The position numbers and the translations under genes are program-made. From positions 9,672,001-9,736,000 of the forward strand of contig NC_134031.1 in assembly GCF_964204645.1 (NCBI RefSeq): a stretch of DNA of 64,000 bases, in the 5' to 3' direction. This document shows, in pieces, positions 1-64,000 of the stretch; the stretch's first letter is position 1, and every line of letters starts with the position of its first letter. The stretch is from Tubulanus polymorphus. Taxonomy: Eukaryota; Animalia; Nemertea. The notes beneath the pieces were generated by a model, which ran no database searches, had not been told where the DNA came from, and saw only the letters and a program-made list of their open reading frames with translations.

Positions 1-300
1 GTAGAACAGCTTATTCCCTATTACTCCTAATAATTTCATATAAATGAACATTATTTACATGAATTTCCTATATTTTAATATATATAGTTCATATTTTAAC
101 AGATTTCGAATAAAAATATAAGTAAAATAAATGGATAACTAAAAGAATATAAAAGTGTGAGTAAAGTGTGAGTGAAATAGTTTATATTTTAAACATATTT
201 CAATATTTATATTTGTATGAGTTAGATTTTCAAACATAAAACGTGTGAGTAAAGTGTGGTTGAAATAATTCATATTTTGACATTGAATATTTATATTTGA

Positions 301-974
301 ATGAGTTTTAATGGAAGTTTTGTTATAAAAATGAAGACAGAAGAAGAAGAACCCAAATTCAAAATCGAAATAAAAGAAACCAATAAATTATTTACACAGT
401 TTAACATTAAAAATTATATCTCAGCAACAAATTTAGTGTCCGCAAGACATTATAAAATTGATAACATAACTATGATTAATCAAATATCATCAAGTGAAAC
501 ATATTTAATTACTGAACTAGTAGATACTTTTGATAATGGTGTTTAAAATCCTAAAATGTTCAATACAGTTTTAAATTTTAAAGGAACTTTAGATGAAAAC
601 ATAATAAATATTCTTCAAACTCCTTTCAATGAAAGAAAAAGTGATACAATACTTTCTAAAGATTATAATGATTTGATTAACTTAAGAATTAAAAAAAGAC
701 AATTATATTATTTCAATTTTGATAATAAACAAATTATCTATAATGAAAATCTTCAAATATTGGTATTCAATGTGAATTAGATAATGAAAAATCATTCAAA
801 GATGTTGCAGTTCAATGTAATTTAGATGATGAATTTAGAAAATTCAATCCTAATGAAAAAGTGTATTGTTATTGTGGTGGCAAATATTCAAAATCACATA
901 AATCAAAGCATTATCAGACAATCAAACATATCGAATATGAAAAGAATAATAATTCTATATTAAAATTAGATTAA
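301..974 (+). pseudogene. Broken copy of the subterminal zinc-finger ORF (homologue of 38562-39212)
   Basis: ORFs 301-546 and 556-780 match the 216-aa ORF almost residue for residue. A stop at 544-546 and a frameshift near 750 interrupt it. Confidence 0.85.
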
Positions 975-1092
975 GCTGTATGACTAATTGGAAAATTTGA
1001 AATATCATAACTCAAAAATAATAATTCAACTCTAAATATTCATATTCAAAATAAGATATTTCAAATTACTTTTAATTTTTTTCTTTAAATAA

Positions 1093-1338
1093 ATGGATGA
1101 TTTCAGCATTCCAATTGGGAAAAGTGATTTGAAGCATTATTTAGTTGCAGGAGGATTAATATTGGCTGCACTTTTCTTTTACTATGAGAACATTTCAAAA
1201 CATAAAAATATAAAAACTGATAATATTCAGCATGAAATAATTAAAACTTATAATGATAATAAATCACATGAAAATACTAAATTAGCTATAACTTGTATAG
1301 GTATTATAATAGGAGGAATATTATATTTCAAATTTTAA
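1093..1338 (+). CDS. Chimeric 81-aa ORF created by a deletion
   Basis: N-terminus (GKSDLKHYLVAGGLILAAL) matches 31109-31315. C-terminus (HENTKLAITCIGI.IGGILYFKF) matches the end of 52606-53991. Confidence 0.6.
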   Translation: MDDFSIPIGKSDLKHYLVAGGLILAALFFYYENISKHKNIKTDNIQHEIIKTYNDNKSHENTKLAITCIGIIIGGILYFKF

Positions 1339-1354
1339 TTTTCATAAGATATAA

Positions 1355-2821
1355 ATGGATGTAGAAGGTGAAGATATTTCAATGGATACTTTAGATGAAC
1401 CTGGTATAATTGATGAATCACATCCTGATTTTAATGAAACTAATATTGATAATGAAGATGATACAACATATAATTCTAATTTAGCAGATAGTGGTTCAAA
1501 AGATCCATCAACAGACGAGTTTGATAGAAGAACTAAATCGAGAATAAATCCTGAAAATGATAATCCAGATTTAGTAAAACAAAATTTAGAATATAAATAA
1601 TATATTTATCATTTCAGACCTAGATTTGAAGAATCAGGATATAATATAAATGATAGAGGTGCTAGATATTTAGTAAGAGAATTAAAATCTTTAGATGATG
1701 AATATTATTATCATTTAAAAGACGATTATTATATTTATATCTTATAAAAAACAAAATAAAATATTAGCAGAATCAACTTTGAGTAATTTCGAACCATCTA
1801 GTATTAAAAGAAGTAATAGTAATGAAATAGAAAATGTTACCGACGCAGAAATAAAGAGAAATAAAAGATCATTTCATCTAAGAATTGATCGTTTATTTGA
1901 AACAATTAACAATGATTTAGAAACAGAAACAACTTCTAAACAGAATATAACTTCCAAAACTAGTAAACTTAAATCAAGAAGCGTTCAAACTGAAAAAACC
2001 TTTACCGAATGGGTTACTTCATGCAACAGATCAAGAATTAGAAGAATTAGATATATTTTCTGATAAAACAATTAGAGAAAGTATTGGTATAAGACTTGCA
2101 TCTGATAAAATTGCGCACGATTAAAGTATAAGAGATTTTAAAATTTAAACTTTAGAAAAAGATAGACCTGATAAAATTAAATTATCTAAAGCGGATGAAT
2201 ATTAAAACAATCAAAGTCTGATTTAGATCATCAAGTAATTGATGAAATTGAATATAGGTAAAAAGAATTAAGTTTAGAAAAAGAAATTGATGATCGAAAA
2301 TATAATATAGGATTACAGAAAGAAGAAATTAAATTATCATTAAAATCATATGATTATAATATCAATAGATTAAAAGTTATTGTTAAAGATTTAATAATTA
2401 AACCAAATTCTAATCATTGAGGGATAGAATAAAATTATTTAAGTTAGAAAGTATCACAATTCTTTCAATTCTAACAGCTGTAACTATGATATTTACAACA
2501 ATAGGTTTAGCTATTTCAAATTCATTAAAATATACACCAAATCCCAATAAACCAGATAAACCACCAAGTCACAATTCACCAAGTCATAATTCTATACAGA
2601 ATAAAGTTAAAGATGGTTTAAAAAAATTAGCAAAATATTTATGGGATCTATCTAAAAAATCTGCAGCAGCTTTACCCGGAATTATAGCATCAATTGTTAG
2701 TTTTGTTTTAAAATCTGCTGGAAATATTATTAGTTTTGATGCTGAACATATTATTTTATTTTTAATTACAGTTGTAAGTGCAATTATTTTTGTGTTAGGT
2801 AATACGATAAAAAACAAATAA
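1355..2821 (+). pseudogene. Broken coiled-coil/transmembrane protein gene (homologue of 51160-52590)
   Basis: ORFs 1355, 1779 and 2417 align in order with 52150-52590 and 51384-52217 (YNSNLADSGSK, LETETTS.QNITSKTSKLKS, ITILSILTAVTM). Confidence 0.85.
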
Positions 2822-2841
2822 ATAATTTTTTTCTTAAATAA

Positions 2842-3690
2842 ATGAGCGGGAGTTATATAAATCCTTCTAAGAATTCTAGAATATCTAATGCAATTTAAGT
2901 AGAAAGATCTCATCATATAATTACTCATAATCCTTCTAATATTAATCCTGATGAAACTTTATATGTTAGAAATCCTAGATTAAATCTAAATACTTATGAT
3001 TTATATACGCATTATAAAGATTTATGGTTAACTAAAGAAAATAGAAATAATATGATTTTCCAAGGGATCTAATCAGAAAACCAAAATAGATTAAGATCGG
3101 AAGCACATAATGCAGTAGTAACTTATGACGTAGATAATTTGATAAAAAAAATTTATGGAAGCAAATATAAAATTCCATTAGACTTTGAATTGATAAATAA
3201 TAATGCGCCTTTCTATTAATACGCAATACAAGAAGATATTATATTCGAAATAACGTTTGCTCCTGTTAATGAAATTGTATTATCAAGCGTTGTTAAAGAT
3301 ATGGATTATAAATTATCAAATATATATTTAGAATATGACACAGTAACTGATGAAAATATTGCTAACACAATTCAAACTAAATACAATCAAGGATTTTCAT
3401 TATTCTATGATTATATTGATAAATTTAAACTGTAACTATTAATGCAAATTATGAAATAATTAATGAGAATATTAACTTCCCAAGAAGATATATTTAAGGT
3501 ATATTAATACCTTTTACCATTGTAAAATATTCTAATGGTACAATAAAAGTTGATAATTATTATAATCCTGAAATATCATAAGTAGAAATAACAATTGAAG
3601 GTATCGCAAATATAATATTTTGTCAAGGAATGAGAATGATAGATCAATGGGTAGAAATTAAAAAACATTTTATGAATGAAAAAAAAATAG
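2842..3690 (+). pseudogene. Major capsid protein pseudogene
   Basis: Nucleotide similarity to the reverse complement of 50140-51122 from the ATG (ATGAGCGGGAGTTATATA) onward, with an internal deletion near 2995, stops and frameshifts. Confidence 0.8.
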
Positions 3691-6600
3691 ATAAACGTTC
3701 AAATATTGGATCTTTCTTAAAACCAAGCTTTGACCTCTACCCTTACGACTCCTCCTTGTAGAAAATGTAGAAATATGACACCCAATCGAAGCTACGCAAA
3801 TGACAATGACAGTTGAACCTTTATTTACGAATTTCGATGACACCGAAAATAAAATCGAAATAATCAAATTTCGATGCTTGCACTTATTATAGGTTGTCAG
3901 GTTCAGCCCAAATGTTCTTTTATTTGACTACTTCTTGTATGAAACGTGGAAATGAGAAGTTGCAAGGAATTACCAAACAAAAAGAAAAACTATTGAGAAT
4001 TAGAATTACTGTAGTTAAGAATTTATTCAAATGAAGTGAAAACTTAATTGTTAGCTCATACGGGTACACGCACATAAAACAATAACAACAATTTACAAAT
4101 ATCATGATGCACAGAGAAATGAAAGGTAAATAAATGAAGACAAATATAATTCATTCAATTTTCCATTTTGGGGAAGCATGATGTAGTTTTGATGAACTAA
4201 TTTTTAGCTAGTTAGTATCATCTTATACAGTGTGTCCTGAACAATTATTGTTCCACCTCAATCAACTGAAGATTCCGGCTCTTGTCATGGAAATGAGGTC
4301 CTCCATCAATCGATCAAAATTTGAGTTCAGACCACTATTCCAAAATCTTCTATATCCTATATTGTAAAAATAAGGAATTCGAGAGTTTAGTTCATATGTA
4401 AGCGCGTAAATTCAGGGGAAATCCTGCTTATGGCATAGGCCAGCATCTTAGCGACGCATTGAAGTGGTTTTTGCCCCACATACCTAACCTTACTTTTGAA
4501 ATAATCGAACATTTAGAAGTGATGGGTATCCTAGTACAGGCATGCCAGTACATCCAGCCTAATGCCCCACCGTGTTTGGTACCAATACTCCGAGCAAATG
4601 AGGCCCAGGAAATTCCTTTTGTATCATCATCTTCTGCCCCTCAGGACCAATGGATTTCATACATATAACCGAAATTCGTTACCTATCCCATTTTCCGAAA
4701 TTATGGCAACATTAATGGTGGACCTCTTCTTCACTCTAGCTACTATTTTTGGGGTCCAGTCCGGCCCTTAGCATCTTCGAGCTACTAACCTATTAATTGT
4801 GGTCTGATGCCAGTTGAAAATGTTGAACGCAGCCGCAGACGACCTTGTAGGCATAAGCTTACCTCTATAACCCGAAAATTCGGTAAAGACTAAAGCACGG
4901 TTTATGACTCGGCAGCAGACACCGGGCCCGGAAAAATTTTCAAAACATGTATCGTCGGTTTCAGAGTTTTTAAGGAATTCCCTGAAATTTCAGCGTTCTT
5001 CCGGAATTCCCTGAAATTTCAGCGTTTTATTTTCAGCGTTTTAGTGTTTCAGCTTTTTCAGCGAAGTTCAGGAACCGGTGATCCGCCTTCCCCAGGTAAA
5101 CAGACAAATATACAAAATATACAATTATATGAAGTGGCTGCATTTTAAAATGTCAATTGCTTAAATTGAAGTATACAAAATAAAAAGGCAATGAAGACGG
5201 GGTAGATTGATTGAAGGTTGGTACATGTATCAAAGAGGGAAACTTTTAACTTAGGTCTATACCGTTCCGGAAGAAATTTTTCGCTCCGATTTTAGATAAT
5301 CTCGCACAGTGTGTATTCGTGCCGCAATAGTTCCTTGCTGTTCAGGGACAGTGTTCGTGTTGTGAGAGAGCAGGCAAATATACAGTAAGTTTGTCTCATT
5401 GTTTTAAACATTTAACGTTCAGCCGGTGTACACATCACTACCTGCCTACCTGCAATAACTAAAAAATAGTGCCGTTTTTTCCAACTTCAAAAGTTATGAA
5501 TTTGATGAATTTAATAATTGTCATCCGATTTACTTGAACTAAATTTTCGAGGGATGATAAAAAGCATCTTGTACTGTGTTTAAAGTTCCATGTTGATGCG
5601 CGGCGTAGTTCGCGAGTTACAAGCTGTTGGACCCGAGCCAACTTAAGGTTGTCCATTGAGGTGCGCGTGTACTCTACACTTCACTGCTGATTTCGAAAAA
5701 TGCAGTTTTGAGATGTCCATCTTCTAGGCGATCTCGCATAAATGGGGCGGGACTGGGGATCACAAAACCTTCACAAGGGGTTTTCTTGATTGACATCCAG
5801 GTATGCCGTACTTGTTTCATCCTCGCTTGCCAGGGGTCCGGTATCGCTCCCGAACTCGCTTCCACCAGCCCCCTGGCCTCACGAAGCGTGATTTCATTAC
5901 TGGCGCTGATGCGCATGACGTCATATATCAACACGCGACAATACTTCCGCGTTCGCTACGTGTTCGCTGTTGGTCCATTTACCGGGAAATTCCATAGATA
6001 CCTAATGTCGTTTGTAACAAGCGCTGTGATTGGCCCGACTTGATTCTGGTCGGCTAGTAACGACTCCAACGACTCGTGAGGTCAAGGGGTTCGGGGAACG
6101 GCTTTAGCAGAGTGGGTTCGAATCCCTTGACGGGTGAAGATGTACTTGTTTGTACCGTACCGGCAATTTGACCGATTTTGTGACACTTTAAAGATTTAAA
6201 CGCAATATATTATATAAAATTATGAAATTTAGAAATAAGTTCTCCCCCAGCTGTAAAAATATTGTAGTCTTAGTGTATATTGCAAAAGGTTTTAGTTTGA
6301 TTCGTAAAGCCGTCTTTTCCCGGAAATTGCCGGGAAGTGGGGAAATAAAATTGCTACATCCGGGCATTTTCATTTATTTCCGGGTTCGCGTAAGCGTTTC
6401 AAGTTTAATCAGCTGTTTACGCTAGTTTTTGTGATAATTATTTCATTTTGAGTAGTTTTGGAGATGATGTTGCCGAAAAAGCTAAAGAATCCCCTGTTTC
6501 ATTCAGAATGAAGGCCTTGCCCTTAGTAACTTAGGCCTACCTCTTCATCAATCCCCAATAAAACTGACCATATAAAAACTTAACTGAAATGAAAATACAA

Positions 6601-6879
6601 GATCTATTTTAAATATCAAAAAATAATTTATTTATGTTTTACAAATCAATTATAAGCTACAATTGAAATGGCCAAACTCTTAAGAACATCTTTCGATTTT
6701 GGGCCGCCACAAATTTTCTAATTGCTCTATTTTATCAATTACAAAGCAATCAAATTATGCAGCAGGCACTAACATTAAAAATGAATTTCTATTCCAGGGT
6801 TAAAGTTTAGTGTCTTCGAATCACAACTTCTGACGATGAAGTCGCACATCGCGTTACTAAAAACTCCCAAAAACCGACG

Positions 6880-9800
6880 GAACTCGCTAAAAATGAAAAA
6901 ATAAAAGTGACTAACAATGAGTATCCACCGGCAATCATTGTCCGATTCAAAGACAGAAATGTGAGGGATAATATACTGTGTAATATACAGAAATTAAAAG
7001 GCACGCGCATCGTCATTCGCGAGGATTTATGCACAGAAATACTGAAACTGGTGAACAGAGCGCTTAACTCCCAACTATACGATGGAAGATAAACGCACAA
7101 AGTATACGCATCGCGAAACAAGAAAAATCTGAATATCCTATTGTACGAACCACTACCGGAATAATGACGAACTCCTTGTAATCGACACGATATTTCAAAT
7201 AGAACATTGCATTTGTCCAGTACTCTCCTACTGTTTTCTTAGTAGGGTAATTATTTTTTGTGTTTTCTATTCTTGTTTCTCCACAAAATTTATTGTGCTT
7301 AATCAATTTTCCTATTTCTAAGATGGATGCCACCATACCGTCCCAATAAATTGAATAAAAACTTTCATTCTACGATCCTAGGAAATGTGTTTCGGTAACA
7401 TTGACCCTAGCGGCCGATTCGGCACCAATTCATCAAATTTAAATGAACTAATTGACGATGAGTACAAGACAATCGACAACGAAAAGCCTTTATTATGATC
7501 CAAATGACTTAAAACAACTGCATGACCAAAATGAGTCAAACAATAACTTGAATATTGCCCATCTAAACGTACATAGCGTTATAAGCAAACTAGATGACTT
7601 AAAACTTTTACTGCTCAAATGTAAACAAAAACTTTGTGTTAGATGTCCTTCTACTGTGCGAAACTTTCATCAGCGATAGTAGACTCCTGTCACATACCTG
7701 GCTATAACCTCTTTTCGCAACACCAGCAAAGATCCTAGCGCGGGGCGTTTGCATTTTTATTAAAGATAGCGTTCCATCCATAAACAGATCGGATCTTAAT
7801 CTTTTCAAAGAGTCTAAATTTGAATCGTGTTTTATAGAAATCAAAAATAGTGGTAAAAATAAACATATTGTGCTTGGGGAAATATATCGAGTTCCTGGTA
7901 CTTATGAAAGTGAATTCTCAGATGACTATCAAAATCTTATAGGAAAAAGTAAACGTGAGCGTAAAAATATCATAATTGGAACGGATCAGCATCTCGACTA
8001 CCTTTTAATCAACCACCTTAAAAATACGGCAAAATTCCTTGATATAAACCTTGACCTGGATCTCTTACCAACAATATTAAGACCCACTAGAATAACACAC
8101 ACTCCTCTACCTTAATTGATAATATTTATATAAGCAGTGACCTAAGTAATATATCAACCAGTGCTAAGACCAATGATCTTGTAGCTCACCTGACCATTAA
8201 CTAATAGGCAGTTCAGACTTGCTATAGGTCTAAAATGGATTATACGCTGGTCTTACTGCAAGGGCCAGAAAATCGATATACACATCCTTTTAAACCTTCA
8301 AAGGAGCGAAATCAAACGGCAACCCTTGTTTTAATAATCAGATTTTTTTTTCAGATAATAATATTCATATCAAAAGATAGGATAGGTCTTATTAGGAGCT
8401 AGGCCTAATCCAGCTGGCTTAATCATATCAGAAGTTTTGTCTTAGAATATAAGTTGAAACGTGGTTTTCGAAAAAATCTATAATTCCTGCTTCAATAAGT
8501 CGAGGTGGTAATTCATTCTTGGGGTACCGGTATCCGTAAAACAATGAGTCAGATCAATAAAAATTAAGTGAAAATGAAATTGCATTGAATTGAGTTGCAA
8601 TGACATCGTAATAAACAGATTGATATTCTGTCCGTCCTGTACTAACATCTTGCTGTAGTAGACATACACGTGTGAATAAACCAGGAAATGCGCGGTAGTG
8701 CGCGGTGTCTCTAGTGTACGGAGATGGATCGGGGTCATTCACAAATGTAATCAAAGAAACCAAAACTTTGACCTGTTGAAACACAATGTGACATTGCGAC
8801 TGAAATATAATGAAATAAAATTTAACCTTGATCTCGACTGATTTGAATTCGAAATTAAAATCCACCATTCGGCGCATTCTGTCCACACTTGAAATTTGAA
8901 AATGTTCCAAATAGGCTACCAAACAATAGTTCATAGGTCGGGCCACGTTATAAGAGAGTTTGGCGCGAGTGGGACCCCTGCGTTAAGACCGGCCTGGGAG
9001 TAAATCTAAACGTTTTCCAGCGAAAATTATGTGGAAATGTTTGAACAACACCCAAAACTTTATAGTTCTAGCAGTCCGGGTCTATTTTGACTTCAAAGAA
9101 ACGCATGTATACAAAAAGAACGGCAATATGCTTCGATTTTCGGTTATATCACAAAAACACGAGCTTGGAATTATATGAAATTTCCAGATAGAAAAATAGA
9201 TACTATATGACACCTCTGATAAAAAAATCAGATCCAAGACCATCTAGATAAAAAGTGTGGCACCCGTTTAACTGAAATTTTTCGCAAAAGGGAAATGCAT
9301 TGGAAGCATGGCGTCATCAGCTAGTGATAGCAAAAGCAAACGATAAGTTCGCTAAAAAAATTGCAATAAATATTCCAAAATCTAGATTAGAATTTTATCA
9401 ATATTTGAAACATAAAAATGATACCACTTTCTTTATGTATCCCAATAATCCAACAGAAATTTACAAAATTATTCAACAACTTAAATCTAAATATTCTTCT
9501 GGAGCCTGTGATCTATCAAATAATGTATTACTTTAAAAAATTGGTCACTTCTTATGCCTACCACTTAGCGTTATCTTTAATAAATCGACACAATCCAAAT
9601 CCTAGCTCTAAATTCCTATTGCACTCTCCTGTTGGTAACCCGTCCTGAATCAAGTCCCAGACCAGCTTTTAGCAAGTATCTACGAGTGTCTTTTGAGTGT
9701 CTCCCGAGTGTCTGCTCTCTCAAGATGCGGGTCCCTTTTATAGAAAGAATCGGCATTCTTAAAATAACGACTCTCCCACTCGACTTTCGGCAAGCAGCAG

Positions 9801-11020
9801 CAACGTAACGGTCATGACTGTTTTGGTCATATAGAATTTAGCCTTAATGATTCGCTGATCTAAAATTATTTTCAAAACTGATTTGCTGAACTAACTTTTT
9901 CCTTCCAACCCTCCTGTCATGACGCGGAATGATTTACTCACTCCTTGCTTATCATCGTTGAGAGAACAGCTATTCTCTGCGAGTTACCAACATACGTATA
10001 CAACAAGAGAAACTTTAGAGAGCTAGTATTATCATTTAACACAAATTAATTTTCTCAAAACTTTAGCGATTATAGAGACTTTGTACTCAATAAACATCTA
10101 GGATATTCAAATTAAATATATTTCCGAAACTTTAGTATTTGTCTCTTGTATATTGTACCACTGATTATTTCTTTTTGAATCATTATAAATACTTTTGATT
10201 CGGAACTTCATTATGATCCATTATCCCTCTTAAAATCATTCTATAACTGTTACACTAAATAAATTTGATTACAATACAGGATAAAGCAAAACAATATCTC
10301 CCCATACTTCCTTTTTTCTTTTTATAGAAAGTAGTCGGGAGTATCATGAAGTAACAGCGTGATTCTTCCACCAGCCACATAACTAATGCAACCCATTGTT
10401 CCGACCAAATACGGTTCCGTCTATCCATAAGTTTATAAAAAGATTTCTGAATGTTTGCCAGATATCGCAGCAGAAGAACCGAGAAAGAATTATTTTTACA
10501 CCAGGCTGATTTATGGTCAGCGCTGATAGATCAAAGCATCAAACAACAACCTGCTTACTACATCTTACTACGTTTGTTGTCTGAAACCATTAATAACCAC
10601 CAACGCATTCAGGAAATCAACATTACAAACATTTTTTAGCTACTACGAAATCTTGCTGCGGATCACTACAAAAGAAGGCTATTCGCATTATAGATAACGC
10701 TAAATATAACCCCCATCTCGAGTATCCTGAAAAAATATGAGATACTTAAACTTGACGACATAAACTCAAAATCACAAAATTTGGTTATAATTTAACTAAG
10801 AACGTTCTGCCGACACCTATTATGAAACTATTCAGGAAAAACTCCATTCATCATAATTACCAAACCAGAAATCGAAATCTCCATTGGACCGAACCACATA
10901 CTAGTATGATTTATCATAAATCATTTCTAACTTAAGTACCAGCTACCTGGCGTTTTACTTCACGAATCCTGAGAAATTGCACTATCTATAATACACTTAT
11001 CGAACAATTCAAGAAGATTA
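6880..11020 (+). mobile_element. Degenerate, interrupted CR1/L2-clade non-LTR retrotransposon
   Basis: In order: ORF1-like C-terminus (PAIIVRFKDR...KLKGTRIVIREDL, 6907-7092), APE endonuclease pieces (LNIAHLNVHS, GEIYRVP, ILRPTRITH, 7452-8130), linker (EIYKIIQQLKSKYSSG, 9330-9590) and post-RT tail (LQKKAIRII near 10665). The RT core is absent and other insertions intervene. Confidence 0.7.
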
Positions 11021-12774
11021 TCCTGACAACATATTAGACATATTATATGCATCCGAGAGACAACCAAAATTGTTATCGTTTATATGATAGTTTATTTGTT
11101 GCCAATCATTTTTAGCAACGATGCTACCTTGATTTGTGGTATCAGTCACCATGGTAACTGCGTCAGAATAGCCATTGTTGGAATAACTATTATTGTTGTG
11201 GAGTTGCCTTCGGTTCTCCAACAATGTTGTGGGGTTGAGTTTCTCAACCAATTGTTGTGGGGGCCACGTTGCGTTCTCCCCTTGTGTTGTCGTTGTTGGT
11301 TCCGATTAATCCGATAAGTGATATCCCTCTGACTCCGGAATAATAACAACTCTTCTCGTGGGTCTACGTTCTTTCTTTATTTTCCCGCACAATTCTTATT
11401 CCTTCCTACAGCTCGTATTTTTAGGCTTCTCCGCCACTCTAGAATCTCTCTCCCCCTTACTGTGCTGACCCTCCCTTTTTATCTTATTTCATGTTACTCG
11501 TGACGTATACTTCTACATATGTTATACGTCACGAGTTTATTATACTTGTTTACTTCCTAGCCATACCAGAGCTCAAGGCTGCCGCTATAACCAGCAACCC
11601 TACGCAGATACTCACGTCACTTTCACCTATCTTCTATTCAGTGTCTTGTGTGCGACGTAAGCATCTACGTAGGTTGTTTACTAACTTCAGCCACTGCCCT
11701 GAACTCTGGCTTCCCTCCCTCTATGCAAACTACTAATTTATCACCCCAATATTATCAATACAATATTTCTAATGCGTTTGTTTGCCATATATGTCGAAGG
11801 AAAATGCAAACAAAATATCGATTCCAAATGATATTGAGCCGCTCTTTTCGATGGAGGTAAAATCATTCAGCTACATTTACTGAAAGATATAGTTTTTGGG
11901 CATTCTTTGCAAAATTGTTATATTTCACTTGATAGTTCGATACTACGGTTTCTATGGGCACAACAAAAACCTACCAAAACAGTAAAATTGAATACCATAC
12001 TAATCTATATCGTCAGAGCTTTCCATTGGTTATCATGTCTATATTGTTGAACGTGTTGCCATGGAAACACGCTAAATACAAACTTGCCAATTTTCCCATT
12101 TCCACCAAAATTTCCGCAAAAATCCTCTTTTCACGCAAAGGAAATACGAATAATGATGTCCAACGTGAAATCTTTAGTAACAAACTGTTTATTTACATTT
12201 TTCAGGGGCATATCATAACAGATATTACAGACTGAGCACCATTAGGTAGCGATTTGAGCGAAAGTCAAACTTGTGATATCTTTTTGATTTCGATTTTTTG
12301 ATAGTAAATATTCAAGTCCTCATCACGATTCTTTTTGGACGAACAGACATGTAGAACCAAATAGACATGTTTCGTTAAAAATTTGACAAAATAAACATCA
12401 GCAAATGTTCTATTTCATATCGTTTTCAATTATCACATTTTTCATATATATTTTTCTATGTATAAGGCTAGTCTAGTTTGATGTCATACAAGTTGTCATA
12501 TCTTGAAAATAATCAAAATTGTATGAATAATAGGATATCTCAAAATTATATGAATATTACTTTAAATGATAAAATACTAAATAACTACTTATCACATTCC
12601 ATCTGCATTGGCATGTAAGACACTCTTAAATTGCTTAATATCTATGAACTCCAAAGCAGATGCATAAATCAGTACATTCCAATCCGTTTAAGAGGCAAGA
12701 GCAATTGATATCGATCATCCAATTTAATAATACTTAGTGACATCCATTATTTATTTATAAATATTTTTGAATAT

Positions 12775-13015
12775 TAGTTATATTATTACTGTTGTCGTTG
12801 TTGTTGTTATTATTGTTGTTTATTATTATTAATTATTATTATTTATTTTAATTATTTATTATAATTATTTATTATTATAATTTATGACTATTAATTGTTA
12901 TTATTATTATTTATTATTATTTATCATTATTATATATTTTATTATCTATTATTATTATCAATAATAATAATAATATTATTATTATTAACTATTATTATTA
13001 TTGTAATAGTTATCA
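12775..13015. repeat. Imperfect (ATT)n microsatellite
   Basis: Directly visible ATT/GTT/AAT runs. Confidence 0.9.
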
Positions 13016-14428
13016 TTTTTTTCCTGTTTCTATTGCACCCTTCTCGCACGCTTTGCACTCGGGTTCAGCGCCTTGCAATTGCTTGTGAGTACAGGCCAAA
13101 AGGCTTGCGCTGGATCCCTCATTTAACATTCTTAAATATTCGGAATTGTAAAAATAACCTCACATCGAAATGTAGTTGAATGAAAATAAAATTATTATTA
13201 TACATACGGTGTGCATTGTTTATTTATTGCTTCATGGGGTCTTGGATAACAAACCTACAACACAACTGGACGTTTATTCCCACCCATACCTGTATGTCAG
13301 CCGGATTCCTCAACGACGTCAACACCATTATTACAAACACTTGAATTTTCATCATTCTCTGCCCATAAACAGTATAAGGAGACATGTCACATTTGACCTA
13401 CACGTCCCAGCTGACTAATACTATGCATTACCCCCAGAACCCCTCAACACAGGCAACCATTCAGTATTTTCGCAATCTCTTTTCCAATTGTTTTCCTACA
13501 CAATATTCCATTTGCCACTGGCAGATGCTGAAGACAAAAATCTGATTATCTCCTATTTACACCAAACCACTACATTTATATCAAAGAGGGATTCACAATA
13601 TGTAGCCCATAAAATGGTCACCCTACTACAAAGTTCACCAAACTACAAAGTTCAAAGACCACATGCGTTACCATGTTCCCATCAGGGGGTGCTGCAAACA
13701 TGACACAGCTGATTCTTTCCTATCATTCCTAAGGGCAGTAAATTTGATAATGACAAATTATTGCATATATATATAACCCGTGGATTGACACACCTAGTGA
13801 AAAGTTATACAACATTTACGTAGTAACAGCTGACGTTTTGGGGGTATATGCCGAACTTTAATATACACCAGTCTTATAATCATATTCAAAGTAACCATGG
13901 TGTCCCTGGACCCCTAGTTTCATGAAAAATCCCCATATAGACAAACCTCCATGTCCCATTCACCTGTATATATTACTACATTCTCAATTTTTCCACCAGG
14001 TGCTAGTATTTTCCTCGAAAGTATTTTTCTCGTCCTTAGTTACGGTTACTTTCTTAAGAAGGGGCGTTTGATATGGTTGTGTATATATACATCATTAAAA
14101 AAGTAGTTCCGCATATGGTGGTCGTTCTTGTCATGTGTTTTTGTTATCTTACGCTCTGACAGTCTAATATATCTCCAGTACTGATATCAGAGGACGGACA
14201 TCATAACAAGCTCGTTTTAATAGATTATATCGTATGCAGTTAGTAGATATCCATTTTTTTGCAGTATTTTCATATAATAGGGTTGAGAATATATTAACAA
14301 ATTCCGTGAATTGAAATAAGGGAGAATTTAGTTATATACATTCGGATCTGATTATCAATAATCGATACTCGCTTCTCTATTATAGAAGTATTTAACCAAA
14401 GAAAATGTTCGCCTTCATTTTCTTTCAG

Positions 14429-14500
14429 AACTTTCTTCAGCTGTGGACTGACCACTATTCCGAATCTATCTCAAATACGATCACAAAATGAACTGTCGAT
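14429..14500 (+). CDS. LGR1: LRR exon of the glycoprotein hormone receptor-like gene
   Basis: tttctttcag|72 nt|gtgagt. Encodes TFFSCGLTTIPNLSQIRSQNELS, like the NTGxxxFPD exon of LHR/FSHR. Phase 2 at both ends. Confidence 0.75.
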
Positions 14501-14609
14501 GTGAGTCAAAGATTTATAGATTTTCTTCGCGGTAAAGGGTTGGGGAGTATTGTCTATGTTGTAAAAAATTAATTGATCTATATTTGTTAATGAAACCATT
14601 TTTATTCCT

Positions 14610-17600
14610 CTAAATTTCAAACCGCAATCCAAATCCAAAGTTAATTATTGACTAGAAAAACAATGACACGGATCAATATCAGAATATTTTAGATTTACAT
14701 TTCTAAATCTTTCAAATATATCAGATAATAATACTACATTCGGTTTCAAACATAAATCTACTAATTCGCCATGATTTTTCATTCTAAAATGATTCCAAAT
14801 ATTTATGTTCTATTAAAAACTTCATCTTTTAAATCTTAATTTTTTGATTCATCATAGAATTGTTCTTTTAATGATATCGTAATTTTAAAATCATTATGCA
14901 ATTTATAAAAAGAATATGGAATCACACCTTTATATCTCATTAATTGAAAATCATTATCATTTGGATAATATTCTTTTAAGATTTTAATTCATCAACAACT
15001 AATGATTTTGAACAATTATCTGAAACTATGAATCTTAAGCATCCAAATATTAAAGATATATAACTTTCAGCTGTTTTAGCTAGCATGTTAAATGTATAAG
15101 TTGGTATATTGACACCATCTTTTGGTCTTTTTGAATTTAGAGTTTCTATTTCATTATCAATTTTTTCTATTTCATGACATAGCTGTTTGATAAATAAATG
15201 TGCATTATAACCTGATAAACTATGAAATATAACTGGAACAAAATTAATTTTCTTAGCTTGCAAATTACAATTCTCATATGCTGCACGTCTGAATCTGCCA
15301 TTTAAATGATCATGATCTCCAACTTTTTTATCATAAAAATTAGATATCTTTTCACAATAATAACAATTATCTGCTGCATGATTAAAATCTTCTTCATCAC
15401 CTTTTGTCGTATTATTTCTATATTTGTATCTAGTAGTTTACTTAATTTCATTTCATATTCAAATATAGCTGCAAAGCAGCGATAACGGGTTTTCTGGATG
15501 CATGTGATCGAAAGGAAAAATTAATTACCGGGTATTCGATGGAAAAAGTAAAATGAGATGATCTGGATATTATCGGAGCAATCCTCTTTTTGGTTGAATG
15601 GTCTAACCCCAGTATAGTCCCCCGTGATTTGGAAATTCTCGGAGCCCTCCTTTATTTACTTACTAAATGACGTCACAAACTGTTATTTCGCCGGTGCTTG
15701 TTGTCTAACAATTCAATTCAATTCTTTATTTACAGTAACCTAATAAGTAATTTTAAGTTTCAAATAGGATGGAAAGTACATTCAGACAATCTGTTGGTTC
15801 AGAGAGACCGTTATTACAGTATCAATTTATACATTTCATTTCGAAGCTGTCAGTTGCCGAATCTGAATGAAGATGAATTTTATTTGACGAAATCGGCGGA
15901 AAATATATAATAATTATAATCAACAGAATTTCAAGAGGGTTTTCGACGAAAGTCAGAAAACCCTAATTAACAAGTCAAGAAATAACATTATCAGATCTAT
16001 AATTATGATATTCACTTTTAATTAGATAATTTAACTGGATAATCAGATTTAATAAATAATCTGGAAGCTGCTGCACTTCGATGAATCTTTTTAATAGTAC
16101 TTGATATTTGGGGATCAGAATAATAAACTCCATCTGAATTAGAATTCAAATCATGACTTTTATAATATATTTCTTTTCTATCTCGATCAGTTAATTCCTT
16201 ATTCAATGATCAGAAATCACCATATATTACAAATGGTACTTTAGTCTTGTAATCATACTTTTTAAATTCTAATTCATTATCTTTTTATGTTGATGAAATT
16301 AATTTGCAATAGTCACGATTATCACATAATTGTTTTTTATTTAAGAATGCTCTTTCGTTACTGATTTTATGTAAACACTTTTTTCATAGATATATTGTAC
16401 TATCGAAATCAGAATATGATCTAAAAAAGTTCAATTTGTTTTATCCACATTTAATGATTTTCATAATATAATATATCTATAACATCAGTTTTATCATAAT
16501 CGTTTGATAAATATAAAGATTCCAATGTATATTCTTTAATGTTATAACCTTTTGCATTTGTTAATTTACTTAAATCAAATACATTTATTTCTAAATTATT
16601 ATATCTTTCTATTATTGGAATATCTTCAATTTCAACAGGGTACATATTCATTCTATAATTATTTTCAAATTGCTTATAATGAGTTTATCTACAAATATTA
16701 TCAGTTGCAGGATGTAGTGAACTAATAATTGCCCATAGAAAACATCTATAATCTTCATTATATACATTAATTACTGCATTAGTTTTAAATGGTAATTAGA
16801 TATAACTTGATGCATTATATCTGGACCTTTATGATATGATAAATTATCTTATCAGATATATATCGATTTATTCAATTCATTTTTTTGTGTGTGTTATAAA
16901 TATGTAATGTCATTAGTATTATTTCATCTAACACTAGACCAGATGTTTAATAATATTTCTCTTCAATTTCTCTTCAATTTTCGTTTTTAATTCAATATAA
17001 CATATATTCAATTTCTCATATATATATGCTGTTTCGATATAGTATGTTGTGAATGAGAATTTAAATTATATACAAGTTTATCTTCAGATTTTTAGATATA
17101 ACTTAAGCAGATATACTAACTTTAGGTTATTCTACATCTGCAATTATATTCATCATATTTTCCATAATTTCTAAAAAAATATTAAATTGTTCTAAAGACT
17201 TAATTCTATGAAATCTAAATTCAATAGCAGATGGACCTATATAGCTTTTGAATACTCTAGTTATTTCAATATCTTTCTTAATATCTGATGAATTTATATA
17301 TAATCTTACATTTTCCATATGTGATTTCTTATTATTTAGAGTGTCTTCTATTCTTTTGATTGGGCTTTGTTTTTCATTATCATCATTATCAAAATAATCT
17401 TCGCCTAAAATATCATTATTAATATTTCTAATATGATTTTTAGATTTTAAATGTTGTTTATAATAATCTTGTTACTGAATGATTGATTACAAGTATCACA
17501 TTTATATATTTCTTTTTCATTCTTTAATTCTTCTAATTTAGTTTCTAATATATCATCTATATATTCTAATTTCAATTTATTTTCTAAGTGAGATTTAGTA

Positions 17601-17677
17601 TTATTATGTCTCGCTTTTTGAGATTTACCTACATTAATTTTACATGTTGAACAGAAGTACTTCTTATCTGCTTCCAT
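14610..17677 (-). pseudogene. polB: Degraded protein-primed PolB (subtype B) in a host intron
   Basis: ORFs 17447, 17127, 16451, 16018 and 14976 align in order with 62715-63857 and 59001-61490 (AKKINFVPVIFH.LSGY.AHLFIKQL). Unrelated insert at about 15470-15980. Confidence 0.85.
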
Positions 17678-17739
17678 TTTTATAACAATTTTTTTATTAA
17701 AATTGATTTCATTTTATTCGACATCTATATCATGACATC

Positions 17740-19132
17740 CTTTTTAGCCCACTTGGGACTTTAGTCCCAGCGGGCTATTTCGTTCACTTTTCGTCCGTCG
17801 TCCGTCCGTCCGTAGACGGAATACAGTTATTTTGGGAAGTTTTGAAGACGCTTCTAGGTTATGTCTTGATATTTGGTTTATACATGTATCTACCCTAGAC
17901 ACATCTTCAGCCCAAAAACTGTCAGATTTAAGATGGCCGACTGGCAGCCATTGTTGTTCGCCAAAATCAGCACTTTTTACACATTTTCGAAGTTTACAAG
18001 GTAAATTTTGAAGACGCTTTGATCAATTACCTTGATCTTTCGATTATATTTGAATCTACCAATCTATCATCAGCATAAGAAAAATTGGGTCGATCTGACT
18101 CAAGATGGCCGTCCTATGACCTTTTTAGTGCCCAAAAATGTCAATTATGGCCAGAATTCTAGGTCCTGTAGCTTCCTACCGGTTGCCATTTCTCATTGCA
18201 ATTTGTGATGGGTATTCTTTGTAAAGGGATGTTTTATACATGAGACAGGTATTTTTGATCCGCTATTGGCGGCCATTTTGGTGTCATCAGTACTCATTCG
18301 TAGGTGGGAAAAAGTTTTTCCACATTAAATTGATACCTAAGCAGATTGTGTTACTATATTCAATTGGAGCCCATAACGTGTTCTATGATTTTTGTGAGTT
18401 TCAAGGTCATTGGTTTTTGTATATGGCCACCAGGGGGCGTTGAATAATACAATAACTTAGTATTTCTATATTATATTTGTACCTATGCATATTTTGTTAC
18501 CACAATCAATTGCAAAGTTGTAGCTCATCAAATTTTCCATGATATTGGTGAGTTTTAAGGACATTAGTTATTCTATATGGTCACCAGGCGGCGTTGAATA
18601 GTAGAATAACTTAGTATTTCCTTATTAGATTGGTACCTAGGCATATTTTGTCACCATGATCAATTGCAAAGTTGTAGTTCATGACATTGTCTATGATTGT
18701 GGTGAGTTTTTAAGGACATAAGTTATTCCATATAGTCACCAGGGGGCCTTGAATAGTAGAATAGCTTAGTATTTCCTTATTAGATTTGTACCTAGGCATA
18801 TTTTGTTACCATGATCAATGGCAAAGTTGTATTTCATGACATGTACTACGATTGTGGTGAGTTTTAAAGTCATTGGGTTTTGCATATGGTCACCAGGGAG
18901 CCTTGAATAGTAGAATGACTTAGTATTTCCATATTAAATTGGTAACGAGTCAAATTTTGTTATCACAATCAATTACAAAATCATAGCTGCTGACATGTTC
19001 TATGATTGTGGTGGGTTTCAAGGTGATTGGTTTCTTTATATGGTCACTAGGTGGCGTTTTGTATTGAAATTGTTAGATTGTTGAGCATTTGAAACCACTT
19101 CCCAAGTGGGCATGGTGTCCCTGGACCCCTAG
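17740..19132 (+). mobile_element. Helentron-associated non-autonomous element (HINE/DINE-1 type)
   Basis: Starts TTTTTAGCCCACTTGGGA, followed by a (GTCC)n microsatellite and an internal tandem array. Ends with the inverted sub-TIR TCCCAAGTGGGC and a short hairpin. The same 3' end recurs at 13896-13919. Confidence 0.7.
18340..19060. repeat. About 154-bp tandem repeat (4-5 units) inside the HINE
   Basis: CACCAGG-type anchor at 18428, 18582, 18737, 18891 and 19045. Confidence 0.85.
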
Positions 19133-19542
19133 TTCATTCTTACCTATATAAATGAAATAGAAATCACCAGAACACAATTATTCAATATCTTCAATAGATG
19201 ATCAATGAATTCTGTTTGGTAAATACGTTCTGAATTTATATCCATTTCCTTTAAATCCTTCATATTTCTAAATGAAGTACTAATTTATTACCATTTAGTA
19301 ATTGTTTCAATATTTGTAATTAATATTTCTTATAGATTGTTAGTTAACTTGTTAACTTTTTAAATTTGTAATCTAGTGATTTGGCATTAATTTTGTAGTA
19401 TCTTTAATACCAGCTAGAAATGATTTGTTATTCTCACTGTGTACTTGATTACTCTATATCAATTATACAAATTTTATATTAAAATTGATTTTCGAAATAC
19501 CAAATTTCATAAATATGATGTTCATAGATATGAACTTATTAG

Positions 19543-19669
19543 AGTAATAGGGAATGTCTTGTTTCAAATCAAAGATCGAAATGAGTGAAAATGAAAAATA
19601 AAAGAAATAATTCTAATTTTTTATTTTTTGAATTTGACCGTTAATTTGAAACGAGACATTCCCTATTTT
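19543..19669 (-). repeat. Terminal palindrome of the Polinton-like copy B
   Basis: AGTAATAGGGAATGTCTTGTTTCAAAT ... ATTTGAAACGAGACATTCCCTAT inverted arms. Confidence 0.75.
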
Positions 19670-19681
19670 ATCTTATTACAG

Positions 19682-19750
19682 AACAATCCAGGGAAGTCGA
19701 ATCTCTGTCATAGAGCCATACGCATTCGGTGATGTCAATGTTTTTACAAT
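19682..19750 (+). CDS. LGR1: LRR exon of the glycoprotein hormone receptor-like gene
   Basis: ttacag|69 nt|gtaagt. Encodes TIQGSRISVIEPYAFGDVNVFT (IxxxAF LRR signature). Phase 2. Confidence 0.8.
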
Positions 19751-20398
19751 GTAAGTGGTTTATCTATGTCGTGATTTATTTTTGTATGGAATGCATTCCG
19801 AAATGTTTGGTTTTACGTTATCAGTTTGTAAAAAAAAATATTGCCAATTTTGGTTCATAAGAAAAAATTTTCGTAGCAAAAACGTACAACTATACACCTA
19901 ATTTGTTGACCAATTTTAAGTATGGTATACGACGAAAATAGTGCAGATATTCATGCGCATGAGTTTATAATATATTTATAATCATAGTAGAGTCATAATA
20001 TACACAGGTGTAACTTTTTTACACCCAGTCCTACGCCACACAAGGTCTACACGTTGACTGGTCAACTGACATGTGACTGAGCGGAAGTGGGATACACTAG
20101 TTAAACAGGTTTGCAGGTCTACGAGCATACACTACGATCAAGGGGTGGACACAAGGTCTACAGGTTGACTAGTTAAATGGGTACCATGCGATATTACCTC
20201 GATATGCTTTTCTAGATAAAAGATGCACCTAATTGTTGGCTATTGTTTGTGATGAATACCACTTCATTTTAACATGTCCATTCTTTGGATCCTCGAGATT
20301 TCTAGGGCGCACGGGTTCCTTCTCAGAGCCCGCTTGTCTATATATCGAACGAATCAAGGACGTTTTTTTCGGCGCAACGTTTGCTTTTTAAATACCAC

Positions 20399-21865
20399 AG
20401 TAATAGGGATAATAGGGGTTCAAGCCAAAGGTCGAAAGGTCGAAAAATAAATTCTTCCACACTCGAATTTATTTTTCGACCTATCAACCTTTGACCTGAA
20501 CCCCTATTATCCCTATTACTCCAAATAATTTCATATAAATGAACAATATTTAAATGAATTTCATATATTTTAAAATAAATTTCATGTTTTAAAAGTGAGA
20601 GTAAAATGTTAGCATAATAATCTAGAAAAATAAGATCAAATATAGATTTCGAATAATAAAAAATCAATTTTTAACGTAAAAAGTGTGAGTAAAGTGTGAG
20701 TGAAATAAATTCATATTTAAAATAGTGAATATTCATATTTAAATGCGTTAAATTCGTATTCTAAGAATAAAAGTAACGAGTCATTAACGAGTTGAAGAAA
20801 ATATCAATTTTAATAAAAAGAATTACTTATAAATGAATGAACAGATACTACAGTTCAAAGATATCGATTTAAATGAATTAGAAAAATATTTTAAAATTAG
20901 AAATTTTATTCCAATAAAGATTTGATTAAAACTGGACGTTTCCGTTTTCAAGTGAAAAATATTACTGAATTAATATTTAAAAATCACTATCTAATAATAG
21001 AGTTATCGAATGATAAAGATAAAATCATATTCAATACAATAATTCCAAAATTCACAACATTTGATGAAATAGATCAACATTTAATAATTACAGATGAAAT
21101 ACTATCCCTTTTTAATAATGAAAATTCACATAAATCTTTATTTCTACACTTACGTTATTGCCCTTTCATAGAATGCTATGTAATGTTTTTCAGAGTAGAA
21201 GAAAAAAGATTAATAAAAGAGCACGCTCAAAAAAGGGGTGCATCTGCTGGATTTGGATTAAGACTTATGAAAAGTGATAGCTCTGATAAAGTAAGAATAA
21301 AATTAGGCAATGAAGATCAACATCAATTTCTAGTTAAAAAACCTTTAGCTAAAATTGTAGGAATTAAACCAGATGTAAGGATACGTAATGCTGATGCTAC
21401 ACCAAACTTAATACCCTTAACACACTTTTATATTTATTGCAATTTAATTGATCCTACTAATAAGGGTAAAAAAACTATTTTAAAGCGTAAGGTTTCAGCG
21501 AACTCTAACTCTTTTTGAATTTTAACTTATTTTAATAAAAATTTGATATATAAATGTGCTCAAAGTTAATTAAAGTTCCTGCGAAAGAAATGAATAACAA
21601 ATACATAAATTCAATATTGTATTATTTAACTGCTAATAATAATTTAGCTGACATTTCAGGAGTAAATATAAATAAGTATTAAAATCGGATAAAAATGAAT
21701 TAATTGGAACGTCAGATCTATTTTGCGATAATACAATGCTATATAAATCATGTTAGAACAAGAAATTATTAATGAAAATAGAACAACTTTTCTAACGTTA
21801 ATCAGAGAAAGATAACACATTATGATATAAAAGAATGTTTTAATCAAGGAAATATTATATTGGAT
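20399..21865 (+). mobile_element. Deleted Polinton-like remnant (copy C) in a host intron
   Basis: 122-bp terminal palindrome at 20399-20520 and AAAGTGTGAGT iterons. ORF 20922-21518 ends in a minor-capsid fragment (THFYIYCNLIDPT). 21200-21865 is nearly identical to 28410-29070. Confidence 0.8.
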
Positions 21866-22876
21866 ATATCGGGTGGCCCCGAGCCATACATGTCCAGGAA
21901 TGGCACTTGACAGAAAACACAGAATTCCAGAATTTCTCGGTTTTTCTAAAATGCAGAAAAAAATCTTGTATTCTTAAGCTCCGGAAAACTTCTGGAAAAC
22001 AGAAAATGTCTGCAGAAAGTATTCACTAGCTAGGAGGTGGAGGGGGGCGTCACAGAATACCAGCAAATTCTGATTTTAGGTTCTTGGAAACCAGTATTGT
22101 TGCTGTGTAAGTAAGTAACTAAGTAAAAAATGTTTGTTCTGAAAATTAACTGCTGTCGCTATTAAGATATATAAGAGGGTCCCTAGAGTTAGTACCATGC
22201 ACCTGATTGCTAACTACACAGTGCGTCAGGGCCCAGTTTCATAGACTGGCATCATCTTCAGCCCACTGGTTAACTCAACTGAAAATGAATTGAGTTAGCC
22301 CAAGAGTGAAAGTTAATTCCAGTCTTTAAAACCGGGCACTGGATTTCATTTGTTTTTGTGCTCGGAAGTAAATTGTACACAGTTGATCCTACTGGACCCA
22401 TTTCGGGACTAAAGGACCAAAAATTGGTATAATTTTATTCATTATACAGGCTGGGAGAGTATCAAAACGTTGTGCTATGAGTGAAACATAAACGGCACAA
22501 ATAGGGACAACGCAATTAACCTAACGAAATGCATCAACTTCCATTAAATAACGTTGTATAAACGTGCCAGGGAAATCCAAAAAATATCCATTTCGATCGT
22601 AGAATTTCGTTGGAATATTCAGTGAATTCCACAAAAGACACCACGATTATTTCTTCATCCGTCAATGAATCGGAGATACAATGGTCATGTTGAAAATATC
22701 AAATCGGACGTATAATTAGCTAAACAGCGGAACATTTCCTTTCGTTTAATCCATAGATTTTTATTTCGGACATATTTCTTCGGCCCTTTCAGCTAGCACG
22801 TGGTGATAACCATATTGCGAAGTTAAACAGTTAGTCTAAAATGTATGTCTTAAACTGTATACTCGACTCATTGCAG

Positions 22877-22945
22877 ACATATTGAAGGAAACTCGTTGCG
22901 ACGTATTGAAAATCATGCATTCTCGGGATCGGTGATATATGATAT
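22877..22945 (+). CDS. LGR1: LRR exon of the glycoprotein hormone receptor-like gene
   Basis: ttgcag|69 nt|gtaagt. Encodes HIEGNSLRRIENHAFSGSVIYD. Phase 2. Confidence 0.85.
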
Positions 22946-23582
22946 GTAAGTTATTTTTCTGGACTGCTGGTAACCTATCATTTTTCCTCTATCAAATGCC
23001 CTTTCATCCCAGTGGAGCCTGGGCCAAAGGTTGCAATCGCCAAAATACTCAGTGTCATTCTTTTGCAAATAAAACTTTTTCTAAAGTATGTAATGATTAG
23101 AAACTCGCATACTTCTGAAAAACAACCGGTAAGTAAGTCATCATCAACTAAATTCAATATGGCCAAATGATTTCTTCAGAAAGCTGTTCTTTCATTTTTG
23201 AGCTTTCAGTTGCGCTCGTCCGCGCTCTACAAATAGCGGTGATTTGTAAGATTCTAACAAAATCTATTTGGGTTATTGTTTAATCCCTCATGGTTGTTAT
23301 TCCATGATTTAACTACTTGTTATGCAAAATTTACAATATTAGTAGTTTGAGCCGATGTAAAACTACGGTAGTTTTTTCAAAGTAATGAAATAGTCCCGTA
23401 GGTACGTTATTTCTATTTTCTACACTGCGTATCTGTCGCCTGCCGACTGTTCACGGGACGCAAAAGAAGGTTTACAACTGGTCGAGTGACGCCGTTATTA
23501 CCTTTTTTCAGACGCATCTGCCTAAGAGTACAATTACTTAGTTATTGCATTACATCTATTATCCTGCATTTCGATATTTCAG

Positions 23583-23657
23583 AGATTTACATCAGAATCC
23601 AAATCTCCATTTCCTCGGTGAGTATGCCTTCGAGAATGTTTCCGGTCTGCATTCACT
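23583..23657 (+). CDS. LGR1: LRR exon of the glycoprotein hormone receptor-like gene
   Basis: tttcag|75 nt|gtaagt. Encodes DLHQNPNLHFLGEYAFENVSGLHS. Followed by an 80-nt intron. Confidence 0.85.
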
Positions 23658-23737
23658 GTAAGTAATGAAATTTAGATTTGCATCATAAATTGGTTGACGT
23701 CTCGTTTGTATGAAAATATATCTTGTTTATATAACAG

Positions 23738-25481
23738 GACATTATCTCGAACTAGTATTGTTCGCCTACCATCAGCGGGACTTGAGAACTTGGAAGAATT
23801 GGTAATCGAACGAACGTATACACTAAGATCTCTGCCATCCGTGATCCATTTTTCCAAGATGAAGCGAGCTCGATTAACATTCGCTAGTCATTGTTGTGCA
23901 TTCAAGAATCCAGAAAAACAGAATGAACATGAATTTAGGATGTTCATGAACAAGCAAGCGAAATTGTATAGAAACTGCAAGAGTGATACAATTGTTGACC
24001 CACCTGGAATCATTTGGAATGACGTAGCACACACGGCAATACCAACCGTTGTGATACCCCCTCCAAATTGTAGTGATAACAGACATGTTTTCCCGGGGTT
24101 CAAGTTAGATTGTACACCGCAGCCAAACGAATTCAATCCTTGTGAAGATGTCATGGGGTATGAATGGCTTCGGGTTTTTGTCTGGTTCGTTGTACTGATC
24201 TCGTTACTTGCAAATCTGTTCGTCCTTTTCGTTATGATCGCACATCGTAGTAAGATTAATGTGTCAAAGTTTCTGATGTCCAATTTGGCATTTGCTGATT
24301 TCAACATGGGCGTTTATTTGCTAATGCTTGCATGCATCGACATTCGAACACTCGGCGAGTATTTCAACTTTGCTATTGGATGGCAGTACAAAGGTGGCTG
24401 TCAAGCTGCAGGTTTTATTACTGTATTTGCCAGTGAATTGTCCATATTTACTTTAACGGTGATCACACTTGAACGCTGGTATGCCATTAGCCACGCAATC
24501 CATCTCACGAAACGTCTCAAAATGTCACAAGCTACAATACTGATGATATTTGGATGGTTTTTTGCTTTGACGATGGCAATTCTACCATTATTCGGTATTA
24601 GTGACTACGGTAGTACAAGTATGTGTTTGCCTTTTAAAACAGAAACGCCACTTGATAACGCTTATGTGGCCGGTCTTTTGGTGATTAACGGAATTGCATT
24701 TTGTATAATTGCCATGTGTTACATTAGCATGTACTGGCAAGTCAGGGGTAATAATACTACCGCTCGGAGTAGTGATGCCACTATTGCCAAACGAATGGCT
24801 TTGCTAGTACTAACCAATTTTGCGTGCTGGGCACCGATAGCATTTTTCGCACTTACTGCCATGCGAGGGTTGCTGCTTATAAACATACGCAATTCTAAGA
24901 TATTATTGGTATTCTTTTATCCATTGAATTCCATGACAAATCCATTTTTATATGCTATTTTCACCAAACAGTTCAGAAAAGATCTATTCGATATTACTGG
25001 TCAGCGGTGCAAGCGACGCACAGCGGCGCAAAGAGATCATTCTCAATCCGGGGCCCCCCTCAGAATTTCTACAGTTGGCCGTGGCAGCACTAGCGGACAG
25101 CAGTCGAATACATTCCCTGTTAGACATTCCTCGGATGGTTCCGTACTAACTCAGTATACAGATACGAAACTGGCGACCAATTTGACAGTAACGACAAAGC
25201 AAGTGCAACAGGCATCTCCTAAAGGTACCCCAAAGATGGCACATAAAATACTGCCAGTCAACAATCAAAATATACCCCCATTTTCTATAGCTTTAGAGAG
25301 TTTTATAGGAAACAGGAAGCTTAGTGTAGTACCTGAAACGGGTAGCGATAAAGAGAATTCTTCGGATCAAGAAGAAATGAAATGTTTTTTAGCCACAAAA
25401 ACACATTCACAAACGAACACAGAATTAGAGATGTTACGGAGAGATACACCAATCAATGGTGTCCTAATGGTATGGACCTAG
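23738..25481 (+). CDS. LGR1: Terminal exon of a type A LGR (glycoprotein hormone receptor, FSHR/TSHR/LHCGR/LGR1-like): last LRRs, hinge, 7TM, C-tail
   Basis: Acceptor ataacag|G. Hinge SHCCAF...FNPCEDVMGY, FLMSNLAFADF, ERW in TM3, IAKRMALLVLTNFACWAP, NPFLYAIFT. Symbol assigned by family type, not by phylogeny. Confidence 0.95.
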
Positions 25482-27325
25482 AGGGCCTGTATAAACTAAT
25501 GAGACATCGGATCTATGACTTTCGCAGTTGATAGGCTTCAAGGTTATGGAAAAATTTTGTTAAATAACTTTCCGAATCCATTTAAATTCTGATATCTCCG
25601 TGAGAAAGATAATGAAGCTTAAAGAGCAAATGCTGTCAACATTGAGCTTACCGCAATTTGTAACCAGAAAAAAACTTTAGTATATATATTACGACCTGAG
25701 ATCTGACTTATCGAAAAAAAGTATCTCTAATTAGCCGTAATTAGTCATTTATTTATCCTTCACTCCGTGCATATAGTTCACATACAACCCGCACGGTGGC
25801 GCTATTTATGATGTTATCTATGACAATCAACACAAACACGTGCGCGCGCTAGAACTCGTACGGTAGCCTATGTATAATCGATCAAATGAACATCATTTGA
25901 CCTCCAGCGCAACTCACTAATATTCACTTATCACGGTAGCAACTGTATACAATGGTTAGAGTTTATTAATTCAAATCACTCCCAAAACGATAAAATATCG
26001 CATGAAATGTCTAGTGGACTGACTGGAAGCTGTGAGCATTTGTCAGAGATGACGTCAGAAACACGCACCTGCTAACATAAACAATATCAGCGAGCACGTG
26101 CTTAAATTGCCGATCTAAAAGTCGTATTCCTAACTAAAATTCAAACCAGTTGCATATTTAATATTTGTGAATACATCACATTTGAAAATGAAATTTTAAA
26201 ATGAACACAATGTTCTATTCTGATGGTATTTGATCTTTAACCGACTTATCAGACCTATTACAAACAATGCTAAAAATTATCAAAAACTTGTTCACTAATT
26301 TGACGTTGTTGAAATCGTGTACATGTGTGTAGAACCAATATATTTCTGTCAGCAAGTAGATGTTTGGACAGACTGTGCTTAATGGTGATTTAGTAGTATA
26401 TGTCTCATTGTTTTGTTATTTTCCATAATGTGTTGCCAAAAAGATACGACAAATAAATAGAATTCGATTAACATCGTGTAGTCTGGAACTAGTATTCTGG
26501 GAAGGCCTACTTTCTTTCATCGTCCGACCTTATGCGGAATAGAGAGACTTCACTGCAACGATCACGTGCTGTTAGAAATATTGACTAAAAATCCTGGCAG
26601 CAAAGTTGACTAGAAAAATATGTGAAATTACAATCAACTTTGCTGCCAGAATTTTGTAGTTAATTTACAGACAGATTTTGTAAACATTACAACTTTTTCC
26701 AGTCAACTTTGCTTCCACGAATTTTTTTAAAGAAAATTTACAATATCTAATTCCATTTTTCAAGATAAATCTGTAAATAAAACCAATCATTTTACACATA
26801 ACAATACAATTCGATGATTTATTCTAAGCAAATGGTCTTCTGCGTATCATCAGAAATAAAAAATTGAATTATTTCCTCACAAATTGTAGTTTAAATCAGC
26901 TTTCTGCCACACATGGCGTTAAGTTCGTTTCAGTTTAGTTCACATACTTGTTGTAAGATTAATCAATTAAGCACAAATGATTCCCTGTTTGATGACATTC
27001 AACGCAGTCTCAAATACGTATTTCGTGACTTTCTAAAATTGTATAAAAAATTGAACTAATTTTTAGTTCCTAAGAGTAAATGAGAATAGGGGGGTTTGAT
27101 AGCAGGGGCATGAGGCATGAGGAAGGTGGGTTTTGGGTAAAATGTTTGGTAAAATATCTTAGGTTATTTTTTACTACATGTATATAAATGGGGGATTTTA
27201 ATACACTTGAAAATTGCGATAGATTTTGCCATTTATGTAGATGAGTAAAGATAATTGATGACTTTTATACTAAGGTAAGAGATAAAAATATTAAGTGTAA
27301 ACTATGTACAGATAAAATATTCGAT

Positions 27326-27565
27326 ATGAAAAGATGCGTAGGATGTGGTGAATTAGAAAATTATTCAGAATTTTATAGAAGAAAAGGAAAAAATGATGGT
27401 TTACAATATAAATGTAAAATATGTACGCGTGAACTGCAAAAAGAATATGAAAGGATTAAACAATATGGAGATAATTTAAAGAGTTTAGATGAAGTAAATG
27501 AAAATGATAAATATTGTTATCAATGTAAGCAGTTATTTCAATTAATTTGTTTCAAAATTCAATAA
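27326..27565 (+). pseudogene. Fragment with the Cys4 zinc finger of the element HNH nuclease type
   Basis: KRCVGC...EFYRRK..NDGLQYKCKIC resembles the N-terminus of 44830-45498. Cut off by the terminus at 27591. Confidence 0.6.
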
Positions 27566-27763
27566 AAAACATCTAGAATTTGTAAATGTTAGTAATAGGG
27601 AATAAGTTGTTCTAGATCAAAGGTCGAGAGGTCAAGTGAGTAAAAAATGAAAAATAAATTCTCGCACACTCGAATTTATTTTTAATTTTTTACTCCTTAT
27701 TACTCTTAAAATATTAATCTAATAACTTCTAAAATCAATTTTAATAAAAAATATGTTATTAAA

Positions 27764-28120
27764 ATGGAGAGTAGTAAACAAGTACACAGTGAGAACAACA
27801 AACCATTTCTAGATAGAATAAAAGATATCACAAATGCTAAATCAGTAGATTATAAATTCAAGAAGTTAACGGAATTAATAATTCATAAGAAATATTTAAT
27901 TACAAATATTGATACAGTTACTAACAAATAATGAGATAAATTAGTTATTCACTTAAAATTTGAAGGATTGAAAGGAAATAAATATAAATTCAGAACATAT
28001 TTACCAGATAGATTTCATAGATTGTCAAGTGAAGATTAAGAAGAATTATGTTCAGGTGATTTCTATTTCATATATAAGGGTAAGAATGAAAAAGGGCACC
28101 ATGAAATAGATTTCGAATAA
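27764..28120 (+). pseudogene. Small broken ORF, possibly an OB-fold ssDNA-binding protein
   Basis: About 118 codons with in-frame stops: FKKLTEL...YLITNIDTVTNK...TYLPDRF...FIYKG. The fold is an inference from the pattern only. Confidence 0.35.
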
Positions 28121-28134
28121 AATATGTAAAATAA

Positions 28135-28710
28135 ATGGTAGAATTAAAAGAATATAGAATATTTGTTGATTCAAGAAGACTTACAAATTATAAATCTCAT
28201 TATTTACTAGTACAATTAGATAGAGAATTTAAAATTGTGTAGATTTAAAATTAGTAAATATTAGTTTATGTAACTCTTTTTATAATATATCGGATAAAAG
28301 TATTGAACAAAGAGTCGTTTTAATTCATGATAGAAATAAAAATTGATGGTTTCATCTTTATCTTAAACCAGGATTATATAATTTAGATACATTAGCTCAA
28401 GAAATTAATAAAAGAGCACGCTCGAAAAAGGGGTGCATCTGCTGGATCTGGATTAAGACTTATTAAAAGTGATAGCTCTGATAAAGTAAGAATAAAATTA
28501 GGCAATGAAGATCAACATCAATTTCTAGTTAGAAAACCTTTAGCTAAAATTTTAGGAATTAATCCAGATGTAAGGATACGTAATGCTGATGCTACACCAA
28601 ACTTAATACCTTTTACACATTTTTAAATTTATCGCAATTTAATTGATCCTACCAATAAGGGTAAAAAAATATTTTAAAGCGTTAGGTTTCAGCGATCTCT
28701 AACTCTTTTT
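28135..28710 (+). pseudogene. Minor capsid (penton) pseudogene
   Basis: Starts MVELKEYRIFVDSR exactly as 56260. Frameshifted and 3'-truncated. Confidence 0.75.
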
Positions 28711-29066
28711 GAATTTTGACTTATCATAATAAAAATTTGATATATTTGAAAATTCGATGTGCTCAAAGTTAATTAAAGTTCCCGCGAAAGAAATGAATAA
28801 TAAATACATAAATTCAATATTGTATTATTTAACTGCTAATAATAATTTAGCTGACATTTCAGGAGTAAATATTAAAAATAAGTATTAAAATCGGATAAAA
28901 ATGAATTAATTGAAACGTCAGATATATTTTGCGATAATACAATGCTATATAAAATCATGTTAGAACAAGAAATTATTAAAGAAAATAGAACAACTTAACT
29001 AACGTTAATCAGAGAAAGATAACACATTATGAAATAAAAGAATGTTTTAATCAAGGAAATATTATA

Positions 29067-30191
29067 TTGGGTAACATAGCTATAAAAATTACACGTGTTT
29101 TTACATTTCATAATGATAATTCAAAATCATATATCTTAACTAGAATTAATCAAGAATTAAAATTAACAGATTATATTGATGTATTTAAAATTTCATTTTG
29201 CAATCAAAATTTAAATGAATTAATTCAGAAAATGGATAATATTGAAAAATTATTAAATGAAAAAAATTACAATATATTAGATGTAGATGTTACACAAGAT
29301 TTTAAAGGATCATTTAATTCAGATGAAATAAAATCATTGTTCGAAAATAGAAAATATAAAGTTCTAAAAGAATTCTCTAATAGTTGTATTTCAGCATTAC
29401 ATAAGGATGATAAGATAAAAAACTATAATAAAACAGCATGTCAATTCAAATATCCTGGTGTAAATACAAATTTCGGTTCAAATTTAATGAGTTACATAAA
29501 TTGCTATCAAGAAAGATTAAAAGAATCATTTGAAAAATCAAATGAAACAGGATTAATTAGGATCGAAATAACTAGTATTTCATTTAAAAGAGGATTAATA
29601 GTGATGGAAAAAATAAAACAATACTTGAAAAAAGAAAATATTTACTATTCACCTGCATATTTACAACTTAAATCATTATTTGATGAGGTAAAACCGACTG
29701 TATGTATTAATGATTTGATTGGAAAATGCCTTTATTTCTGTTATTATGGTGATTTATTAGCAAGAAAATTTGTAGGATATAAATCTAGGATAAGTAAAAA
29801 TATTGAAGAGTCCTCCTTTTTACTCATTTTATCAATGTTTACAATTAAGAATATCCCATGTTTATACCTCACAATTAATCAAAATGGTGATAAATCAGAA
29901 TCCATTATTGAAGCAAAAAAATATATTAAAACTGAAGGAGCAACTGTTATATCTTCAACTAATTCATTGTTTACAGTATTGAATAAATTTATATTTAGAT
30001 TTAAATTGCGTGAAACAGGAATTAGTTTTACAACTTTAAAAAAGAGGTACAATATAAAATCTAAACCTTTTTATAAATTAGATGCACTTGATATTGACGA
30101 AGATTTTGATTTAAGATTATTATCCAAAAGTCAATTTAAAAGATTAGAAGAAATGAAAGAACTTAAAACAATTTCAAGAAGATATCGATGA
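29067..30191 (+). CDS. Largest open piece of a broken gene (about 28760-31020) with Rep_trans-like rolling-circle initiator motifs
   Basis: 374-aa ORF with ILDVDVTQDF, IKNYNK and LIRIEIT in the order typical of Rep_trans/phage CRI nickases. Family assignment unverified. Confidence 0.45.
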   Translation: MGNIAIKITRVFTFHNDNSKSYILTRINQELKLTDYIDVFKISFCNQNLNELIQKMDNIEKLLNEKNYNILDVDVTQDFKGSFNSDEIKSLFENRKYKVLKEFSNSCISALHKDDKIKNYNKTACQFKYPGVNTNFGSNLMSYINCYQERLKESFEKSNETGLIRIEITSISFKRGLIVMEKIKQYLKKENIYYSPAYLQLKSLFDEVKPTVCINDLIGKCLYFCYYGDLLARKFVGYKSRISKNIEESSFLLILSMFTIKNIPCLYLTINQNGDKSESIIEAKKYIKTEGATVISSTNSLFTVLNKFIFRFKLRETGISFTTLKKRYNIKSKPFYKLDALDIDEDFDLRLLSKSQFKRLEEMKELKTISRRYR

Positions 30192-31108
30192 AAATAAAAA
30201 TAAAATTTGTAATGAATTAAAGCAACAATTAGGTATTGATAATGAATTATTTGAGACAGAATTTAAAAAACTTGAAATAATTCCTGAAGTAAAATTAAAT
30301 GATTATACTCCTAGAATATCTGGAATTGAAAATAATACAATTTTTTTTAATTTAGAGGTTTTTCAACTAAATATAAATGTTTAACAGATCTTTATCTCAG
30401 TTATATTTTAACAGATCAAGGATTATTTGAAACTACTACTGAATTATTGATTAAAACATTACAATTAGACGTATTAAATGGTACTAATTTTGAATTGTCT
30501 TCGATAGAAAACATTATCAAAAAGTTAAAAATAGGAGTTCATAGCCCTGATAGACACTTTATTTTATCAAAATTAGAAAAACCTATTTTCCAAGTAAAGA
30601 AGATAACACACGATCATTCTGAAATAATTGATAAAATGGATTTTGAATTGATGAAAAAATATACTGAATATTTGAAGATAAATTCTAATGATTTCATTAA
30701 TGTATGTGATATACGTTAAGAGTCTGATTATTCAAGAAAACTAAATCTTAACAATATGAAAATTAAGCAATGCGAGCGTTTAGAACTGTTGAAAGATAAT
30801 TCTGAATATAATATTGATTTCATTAATCCTAGATATTTTAGAAATAGATTGCACCATCTAATTTTAATTCAGAATGATGAAAATATTAACATATCAAATG
30901 AATTTTTCGATAAAGGAATGATTAAGAATAATATTCACAGAATATCAGGTAATAAAATTGATTACGCACAAGCAAAAATATAATTCTCAGCGGCATAATG
31001 AATTAGTAGTAAGTTTAATTGTTATTTGATTTGAAACATATAAATATTTAATATTTTAATAATATAAATCAAATTACTTATTAATCTTTAATTTTTTTCT
31101 TTTAATAA

Positions 31109-31315
31109 ATGGATGGTTTCATTCCAACTGGGAAAAGTGATTTGAAACATTATTTAGTTGCTGGAGGTTTAATATTGGCTGCACTTTACTTTTACTATGA
31201 AAATATTAGTAAGGATCTAATGAATGAAAATATTAAATTGAGCAAGAAATTAAAGAAGTTAAATGGGAATCATAGAAATAAAAAAGTTAATGATTTAAAA
31301 GAATTAGAGGATTAA
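31109..31315 (+). CDS. Small single-pass membrane protein of the element
   Basis: TAAATG start, hydrophobic YLVAGGLILAALYFYY, homologue at 1093. Confidence 0.6.
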   Translation: MDGFIPTGKSDLKHYLVAGGLILAALYFYYENISKDLMNENIKLSKKLKKLNGNHRNKKVNDLKELED

Positions 31316-31888
31316 AACAGCATCTTTTAATTTAATTTATTTTATATATTTTAATTGTTTTTTACAAGCATTAAATGTTCTTTTCCCCTTCCGTCTCTCC
31401 ATAAAACCTAGTCGATGTCTCAGACTAGCAAATCAAGTTATTCAGTCTCTACATATCATTATCACACGTTAAAGGCGATCACCACACATTTTAAACGTAC
31501 GAATTTTTAAATCTTAAAGGATGAATTAAAATTAAGGTTCACTAATTTTAAAAATGCATACTTGTCACACACGCTCACCAATTTTTGAACATTGTGATGA
31601 TACATAGTAAATTGTTTTCAAAGTTAACCCAATTCTAATTTCCAGTCAAAATGTTTTGTATATAACCTACACCACATAGAAAATCAGTTATATTCATCAG
31701 TTATACTAATTATTCCCTGATGCAGGTCTACTTTATTCTTAATTGACAATTGTGACCACTTAAGGGTTCTTATCAAAGAACCCTTATGTCTCGAAGAACC
31801 CCAATCTGCATTCCATATTGTTGAAGAACCTTAAAGCCTCACCAAAAACCCCTGGGTTCTTCGAAGAACCCCCGAAGAACCATTTGTT

Positions 31889-34257
31889 CTAAGAGTGTAC
31901 CACTATGCACATCAGATGATATCCTACAGCATTCCCCACACTCTCTTCTTCACTGAATTCATAACGCCTTTTAATTGCCTTTCTTGAACTCACATCCCTG
32001 ACCTCTACATTTCTGTCAACATCTATTCGCTTGCCACAGCATGCACATTCATCCCCTTGGGTGCCACGCGATTCACACATAGCACTACCTCATAGTGCAC
32101 ACCACTACAATTATGCAAATATAAATTACCATTGGATTCATATCCATCATAGACAGATGCAAAGGCTGCCCCTGAAAATCGTTGCCAACTTCCATTTATG
32201 TATGTGTATATATCAACCTTAAGAAAAGCAGCAGTGGCCAAAATTTCAACCTTAGTGGCCAAAGTGTTTACATATTTCATGCGGGAGTTATCAATATATT
32301 GATCCACACTTACTTGTGCATTTCTCAAATGTGGTTGAAACATACAGCATTCTGCTTCATATGCTTAATAACTTTGGTTCGCAGCACACGGTGATACCTC
32401 TCTAAACGTGTAATATAATATGATACAGCTCTGAAAAAGCAACTACCATCACCTTTTATTTGATGAGAACTGCATGGTGAACCTAATGGACCAGCATACG
32501 AAGGCATGCAGTTGTAGCCAAGGTCTGACATTGGAATACCAAAAACCGATGAACATGGAACATCAATATACGAACATAGTTGCTTACATTGCAACAGGTT
32601 GGTATATAAATGAACAATCATCATGGGAAGTTCCTGTGACAACCACATCATTATCATCATTAGTATATGATTGAGATTGTTGTTCAGTGGATTGCGATAC
32701 AACATTATGAGCTAGCAACAAATGCGAATCTTCAATGTACGTACCCTGGTTAATATATACCCCTGTCACCTCATTTTGAATCGGCTCATTTAAATGCATT
32801 GAGGCGGCTAGCAGCTGACAATGATTTACAACATCGCTAATTCAATTGCAAACCAATTGTTGCCGCAACACCATTGCAAATCCTTCAGGGGTCATCATAC
32901 CAGTTGCGTCACGTGAATGCGAATCAAATATCCAATATTTACCATCCTGTTTTAATACACAAAATGTATTACCAACAAATGTAACAAAACATGTACTGTA
33001 GTTACGAAAAGCCATCGTCAAACATTCACACAATTGCATTACTACGCCAAAGGCTCCAATTCGCATTTCATCACTTAAAGCTGACATCCCTACATACGAG
33101 GTTCCTACATATACATTGTATACACTTCCCCCTCTTTCTATTGCATTTGCAAGCTCATTCACTAACAAATATACATGGGATATAGCATTCATCCTTATCA
33201 AATTAGTATATATATCATTACCAGTATTCAAAACACAATCAATATCATTTGATTTTCACGTTAAAATTCCCTTATTTAGCGCATATATACGTGCCACTAA
33301 TGACTTTGCCACACATTGCTTACCAGAATATATTCCAAATTTTGAGTGCCCTTGGTGGCAGTTTCCACCCACTATCCATTTTGTCATTAATGATGCCGTT
33401 GTGTTTGGTGAACTACATCCCATTGCATGCACTACATCACATCTTGACAATTCATTCCTGTTTTCAATCAAGGAATCATTAATTACATCTGCCGTAGCTG
33501 GCATAAAATCATTAACTACATGAGACGAGGCTGCCATGGAATCAATTACTACATGTGCTGTAGCTGGCATAGAATCATATCCTACATGAGACATAGCTGG
33601 CATAGAATCATTAACTGCGTGAATTGGGTAGTATCTACCGTAGAATCATTTACTACATGTGCTGTAGCTACCAAGGAATCATTAACTACATTAGCTGTAG
33701 CTGGCATAGAATCATTAACTACATTAGCCGTAGCTGGCATAGAATCATTAACTACATTAGCCGTAGCTGGCATAGAATCATTAACTACATTAGCCGTAGC
33801 TGGCATAGAATCAGTAACTACATTAGCCGTAGCTGGAAAGAATCATTAACTACATTAGCCGTAGCATCATTAACTACATCAGCCGTAGCTGGCATAGAAT
33901 CATTAACTACATTAGCCGTAGCTGGCAAGGAATCATTAACTATATTAGCCGTAGCTGGCAAGGAATCATTAACTACATTAGCCGTAGCTGGCATAGAATC
34001 ATTAACTACATTAGCCGTAGCTGGCAAGGAATCAAAATTTTTTACTACATGAGCTATACCTGACCTAATATCATAAACTGCATTTGCTGTAGCTGACTGG
34101 CGATTTTTGGACAAAGAAGCCATCACCTGAAAAAAATAATACATCACCATTAAAATTAATATAAAATTAGACAGCAAATGAAATCACAGGCGCATTAATG
34201 ATATTAAATTACCTCTTTTGGTTGAAACCAATTTTTACGATTTTTCCTTTTCGGCAT
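31889..34257 (-). pseudogene. Spliced Helentron/Helitron-type gene remnant with herpes-tegument-like (peptidase C76) and OTU cysteine protease domains
   Basis: 45-nt first exon (MPKRKNRKNWFQPKE, 34213-34257) and 86-nt GT-AG intron, then an 11-aa repeat. C76 motifs HQG...GKQC and FDSHSRD; OTU motifs GDGSCFFRAVS and HYEVV. Several frameshifts. Confidence 0.7.
33470..34050. repeat. 33-bp coding minisatellite (MPATANVVNDS, about 17 units)
   Basis: GAATCATTAACTACATTAGCCGTAGCTGGCATA repeated. Confidence 0.9.
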
Positions 34258-34857
34258 ATAAAAATAATGCTACATATCAACAGCACTACAAACCAAATTT
34301 CAACCATTTGAAAACGTGATCTAATTGAGCAACTGCCGTGTTATACGATCCACTCATTTTTGCGATGGCTGGCCAAAGTCCCAGCAATATGGATCGCTAA
34401 TGTGGACGGGATCATTCATTGACTAATGCATTATCATGCATCAATTTGTTAGGAATGCAATTTGGATTCAGAAATAAACATCAATTTCACTAAAATCCTT
34501 TCTATTATTTATCAACGCTCATTTACCAACATGCTACAAAACGTATTCAGTAGGTGGCGCCATGTGACAGGCCAGTAAACAATCGATGAAAACGCAAAAA
34601 TTATACCAATAGGTCATCATAATTTATATCTGAATGGGGTCATTCATTTATAACGTACGCATTAGGGGAGGGGGATGGGTCAGTGCAATTGCGTACTGTA
34701 ATGCTTAATGTATACGAAAAATTCAAATTTTATGCGTACGTAATAAATGAATGATCCCAATGCAAAAAACATGCTGACCTGATTGATGCATTATAACGAT
34801 ATTATGGACTTAAACGTCGCATAGAGATCTTAGTGACAGACGAGTAGTCCTAATGTC

Positions 34858-36708
34858 AACCTGACTTGAGAGCATTCCTGGTGGTCTAACTCAGTCAGTT
34901 TTTGCAATACATACCCGATAGAATTCTTATTAATAACAGAATGCACTGGCAGTTGTCCTAAAATATCGTCTCTTAATCCACTTCAAACTGTATTGAAGGA
35001 TATTTGAAAAGTCTGCATTGTAAGGGGTTCCTGCGAGAAAAGACTCCATGATTTGACAGTTTAACAATATGTCTCCATGCCTACCACAGGGGCTCGTATC
35101 AGAGCTGTAGGTTATGTAACAACGGTAATCTGTTAATCAAATGCATATAGTATATATAAAATAACAAGGGGGCTAACGACGCTCACAAACTACTCAACTT
35201 CAGTCGCTTACTATTTCGTTATTTCTCATCCGATTTTGATAATCTAGGCATGACATGTAAGCTAATAGCTTCCTGCTTCTAACATAACTAATCCCGTTAA
35301 CTTCCAATGAATAGTTTGTGAATTATATGTCTTTGACATGACAGAAGGGCCAAAATTGCCTGTACCGAAAATGCTATGACGCCGCTTTTTGCCGATTATG
35401 AAATTTAAAATGTTGAGTTCGACACGAAATCCGTCGCTGATTTTGATGATCATGGCCTTCAAATGCGCAAAACATTCTATATTTTCTGGATATTGCGATT
35501 GTTTCTTTAATCCATACGATCTTCAAGCATTGCAATCGGGAATTTACCAATTTTGCGTCAATTCACGCACTCGACACGCGATCTCGAAATGGCCACCCTG
35601 AACATGAACTAGCAACAGGTCCGCAGTGAATTTCATTTCGCAACAATTCAATCAAATAATGTTTTATCATATTCAAGCTAGAATAAACACGATCAAGTTA
35701 CAATTGATTCTGAATTTCACGTAAATATACACGGAAAATAAATTGGAAATAAAATTCATTTTGGTTCGGCATTGCGCTATCATTGAGGGAGATGACAGTC
35801 GCCATTGTGAGATCGCACATGGAGTTCGTGTTTTGACGTAAAATTCGCGTTTTCATTGTTGGAAGATTGTATGATATAACGAAACAACCGCAATATTTAG
35901 AAAATATAGAATGTTGTGCCCATTTGAAGCACTCGACCATCAAAATCGGATAAGGATTTCGCAACGAACTCAACGTTTAAAATTTCGAAAATCGACAAAA
36001 ACCGGCGTAATAGCATTTTCAGTCCATGCGATTTCGGCCCTAATTTTGCGTTCAAAGATATATATATATCATGAACTATCCATTGCAAATGAACGTGAAT
36101 AATTTCGTTAGAAGCAGGTAGCTATTAGCCTTCTTAACATCATGCGTTAGCCCCCTTGTTATTTTATATATACTATATACATTGGATTTTTACATTACAT
36201 CCAACTCTGATACGAGCCCCTGTGATGTCTACCAACTGAAGTTTGGTACGTAGGCATGGAAACATATTGTTAAACTTTCAAATCATGGAGTCACTTCTCT
36301 TCATTCAAGCCCTTCCAATCAAAACATTTTGGATACCTATCCTTCAATACAGTTTCTAATGGATAAAGTAATGATGATTTAGGTCGACTGCCAGTCCTTT
36401 CTGGTCCTATTAAGACCGTTATCAGGTATGTACAACCAAAAATTAACGACCTAGACTAGTCTAGTATCTAGCCGTTGCTCCTGAAACAACGTCTAGGGCG
36501 AAAGTGTTCATATAAGGTTAATTTTCGTCTCTCATTTTGAGGGACGAGGCTTTGAGCGTCTATTTCACCCCTTAAAACACCATGAACTTACCTCAAACTG
36601 ACTATATGATACTTTAGCGCCAGACGTTGTAGGGAACCGTAGTAACAACGACTGGTATTCAGACTACGAGCTAGACCACCCGGAACGCTCTCAGTCTCAA
36701 GTCAGGAT
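34858..36708. mobile_element. Outer fold-back MITE-like element
   Basis: CCTGACTTGAGA at the left mirrors TCTCAAGTCAGG at the right. 34940-35084 mirrors about 36250-36400. Confidence 0.6.
35085..36224. mobile_element. Inner palindromic MITE with an 8-bp TSD (hAT- or P-type)
   Basis: TIR CACAGGGGCTCGTATCAGAG / CTCTGATACGAGCCCCTGTG, flanked by ATGCCTAC / ATGTCTAC. Internal arms are also mirrored. Confidence 0.75.
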
Positions 36709-37071
36709 GAAATAGACAATATAGTAAGACTAAGAATGACCGACGCACGAGGGTGGAATATACACAACATATGCCTTTCAACGCAAAAAAACCTATCATT
36801 ACGATCGGCACGATGACTCGCCAACAAGTTGCTGTATGTTGTCCAAATCTGCATACACTACAGTTGAAACCAGTTTGAAAACCAATTCACGATGTTTTAA
36901 GCACGAATAAGCTACACAGGACGCTTACAAATCGCGGAAGTCTTTCAGACTGCGGACCGGACCAGAAAAATGCAATACCGAATCCAATACAGCCGGCTTT
37001 ATTCAATTCCGAAATACTGTTCCGAAATGCCGGCAAACAACATACCCGTACGCAAATGTGTTTCATACATG

Positions 37072-37183
<112 letters not shown>

Positions 37184-38225
37184 GCATCATAAGTAATAGG
37201 GATAATAGGCTTTCATACCAAAGGTCGAACGGTCGAGCTCATAAAAAATGAAAAATATGAAAATAACAATAATTTCTATTTGAATTAGTAGCGAAACTCA
37301 TAAAAAATTCTCACACACTCGAATTTATTTTTCATTTTTACTCGCTAGAAAAAAGTGTGAGTAAAGTGTGAGTGAAATAAATTCGAGTGTGTGAGAATTA
37401 TTTTTCATTTTTTATGAGTTTCACTCCTAATTCAAGTAGAAATTGTTATTATTTTCATGTTTTTTATTTTTAATGAACTCGCCCCTTCAACCTTAAATAT
37501 GAAAGCCTATTATCCCTATTACTCTTAAAATATTCATATACATGAATAAAATATATATGAATAACATATAAATTGATAGATTATTCAATATAAAAGTGTG
37601 AGTGAAATAATTCATATTTAAAACATTGAATATTTATATTTGAATGAGTTTTAATAAAAATTTTGTTATAAAAATGAAGAAAGAAGAAGAAGAACCCAAC
37701 TTTAAAATCGAAATCAATGAAACCAATAAATCATTTTCACAGTTTTACATTAAAAATTATATTTCAGCAACAAATTTAGTGTCTGCAAGACATTATAAAA
37801 TCGATAATATTACTATGATTAATCAAATATTATCAAATGAAACATATTTAATTATTGAACTAGTAGATACTTTTGATAATGGCGTTAAAAATCCTAAAAT
37901 ATTCAATACAGTTTTTAATTTTAAAGGAACTTAATATTAATTCATTTAAATTTTGATTGCATAATGAAATTTTAAATACAGCAATATAATCTGTTAATTT
38001 TAATTCTTGATTAATTCTACTTAATATATATGATTTTGAATTATCATCATGAATTGTTAAAACACGCTAAGTTATCCAAAAACGCTCGGGTGAGAGCGAG
38101 TTGGCTTCTGCGCATGCGTCAATTTGCATAATAAATTATTCTGAAAACTACAACATTCAAACATGTAAATTAAAGCAGATATACACAATCAAGAATAAGT
38201 TTTTTTTATAACACTATGTGGATGC

Positions 38226-38508
38226 TATTTATCATTTCAACAGTCAAACAATTTATCATTTCAACAGTCAAACAATTTATCATTTCAACTGTCAAACAAT
38301 TTATCATTTCAACAGTCAATCAATTTATCATTTCAACAGTCAAACAATTTATCATTTCAACTGTCAATCAATTTATCATTTTAACTGTCAATCAATTTAT
38401 CATTTCAACTGTCAAACAATTTATCATTTCAACAGTCAATCAATTTATCATTTCAACAGTCAAACAATTTATCATTTCAACTGTCAATCAATTTATCATT
38501 TTAACAGT
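38226..38508. repeat. 24-bp tandem repeat, about 12 units
   Basis: ATTTATCATTTCAACAGTCAAACA repeated with minor variants. Confidence 0.9.
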
Positions 38509-38561
38509 CTATTAGATATTTAAATCATTTAACTCAATTCAATAATTATAATGTAGAATTG

Positions 38562-39212
38562 TTACTCTTTACGCCAGTTTTTATGTTTAATTGTTTCATA
38601 ATGCTTTGATTTATGTGATTTTAAATATTTACCTCCGCAATAACAATGCACTTTTTCATTAGGATTGAATTTTCTAAATTCATCATCTAATTTACATTGA
38701 ACTGCAATATCTTTAAATGATTTTTCATTATCTAATTCACATTGAATGCCAATATTTGATGAATTTTCATTATAGATAATTAGTTTATTATCAAAATTGA
38801 AATAATATAATTGTCTTTTTTCAATTCTTAAGTTAATCAAATCATTGTAATCTTTTGAAAGTATTATATCATCATTTCTTTCATTGAAAGGGGTTTTAAG
38901 AATATTAATTATGTTTTCATCTAAAGTTCCTTTAAAATTAAAAACTGTATTGAATATTTTAGGATTTTTAACGCCATTATCAAAAGTATCTACTAGTTCA
39001 ATAATTAAATATGTTTCATTTGATAATATTTGATTAATCATAGTAATATTATCGATTTTATAATGTCTTGCAGACACTAAATTTGTTGCTGAAATATAAT
39101 TTTTAATGAAAAACTGTGAAAATGATTTATTGGTTTCATTGATTTCGATTTTAAAGTTGGGTTCTTCTTCTTCTTTCTTCATTTTTATAACAAAATTTTT
39201 ATTAAAACTCAT
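38562..39212 (-). CDS. Intact 216-aa subterminal protein with a C-terminal C2H2-like zinc finger
   Basis: CYCGGKY...KHYETIKH. Homologues at 301-974 and, inside the other TIR, 37644-37934. Confidence 0.7.
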   Translation of the reverse strand: MSFNKNFVIKMKKEEEEPNFKIEINETNKSFSQFFIKNYISATNLVSARHYKIDNITMINQILSNETYLIIELVDTFDNGVKNPKIFNTVFNFKGTLDENIINILKTPFNERNDDIILSKDYNDLINLRIEKRQLYYFNFDNKLIIYNENSSNIGIQCELDNEKSFKDIAVQCKLDDEFRKFNPNEKVHCYCGGKYLKSHKSKHYETIKHKNWRKE

Positions 39213-41479
39213 TCAAATATAAATATTTAATGTTTTAAATATGAATTATTTCACTCACACTTTTATATTGAATAATCTATCAATCTATATGTTATTCATA
39301 TATATTTTATTCATGTATATGAATATTTTAAGAGTAATAGGGATAATAGGCTTTCTTATCTAAGGTTGAAGGGGCGAGTTCATTAAAAATGAAAAACATG
39401 AAAATAATAACAATTTCTACTTGAATTAGGAGTGAAACTCATAAAAAATGAAAAATAATTCTCACACACTCGAATTTATTTCACTCACACTTTACTCACA
39501 CTTTTTTCTAGCGAGTAAAAATGAAAAATAAATTCGAGTGTGTGAGAATTATTTTTCATTTTTTATGAGTTTCGCTACTAATTCAAATAGAAATTATTGT
39601 TATTTTCATATTTTTCATTTTTTATGAGCTCGACCGTTCGACCTTTGGTATGAAAGCCTATTATCCCTATTACTATCATAGTCAAATACCCTGTGGGTGT
39701 CGCACAAATCCATATTCAAACATCCTATTGATCAAGGGGATCACTGATCGGCACAGAGTCGGACACGAGGCGATACCTGCACATTGAAGCCCGCGCGTCA
39801 TTTCTTTTGATACCTCGTCAACACAAGTTTTCCCGCTGCAACTGCTATTCTCTAAGCCCACGGGCAAATCACTGGGAGTGCGTCATTCATTTTGATTTCA
39901 TCTCTGCCCATTGGCGAGGCGAGGCCCAGCGCGGATCCGCGGAACCACGATCGATGTAGAGACACACAATGATTCAACATCTTTACAGCTCGGCAGTGCA
40001 TATAATAATTACAGAATTATATACCATGCAATGATGAACAAAATGGGTAAGTGTTAAAATTACTGTTTGAAGACCGCGGCTGAATGTGAAGTCTGCGGCA
40101 ATAAATGAGTTCATTTATACATGAATTGATAATCGAAGTGACACTCGGCCTGAGGGTTGATTTCGGGATGACGACTCAAAAAACATGTCGCCCCATTGAA
40201 TGGGGCTAAATTTCCGGTGTTTCCGTGCTTTTGTAACGATGATTCGTGAAAAAACCCGCGAAGTATTTGTAGATCTCAGTGAGCTGAACGATATCATACG
40301 GCCTGTATCGACAACAGCGGAAAGGTAACAAAGCCTTTGTTCTTTTAGTGAAAATAGTGTGACATAAAATAATAATAATAATAATCACGCGAATCTCAAT
40401 AAGGTTTTCTGTGATGTAACAGAAAACCCTAATAAGAAACACGCGAATCTCAATAGGGTTTTCTGTGATGTAACAGAAAACCCTAAATATACCTGCAAAG
40501 CAGCAATAACAGGTTTTCTGCACAGTCTTAGAATCCTTTTCAACGGTGGATTTCGACAAAGCATTTGATAAAGCACAGCATCAGCCATTACTAAACAGGC
40601 TATTAGGAAACAGTATCAATGATAGGTCGCCCAAATGGCTCAGCAGTAATCTCTGAACGAAAACTTGTAGCCCAAATCAATGGAACGCCTCATCTTGAAA
40701 TAAGTCGGTCTATCTAGTGGAGTCACGCAAGGTAGTATCCTAAGTCGTCTTCTGTTTGATGTCCTGACAAATGACATACACAGTAATCCAAAATATACCA
40801 GACCAAGTAAATTTCCAAAACGATCTTAACACGCTGTTTGACCAAAAAACTTAATGTTCCGACAAGAAAATCTTGTTCGAATAAAAACAATTCTGTTTGA
40901 TCGAACAATACGCTTTCTGTTGGAACCAAAACTTTTCTTCATTCTGAAAAAAGAATTTGTTCGAATAAAAATGAAAAACTTTTTGTCCCAGCAAAAAAAT
41001 TTGGTTGAGCGAAAACAATTTTTTTCTAACAAATGTTTGAATGAAAACAATTCTGAACGTAATACTTAGTACTTTCGGTTCAGAGAAAAAACTTTTACAA
41101 TATACTTGTTCGAACGAAAGACTTGAAAGGCTGAATCCAAGATCCGAAGATATTGTAGATACTCTTTGAGGATGAGAAATGTGATGAGCGATTCCCAACT
41201 CTAACCAATAAAAGTCGAGATTTGAGTTAAATTTGTTTACTAATTGTTAATAGTTATGTAGAATTAAGATAAATCGAAATTTCCTTCTTTTCAATTTGAA
41301 AAAATGCAGCAATTTTCAAGCATAGTTCTGCATTTATTTTTGGGTTTATTCTTAGATTAAAAGCACAATCATAAATTCAGGCTATAACCTCTCATTACTG
41401 AAATGGTGGTTTATTTTCAACGGGGGCCTGGATGTCTCTGCATCTTAAGATGTGCATTTCGGAGTGTTCGAATTTCCCT

Positions 41480-41790
41480 GAAAGCTAACATTTTAAATTT
41501 ATAAGTTGGTATTTTATCTTTTGATCTATTTGAATTTAATCTTTCTATTTCATTATTGATTTCTTCTATTCTATGACATAGCTGTTTGATGACCAAATGA
41601 GCATCATACCCTGATAAATTATGAAATATTACTGGAACAAAGTTAATTTTCTTAGCTTGTAAGTTACAATTCTCATGCGCTGCTCCTCTAAACTTTCCAT
41701 TCAAATGATCATGGTCTCTTACTTTTTTATCTTTTAGATTAAATGTCTTTTCACAATAATAAGATTTATCAGCAAACTCAAATTCTTTAT
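41480..41790 (-). pseudogene. polB: pPolB fragment (subtype B)
   Basis: GKFRGAAHENCNLQAKKINFVPVIFHNLSGYDAHL; closest to the 14976-15263 copy. Confidence 0.85.
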
Positions 41791-41890
41791 CACGATTGAT
41801 AGAACACTATATCCGTGTTGACGCGATGTAGAGAGAATCCCACAATTATAACGAAAAAGTCCGAAAATGAAACTTCGAGATTCGAGTAGT

Positions 41891-41940
41891 TTATTTCAAC
41901 GTTTCGACTATATCCTAATAGTCATCTTCAGGAATAATGA
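41891..41940 (-). ncRNA. Minimal type I hammerhead ribozyme in a Penelope-like retroelement fragment
   Basis: Minus strand reads TTATTC-CTGAAGA-T-GACTAT(TAGGAT)ATAGTC-GAAAC-GTT-GAAATAA: both core boxes, a 6-bp stem II and a vestigial palindromic stem III. Confidence 0.6.
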
Positions 41941-44214
41941 GAAACTACAAAAATTATGAGATATATATACAATCCAGAGACAAAGAGACTCATTCAAGTA
42001 ATCAGAGATGATACAAACTAAAGGAAAATTAACCTAGAAACAGTTACACGCTAAAATAGATTAAAGGGAAGCAAACTAAGGGGTAATTATAAAGAGCAAC
42101 AGTGAGTATAAATATAAATAAGAACTTGAAATCAGTAGTAAAAAGACACTTAAATTAAAACAATGGTGAATTCAAGTTGAGAGACTTACATAGATGAGAG
42201 AACAAATAACAAATAATCAAAGGGGAATCAAGTGTTGAGTTTAACCAGTTTACAGAGGAATTTAGATATAAGTTTATTATGGGGTGAAAAACCATTGTTT
42301 AGGTTTACAACGTTGTTAGAATTTTGATTCCCCTTGATTCCCCTTTTATTATTTGTTATTTGTTCTCTGGATTGTATATATATCTCATAATTTTTTATAT
42401 CTCATAAATAACTCCTATATTCTGTACTTGGTGTAGGCCTAGATGGTGCAGCTTGGTTTATCCAGAGATGGGAATTTCCGCGGATTTCGGTATTGAAAAA
42501 TGACATTTTTCCAAATAGTCCAAAAATGATGTAAAAGTATAGGGGGGGGGGGGGTGTTAGTATAGTTATAGGGAATAAGTTGTTTCATACCAAAGGTCGA
42601 AGGGTCGAACTCATAAAAAATAAAAAATAAATTCTCGCAAACTCGAATTTATTTTTTATTTTTTACTCACTCGCCCCTTCAACCTTTGATATGAAACAAC
42701 TAAACCCCTATTACTCTTAAAATATTCATATATATGAATAAAATATAAATGAATTACTTCTAAAATCAATTTTAATAAAAATTTTAGTATTGAAATGGAA
42801 GCAAATAAGTACTACTGTCCAAATGTAATATAAATATAGATAAATCCCAAAAAGCAAGACACAATAAAACTAAAACACATTTAGAGAATAAATTGAAACT
42901 AGAATATTTACAGTTATATTTAGAACAGTTAACAAAGGCAAAGAAATTTATTGAATTATGGAACAATGATCCAAATAATGAACAATATGTTGAGGAATTT
43001 GATATCAAGGATCCGAAATGACTTATCTGGACAGTTATAATTACTGCTCCTAATATATAAACAAAAGTAGTGAGATGGTGCCGTACGGCGCCCACATGGT
43101 GATATCAAATAGAATTCAAATAAAATATATTAAAAAAACAATAACTTCAACTAGCCATTATTTCTATTTTAATTTTTGATATTTTCTTTTACAATTCTTT
43201 TCAAAAGAGAATACTTTATATCACAAATAAAAGATACTAAAAAAACAATAACATTTAAATTGACAGATTATTCAATATAAAAGTATATATTTACAACATT
43301 ATTTCAATATTCATATTTGTGTGAGTTAGATTTTTAAACATTAAAAGTGTTAGTAAAGTGTGATTGAAATAATGCATAGCTGTTTATACTAGAACATGAT
43401 TCTATTTGAACCTATATACATTTCATGTAATGAACGATTGAATAAATCTATAAATTCACAGCTGTTACAGCTGTTACTACGACGCCGAGACATATGAATC
43501 ATTATTGCAAACGTGTAGAGAAAATTCTAGAAAGGTGTGCTGGAACTTTGAATAGAGATGACATGTCATAATCAGAAACGTGTAGAATATTCTAGAAAGG
43601 CGCGCCGGAACCAGATGACGTGTAATAATCAACGGCGTGTTCATTCTAGAAATCGCCCCGGAAATGAACAGACGCTGTAACATTGTGCTCAGGATATTCT
43701 ATCTCTCGAAACGAAATTAGGAGTTTATAGTTTACAATTATAAATCTAAATGTAAGTACTGTTTTTTGTAGTTATTAGGGCTATTAAATATGAAACCTTT
43801 AGATATATTTAAGTGTATTTAGTATATCTTTTAGATGGCTAGAGTTGCCGCTAATATCTTTTAGATTAATAAAACGCAATACGCATCAAGAAGTGATAGA
43901 GAAACTCAAGATACTCTTTCTGACTGAGGAATCAACAGCAATGGATATCGAACCAATAGAAATTAGCACAAGAAACACAAGAATCACCAAAAGATCGAAG
44001 AAGAAACTATATAAGAATTTCAAAAACATTAAGACTCCAATGATTAAGTTTAACATTTGTTGATGTAGTTAAATATTTACCGGCAATTGAAAAATGTTTG
44101 TAATTACAGATTTTATATATAGAAATCAAATGATGTATTGGAAGAAACGGCCGAACAACTTGTATAATGTATTGTGTAAATCTACTTGGTGAATGTTCTA
44201 TGTTCGGTCGTTTC

Positions 44215-44690
44215 TATTTGCATAATTAATATATAATTATGATTAGCGCATGCGCATTAAGCAAAACCGGCCATAAATGGCCGCATGTGACTGACACATG
44301 TAACGCATGTGACGCAGACATGAACGCGTTTGAATTTTCTATGTTCAGTTGTTTCTATTTTACAGAATTTATAGAATGAATATATAATTATGATTAGCGC
44401 ATGCGTATTAAGCAAAAGCGGACATCAATGGCCGCATGTGACGCATGTAACGCATGTGACGAGAACATGAATGCGTTTGAATTTTCTATGTTCAGTTGTT
44501 TCTATTTGCATATATTTGAATATATAATTATGATTAACACATGTGCATTGATCCAAACCGGTCATAAATGGCCGCATGTAACGCATGTAACGCATGTGTT
44601 GTTTCTATTTTACAGAATTTATAGAATGAATATATAATTATGATTAACGCATGCGCATTAAGCAAAAGCGCGCATGAATGCGCGCTTTTG
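44215..44690. repeat. Irregular tandem repeats containing GCGCATGCG and ATTTGCAT motifs
   Basis: TATAATTATGATTA...CATGCGCATT-like units at about 44232, 44383, 44523 and 44633. Confidence 0.75.
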
Positions 44691-44829
44691 CCCAGTGGTA
44701 TTATTTAGATATCAAGGAATCGAAACAACTTATCAAAAGCAGCGAGGAATGAAAAAGGATGACGTTGGTCGAAGAAATGGAAGAGGATTCTAAAATATTA
44801 ACCAATTTAGTAAAAAATACATATAATAA

Positions 44830-45498
44830 ATGGAACCAGAACAACCACAAATTATCAATATTACAAATAACACTGGTGTTATAAATTTATATTACAAGAA
44901 GTGTTCTAAATGTGAATTAGATACATTAGCTTTAACAGAATTTAGTAAGCGTAAAATTAGCAAAGATGGTTTTCAATATTGCTGTAAAACTTGTTTTAAA
45001 CTATATACCAAACAATATCGAGAAGATAATAGAGAAGCTTATAATGATTATATGACAGAATATATGAGAGAAAGATATCAAACAGATCTTAATTTTAGAT
45101 TGAAACAATGCTTAAGATCTAGATTAACACAACTATTCAACAAAGAAACACATTCAGAAACACTATCTAATTTATTGAGTTGTTCAGATGAATTCTTAAA
45201 ATCATGGATAATATATCAATTCGATGATAAAATGAATATAGATAATTATGGTGAATACTTTCATATTGATCACGTGTTGCCGATTTCTAAATTTGACATG
45301 AATGATGAATACAATAAAAAACTTATTTGGAATTGGAAGAATTTAAGACCTTTAGAAAAGAAGGAAAACATAACCAAATCTAATAAACTAGATTTACAGT
45401 TATATTTAGAACAGTTAACAAAGGCAAAGAAATTTATTGATCAATGGAATAATGATCCAAATAATGAACAATACGTTGAGTCTTTAATGAGTGGTTAA
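44830..45498 (+). CDS. HNH endonuclease with N-terminal Cys4 zinc finger (large-DNA-virus type)
   Basis: KKCSKC...DGFQYCCKTC; FHIDHVLPI...NWKNLRPL...ENITKSNK. Confidence 0.8.
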   Translation: MEPEQPQIINITNNTGVINLYYKKCSKCELDTLALTEFSKRKISKDGFQYCCKTCFKLYTKQYREDNREAYNDYMTEYMRERYQTDLNFRLKQCLRSRLTQLFNKETHSETLSNLLSCSDEFLKSWIIYQFDDKMNIDNYGEYFHIDHVLPISKFDMNDEYNKKLIWNWKNLRPLEKKENITKSNKLDLQLYLEQLTKAKKFIDQWNNDPNNEQYVESLMSG

Positions 45499-45861
45499 AG
45501 AATAATAGATTTTAAATAAAAAGTATTAAAAATTACATATCTTCAACTAGCTAGTGAATTCTATTATATTTTTAATATTTTCTTTTCAAAAAAGAATACT
45601 TTATATCACAAATAAAAAATACTAAAAAAACAATAACTAATACTAAAATTCTTTACCTTTAACTAACTAGTGTTAACCCAAAGAGATACTAGTATCATTT
45701 TATAATACTAATAGGATCGGTTATGACATTAATTTCTACTGGCGTCATAACATTTTCGAACATCAAGCCTATGGAATATAAATCAGGTAAGAACGAAACA
45801 GATGTACTACAACCAAACGCCGAAACAGAAAATGAATCAGAACATAAATTAACTAAAATAA

Positions 45862-46266
45862 ATGAGTGATGGAGTTAAGAAAAAGGCTAGATCTGAAAAA
45901 CAAATTAAATGGGCAAGAGAATTAGGTAAAAGATCTTCAGAATTAAAAAAGCTAAGAAAAAGAAATTAACTGATATAAATGAATCACAGACTTTATCTGA
46001 TATTAATTCAAATAATAATCCATCTGATTCTTCTAATGCTGGAAGTAATAATTACTTATATATTACAATACATATATTGGATTAGTAACAGTTATTATAT
46101 TATCTGTTGTAATATATAAATCAAAATTCAAATCTGATGATAAAGATGATTCCAATGATAATCGGAAACTTAGTTATCCGTGTACAGACAATAAACCTAT
46201 CATACCAGAAAATAAATCAAATCATAAAGCCATTGAAACTAAATCTAAATTATTATTAATGGATTA
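45862..46266 (+). pseudogene. Small basic plus transmembrane protein, frameshifted
   Basis: TAAATG start MSDGVKKKARSEKQIKWARELGK, a later hydrophobic stretch (IGLVTVIILSVVIY), and a stop just before the integrase. Confidence 0.45.
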
Positions 46267-46270
46267 AAAA

Positions 46271-47358
46271 ATGATGAAAAAAGAACAATATTTAAGAGAT
46301 TTATATTACAACCCAGAAAGTGAAGTATCATATTCTAGCGTTTCAGAATTATGGAATAAAATTAAATCTGATAATGGTGGTACAAAATATAGTGAATTAA
46401 AATCATGGTTACAAAATCAACCAACATATCAAATCCACAAGAAAATGGATAAAACTTATTTAACAAGAAAAGTTATGGTTTCATATATCGATCAACAATG
46501 GCAAGCAGATTTAATTGACATGAAGAACTTAGAAGAATACAACAAAGGATATTTCTGGATATTTAATGTTATAGACATATTCAGTCGATACGCATGGTCA
46601 ATTCCAATCAAAAATAAAACTGGTATCGAAGTAACAAATGCTTTTAAATCATTATTTAAAGAAGCTATTCCAGATAAGATACAATTTGATGAAGGTAAGG
46701 AATTTTATAACAAACATTTTAAAAAACTATTATCTGATAACGATGTAGATTATTTTTCAACACACTCAGATAAAAAAGCATCTATTATAGAAAGGTTTAA
46801 TAAAACATTGAAATCTAGAATGTGGAAATATTTTACTGCTAATGAAACATATAAATATATCGATGTGTTAGATGATTTAGTGAAAGTTATAATAATTCTA
46901 AACATAGTTCTATAAATATGAAACCTATACAAGCTAGAAAAGAAGATAATTCAGAAATAGTTTGGAATAATTTATATGGAGCATTTGTTACACATGATTT
47001 TGGTGAACCTAGATTTAAAATAGGACAACACGTAAGAATATCTAAATATAGAAAAACCTTTTATAAAGGTTATACACCAGATTTTACAGAAGAAATATTT
47101 AAGATTAAAAAGATAATATTAACTAAACCATTTGTTTATAAATTAGAAGATCTAAAAGATGAAGAAATATTAGGTTATTTCTATGAACAAGAATTATCAC
47201 TTGTACCAAACCCAGATGAAATAGAATACAAAATAGAAAAAGTATTGAAAACAAAAACTCTTAAAGGAAAAAAGTATTCTTTGGTGAAATATAAAGGATA
47301 TGATGATAAATTTAATGAATGGATTTTATCTAGTAAAATTAAAAGAATAAATGAATAA
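46271..47358 (+). CDS. Retroviral-type DDE integrase with C-terminal chromodomain (one frameshift near 46885)
   Basis: QWQADLIDM, VIDIFSRYAW, FDEGKEF, IERFNKTLK; after the shift YNNSKHSSINMKP and YKIEKVL...LVKYKGYDDKFNEWI. Confidence 0.92.
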
Positions 47359-47832
47359 AGATTTATTCATATTCGAACCGCATAATATGTTAATAACTGG
47401 AGTAAACAATTGTGGTAAAACACATTTCATATTAGATTTGTTAGAAACTATTTATAAGAATCATTTTGATAACATAATATTATTTTGTCCTACTTATGAA
47501 ATGAATAAAACATATAATAGAGATATAGTTAAGATGAAAAAGTTTATTATATTAGATCCTAAAACAGTAAAAGAAAATTTAGATAATTGTATTAAAATAG
47601 CAATTGATATTTATAAAGGATCAAATACATTATTCATTGTAGATGATTGCGCAAATTTACATGATTCAAAAGTGAGAGAAAGTGAGTTAAATCTATGCAA
47701 CAATCATTGGAAGAAAATCAAATTATACCTACTGAGTTACATGATGAATATATGAATAAATTAAAGAATAATAAAGGTTCAAAATTATTACTGAGATTAC
47801 AATTTCCATATGAATATAAATTTATGAAATAA
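47351..47832 (+). pseudogene. A32/FtsK-HerA-type packaging ATPase with internal deletion
   Basis: Walker A GVNNCGKT and Walker B FIVDD. The GRH arginine-finger region is missing at about 47690, and the C-terminus continues in another frame to TAA at 47830-47832. Confidence 0.85.
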
Positions 47833-47849
47833 CTATTTGTATATCTACG

Positions 47850-48235
47850 TATTAGATACCCTATTAGATACCCTAATACCTGATACCCCATTAGATACCC
47901 TAATACCTGATACCCTAATACCTGATACCCTATTAGATACCTTAAATACTTAAAACCCCCTTTTTTAAAATAAATATTATTTATACAATTTTCAACCAAT
48001 TTATTTTTATTTTTTCAACAAATATATGAATAAGTTTGAAAATAATAAAGGTTATTTATAATTACTGAGGTTTCAATATAAATTTAAAAAAGAAATATAA
48101 TTTAAGGTATTTTCAAATAATGTGTATTAGATACGTATTAGATACGTATTAGGTACGTATTAGATATGTATTAAATACCTTAATACTTAAAACCACCTTT
48201 TTTATTTACTATTATTTTATACAATTTTCAACCTT
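47850..48235. repeat. Short direct repeats between convergent genes
   Basis: TTAGATACCCTA/TACCTGATACCC units at 47852-47942 and TTAGATACGTA units at 48127-48175, each followed by a similar ~60-bp block. Confidence 0.7.
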
Positions 48236-48237
48236 TA

Positions 48238-49221
48238 TTACTTTTTGATTGTTAGATAATTACTTTCTGAATCACTTTCACTATCAGACCCTAACAAGCT
48301 ATTCAATTTCTCTACCGAATCTTCTTCTAATTCTTCATTATTTTTATACTTATTCTTCACCCTTTTTACCGCATCATCAATAGTTGTTTCATTGTTATGC
48401 TTATTCATCCTTTCTATCACATCATCAATAGTTACTACTTTATGTTTCATACAATCTTTATTATCAATATGCTTATCTGTAACTATATCACCATGTGGGT
48501 GCCGTATGGCACCATTTTCATTATTATCTTTATTAGTGTTTGCTCCTAATATTTCATTTACAGTGTTTGATCCTAATATTTCATTAGCATCAGTTAAATC
48601 TAATTCATCTTTATTAGGTGTTGCTAATAAAAAATCTTCATATAATTCTTTACCATTTACTTTTTTATTTGAAACAAATTTTGTAACATATCTAAATGGG
48701 TGTTCTATAAATTCTTTTAAACCAACACGATCTATTAAATTATTTATATGTACCCTTGTATTCATATGTTTATTCCAATTTGATGGAGCGTTTGAAAATT
48801 CACCTTTACAATAATCACAATAATTTCTATTTTCACTAACATTTAATATTATTGCATTATTAGATGTAGTAGGTATTACATTATTTGATGTAGAAGGTAT
48901 TACATTATTAGATGTAGAAGGTATTACATTATTAGATGTAGTAGGTATTACATTATTAGATGTAGAAGGTATTACATTATTAGATGTAGAAGGTATTACA
49001 TTATTAGATGTAGAAGGTATTACATTATTATCAATTACATTACTTAAATTATCAACAACTTCACTTTTATTATTATCGATTTCTATTAGTTTAGTTTTAT
49101 AAATTTTGAAAATAGGATCAAATATCAAAGCTATATTACAAGGTATTACATAATATAAACCATCATTATTTTCATGTGTATCGATGTATGGAATATGTTT
49201 ATATACTTTACCTCCTTCCAT
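48238..49221 (-). CDS. 327-aa protein with 7 x NNVIP(S/T)TS repeats, a U1-like zinc finger and an acidic tail
   Basis: Intact ORF with TAAATG start; YCDYCK...KHMNTRVH. Confidence 0.7.
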   Translation of the reverse strand: MEGGKVYKHIPYIDTHENNDGLYYVIPCNIALIFDPIFKIYKTKLIEIDNNKSEVVDNLSNVIDNNVIPSTSNNVIPSTSNNVIPSTSNNVIPTTSNNVIPSTSNNVIPSTSNNVIPTTSNNAIILNVSENRNYCDYCKGEFSNAPSNWNKHMNTRVHINNLIDRVGLKEFIEHPFRYVTKFVSNKKVNGKELYEDFLLATPNKDELDLTDANEILGSNTVNEILGANTNKDNNENGAIRHPHGDIVTDKHIDNKDCMKHKVVTIDDVIERMNKHNNETTIDDAVKRVKNKYKNNEELEEDSVEKLNSLLGSDSESDSESNYLTIKK

Positions 49222-50400
49222 TTATATAATAAATTTTTATTAAAGTTAAAATTTTAATACATAACACTATCTAATGGTGAATTTACAAAATTTAATTGCG
49301 CGTCAGATATAATATGAATGTACATTTTGAAATTTAGGCTTCCTTTTTTCTTTTTCATGAATAATTGTATTCCATCTTTTGTATTTTGTAATTTTTTTCC
49401 AGAACCATGTAATGAATTATCCTCTGTTGTTCTAAAATCAAACCATAATGCATATTTATTACCGGTATAATAATCAATTTGATTAATCTTACAATTTTCA
49501 GATGATTTTACTTTTTCATTCATAAAATGTTTTCTAATTTCTGGCCATTGATCAATCATTCTCATTCCTTGACAAAATATTTTATTTGCTATTCCTTCGA
49601 TAGTTATTTCTACTTTTGTTATTTCAGGATTATAATAATTATCTACCTTTATTGCGCCATTAGTATATGTTGCAATGGTAAAAAATATTAATATACCTTT
49701 AATAGATCTTCTTGGGAACTTAATATTCTCATTAATTATTTCATCATTTGCATTAATAGTTACAGTTTTAAATTTATCAACCATCATTATTTTCATGTGT
49801 ATCGATGTATGGAATATGTTTATATACTTTACCTCCTTCCATTTATATAATAAATTTTTATTAAAGTTAAAATTTTAATACATAACACTATCTAATTGTG
49901 AATTTACAATATTTAATTGCGCGTCAGATATAATATAAATGTGCATTTTAAAATTTTTGATTCCTTTATTCTTTCTCATGAATAATTGTATTCCATCTTT
50001 TGTATTTTGTAATTTTTTTCCAGAACCATGTAATGAATTATCCTCTGTTGTTCTAAAATCTAACCATAATGCATATTTATTACCGGAATAATAATCAATT
50101 TGATTAATATTACAATTTTCAGATGATTTTACTTTTTCATTCATAAAATGTTTTCTAATTTCTGGCCATTGATCAATCATTCTCATTCCTTGACAAAATA
50201 TTTTATTTGCTATTCCTTCGATAGTTATTTCTACTTTTGTTATTTCAGGATTATAATAATTATCAACATTTATTGCACCATTAGTATATGTTGCAATGGT
50301 AAAAAATATTAATATACCTTTAATAGATCTTCTTGGGAAGTTAATATTCTCATTAATTATTTCATCATTTGCATTAATAGTTACAGTTTTAAATTTATCA
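49159..50400. repeat. 621-bp tandem duplication covering the capsid 3' part and the start of the next gene
   Basis: 49161 and 49782 begin the same sequence. This creates ORF 49254-49796, a copy of the capsid C-terminal part. Confidence 0.9.
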
Positions 50401-51122
50401 ATATAATCATATAATAATGAAAATCCTTGATTGTATTGAGTTTGAATTATGCTTGAAATATTTTCATCAGTTACTGTATCATATTCTAAACATATATTCG
50501 ATAATTTATAACTCATATCTTTATTAACGCTAGATAATACAATTTCATTTACAGGAGCAAATGTAATTTCGAATATAACGTCTTCTTGAATTGCGTATTT
50601 ATATAAAGGTGCATTGTTACTTATCAATTCAAAGTCTAATGGAATTTTATATTTGCTTCCATATATACTTTTTATCAATTTATCTACAGCATTAGTTAAT
50701 ATTGCGCTATTGGCTTCAGATCTTAATTTATTTTGGTTTTCTGATTGGATGCCTTGAAATATCATATTATTTCTATTTTCTTTAGTTAACCATAAATCTT
50801 TGTAACGCATAAATAAATTATAATCATCTAATGAGAAAACTGTTTCTGGGCCAATCTTCATAGTTAATTTTTTAATCAAATATCTTCCAACATTATCAAC
50901 AACATTATTATTATTATTACCGATTACTTTTATATCAGCTGATAAATAAATACTATTTGAAACATAAAAAGTATTTTGTGTTAACCGAGGAATTCTAACA
51001 TATAAAGTTTCATCGGGATTAATATTAGAAGGGTTATGAGTAATTATATGATGTGATCTTTCTGCTTTAATAGCATTAGATATTCTAGAAATCTTAGAAG
51101 GACTTATATAACTCCCACTCAT
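49875..51122 (-). CDS. Putative double jelly-roll major capsid protein
   Basis: Intact 415-aa beta-rich ORF (THNPSNI...LYVRIP, YKLSNICLEYD, YALWLDFRT, HGSG). Size and context fit a Polinton-type MCP; fold not verified. Confidence 0.72.
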   Translation of the reverse strand: MSGSYISPSKISRISNAIKAERSHHIITHNPSNINPDETLYVRIPRLTQNTFYVSNSIYLSADIKVIGNNNNNVVDNVGRYLIKKLTMKIGPETVFSLDDYNLFMRYKDLWLTKENRNNMIFQGIQSENQNKLRSEANSAILTNAVDKLIKSIYGSKYKIPLDFELISNNAPLYKYAIQEDVIFEITFAPVNEIVLSSVNKDMSYKLSNICLEYDTVTDENISSIIQTQYNQGFSLLYDYIDKFKTVTINANDEIINENINFPRRSIKGILIFFTIATYTNGAINVDNYYNPEITKVEITIEGIANKIFCQGMRMIDQWPEIRKHFMNEKVKSSENCNINQIDYYSGNKYALWLDFRTTEDNSLHGSGKKLQNTKDGIQLFMRKNKGIKNFKMHIYIISDAQLNIVNSQLDSVMY

Positions 51123-51159
51123 TTATTTAACAAAAGAATTAATTATTTATTTTTTATCA

Positions 51160-52590
51160 TGTTTATTTTTTATTATTTTTTCTTGATATTTTTGATATCA
51201 TATTCACTAACCCAAAAATAATAGCACTTACAACTGTAATTAAAAATAAAATAATATGTTCAGCAGCAAAGTTAATAATGTTTCCTGCAGATTTCAATAT
51301 AAAACCAACAATTGATGCAATAACTCCGGGTAAAGCTGCAGCAGATTTCTTTGATAGTTCCCATAAATATTTTGCTAATTTCTTTAAACCATCCTTAACT
51401 TTATCTTGTATAGAATTATTGCATTTGATATAGCTAAACCTATTGTTGTAAATAACATAGTTACAGCTGTTAGAATTGAAAGAATTGTTATTCCTTCAAA
51501 CTTAAATAATAATTTTATTCTATCTTTCAATGATATTTTAGAATTTGGTTTCATTAGATATCTTTTAAAAACATCTTTTAATCTATCAATATTATAATCA
51601 TATGATTTTAATAATAATTTAATTTCTTCTTTTTGTAATTCTATGTTATATTCTAAATCATCTTTTTCTTTTTCTAAATATGCATTTCTTTTTCTAAATT
51701 CATTTTCTTCAATAACTTTATTATCTCTATCTAATTTTATTTTTTCTATTTCTTTATTTTTATCAGTTAATTCTTTTTCTAAAGTTCTAATTTTAAAATC
51801 TCTTATACTTTTATCATGCACAATTTTATCAGATGCAAGTCTTATACTAATAATTTCTCTAATTGCTTTATCAGAAAATATATCTAAATCTTCTAATTCT
51901 TGATCTGTTGCGTCAAGTAATCCATTCGGTAAAAGTTTTTCAATTGGAACTTTATTTGATTTAAGTTTACTAGTTTTGGAAGTTATATTCTGTTCAGAAG
52001 TTGTTTCTGTTTCTAAATTATTATCGATTGTTTCAAATAATTTATTGATTCTTTGTTTAAATACTCTTTCATTTTTAATAATTTCTTTTTGTGTTACATC
52101 TTCTATTTCATTACTATTACTTATTCTCTTAATTCTATCTGGTTTTAAATTAAGCAAAGTTGATTCTGCTAATATTTTGTTTTGTTTTTTTATAAGAGAT
52201 ATCAATATAATAATCATCTTTCAAACGATAATAATATTCACCATCTAAAAACTTTAAGTCTTGTACTAAAAGTCTAGCGCCTCTATCATTTATATTATAT
52301 CCAGATTTTTCAAATATAGGTTTGAAATTATAAATATATTCATTATATTCTAAATTTTTCTTTAATAATTCTGGATCTTCATTTTCAATATCTATTCTCG
52401 ATTTAGCTCCTCTAATATATTCATCTGTTGATTGGCCTTTAGAACCACTATCTGCTAAATTAGAATTATATGCTGATTCATTACCATCGTCAATATTAGT
52501 TTCAGCATCATTATAATCATCATCAATATATCCTTCATTATTATTTCCCATTTCTCCCATTTCATAATCTTCTCCACCGTCTACATCCAT
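51160..52590 (-). pseudogene. Acidic/coiled-coil protein with C-terminal transmembrane helices
   Basis: ORFs 52150-52590 and 51384-52217 are joined by a +1 in an A-run (A7 here, A6 in copy A). A small deletion near 51420 shifts the C-terminus that is seen in 2417-2821. Confidence 0.75.
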
Positions 52591-52605
52591 TTACATAATA
52601 AAAAA

Positions 52606-53991
52606 TTAAAATTTAAAATATAATATTCCTCCGATTACAATTCCTATACAAGTTATAGCTAATTTAGTATTTTCATGGGATTTATTATCATCATTTAGTT
52701 TAATTATTTCATGTTGAATAATATCAGTTTTAATATCTTCTGATGTATTATAATCCGGTTTAGAATCATTATGCAATTTAATATTTTTAGTTTTAGTTTC
52801 TGTTGATTGAATGTGTTTTTTATTTTTTTCACCTTCCATTAATTTTGGAGCAGTAATTATCTTTTTATTTATATCATTCAATCCAAATGAATTATTTATT
52901 GTTGCAGTTTTAATTAGATTATTATAACCAATTATGTTTCCCATCTTTAATACTAAATCATTAGAAATAATTAATAGATTAGGGCCTATACAATAATTTA
53001 GTCTTACATGTGATTTATCTAAATAATTTTGATATCTTACAATGTTTTCTGGAATCGATCTATTTTTATCATTATGAATGGAATCTTCAAATAAAACTTT
53101 AAATTGTTTCTGTGTATCAAATGATGTATTTAAATTTCCAATTATTGGGGATCTTGTTTCAACTTGCGCGCCTAAAATACATATCAAATAAGTTCTAATA
53201 GATTGATTTATTCTTTGTATACCTGATTTTGTAAAACCTTCATTATTTTCTAAAATGAAATAAACCCAACCATTATTGTTTTCTTGTTTTAGATTATCAT
53301 AAAATGTCGGTAATTTATTGAAATCTAATGTTTCTAAATCCTTAGTTTCAATTTTACCATAACCTAATTTATTACTATAGATATTATACAAACTATTAGA
53401 TGGTATGGGAAGTGCACAATATTCTGCAATCTTTTTAGGGCAAGGAAGTGATCTTATTGTTCCAATTTTTGTTCTAAAATCAGAATTATTTATATCTATA
53501 TTAAATTCATTACAAATTTTATAAAATTTTGATAAATTAATATTATTATCTAATTCTTTAAAATATCTAGATCCTGGTAAAGCGCACTCTAATTCATCTA
53601 ATATTATTCTGATTTGAAAGTATGTATGAAATCTAAATAAACTTTGAATTAATTTATATTTAGAATTATTCAAATGATCATTCCAACTAATTCCACAACC
53701 TGTTGTTGCACAATAAACAGCAAAATTTAATTGGTTCTGCCAATACTTCATATTAGATTTTAATAACCATCGTTTTTCATCTTTCAAATTTTTAAAATTA
53801 ATTAAATAGACATGAAATATATTTTCCATCTTTGCATTAAAATTATTAGTTTCAGTAACATAAATTTCTAAATTAGTTAATGAATCTAAAACTTCATTTC
53901 TATATGTAATATCTTTATTAAAATCTATTGCTGGAATATTATATTTAATTGATTTATTATATTGGAAAGCTTTTGGAAAACTATCTACCAT
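52606..53991 (-). CDS. 461-aa element protein with C-terminal membrane anchor, function unknown
   Basis: Intact ORF; WQNQLNFAVYCATTGCGIS; terminal hydrophobic helix. Confidence 0.75.
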   Translation of the reverse strand: MVDSFPKAFQYNKSIKYNIPAIDFNKDITYRNEVLDSLTNLEIYVTETNNFNAKMENIFHVYLINFKNLKDEKRWLLKSNMKYWQNQLNFAVYCATTGCGISWNDHLNNSKYKLIQSLFRFHTYFQIRIILDELECALPGSRYFKELDNNINLSKFYKICNEFNIDINNSDFRTKIGTIRSLPCPKKIAEYCALPIPSNSLYNIYSNKLGYGKIETKDLETLDFNKLPTFYDNLKQENNNGWVYFILENNEGFTKSGIQRINQSIRTYLICILGAQVETRSPIIGNLNTSFDTQKQFKVLFEDSIHNDKNRSIPENIVRYQNYLDKSHVRLNYCIGPNLLIISNDLVLKMGNIIGYNNLIKTATINNSFGLNDINKKIITAPKLMEGEKNKKHIQSTETKTKNIKLHNDSKPDYNTSEDIKTDIIQHEIIKLNDDNKSHENTKLAITCIGIVIGGILYFKF

Positions 53992-54007
53992 TTATATAAT
54001 TAAAAAA

Positions 54008-54442
54008 TTAATAATTCATTAATTCTTTTAATAATTTATCTTGTTCTCCAACTGTTATATGGCCATTTAAACTTATTATATAATCTAGTGTATTCTTTAA
54101 TTTATTAATTTCTTTTATATTAGTTTTAATTTTTTCTTTATTACTTTTAATATTTAATTTTGAACTTATACCAGTTAAAACACTTGAACTTAATCCTAAT
54201 ACACCAATTGAAATAGCTAAAGGTGTTAATGGGCTGAATATTGCTAAAAATGTTATTACAGAACTAATTGTAACCGAACCACTTATATTCAAATAATATA
54301 TAATTTTACTTTTTAAATATTTTTTCTTTTTTATCTTTAAGTCACTTTCAAATTCTAATATTTGTTTTTCTAAATATATTTTTAATTTAGTTTTATTTAT
54401 ATCATGAGGAATAATATCAATACTATCAACTTTATCTTCCAT
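54008..54442 (-). CDS. 144-aa two-TM coiled-coil protein
   Basis: Intact ORF, TAAATG start, two central hydrophobic segments. Confidence 0.7.
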   Translation of the reverse strand: MEDKVDSIDIIPHDINKTKLKIYLEKQILEFESDLKIKKKKYLKSKIIYYLNISGSVTISSVITFLAIFSPLTPLAISIGVLGLSSSVLTGISSKLNIKSNKEKIKTNIKEINKLKNTLDYIISLNGHITVGEQDKLLKELMNY

Positions 54443-54461
54443 TTATTTAGAAAAAAAATTA

Positions 54462-54884
54462 CTAATTAGTAAATTTATATGATACAAATATAACAATAAC
54501 AGTTCCACCTAAAATCCAAATTATTTCATATTTCTGTTGTTCTTTACTTGGGGTATAATAATCTGATAATTTAGGTTTGTATAGATGTAATTTTTCTTTA
54601 TTTGTTACCGCGTTATATAAACTCATTGCATCATCGACTGATTGAAAATCTCTATGTGAAATCTTCTGATCATATAATTCCTTGTTAATATAATCCATAT
54701 AGTTTTGTCTCTTTTCTCTATATTCTTCTGCTGCCTTATTATATTTCTCTAATGCTAAGTTATGTCTTCTTTGTTCTCCTAATGAACTATTTTTATCAAT
54801 ACGCTTAAATAAATAACCACCACCAGTAAATGCCAAAGCGTTAACAATTGCCGATCCTATAATAGTTATAATTGCAGAAGCCAT
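54462..54884 (-). CDS. 140-aa protein with N- and C-terminal hydrophobic segments
   Basis: Intact ORF; IVNALAFTGGGYLF...EQRRHNLALEK. Confidence 0.7.
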   Translation of the reverse strand: MASAIITIIGSAIVNALAFTGGGYLFKRIDKNSSLGEQRRHNLALEKYNKAAEEYREKRQNYMDYINKELYDQKISHRDFQSVDDAMSLYNAVTNKEKLHLYKPKLSDYYTPSKEQQKYEIIWILGGTVIVIFVSYKFTN

Positions 54885-54908
54885 TTATTTAGTAAAATAA
54901 TTATGTAC

Positions 54909-55130
54909 TTATATGGGAGGAATATATTTTTGTTTTTCCAAATAATCAATAGTTAAATTAGATAAAGTAACTGCTAATGTTAATTTAAAAATATCATTTA
55001 TTTCAAATCTATCAACATTATCACTTCCCATTTTAAAAACTTTTTTTAATACCATTGAATAACCAACAGTTCCAACTGATAGTAATGCTCCATTATATAA
55101 TCCAGTTATTATCCACTTATTATCACTCAT
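54909..55130 (-). CDS. 73-aa hydrophobic protein
   Basis: TAAATG start in which TAA is the stop of the upstream ORF. Confidence 0.65.
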   Translation of the reverse strand: MSDNKWIITGLYNGALLSVGTVGYSMVLKKVFKMGSDNVDRFEINDIFKLTLAVTLSNLTIDYLEKQKYIPPI

Positions 55131-55487
55131 TTATTTATCAAAAAAATTACTATCTTCAAAATATTTAGTTAACTTAGTGATGATTAATTCAACATTTATT
55201 TCATTACTAGTTTCATTTGTACATATTTCAATTATTATTTTTTTAATATCATCGATGATAAAATCGTCATCTAATTCATAAAATCTTAAAGATTCTCTAA
55301 TTAAATTAGTAATCTTTTCTACATTAAAAGTTTCTTTATCTATTGTTTTTTCATACTCAAATGTTGTTTCATTAGAAAATGCAATATTTCTAATATGTGT
55401 AATTACATCATTAATGTTAAACTTCATTTCTTTCTCACGTTTAAAATCAAACCCAAAACATATACTCGGTCCAACAGTTATATTCAT
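55131..55487 (-). CDS. 118-aa hypothetical protein
   Basis: Intact ORF in the tightly packed gene row, TAAATG start. Confidence 0.6.
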   Translation of the reverse strand: MNITVGPSICFGFDFKREKEMKFNINDVITHIRNIAFSNETTFEYEKTIDKETFNVEKITNLIRESLRFYELDDDFIIDDIKKIIIEICTNETSNEINVELIITKLTKYFEDSNFFDK

Positions 55488-55503
55488 TTATATAGTGAAA
55501 AAA

Positions 55504-56260
55504 TTACTCTTTACATCTTATAACTAATTCATAAATTACAGGAAAGTTATTCAAATCAATTAAATAACCATTATGATTTCTTATTTCTAATTTAAAATTA
55601 TTGAAATGTGGAATACAAGGTTTGAAATCACATTCAGTTAAATTATAATTTATTTGAGTTCCAAATTGTTTGACATTTTTTAATGGTAAAATATCTAATA
55701 AACCAGAATTACAAATTGTATCTTTAGTTGCTTCGAATGTTTTTGTTGGGTCAATCAAATTGCAATAAATATAAAAATGTGTAAAAGGTATTAAGTTTGA
55801 GCTACCTTCTGCGTATGCTGTAACAATATCTGGGTTAATTCCTAACAGTTTAGCTAAAGGTTTTCTTACTGTAAATTTAAATTGTTCGTTATTATCTAAC
55901 CTAATCTTTATTTTATTAGAACTATCACTTTTTAAAATTCTAATACTAAATCCGGAATCACTTCCTAATTTAGCTCGAGCTTTTCTATTAATTTCTTGTG
56001 CTAATGTATTTAAATTATATAATCCTGGTTTTAAATATATAAAAAACCATTCATTCCTTTTTTGTAAAAGATTGAAAAATTAAATGTTCTAGACTTTTAT
56101 TCGATATATTGTAAAATGAGTAACATAAACTTATATTAACTAATTTTAAATCAACACAATTCTTGAATTCTCTGTCTAATTGTACTAGCAAATTATGTGA
56201 TTTATAATTTGTAAGTTTTCTAGAATCTACAAATATTCTGTATTCTTTTAATTCTACCAT
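55504..56260 (-). CDS. Putative minor capsid (penton, single jelly-roll) protein, one frameshift near 56060
   Basis: IFVDSR...KLVNISL...FYNIS...LKPGLYN...FYIYCNLI...IRNHNGYLIDLNNFPVIYELVI. Removing one A from an A-run restores a frame of about 250 aa. Confidence 0.7.
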
Positions 56261-56328
56261 TATTTATAACATAAAAAAATTACCGCTCATCACTAAAAAT
56301 TAATTTTAATAAAATTTTTCCTTAATAA

Positions 56329-57646
56329 ATGGATGAGAAGATAGCATGTGAAATTTGTGGTGAACTTATCAGGAAAAGTAATATGGCTCGACATATGAAA
56401 AAACATGAGGAAAATTATAAACCCCCTAAAATAAACTGCCCAAAATGTAATAAATTGTTCTCAAGAAATTATGTCAAAAAACATTCAGAGAAGTGTAAAA
56501 TTAATGGCGCAACGGCTAATGTTGATAGAAATGAAAGTAATAGTAATTCTATTGAAGTTGAACCTGAAATTATTTGGAAAAGACCTTTTTTTATTCTATG
56601 ACAAGGATAATATAAAAGATCATTTCTGCGAGCCTTGTCGAATAAAATATAACCCTGAAAATATAGACGATTGGGAGAATCATCAATTTCGTAAAGCACA
56701 TATAGATAAAATTTCTAATAAATTTGAAACTGAATTCAATGAAAGAAAAAATAATATATTAGAAAAAATAAAATATGAGAAAACGTTACCAGATAATAAA
56801 GAAACAGTTGAAAAGTTAGAAAAACAATATAATGAATTAACAAGAAAAACATATTATTGTAAATATTGTAAATTGATTATTACAACAAGTAATTCAAATC
56901 TACATAATAGAACAATAAAACATAAAGAAAACGTAAGAAAATACCAGACACTTAATGAAGATCTATTACCAATAAATTATAAACGAAAATGTCCACAATG
57001 TAGTTATGCGACCTTAAGACAAGAAGGTAATGTGTTATTTTGTAATGAATGTGGATGGCAAAAGCATTTATGGAGTGAAGAAAAAACTAGAAGTTTTCTC
57101 ATAGAACCAAAATTAAATTATCTAGATGAAATTTTTAAAATATTTTCTGTAGAAGATCATACACCAGAATATATGCAATGGCTTGAAAAAATGAAAATAA
57201 TAGAAAATAAAAATGGTGAAATAACTAAAAAAGATATTATAAAAACAATTATTCCATCAACATTTAACACAAAAGAAAAGAAAATGTATTTATATTTATT
57301 ATTTAATGATTATTATGAAAAACCTAAATTAACAGAAGAAGATATGTAAAATATAAAAAAAACATTCAAACAAATATTAATGTATCATTTGGAAAATAGA
57401 ATAACAGATTCAATAAATTATGAATTCTTTTTAAATAAGATTGTAAATTATTTAAACATAGATATTATAATTCCATTTGATGAATTAACAAACAAAAAGA
57501 AACAAAGAGAGCGAGATGAAATGTGGAACAAGTTAGAACTTTATTTAAATGAGAAAAATGGAATGGAAGAAGAACCTGAACAATTAAATGAAAATGAAGA
57601 AGCCAATAGTGATTTCGATTATGATGATATTGATTTTATGTTTTAA
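56329..57646 (+). pseudogene. Multi-zinc-finger protein with VLTF3 (poxvirus A2-like late transcription factor)-like C-terminus
   Basis: Three ORFs joined by one frameshift (about 56585) and one in-frame TAA (57347). Zinc ribbon CPQC...CNECG, then INYEFFLNKI...KKQRERDEMWNKL. Confidence 0.55.
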
Positions 57647-60600
57647 TAACCATAAGGTAATGTTTTTATACCATCATCTAAAATATGCCTTTTATCATCA
57701 AATGGATTTAAACTAGTTTTTTCAACTTCATTAATGTACATCTCATGATCTTCTGATCTTAAACAATTCATCTTGTGTTTCATTACAATTGAGTTATATA
57801 AACACTTCATATAATCTTGAAATTCTATATGTTTATCAACCACATGTTTTGTTATTCCTTTTAACTTTTTAGCTTCATGATCTTTTGTTCTGTAACTATA
57901 CATTTTACTTCTTATCCCAACAAATTCAATCATTTCATCACCCCTAATTCATCTTTAAACTTACCAGGAATCTTTTTATTATCATTGCTAAATAGTTCAT
58001 GATCTTTGGGATAATTGCTAAAATCAAAATAATGTTTTAATGTTTTTAAGTCTTTTGTTATATCATTTGTCTTGATTTTTAGTATGTAACTGTCAGTATT
58101 GAAGCAAATTAATGGAAATCCACTGTTAAATGTACCATCTTCAGTTGATAAATCATAAACATAATCTGATGGGTTATATATTTCAAATAAATCTTTAACT
58201 TCTTCAGTTAAATCTTTTTCTGTGTGGCTTAGATTAAAGCAATTTGGTTTAGATTTAATCAATCCAATATTCATATTAAAACCTAATGAATTGCATAATA
58301 TATTCAATCCTGATATAGCAACTTTTCCTTTTTGAGCAAAGGTTATCTTTTTATCCTTTGTAAATTTTTTAGCACCATCTGCTGCATAGAATCCAATGAA
58401 GAACCATTTTCTTAAATTATTTTTTGCATTTAATACATAATCTGGAACTATCTTTTCTTTTGTTGAAGTATTACTTTTCACTCTTGCATGAATATAGAAT
58501 TCATCATTATATTTTATAGCAAAATCTTTAGGATTATTTGCAAGTATTCTATAAACTGCTGATGATTTCATATGATCCATGATTCTAAATGTTTTATGTG
58601 AATAAACTTCTTCACAGAATTTCTTTATTCTTTCTAATAATTTCAAGTCTTGATTGCATAAATACCAACAATATTTATTACCCCAAACATAATTATACAC
58701 ACCTGCTGAACCATCTCCCATGAAAAATCCTTTGATAAAATATTCTTTTTCTTCTAATGTTTCGGGTTCTATATTATAAATATTATCAATAATTTCATCA
58801 AATGACATATGATTCATTCTTTGGAAAAATCTTTTATGTAATAATTCATCTCCAATTTTTATATCAGTTGGTTTTATTTCATCGCCATTTCGTTTAATTA
58901 AACTATGATCTTCTGTAACATCAACGAACCCTAATTTAGTTCTAACTCTATAGATTTTCTGATTTGTTTTATGCCTAATAATATTCTTTAATTTTTTCCA
59001 TCAATTTCTTGTCCAAACATCCATTAAACCATTTATTTGGATTAATTCTTTTTCACCATATGAAATATAACATTCATTTTGTTTTGGAATTATTTCTGAA
59101 ATTCTTCTTATCAATATTTTATCATTACATTTTAATAATATTGGGGTGTCAGCTTTTACAGAATCAAAATATAATATTTCAATATGCTTTTCCCCAAAAA
59201 GTGGTTGTAAAACATTATAATAAAAATCATACATTAATAATTTTGATATTTCTAAAACAGTTGAACCTATAAATATTGGTTTATTAAATTTCATTGAAGT
59301 TCTTTTTAATTTAACTGCTGTTAAATAATCTTCAAATCTTTTATTTCCTAAATGTCTAGGGCTTGATTGTAAATGTCTTAATCTTTCAGAATTATTTACT
59401 AATTCAATATCATTTCTATTTCTAATATTTTCACATGTTTTTCCATAAAAACTATTATTCATTAATTTGAAGAAATCTTTTTCAAAATCTGTTTTTGATA
59501 TGGTTCTCTGTTGAGTATTGAAATCTATATATTTTTCTAACCACTTCGATTGATTAAATTCAATATATCTATGTACTTTCTTTAATTTCATTCCTTGTTT
59601 TAGATAAAATTTTAACATTCTATAATGAACAATATAATTGTATTTATTATTTTGTGTAAGTAACAATTTTTCTGTAAAAACATGATCTTTCGGTTTTATT
59701 TTCTTCTGGTATTCACTTAAATAACTATCATCTACAGTTAAATGTTCTGGGCAATAAGGTAAGTTTCTTGTTTTAAACTTTATATTTTCAGGATATTCTA
59801 AATCAACTACAAAGAAATAACCAATTGGTGCTTCATCTTCTAAACTCATAATTGCGCTTTCCCAATTAGTTTTATCATCATTTTCAACTTCTGTTAATAT
59901 ACAATTTTTGTATGGTTGAGGTTGCATCATTGCCCAACCATATAAATTATTGGCGTCAATATATAATAATTTATATTCATCATTTGCTTTAAAATATCTA
60001 TCTCCCATAACACCACTAATTCCACCTCTAATTGATTTTTCAAATAATAAAACCATGTCTGGTTCTTTTAATAAATCTAATTCTACATTTGTGTATTTTA
60101 AACCACATTGCCAGGTTAAACCAGGACTAGAGTAGCAATAACAAGGATCAACATTAAAATGATTCAAATTAACTTCTCTAAATTTTTCAAATATGTCAGC
60201 CAATATCATAACATCTGATTTTAAATATAAATCAACTAATTCACCATGATTTTTCATCTTAAAATGGTTCCAAATATTTAATGTTCTATTAAACACTTCG
60301 TCTTTCACATACTCCTCTTTTAATTGATCATAAAATTGATCTTTTAATAATTCTGTTACATTAAAATCATTGTGTGTTTTATAAAATGAATAGGGAATTG
60401 CACCTTTATATCTCAATAATTTAAAATCTTGTTCATTTGGATAATAATATCGAGTTATAACAAAATCATTATCAACTAAACTTTTTGATAAATTATCCAA
60501 TGAACTTGCTAGAAATCTATAAGAATCTAAAAATCTAATGCAACCTAATTGAAATGAAATATAATTTTCAGATGTTTTAGCTAATAGTTTAAAATCATAT

Positions 60601-62711
60601 TTTCTTACATTTACACCATTCATAGCATTATATTCTTCTATTTCTTGATTAATTGCACCCAACTTTCCCGATAATTGTTTTATAAATAGATGGGTATCAT
60701 AGCCTGATAAATTATGAAATAATATTGGTACGAAATTAACTTTCTTAGCTTCTAAATTGCAATCTTCATGAGCAGCTCCACGATATTTTGAATTTAAATG
60801 ATCATGATCTCTAACTTTTTTATCAAATGAATAAAAACGTTTTTCACAATAACAACAATGAGTTGCATAATTAAAATCAATTTCATCTTCTTTTGTCATA
60901 ACTATTCTTCTATTTTTGTTTAATAATTTCGCAAAATCACTTTCTAATTCAATCATTTTGTCACAAAAATCATTAACTACATTTTCACCTCTAAAAGAAA
61001 TATATTGACTTTCATATAATTCAGGATAATTTGATTTTATATAAATTCCATAAGCAGCAGCTCTTTGATGAACTTTTTTAATTGTATTTATAATTGGTGG
61101 GTCTTGTGTTGTGTCTTCATTTAATTCATTTCCTTTATCCATTGATTTTAATAATTGCTTTTTGTTATATATTTCTTTTCTATCTTGATCAGTTAATTCT
61201 TTATTCAACGATTCAAAATCCCCATGAATTACAAATGGAACAATATTCTTAAATTTATGATTAGTAAATTTCAATTTATAATCTTTTTCTGTTGGCATTA
61301 TTAATTTACAAAAATCTTTATTATCACATAATTCTTTATGTTTTAATAATGTATTCTCAGTCATAAATTTAGATAAACATTTTCTACATAGATAAATTTT
61401 ACGATGATGATCACTTTCTGTTCTAATGAATAAATCAATTTGTTTTAACCACATATAATGTTCATTTTCATCTTTTTTGTAATATAACAAATCTATAGCA
61501 TTTTCATCATCATACTATTCTGTTAAATATAAAGCTTCCAATGTATAATCTTTAATATTTTCACCTTTTGTCTTTGGTAATTGCATTAATTCGAATACAT
61601 TTATTTTTAAATTATCAACTTTTTCTATTTTAGGAATCATTTTTATAGTTACTGGATATTGATCAATTTTATATAATGTTTCATATTTCCGGTAATATGT
61701 TATTCTAAAACTATGTGTAATATCTTCTGTTGGGTGTAAGCAACTAATAATTGCCCACAGAAAACATTTATTATCTTCATTTTGAACATTTATTACTGCT
61801 TTTGTTGTAAATGGTAATTTAATATAAGATGATGCTTTAATATCCTTTTCTGTTGTAAAGTTTGAATCATTTTTATACATTTTATTATCTTTTTGATGTT
61901 TTATTTCTTTTTGTATTATAAACATTTAAATCTAAATATATAATTTCATTCAATGTTAAGCCAGAACCCTCAAAATATCTTTCTTCAATATGACGTTTAA
62001 ATTCATTAAATATTTTTTCTAACTTCTCTTTTATTTGTGTTTTTGAAATTATTTCTTCAGAGTGTGTTTGAATATTATAATTCATTTTTTTTCTGACTTT
62101 ATAAAACTTACTTTCCCAGAGATACTAATTTTTGGATATTCAACATCTGTTATCAAATCTAGTATTTTTTCTATTATTTCATTAAATGTACTATAATCTT
62201 CTATTGTTGTACCTTTAAAAAATCTAAATATAATAGCTGCAGGACCAATTTTACTATGTAATGTTTCTAAAATTTCAATTGCATCTTTTATTTCTAGTGA
62301 ATCAATATAATTTCTAACATTTTCCATGTAAGGTTTATTTGAAATGGATTTAGTTTTTGAAGTTGGTTTTTTTACTTTTTGAGGTTTATCATCAAAATAA
62401 TCTTTTCCTAAAACATTATTACTCAAATTTTGGTGGTATTTTTGTGATTCGAGATGTCTATTATAATTCCTTTTTACTATAAATTCATTACAAACTTCAC
62501 ATTTTATTTCATCCACATTCATATTTTCTAATCTTTCTTTTCTTTCATTGGAATTTTCTGGAGTTTCAAAATCTATTACATTTTTTATATGATTTGCAGT
62601 TTTTTCATGTCGTGTTTTATGAGATGTATCGATGTATTTTTTACAATATTGACAATAATATTGATTTTTATTAACATTATTGTTTTCTGGTTGGTGTTCA
62701 TTCTCCCCCAT
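57643..62711 (-). pseudogene. polB: Protein-primed family B DNA polymerase, intein-containing, with five lesions
   Basis: OTU-like NEDNKCFLW, ExoI GDFES, EndoVII-like DHDHL...RGAAH..CN, HNLSGYD, FLDS, SIRGG, DANNLYGWAM, KLMNNSFYGKT, YFD/TDS, GKFKDE, EFVGIRSKMY. Frameshifts at about 62085, 61900 and 57942; stops at 61515 and 59001. Confidence 0.95.
58098..59162 (-). mobile_element. Intein with LAGLIDADG homing endonuclease in pPolB motif C (355 codons, one internal TGA)
   Basis: YFD|SVKADTPILL (block A), VTEDHSL (block B), FIKGFFMGDG and FIGFYAADG (endonuclease blocks C and E), YVYDLSTEDGTF (block F), LICFN|TDS (block G). Confidence 0.92.
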
Positions 62712-62796
62712 TTATTAGGAAAATAAATTACTTGTGGTGATGAGTGGTGTCTCGCCCTCTCGCCCTCTGGTATGAAACCCACATCTTCCAATTACT

Positions 62797-64000
62797 ATTA
62801 CAAATGGTACTTTATTTTTGTAATCATATTTTTTGAATTCTAATATTTTATCCTTTTCATTTGGTAAAACTAATTTACAATAATCATGATTTTCACATAA
62901 TTGTTTATGATTTAATAATGCACTTTCAGTTCTGAATTTATGTAAACATTTTCTACATAGATAAATTTTATTATCAAAATCATTTTCTGATTTAAAAAAT
63001 AAATCAATTCTTTTAATCCACATATGATGATTCTCATAATATAATATATCTATAACATCGTTTGAATCATAATCTTTTGATAGGTATAAAGGTTCTAATG
63101 TATAATGTTTTATATTGTTACCTTTTGTATTTGGTAATTTGATTAAATCAAATACATTTATCTTTATATTATTATCTCTTTCTATTTTTGGAATGTTTTT
63201 AATTATAACAGGATACTTATCTATCTTATAATTATTTTCAAATGGTTTATAATGAGTTAATCTAAAACTATGTGTAATATCTTCTGTTGGGTGTAAACAA
63301 CTTATAATTGTCCATAGAAAACATTTATCATCTTCATTTTGTACATTTATTACAGCATTAGTTTTAAATGGTAATTTAATATAACTCGATGCTTCAATAT
63401 CTGGTTCTTTATAATATGATACATTATTTTCATCTATTGGTTTTGATTTAGTTAACTTATTATATTTTGTGTTATAAACATGTAAAGTCATAAATATTAT
63501 TTCATCAAATATTAAACCAGATCCTTCAAAATATTTCTCTTCTATTTTAGTTTTTACTTCATTATAAAATTTATCTAATTTATCATCTATATGTTGTTTA
63601 GATATAATATGTTGTGAATGAGAATTTATATTATATATTGATACAACTGATATACTAATTTTAGGATATTCAACATCAGTTATTATTTCTATTATTTCTT
63701 TCATATTTTCTAAATGTTTTTTATTTTCTTCTAATGTTTTTCTTTTATGAAATTTAAACTCGATAGCTGCTGGGCCAATATCACTTTTAAATGCTTCGGT
63801 TATCTCTATATCTTTTTTATTATACAATAAATTGATATATTTTCTTACATCTTCCATGTATGGTCTTTTATTGTTTAATTTATTTTTTATGTTTTTATTG
63901 TCTTCTGTTTCTTATAATTATCTTTATCAAAATAATCTTCACCTAAAATATCATTATTCTTATTTCTAATATGACTTTTAGATTTTAAATGTTCTTTATA
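62797..64000 (-). pseudogene. polB: N-terminal part of a second pPolB (subtype B), cut by the main element terminus
   Basis: ORF 62715-63857 is paralogous to the main pPolB N-terminus and closer to 16000-17500. Homology stops at KNKVPFVI, exactly where the AGTAAT terminus begins. Confidence 0.85.

Follow-up and report, generated by a model that had tools for sequence, protein, structure and literature searches.

A LAGLIDADG intein at the pol-c site of a protein-primed Polinton DNA polymerase in the genome of Tubulanus polymorphus

We describe what is, with a probability of about 0.78, a full-length LAGLIDADG intein in motif C of the protein-primed DNA polymerase of family B (pPolB) of a Polinton, with predicted splicing and likely homing. 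It lies in a 64,000-nucleotide stretch of the nemertean Tubulanus polymorphus (NC_134031.1, positions 9,672,001 to 9,736,000; hereafter the window), and the copy in the window is broken. More tentatively, at slightly less than even odds, we propose that this is an active homing intein of Polintons, that is, a protein-splicing gene drive among the endogenous viruses of the animal, and the first metazoan nuclear intein family, with tens of copies.

The intein and its host polymerase gene

The pPolB gene is encoded on the minus strand. Its N-extein (59163-61490; PF03175, 68.3 bits) contains the motifs of the exonuclease and those of the polymerase as far as YFD, the intein occupies 58098-59162 (355 codons, from Ser1 to Asn355), and the C-extein (57643-58097) begins with TDS. 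As the preliminary description had stated, the ORFs 59001-61490 and 57930-58817 belong to one minus-strand frame with a single stop between them; reading the stop as X places it at intein codon 54 (59001-59003). When the bases of 58098-59162 were shuffled, none of 10,000 shuffles contained one stop or fewer. All the motifs attributed to the 355-codon insert between YFD and TDS were found: the splicing motifs Ser1, T83-x-x-H86, Y336-D337, Asn355 and Thr+1, together with a pair of LAGLIDADG helices that contain Asp150 and Asp262.

In profile searches, the window intein scored above the cut-off with TIGR01445 (27.8 bits, cut-off 24.5) and PF14528 (26.1 bits, cut-off 22.5) and under it with PF14890 (31.0 bits, cut-off 35.8); the related protein P0004 exceeds the PF14890 cut-off (37.7 bits). 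The best sequence match in the PDB was the intein endonuclease PI-PkoII (E 4.8e-8). The predicted Hint fold was recovered in an AlphaFold model computed from a 62-row alignment (pLDDT 93.9, pTM 0.93), for which Foldseek ranked endonuclease-bearing inteins in positions 1-6 (best E 2.5e-17), the top matches being TliVMA, PhoVMA, PI-PkoII, PI-PfuI and PI-SceI. At the level of sequence and model, these results confirm that 58098-59162 is a full-length LAGLIDADG intein at YFD/TDS, the pol-c site. Both its point of insertion, which separates YxD from TDS in motif C, and its kinship to other pol-c inteins place it in this allele family, and its position matches the pol-c site YGD/TDS given for the Mimivirus PolB in the part of Ogata et al. 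(2005; PMC549080) available, in agreement with the original assignment.

The colinearity expected after removal of the insert was also observed. The N-extein is 79% identical over 793 aa, up to the site, to the intein-less polymerase P0276, in which the similarity resumes at TDS, and the flanks abut at residues 578/579 of the empty polymerase P0159; once 58098-59162 is removed, both flanks are exactly colinear with these two proteins.

In unbroken copies, the intein is predicted, from its sequence and the model, to excise itself from the polymerase protein. Precursor splicing would follow the standard route, in which an acyl shift at Ser1, the attack of Thr+1 and the cyclisation of the Asn would restore DTDS; since the polymerase needs DTDS, and splicing would restore it, the element may be forced to keep the splicing domain. 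The penultimate residue of the window intein is Phe, while in seven relatives this residue is His (4), Lys (2) or Ser (1); a penultimate His is common in inteins, but it is not obligatory. This atypical residue, together with the fused nuclease domains that occur in Polinton polymerases (PMC10748475, as far as its accessible text goes), is what could be said for a Hint/nuclease domain that does not splice and stays fused, like the HNH and VSR domains of those polymerases. We regard such a domain as the least probable of the alternatives considered, since the catalytic DTD is split exactly at a known intein allele site and all 62 aligned sequences share Ser1, Thr83, His86, Asp337 and Asn355.

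The copy in the window is dead: in addition to the stop in the intein, its polymerase carries further breaks. A frameshift near 57940, within the C-extein, separates the final 96 codons. Further towards the start of the gene, its N-terminal part (61515-62711, minus strand), which includes a zinc finger, is broken by additional stops and frame changes at about 61500-62100. The preliminary description does not mention these breaks. Consequently, reading through the single stop makes the intein whole in this copy, but not the polymerase. At 62715-63896 (minus strand) lies the truncated N-terminal part of a second pPolB, which belongs to a related subfamily. The segment 61227-63896 thus has two N-terminal regions of pPolB in tandem; they are about 79% alike, and 188 genomic reads of run X6 jump the 1,569 bases between them; from the tandem regions and the skipping reads, we infer that the window copy is a mosaic or a nested insertion of two subfamilies.

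The Polinton and its animal host

The element is, judging by its genes, a canonical integrase-bearing Polinton that has decayed. Besides the pPolB (PF03175, as above), it encodes a retroviral-type integrase with a chromodomain, in two ORFs (46271-47358, plus strand; PF00665, 41.2 bits; PF00385, 24.4 bits), the combination that defines a Polinton, followed by an A32-like packaging ATPase (47351-47755, plus strand; PF04665, 27.4 bits, which passes). The integrase is split and the ATPase is truncated. A probable major capsid protein is encoded at 49875-51122 (minus strand), with a weak PF16903 score (16.8 bits, under the cut-off of 24) and a fitting size and position; a tandem partial duplicate of the 3' part of this gene is present at 49254-49796 (96% identity over 300 nt). 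No protease was matched among the 24 window proteins scanned with profiles, and neither terminal inverted repeats nor a 6-bp target duplication was seen in the longest 25 of 174 inverted pairs; the element extends beyond the end of the window. On the left side of the element, a free-standing HNH/endonuclease VII-like ORF (44830-45498, plus strand; phrog_1035, E 6.9e-17) lies beside the integrase and, from its similarity, is possibly a second selfish nuclease of the element. There is a partial copy of this ORF at 42896-43252, and tandem repeats of about 140 nt occur to the left of the element at 44190-44690.

The contig is assigned to an animal because a large exon of a host gene at 23694-25481 (plus strand), encoding a GPCR of the glycoprotein-hormone-receptor (LGR) type (PF00001, 110 bits), matches the thyrotropin receptor (E 3e-122) and the lutropin receptor (E 4e-118). 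Related decayed Polinton fragments were seen at 1205-3683, 14561-17698 and 41483-41791, comprising an inverted capsid region and polymerase pieces; the polymerase fragments at 14561-17698 and 41483-41791, which belong to the same family, flank the GPCR exon and stop short of motif C. The window also contains a 2.3-kb element (37294-39562) in which 652-nt inverted arms (98%) enclose a tandem array of 24 nt, six copies of a AGTAATAGGG-type end motif within 19543-42608, and a 33-nt array at 33402-34100. The 2.3-kb element and the AGTAATAGGG-type end motifs are possibly non-autonomous Polinton derivatives.

The stretch is partly present in five runs from two studies, none of which is recorded as RNA; a small share of it was found in the marine metagenome run X5. 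The run X6 consists of raw genomic reads from a third, independent study with the same species label, and about 12% of it was read. Its depth was approximately 176-268x on the four intein bins and approximately 400x on the adjacent extein bins; the excess on the flanks may reflect related elements of this genome that lack the intein or are more distant. Among the X6 reads aligned to the stretch, 1,137 of 29,170 were at least 99% alike and 21,360 were 90-99% alike. The stop codon of the window intein was present in none of the 204 X6 reads at the site; at this position, the contigs listed for X1 (18) and X2 (1) likewise differ from the window. The stop is therefore either private to the window copy or an assembly error, and its absence from the reads places the intein in a diverse multicopy family, which we infer to number tens of copies in the genome. 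No joint of an empty allele was seen among the 15 joints listed of the 121 in the reads of this organism.

These data bear on whether the window could be an assembly chimera or a contaminant, in which giant-virus polymerase DNA was joined to a Polinton, or DNA of a free virus to that of the host. It is true that no contig piece among those listed covers the entire stretch compared. However, X6 covers the intein together with its flanks, and the predominance of reads 90-99% alike is what is expected for a diverse endogenous family; moreover, an animal GPCR exon is flanked by decayed fragments of the same family, and the same junctions as in the window are found in independent database proteins. 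An artefact of this kind is very unlikely, only marginally less so than a fused domain that does not splice.

Relatives of the intein, their origin and their spread

A search with the intein yielded 226 proteins among 3,353 candidates, of which the best 120 are listed. In seven of the top ten matches, a Polinton-type polymerase carries an unbroken intein at this site: P0003, with 64% intein identity to the window, and P0004, P0005, P0006, P0007, P0011 and P0012, with 40-49%. Most of the other matches are RNA-primed family B polymerases whose inteins, at YGD/TDS, show 40% identity or less, and a few are type II topoisomerases; the identity to inteins of giant-virus metagenome-assembled genomes is about 40%. 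Within the cluster of P0004 (136 members), the 15 members listed comprise 7 with the intein, 6 empty ones and 2 that fall short of the site, and the contigs on which they sit measure between 57 kb and 1.0 Mb. Within that of P0007 (121 members), the 15 listed include 5 with a whole or partial intein, 1 empty and 9 that do not cover the site. A profile search returned many additional fragments on long contigs. The long contigs with many broken copies suggest that these relatives, too, reside in eukaryotic chromosomes.

Other searches gave few related loci. None of 17 stretches in the search of viral contigs with P0002, and none of 597 in that of metagenome contigs with P0003, was confirmed as a related locus. 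Alignment scans of viral and metagenome contigs returned 160 loci, with a pPolB extein in L081 only; the 10 loci from a scan of prokaryote genomes had no more than 36% identity over the full length or matched in short pieces; and in the search of 50% representatives, for which 150 proteins are listed, none of the 44 examined matches the pPolB extein. Phage records contributed two weak matches only. P0166, a Polinton-type polymerase with 63% identity to the window N-extein, bears the UniRef label Sulfurimonas sp., which probably reflects bin contamination. The same intein family also occupies the pol-b site (KxxxN/SxYG) of RNA-primed polymerases and sites in type II topoisomerases (members outside pol-c: P0416, P0417, P0422, P0424, P0427 and P0008; some hold two to three inteins), a distribution that, on similarity, represents non-allelic spread of the family.

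All the trees of inteins and exteins came from quick searches. The pPolB inteins formed a single clade (12 of 113 rows, SH-aLRT 99), recovered in a second tree (14 of 60 rows, support 100). Rooted on four pol-b-site inteins, this clade is nested among the pol-c inteins of RNA-primed polymerases, some of them from giant viruses, which bears out the kinship to large-virus PolB inteins put forward previously; a clade of RNA-primed pol-c inteins that leaves out the pPolB ones was rejected (p-AU 0.0035, 31 selected rows). The placement of P0006 inside the pPolB clade is not forced (p-AU 0.19). The sister clade (support 96) includes P0020, P0032 and P0018; P0020 and P0032 are 99.7% and 99.9% identical to the GVMAG contigs L001 and L014, respectively, and polymerases of this clade such as P0018 may be phage-like.

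Taken as sequence evidence, these relationships make a large DNA virus the likely donor. The ancestor of the clade would have moved once, from the YGD/TDS site of an RNA-primed family B polymerase to the YxD/TDS site of a Polinton polymerase, and the donor polymerase would most likely have come from a large DNA virus present in the same cell as the Polinton, presumably through co-infection. The suggestion in the preliminary description that a Polinton-like virus acquired the intein can be kept as to its viral origin; the element is instead a canonical integrase-bearing Polinton, and the trees indicate that the capture was made not by the window element but by an older lineage, as one older clade is spread over several Polinton polymerase lineages. 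Integration of Polintons would then bring the intein into host genomes, where the copies decay, as the one in the window.

After its entry, the intein likely spreads between copies of the element by cutting empty sites: the endonuclease would cleave alleles without the intein, in other copies or families of Polintons, and repair from the intein-plus copy would transfer the intein with some of its flank. Alternatively, the intein may have entered Polintons in ancient times and then been inherited vertically, with repeated loss, so that it splices while homing no longer operates; we consider this improbable, although it is the strongest of the alternatives. Among the plus polymerases, there is partial agreement between the trees of inteins and exteins (P0007 with P0011/12, P0004 with P0005), and the GC3 of the intein (0.149) is near that of the N-extein (0.121), both of which are compatible with vertical descent. 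An N-extein tree of 70 of 135 rows was built with all 14 plus polymerases and 56 empty ones (26 chosen by rule and 30 at random from the other 95); it requires 10 state changes, at least 7 of them forced by starred branches. These counts speak for homing, although gain and loss are indistinguishable in them. P0140 (plus) and P0143 (empty), whose flanks are 99.5% and 100% identical, show that the two states coexist in near-identical polymerases, which points to homing, but they could also represent a precise loss.

Several observations argue against vertical inheritance alone and in favor of homing. Both LAGLIDADG aspartates, Asp150 and Asp262, are kept in 8 of 8 aligned Polinton-type members at 40-64% identity. 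The window and P0003 are more alike in the intein (64%) than in the N-extein (58%), and the nearest exteins to that of the window (85% and 72%) are empty; on the N-extein tree, the window extein is sister to the empty P0159/P0276. P0006 carries an intein 43-46% identical, yet its N-extein has no significant match to that of the window (best E 0.52). Finally, in the P0004 family the differences are concentrated at the site. Between P0004 and the empty P0133, 4 of the 15 residues that precede the site are different, as against 3 of 485 further upstream (Fisher p 1.8e-5, a post hoc value for a pattern seen first, with related empty rows), and all 8 empty proteins of the family that were compared differ from P0004 at 4-5 of these 15 residues; the three closest show 2-3 differences in the 485 upstream residues, and three others 22-23. 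The flank of the plus alleles in this family resembles that of a sister family, in which P0219 has the same ENLHCHYMD. This pattern of residues fits co-conversion or selection for resistant targets. Within the P0004 cluster, the empty alleles P0129, P0131-P0133, P0135 and P0136 show altered surroundings of motif C, such as DTDA and DCDS, and their sequences make them candidates for homing-resistant targets.

Comparison with known systems

The window intein resembles the pol-c inteins of Mimivirus, of large DNA viruses and of archaeal PolB in its site, in Ser1, Asn and Thr+1, in the LAGLIDADG endonuclease and in size, that of Mimivirus having 351 aa. It differs from them in that its host protein is a protein-primed Polinton polymerase, multicopy in an animal genome. 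The finding concerns a selfish viral element and not a host gene, and it likely records gene flow from large DNA viruses to Polintons. Metazoan genomes are described as being without inteins in the accessible parts of PMC5784728 and PMC8529194, while inteins of animal-infecting iridoviruses are already known (from a reference title in the former); PMC12220804 and PMC3671162 mention inteins in general terms only, in the portions available. Against this stated absence, we find a complete intein in a multicopy animal element, with unbroken relatives and with empty alleles in related elements, a system that offers a direct test of protein splicing and intein homing in animal cells. In the literature searched, whose coverage leaves room for a prior mention, no Hint-type intein was reported for the polymerase of a Polinton.

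The closest eukaryotic cases are those of algae and a labyrinthulomycete, whose endogenous viral DNA polymerases contain inteins, and the inteins of Anaeramoeba (Gallot-Lavallee et al. 2023, PMC10710043). In the text available from that study, these inteins share with ours a virus-derived origin, a place in the gene of a DNA polymerase that lies on a nuclear scaffold of a eukaryote, and viruses as carriers, but they reside in viral-like polymerases of non-animal hosts; the words 'animal', 'Polinton' and 'Maverick' do not occur in it. Nuclease inserts in Polinton polymerases are also known, as HNH and VSR domains of pPolB (Jeong et al. 2023, PMC10748475). According to the parts of that work available, those polymerases have fused nuclease domains only, whereas the element described here has a complete splicing domain at the active site; 'intein', 'Hint' and 'LAGLIDADG' are absent from its main text, and the supplements of this large pPolB survey could hold such inserts. 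The accessible text of Krupovic et al. (2024, PMC11071308) suggests that the nuclease domains of Polinton polymerases stem from intein invasions, and the window intein provides the Hint-bearing case absent from this proposal until now.

The Hedgehog/Hint autoprocessing domains of animals likewise place a Hint fold in animal DNA, but by established knowledge, and as far as the available part of PMC5784728 describes them, they have neither extein ligation, nor a homing endonuclease, nor plus and empty alleles. The intein of T. polymorphus belongs to an allele family, pol-c, that was known already; its presence in the protein-primed polymerases of Polintons, and in multiple copies in an animal, is newly found.
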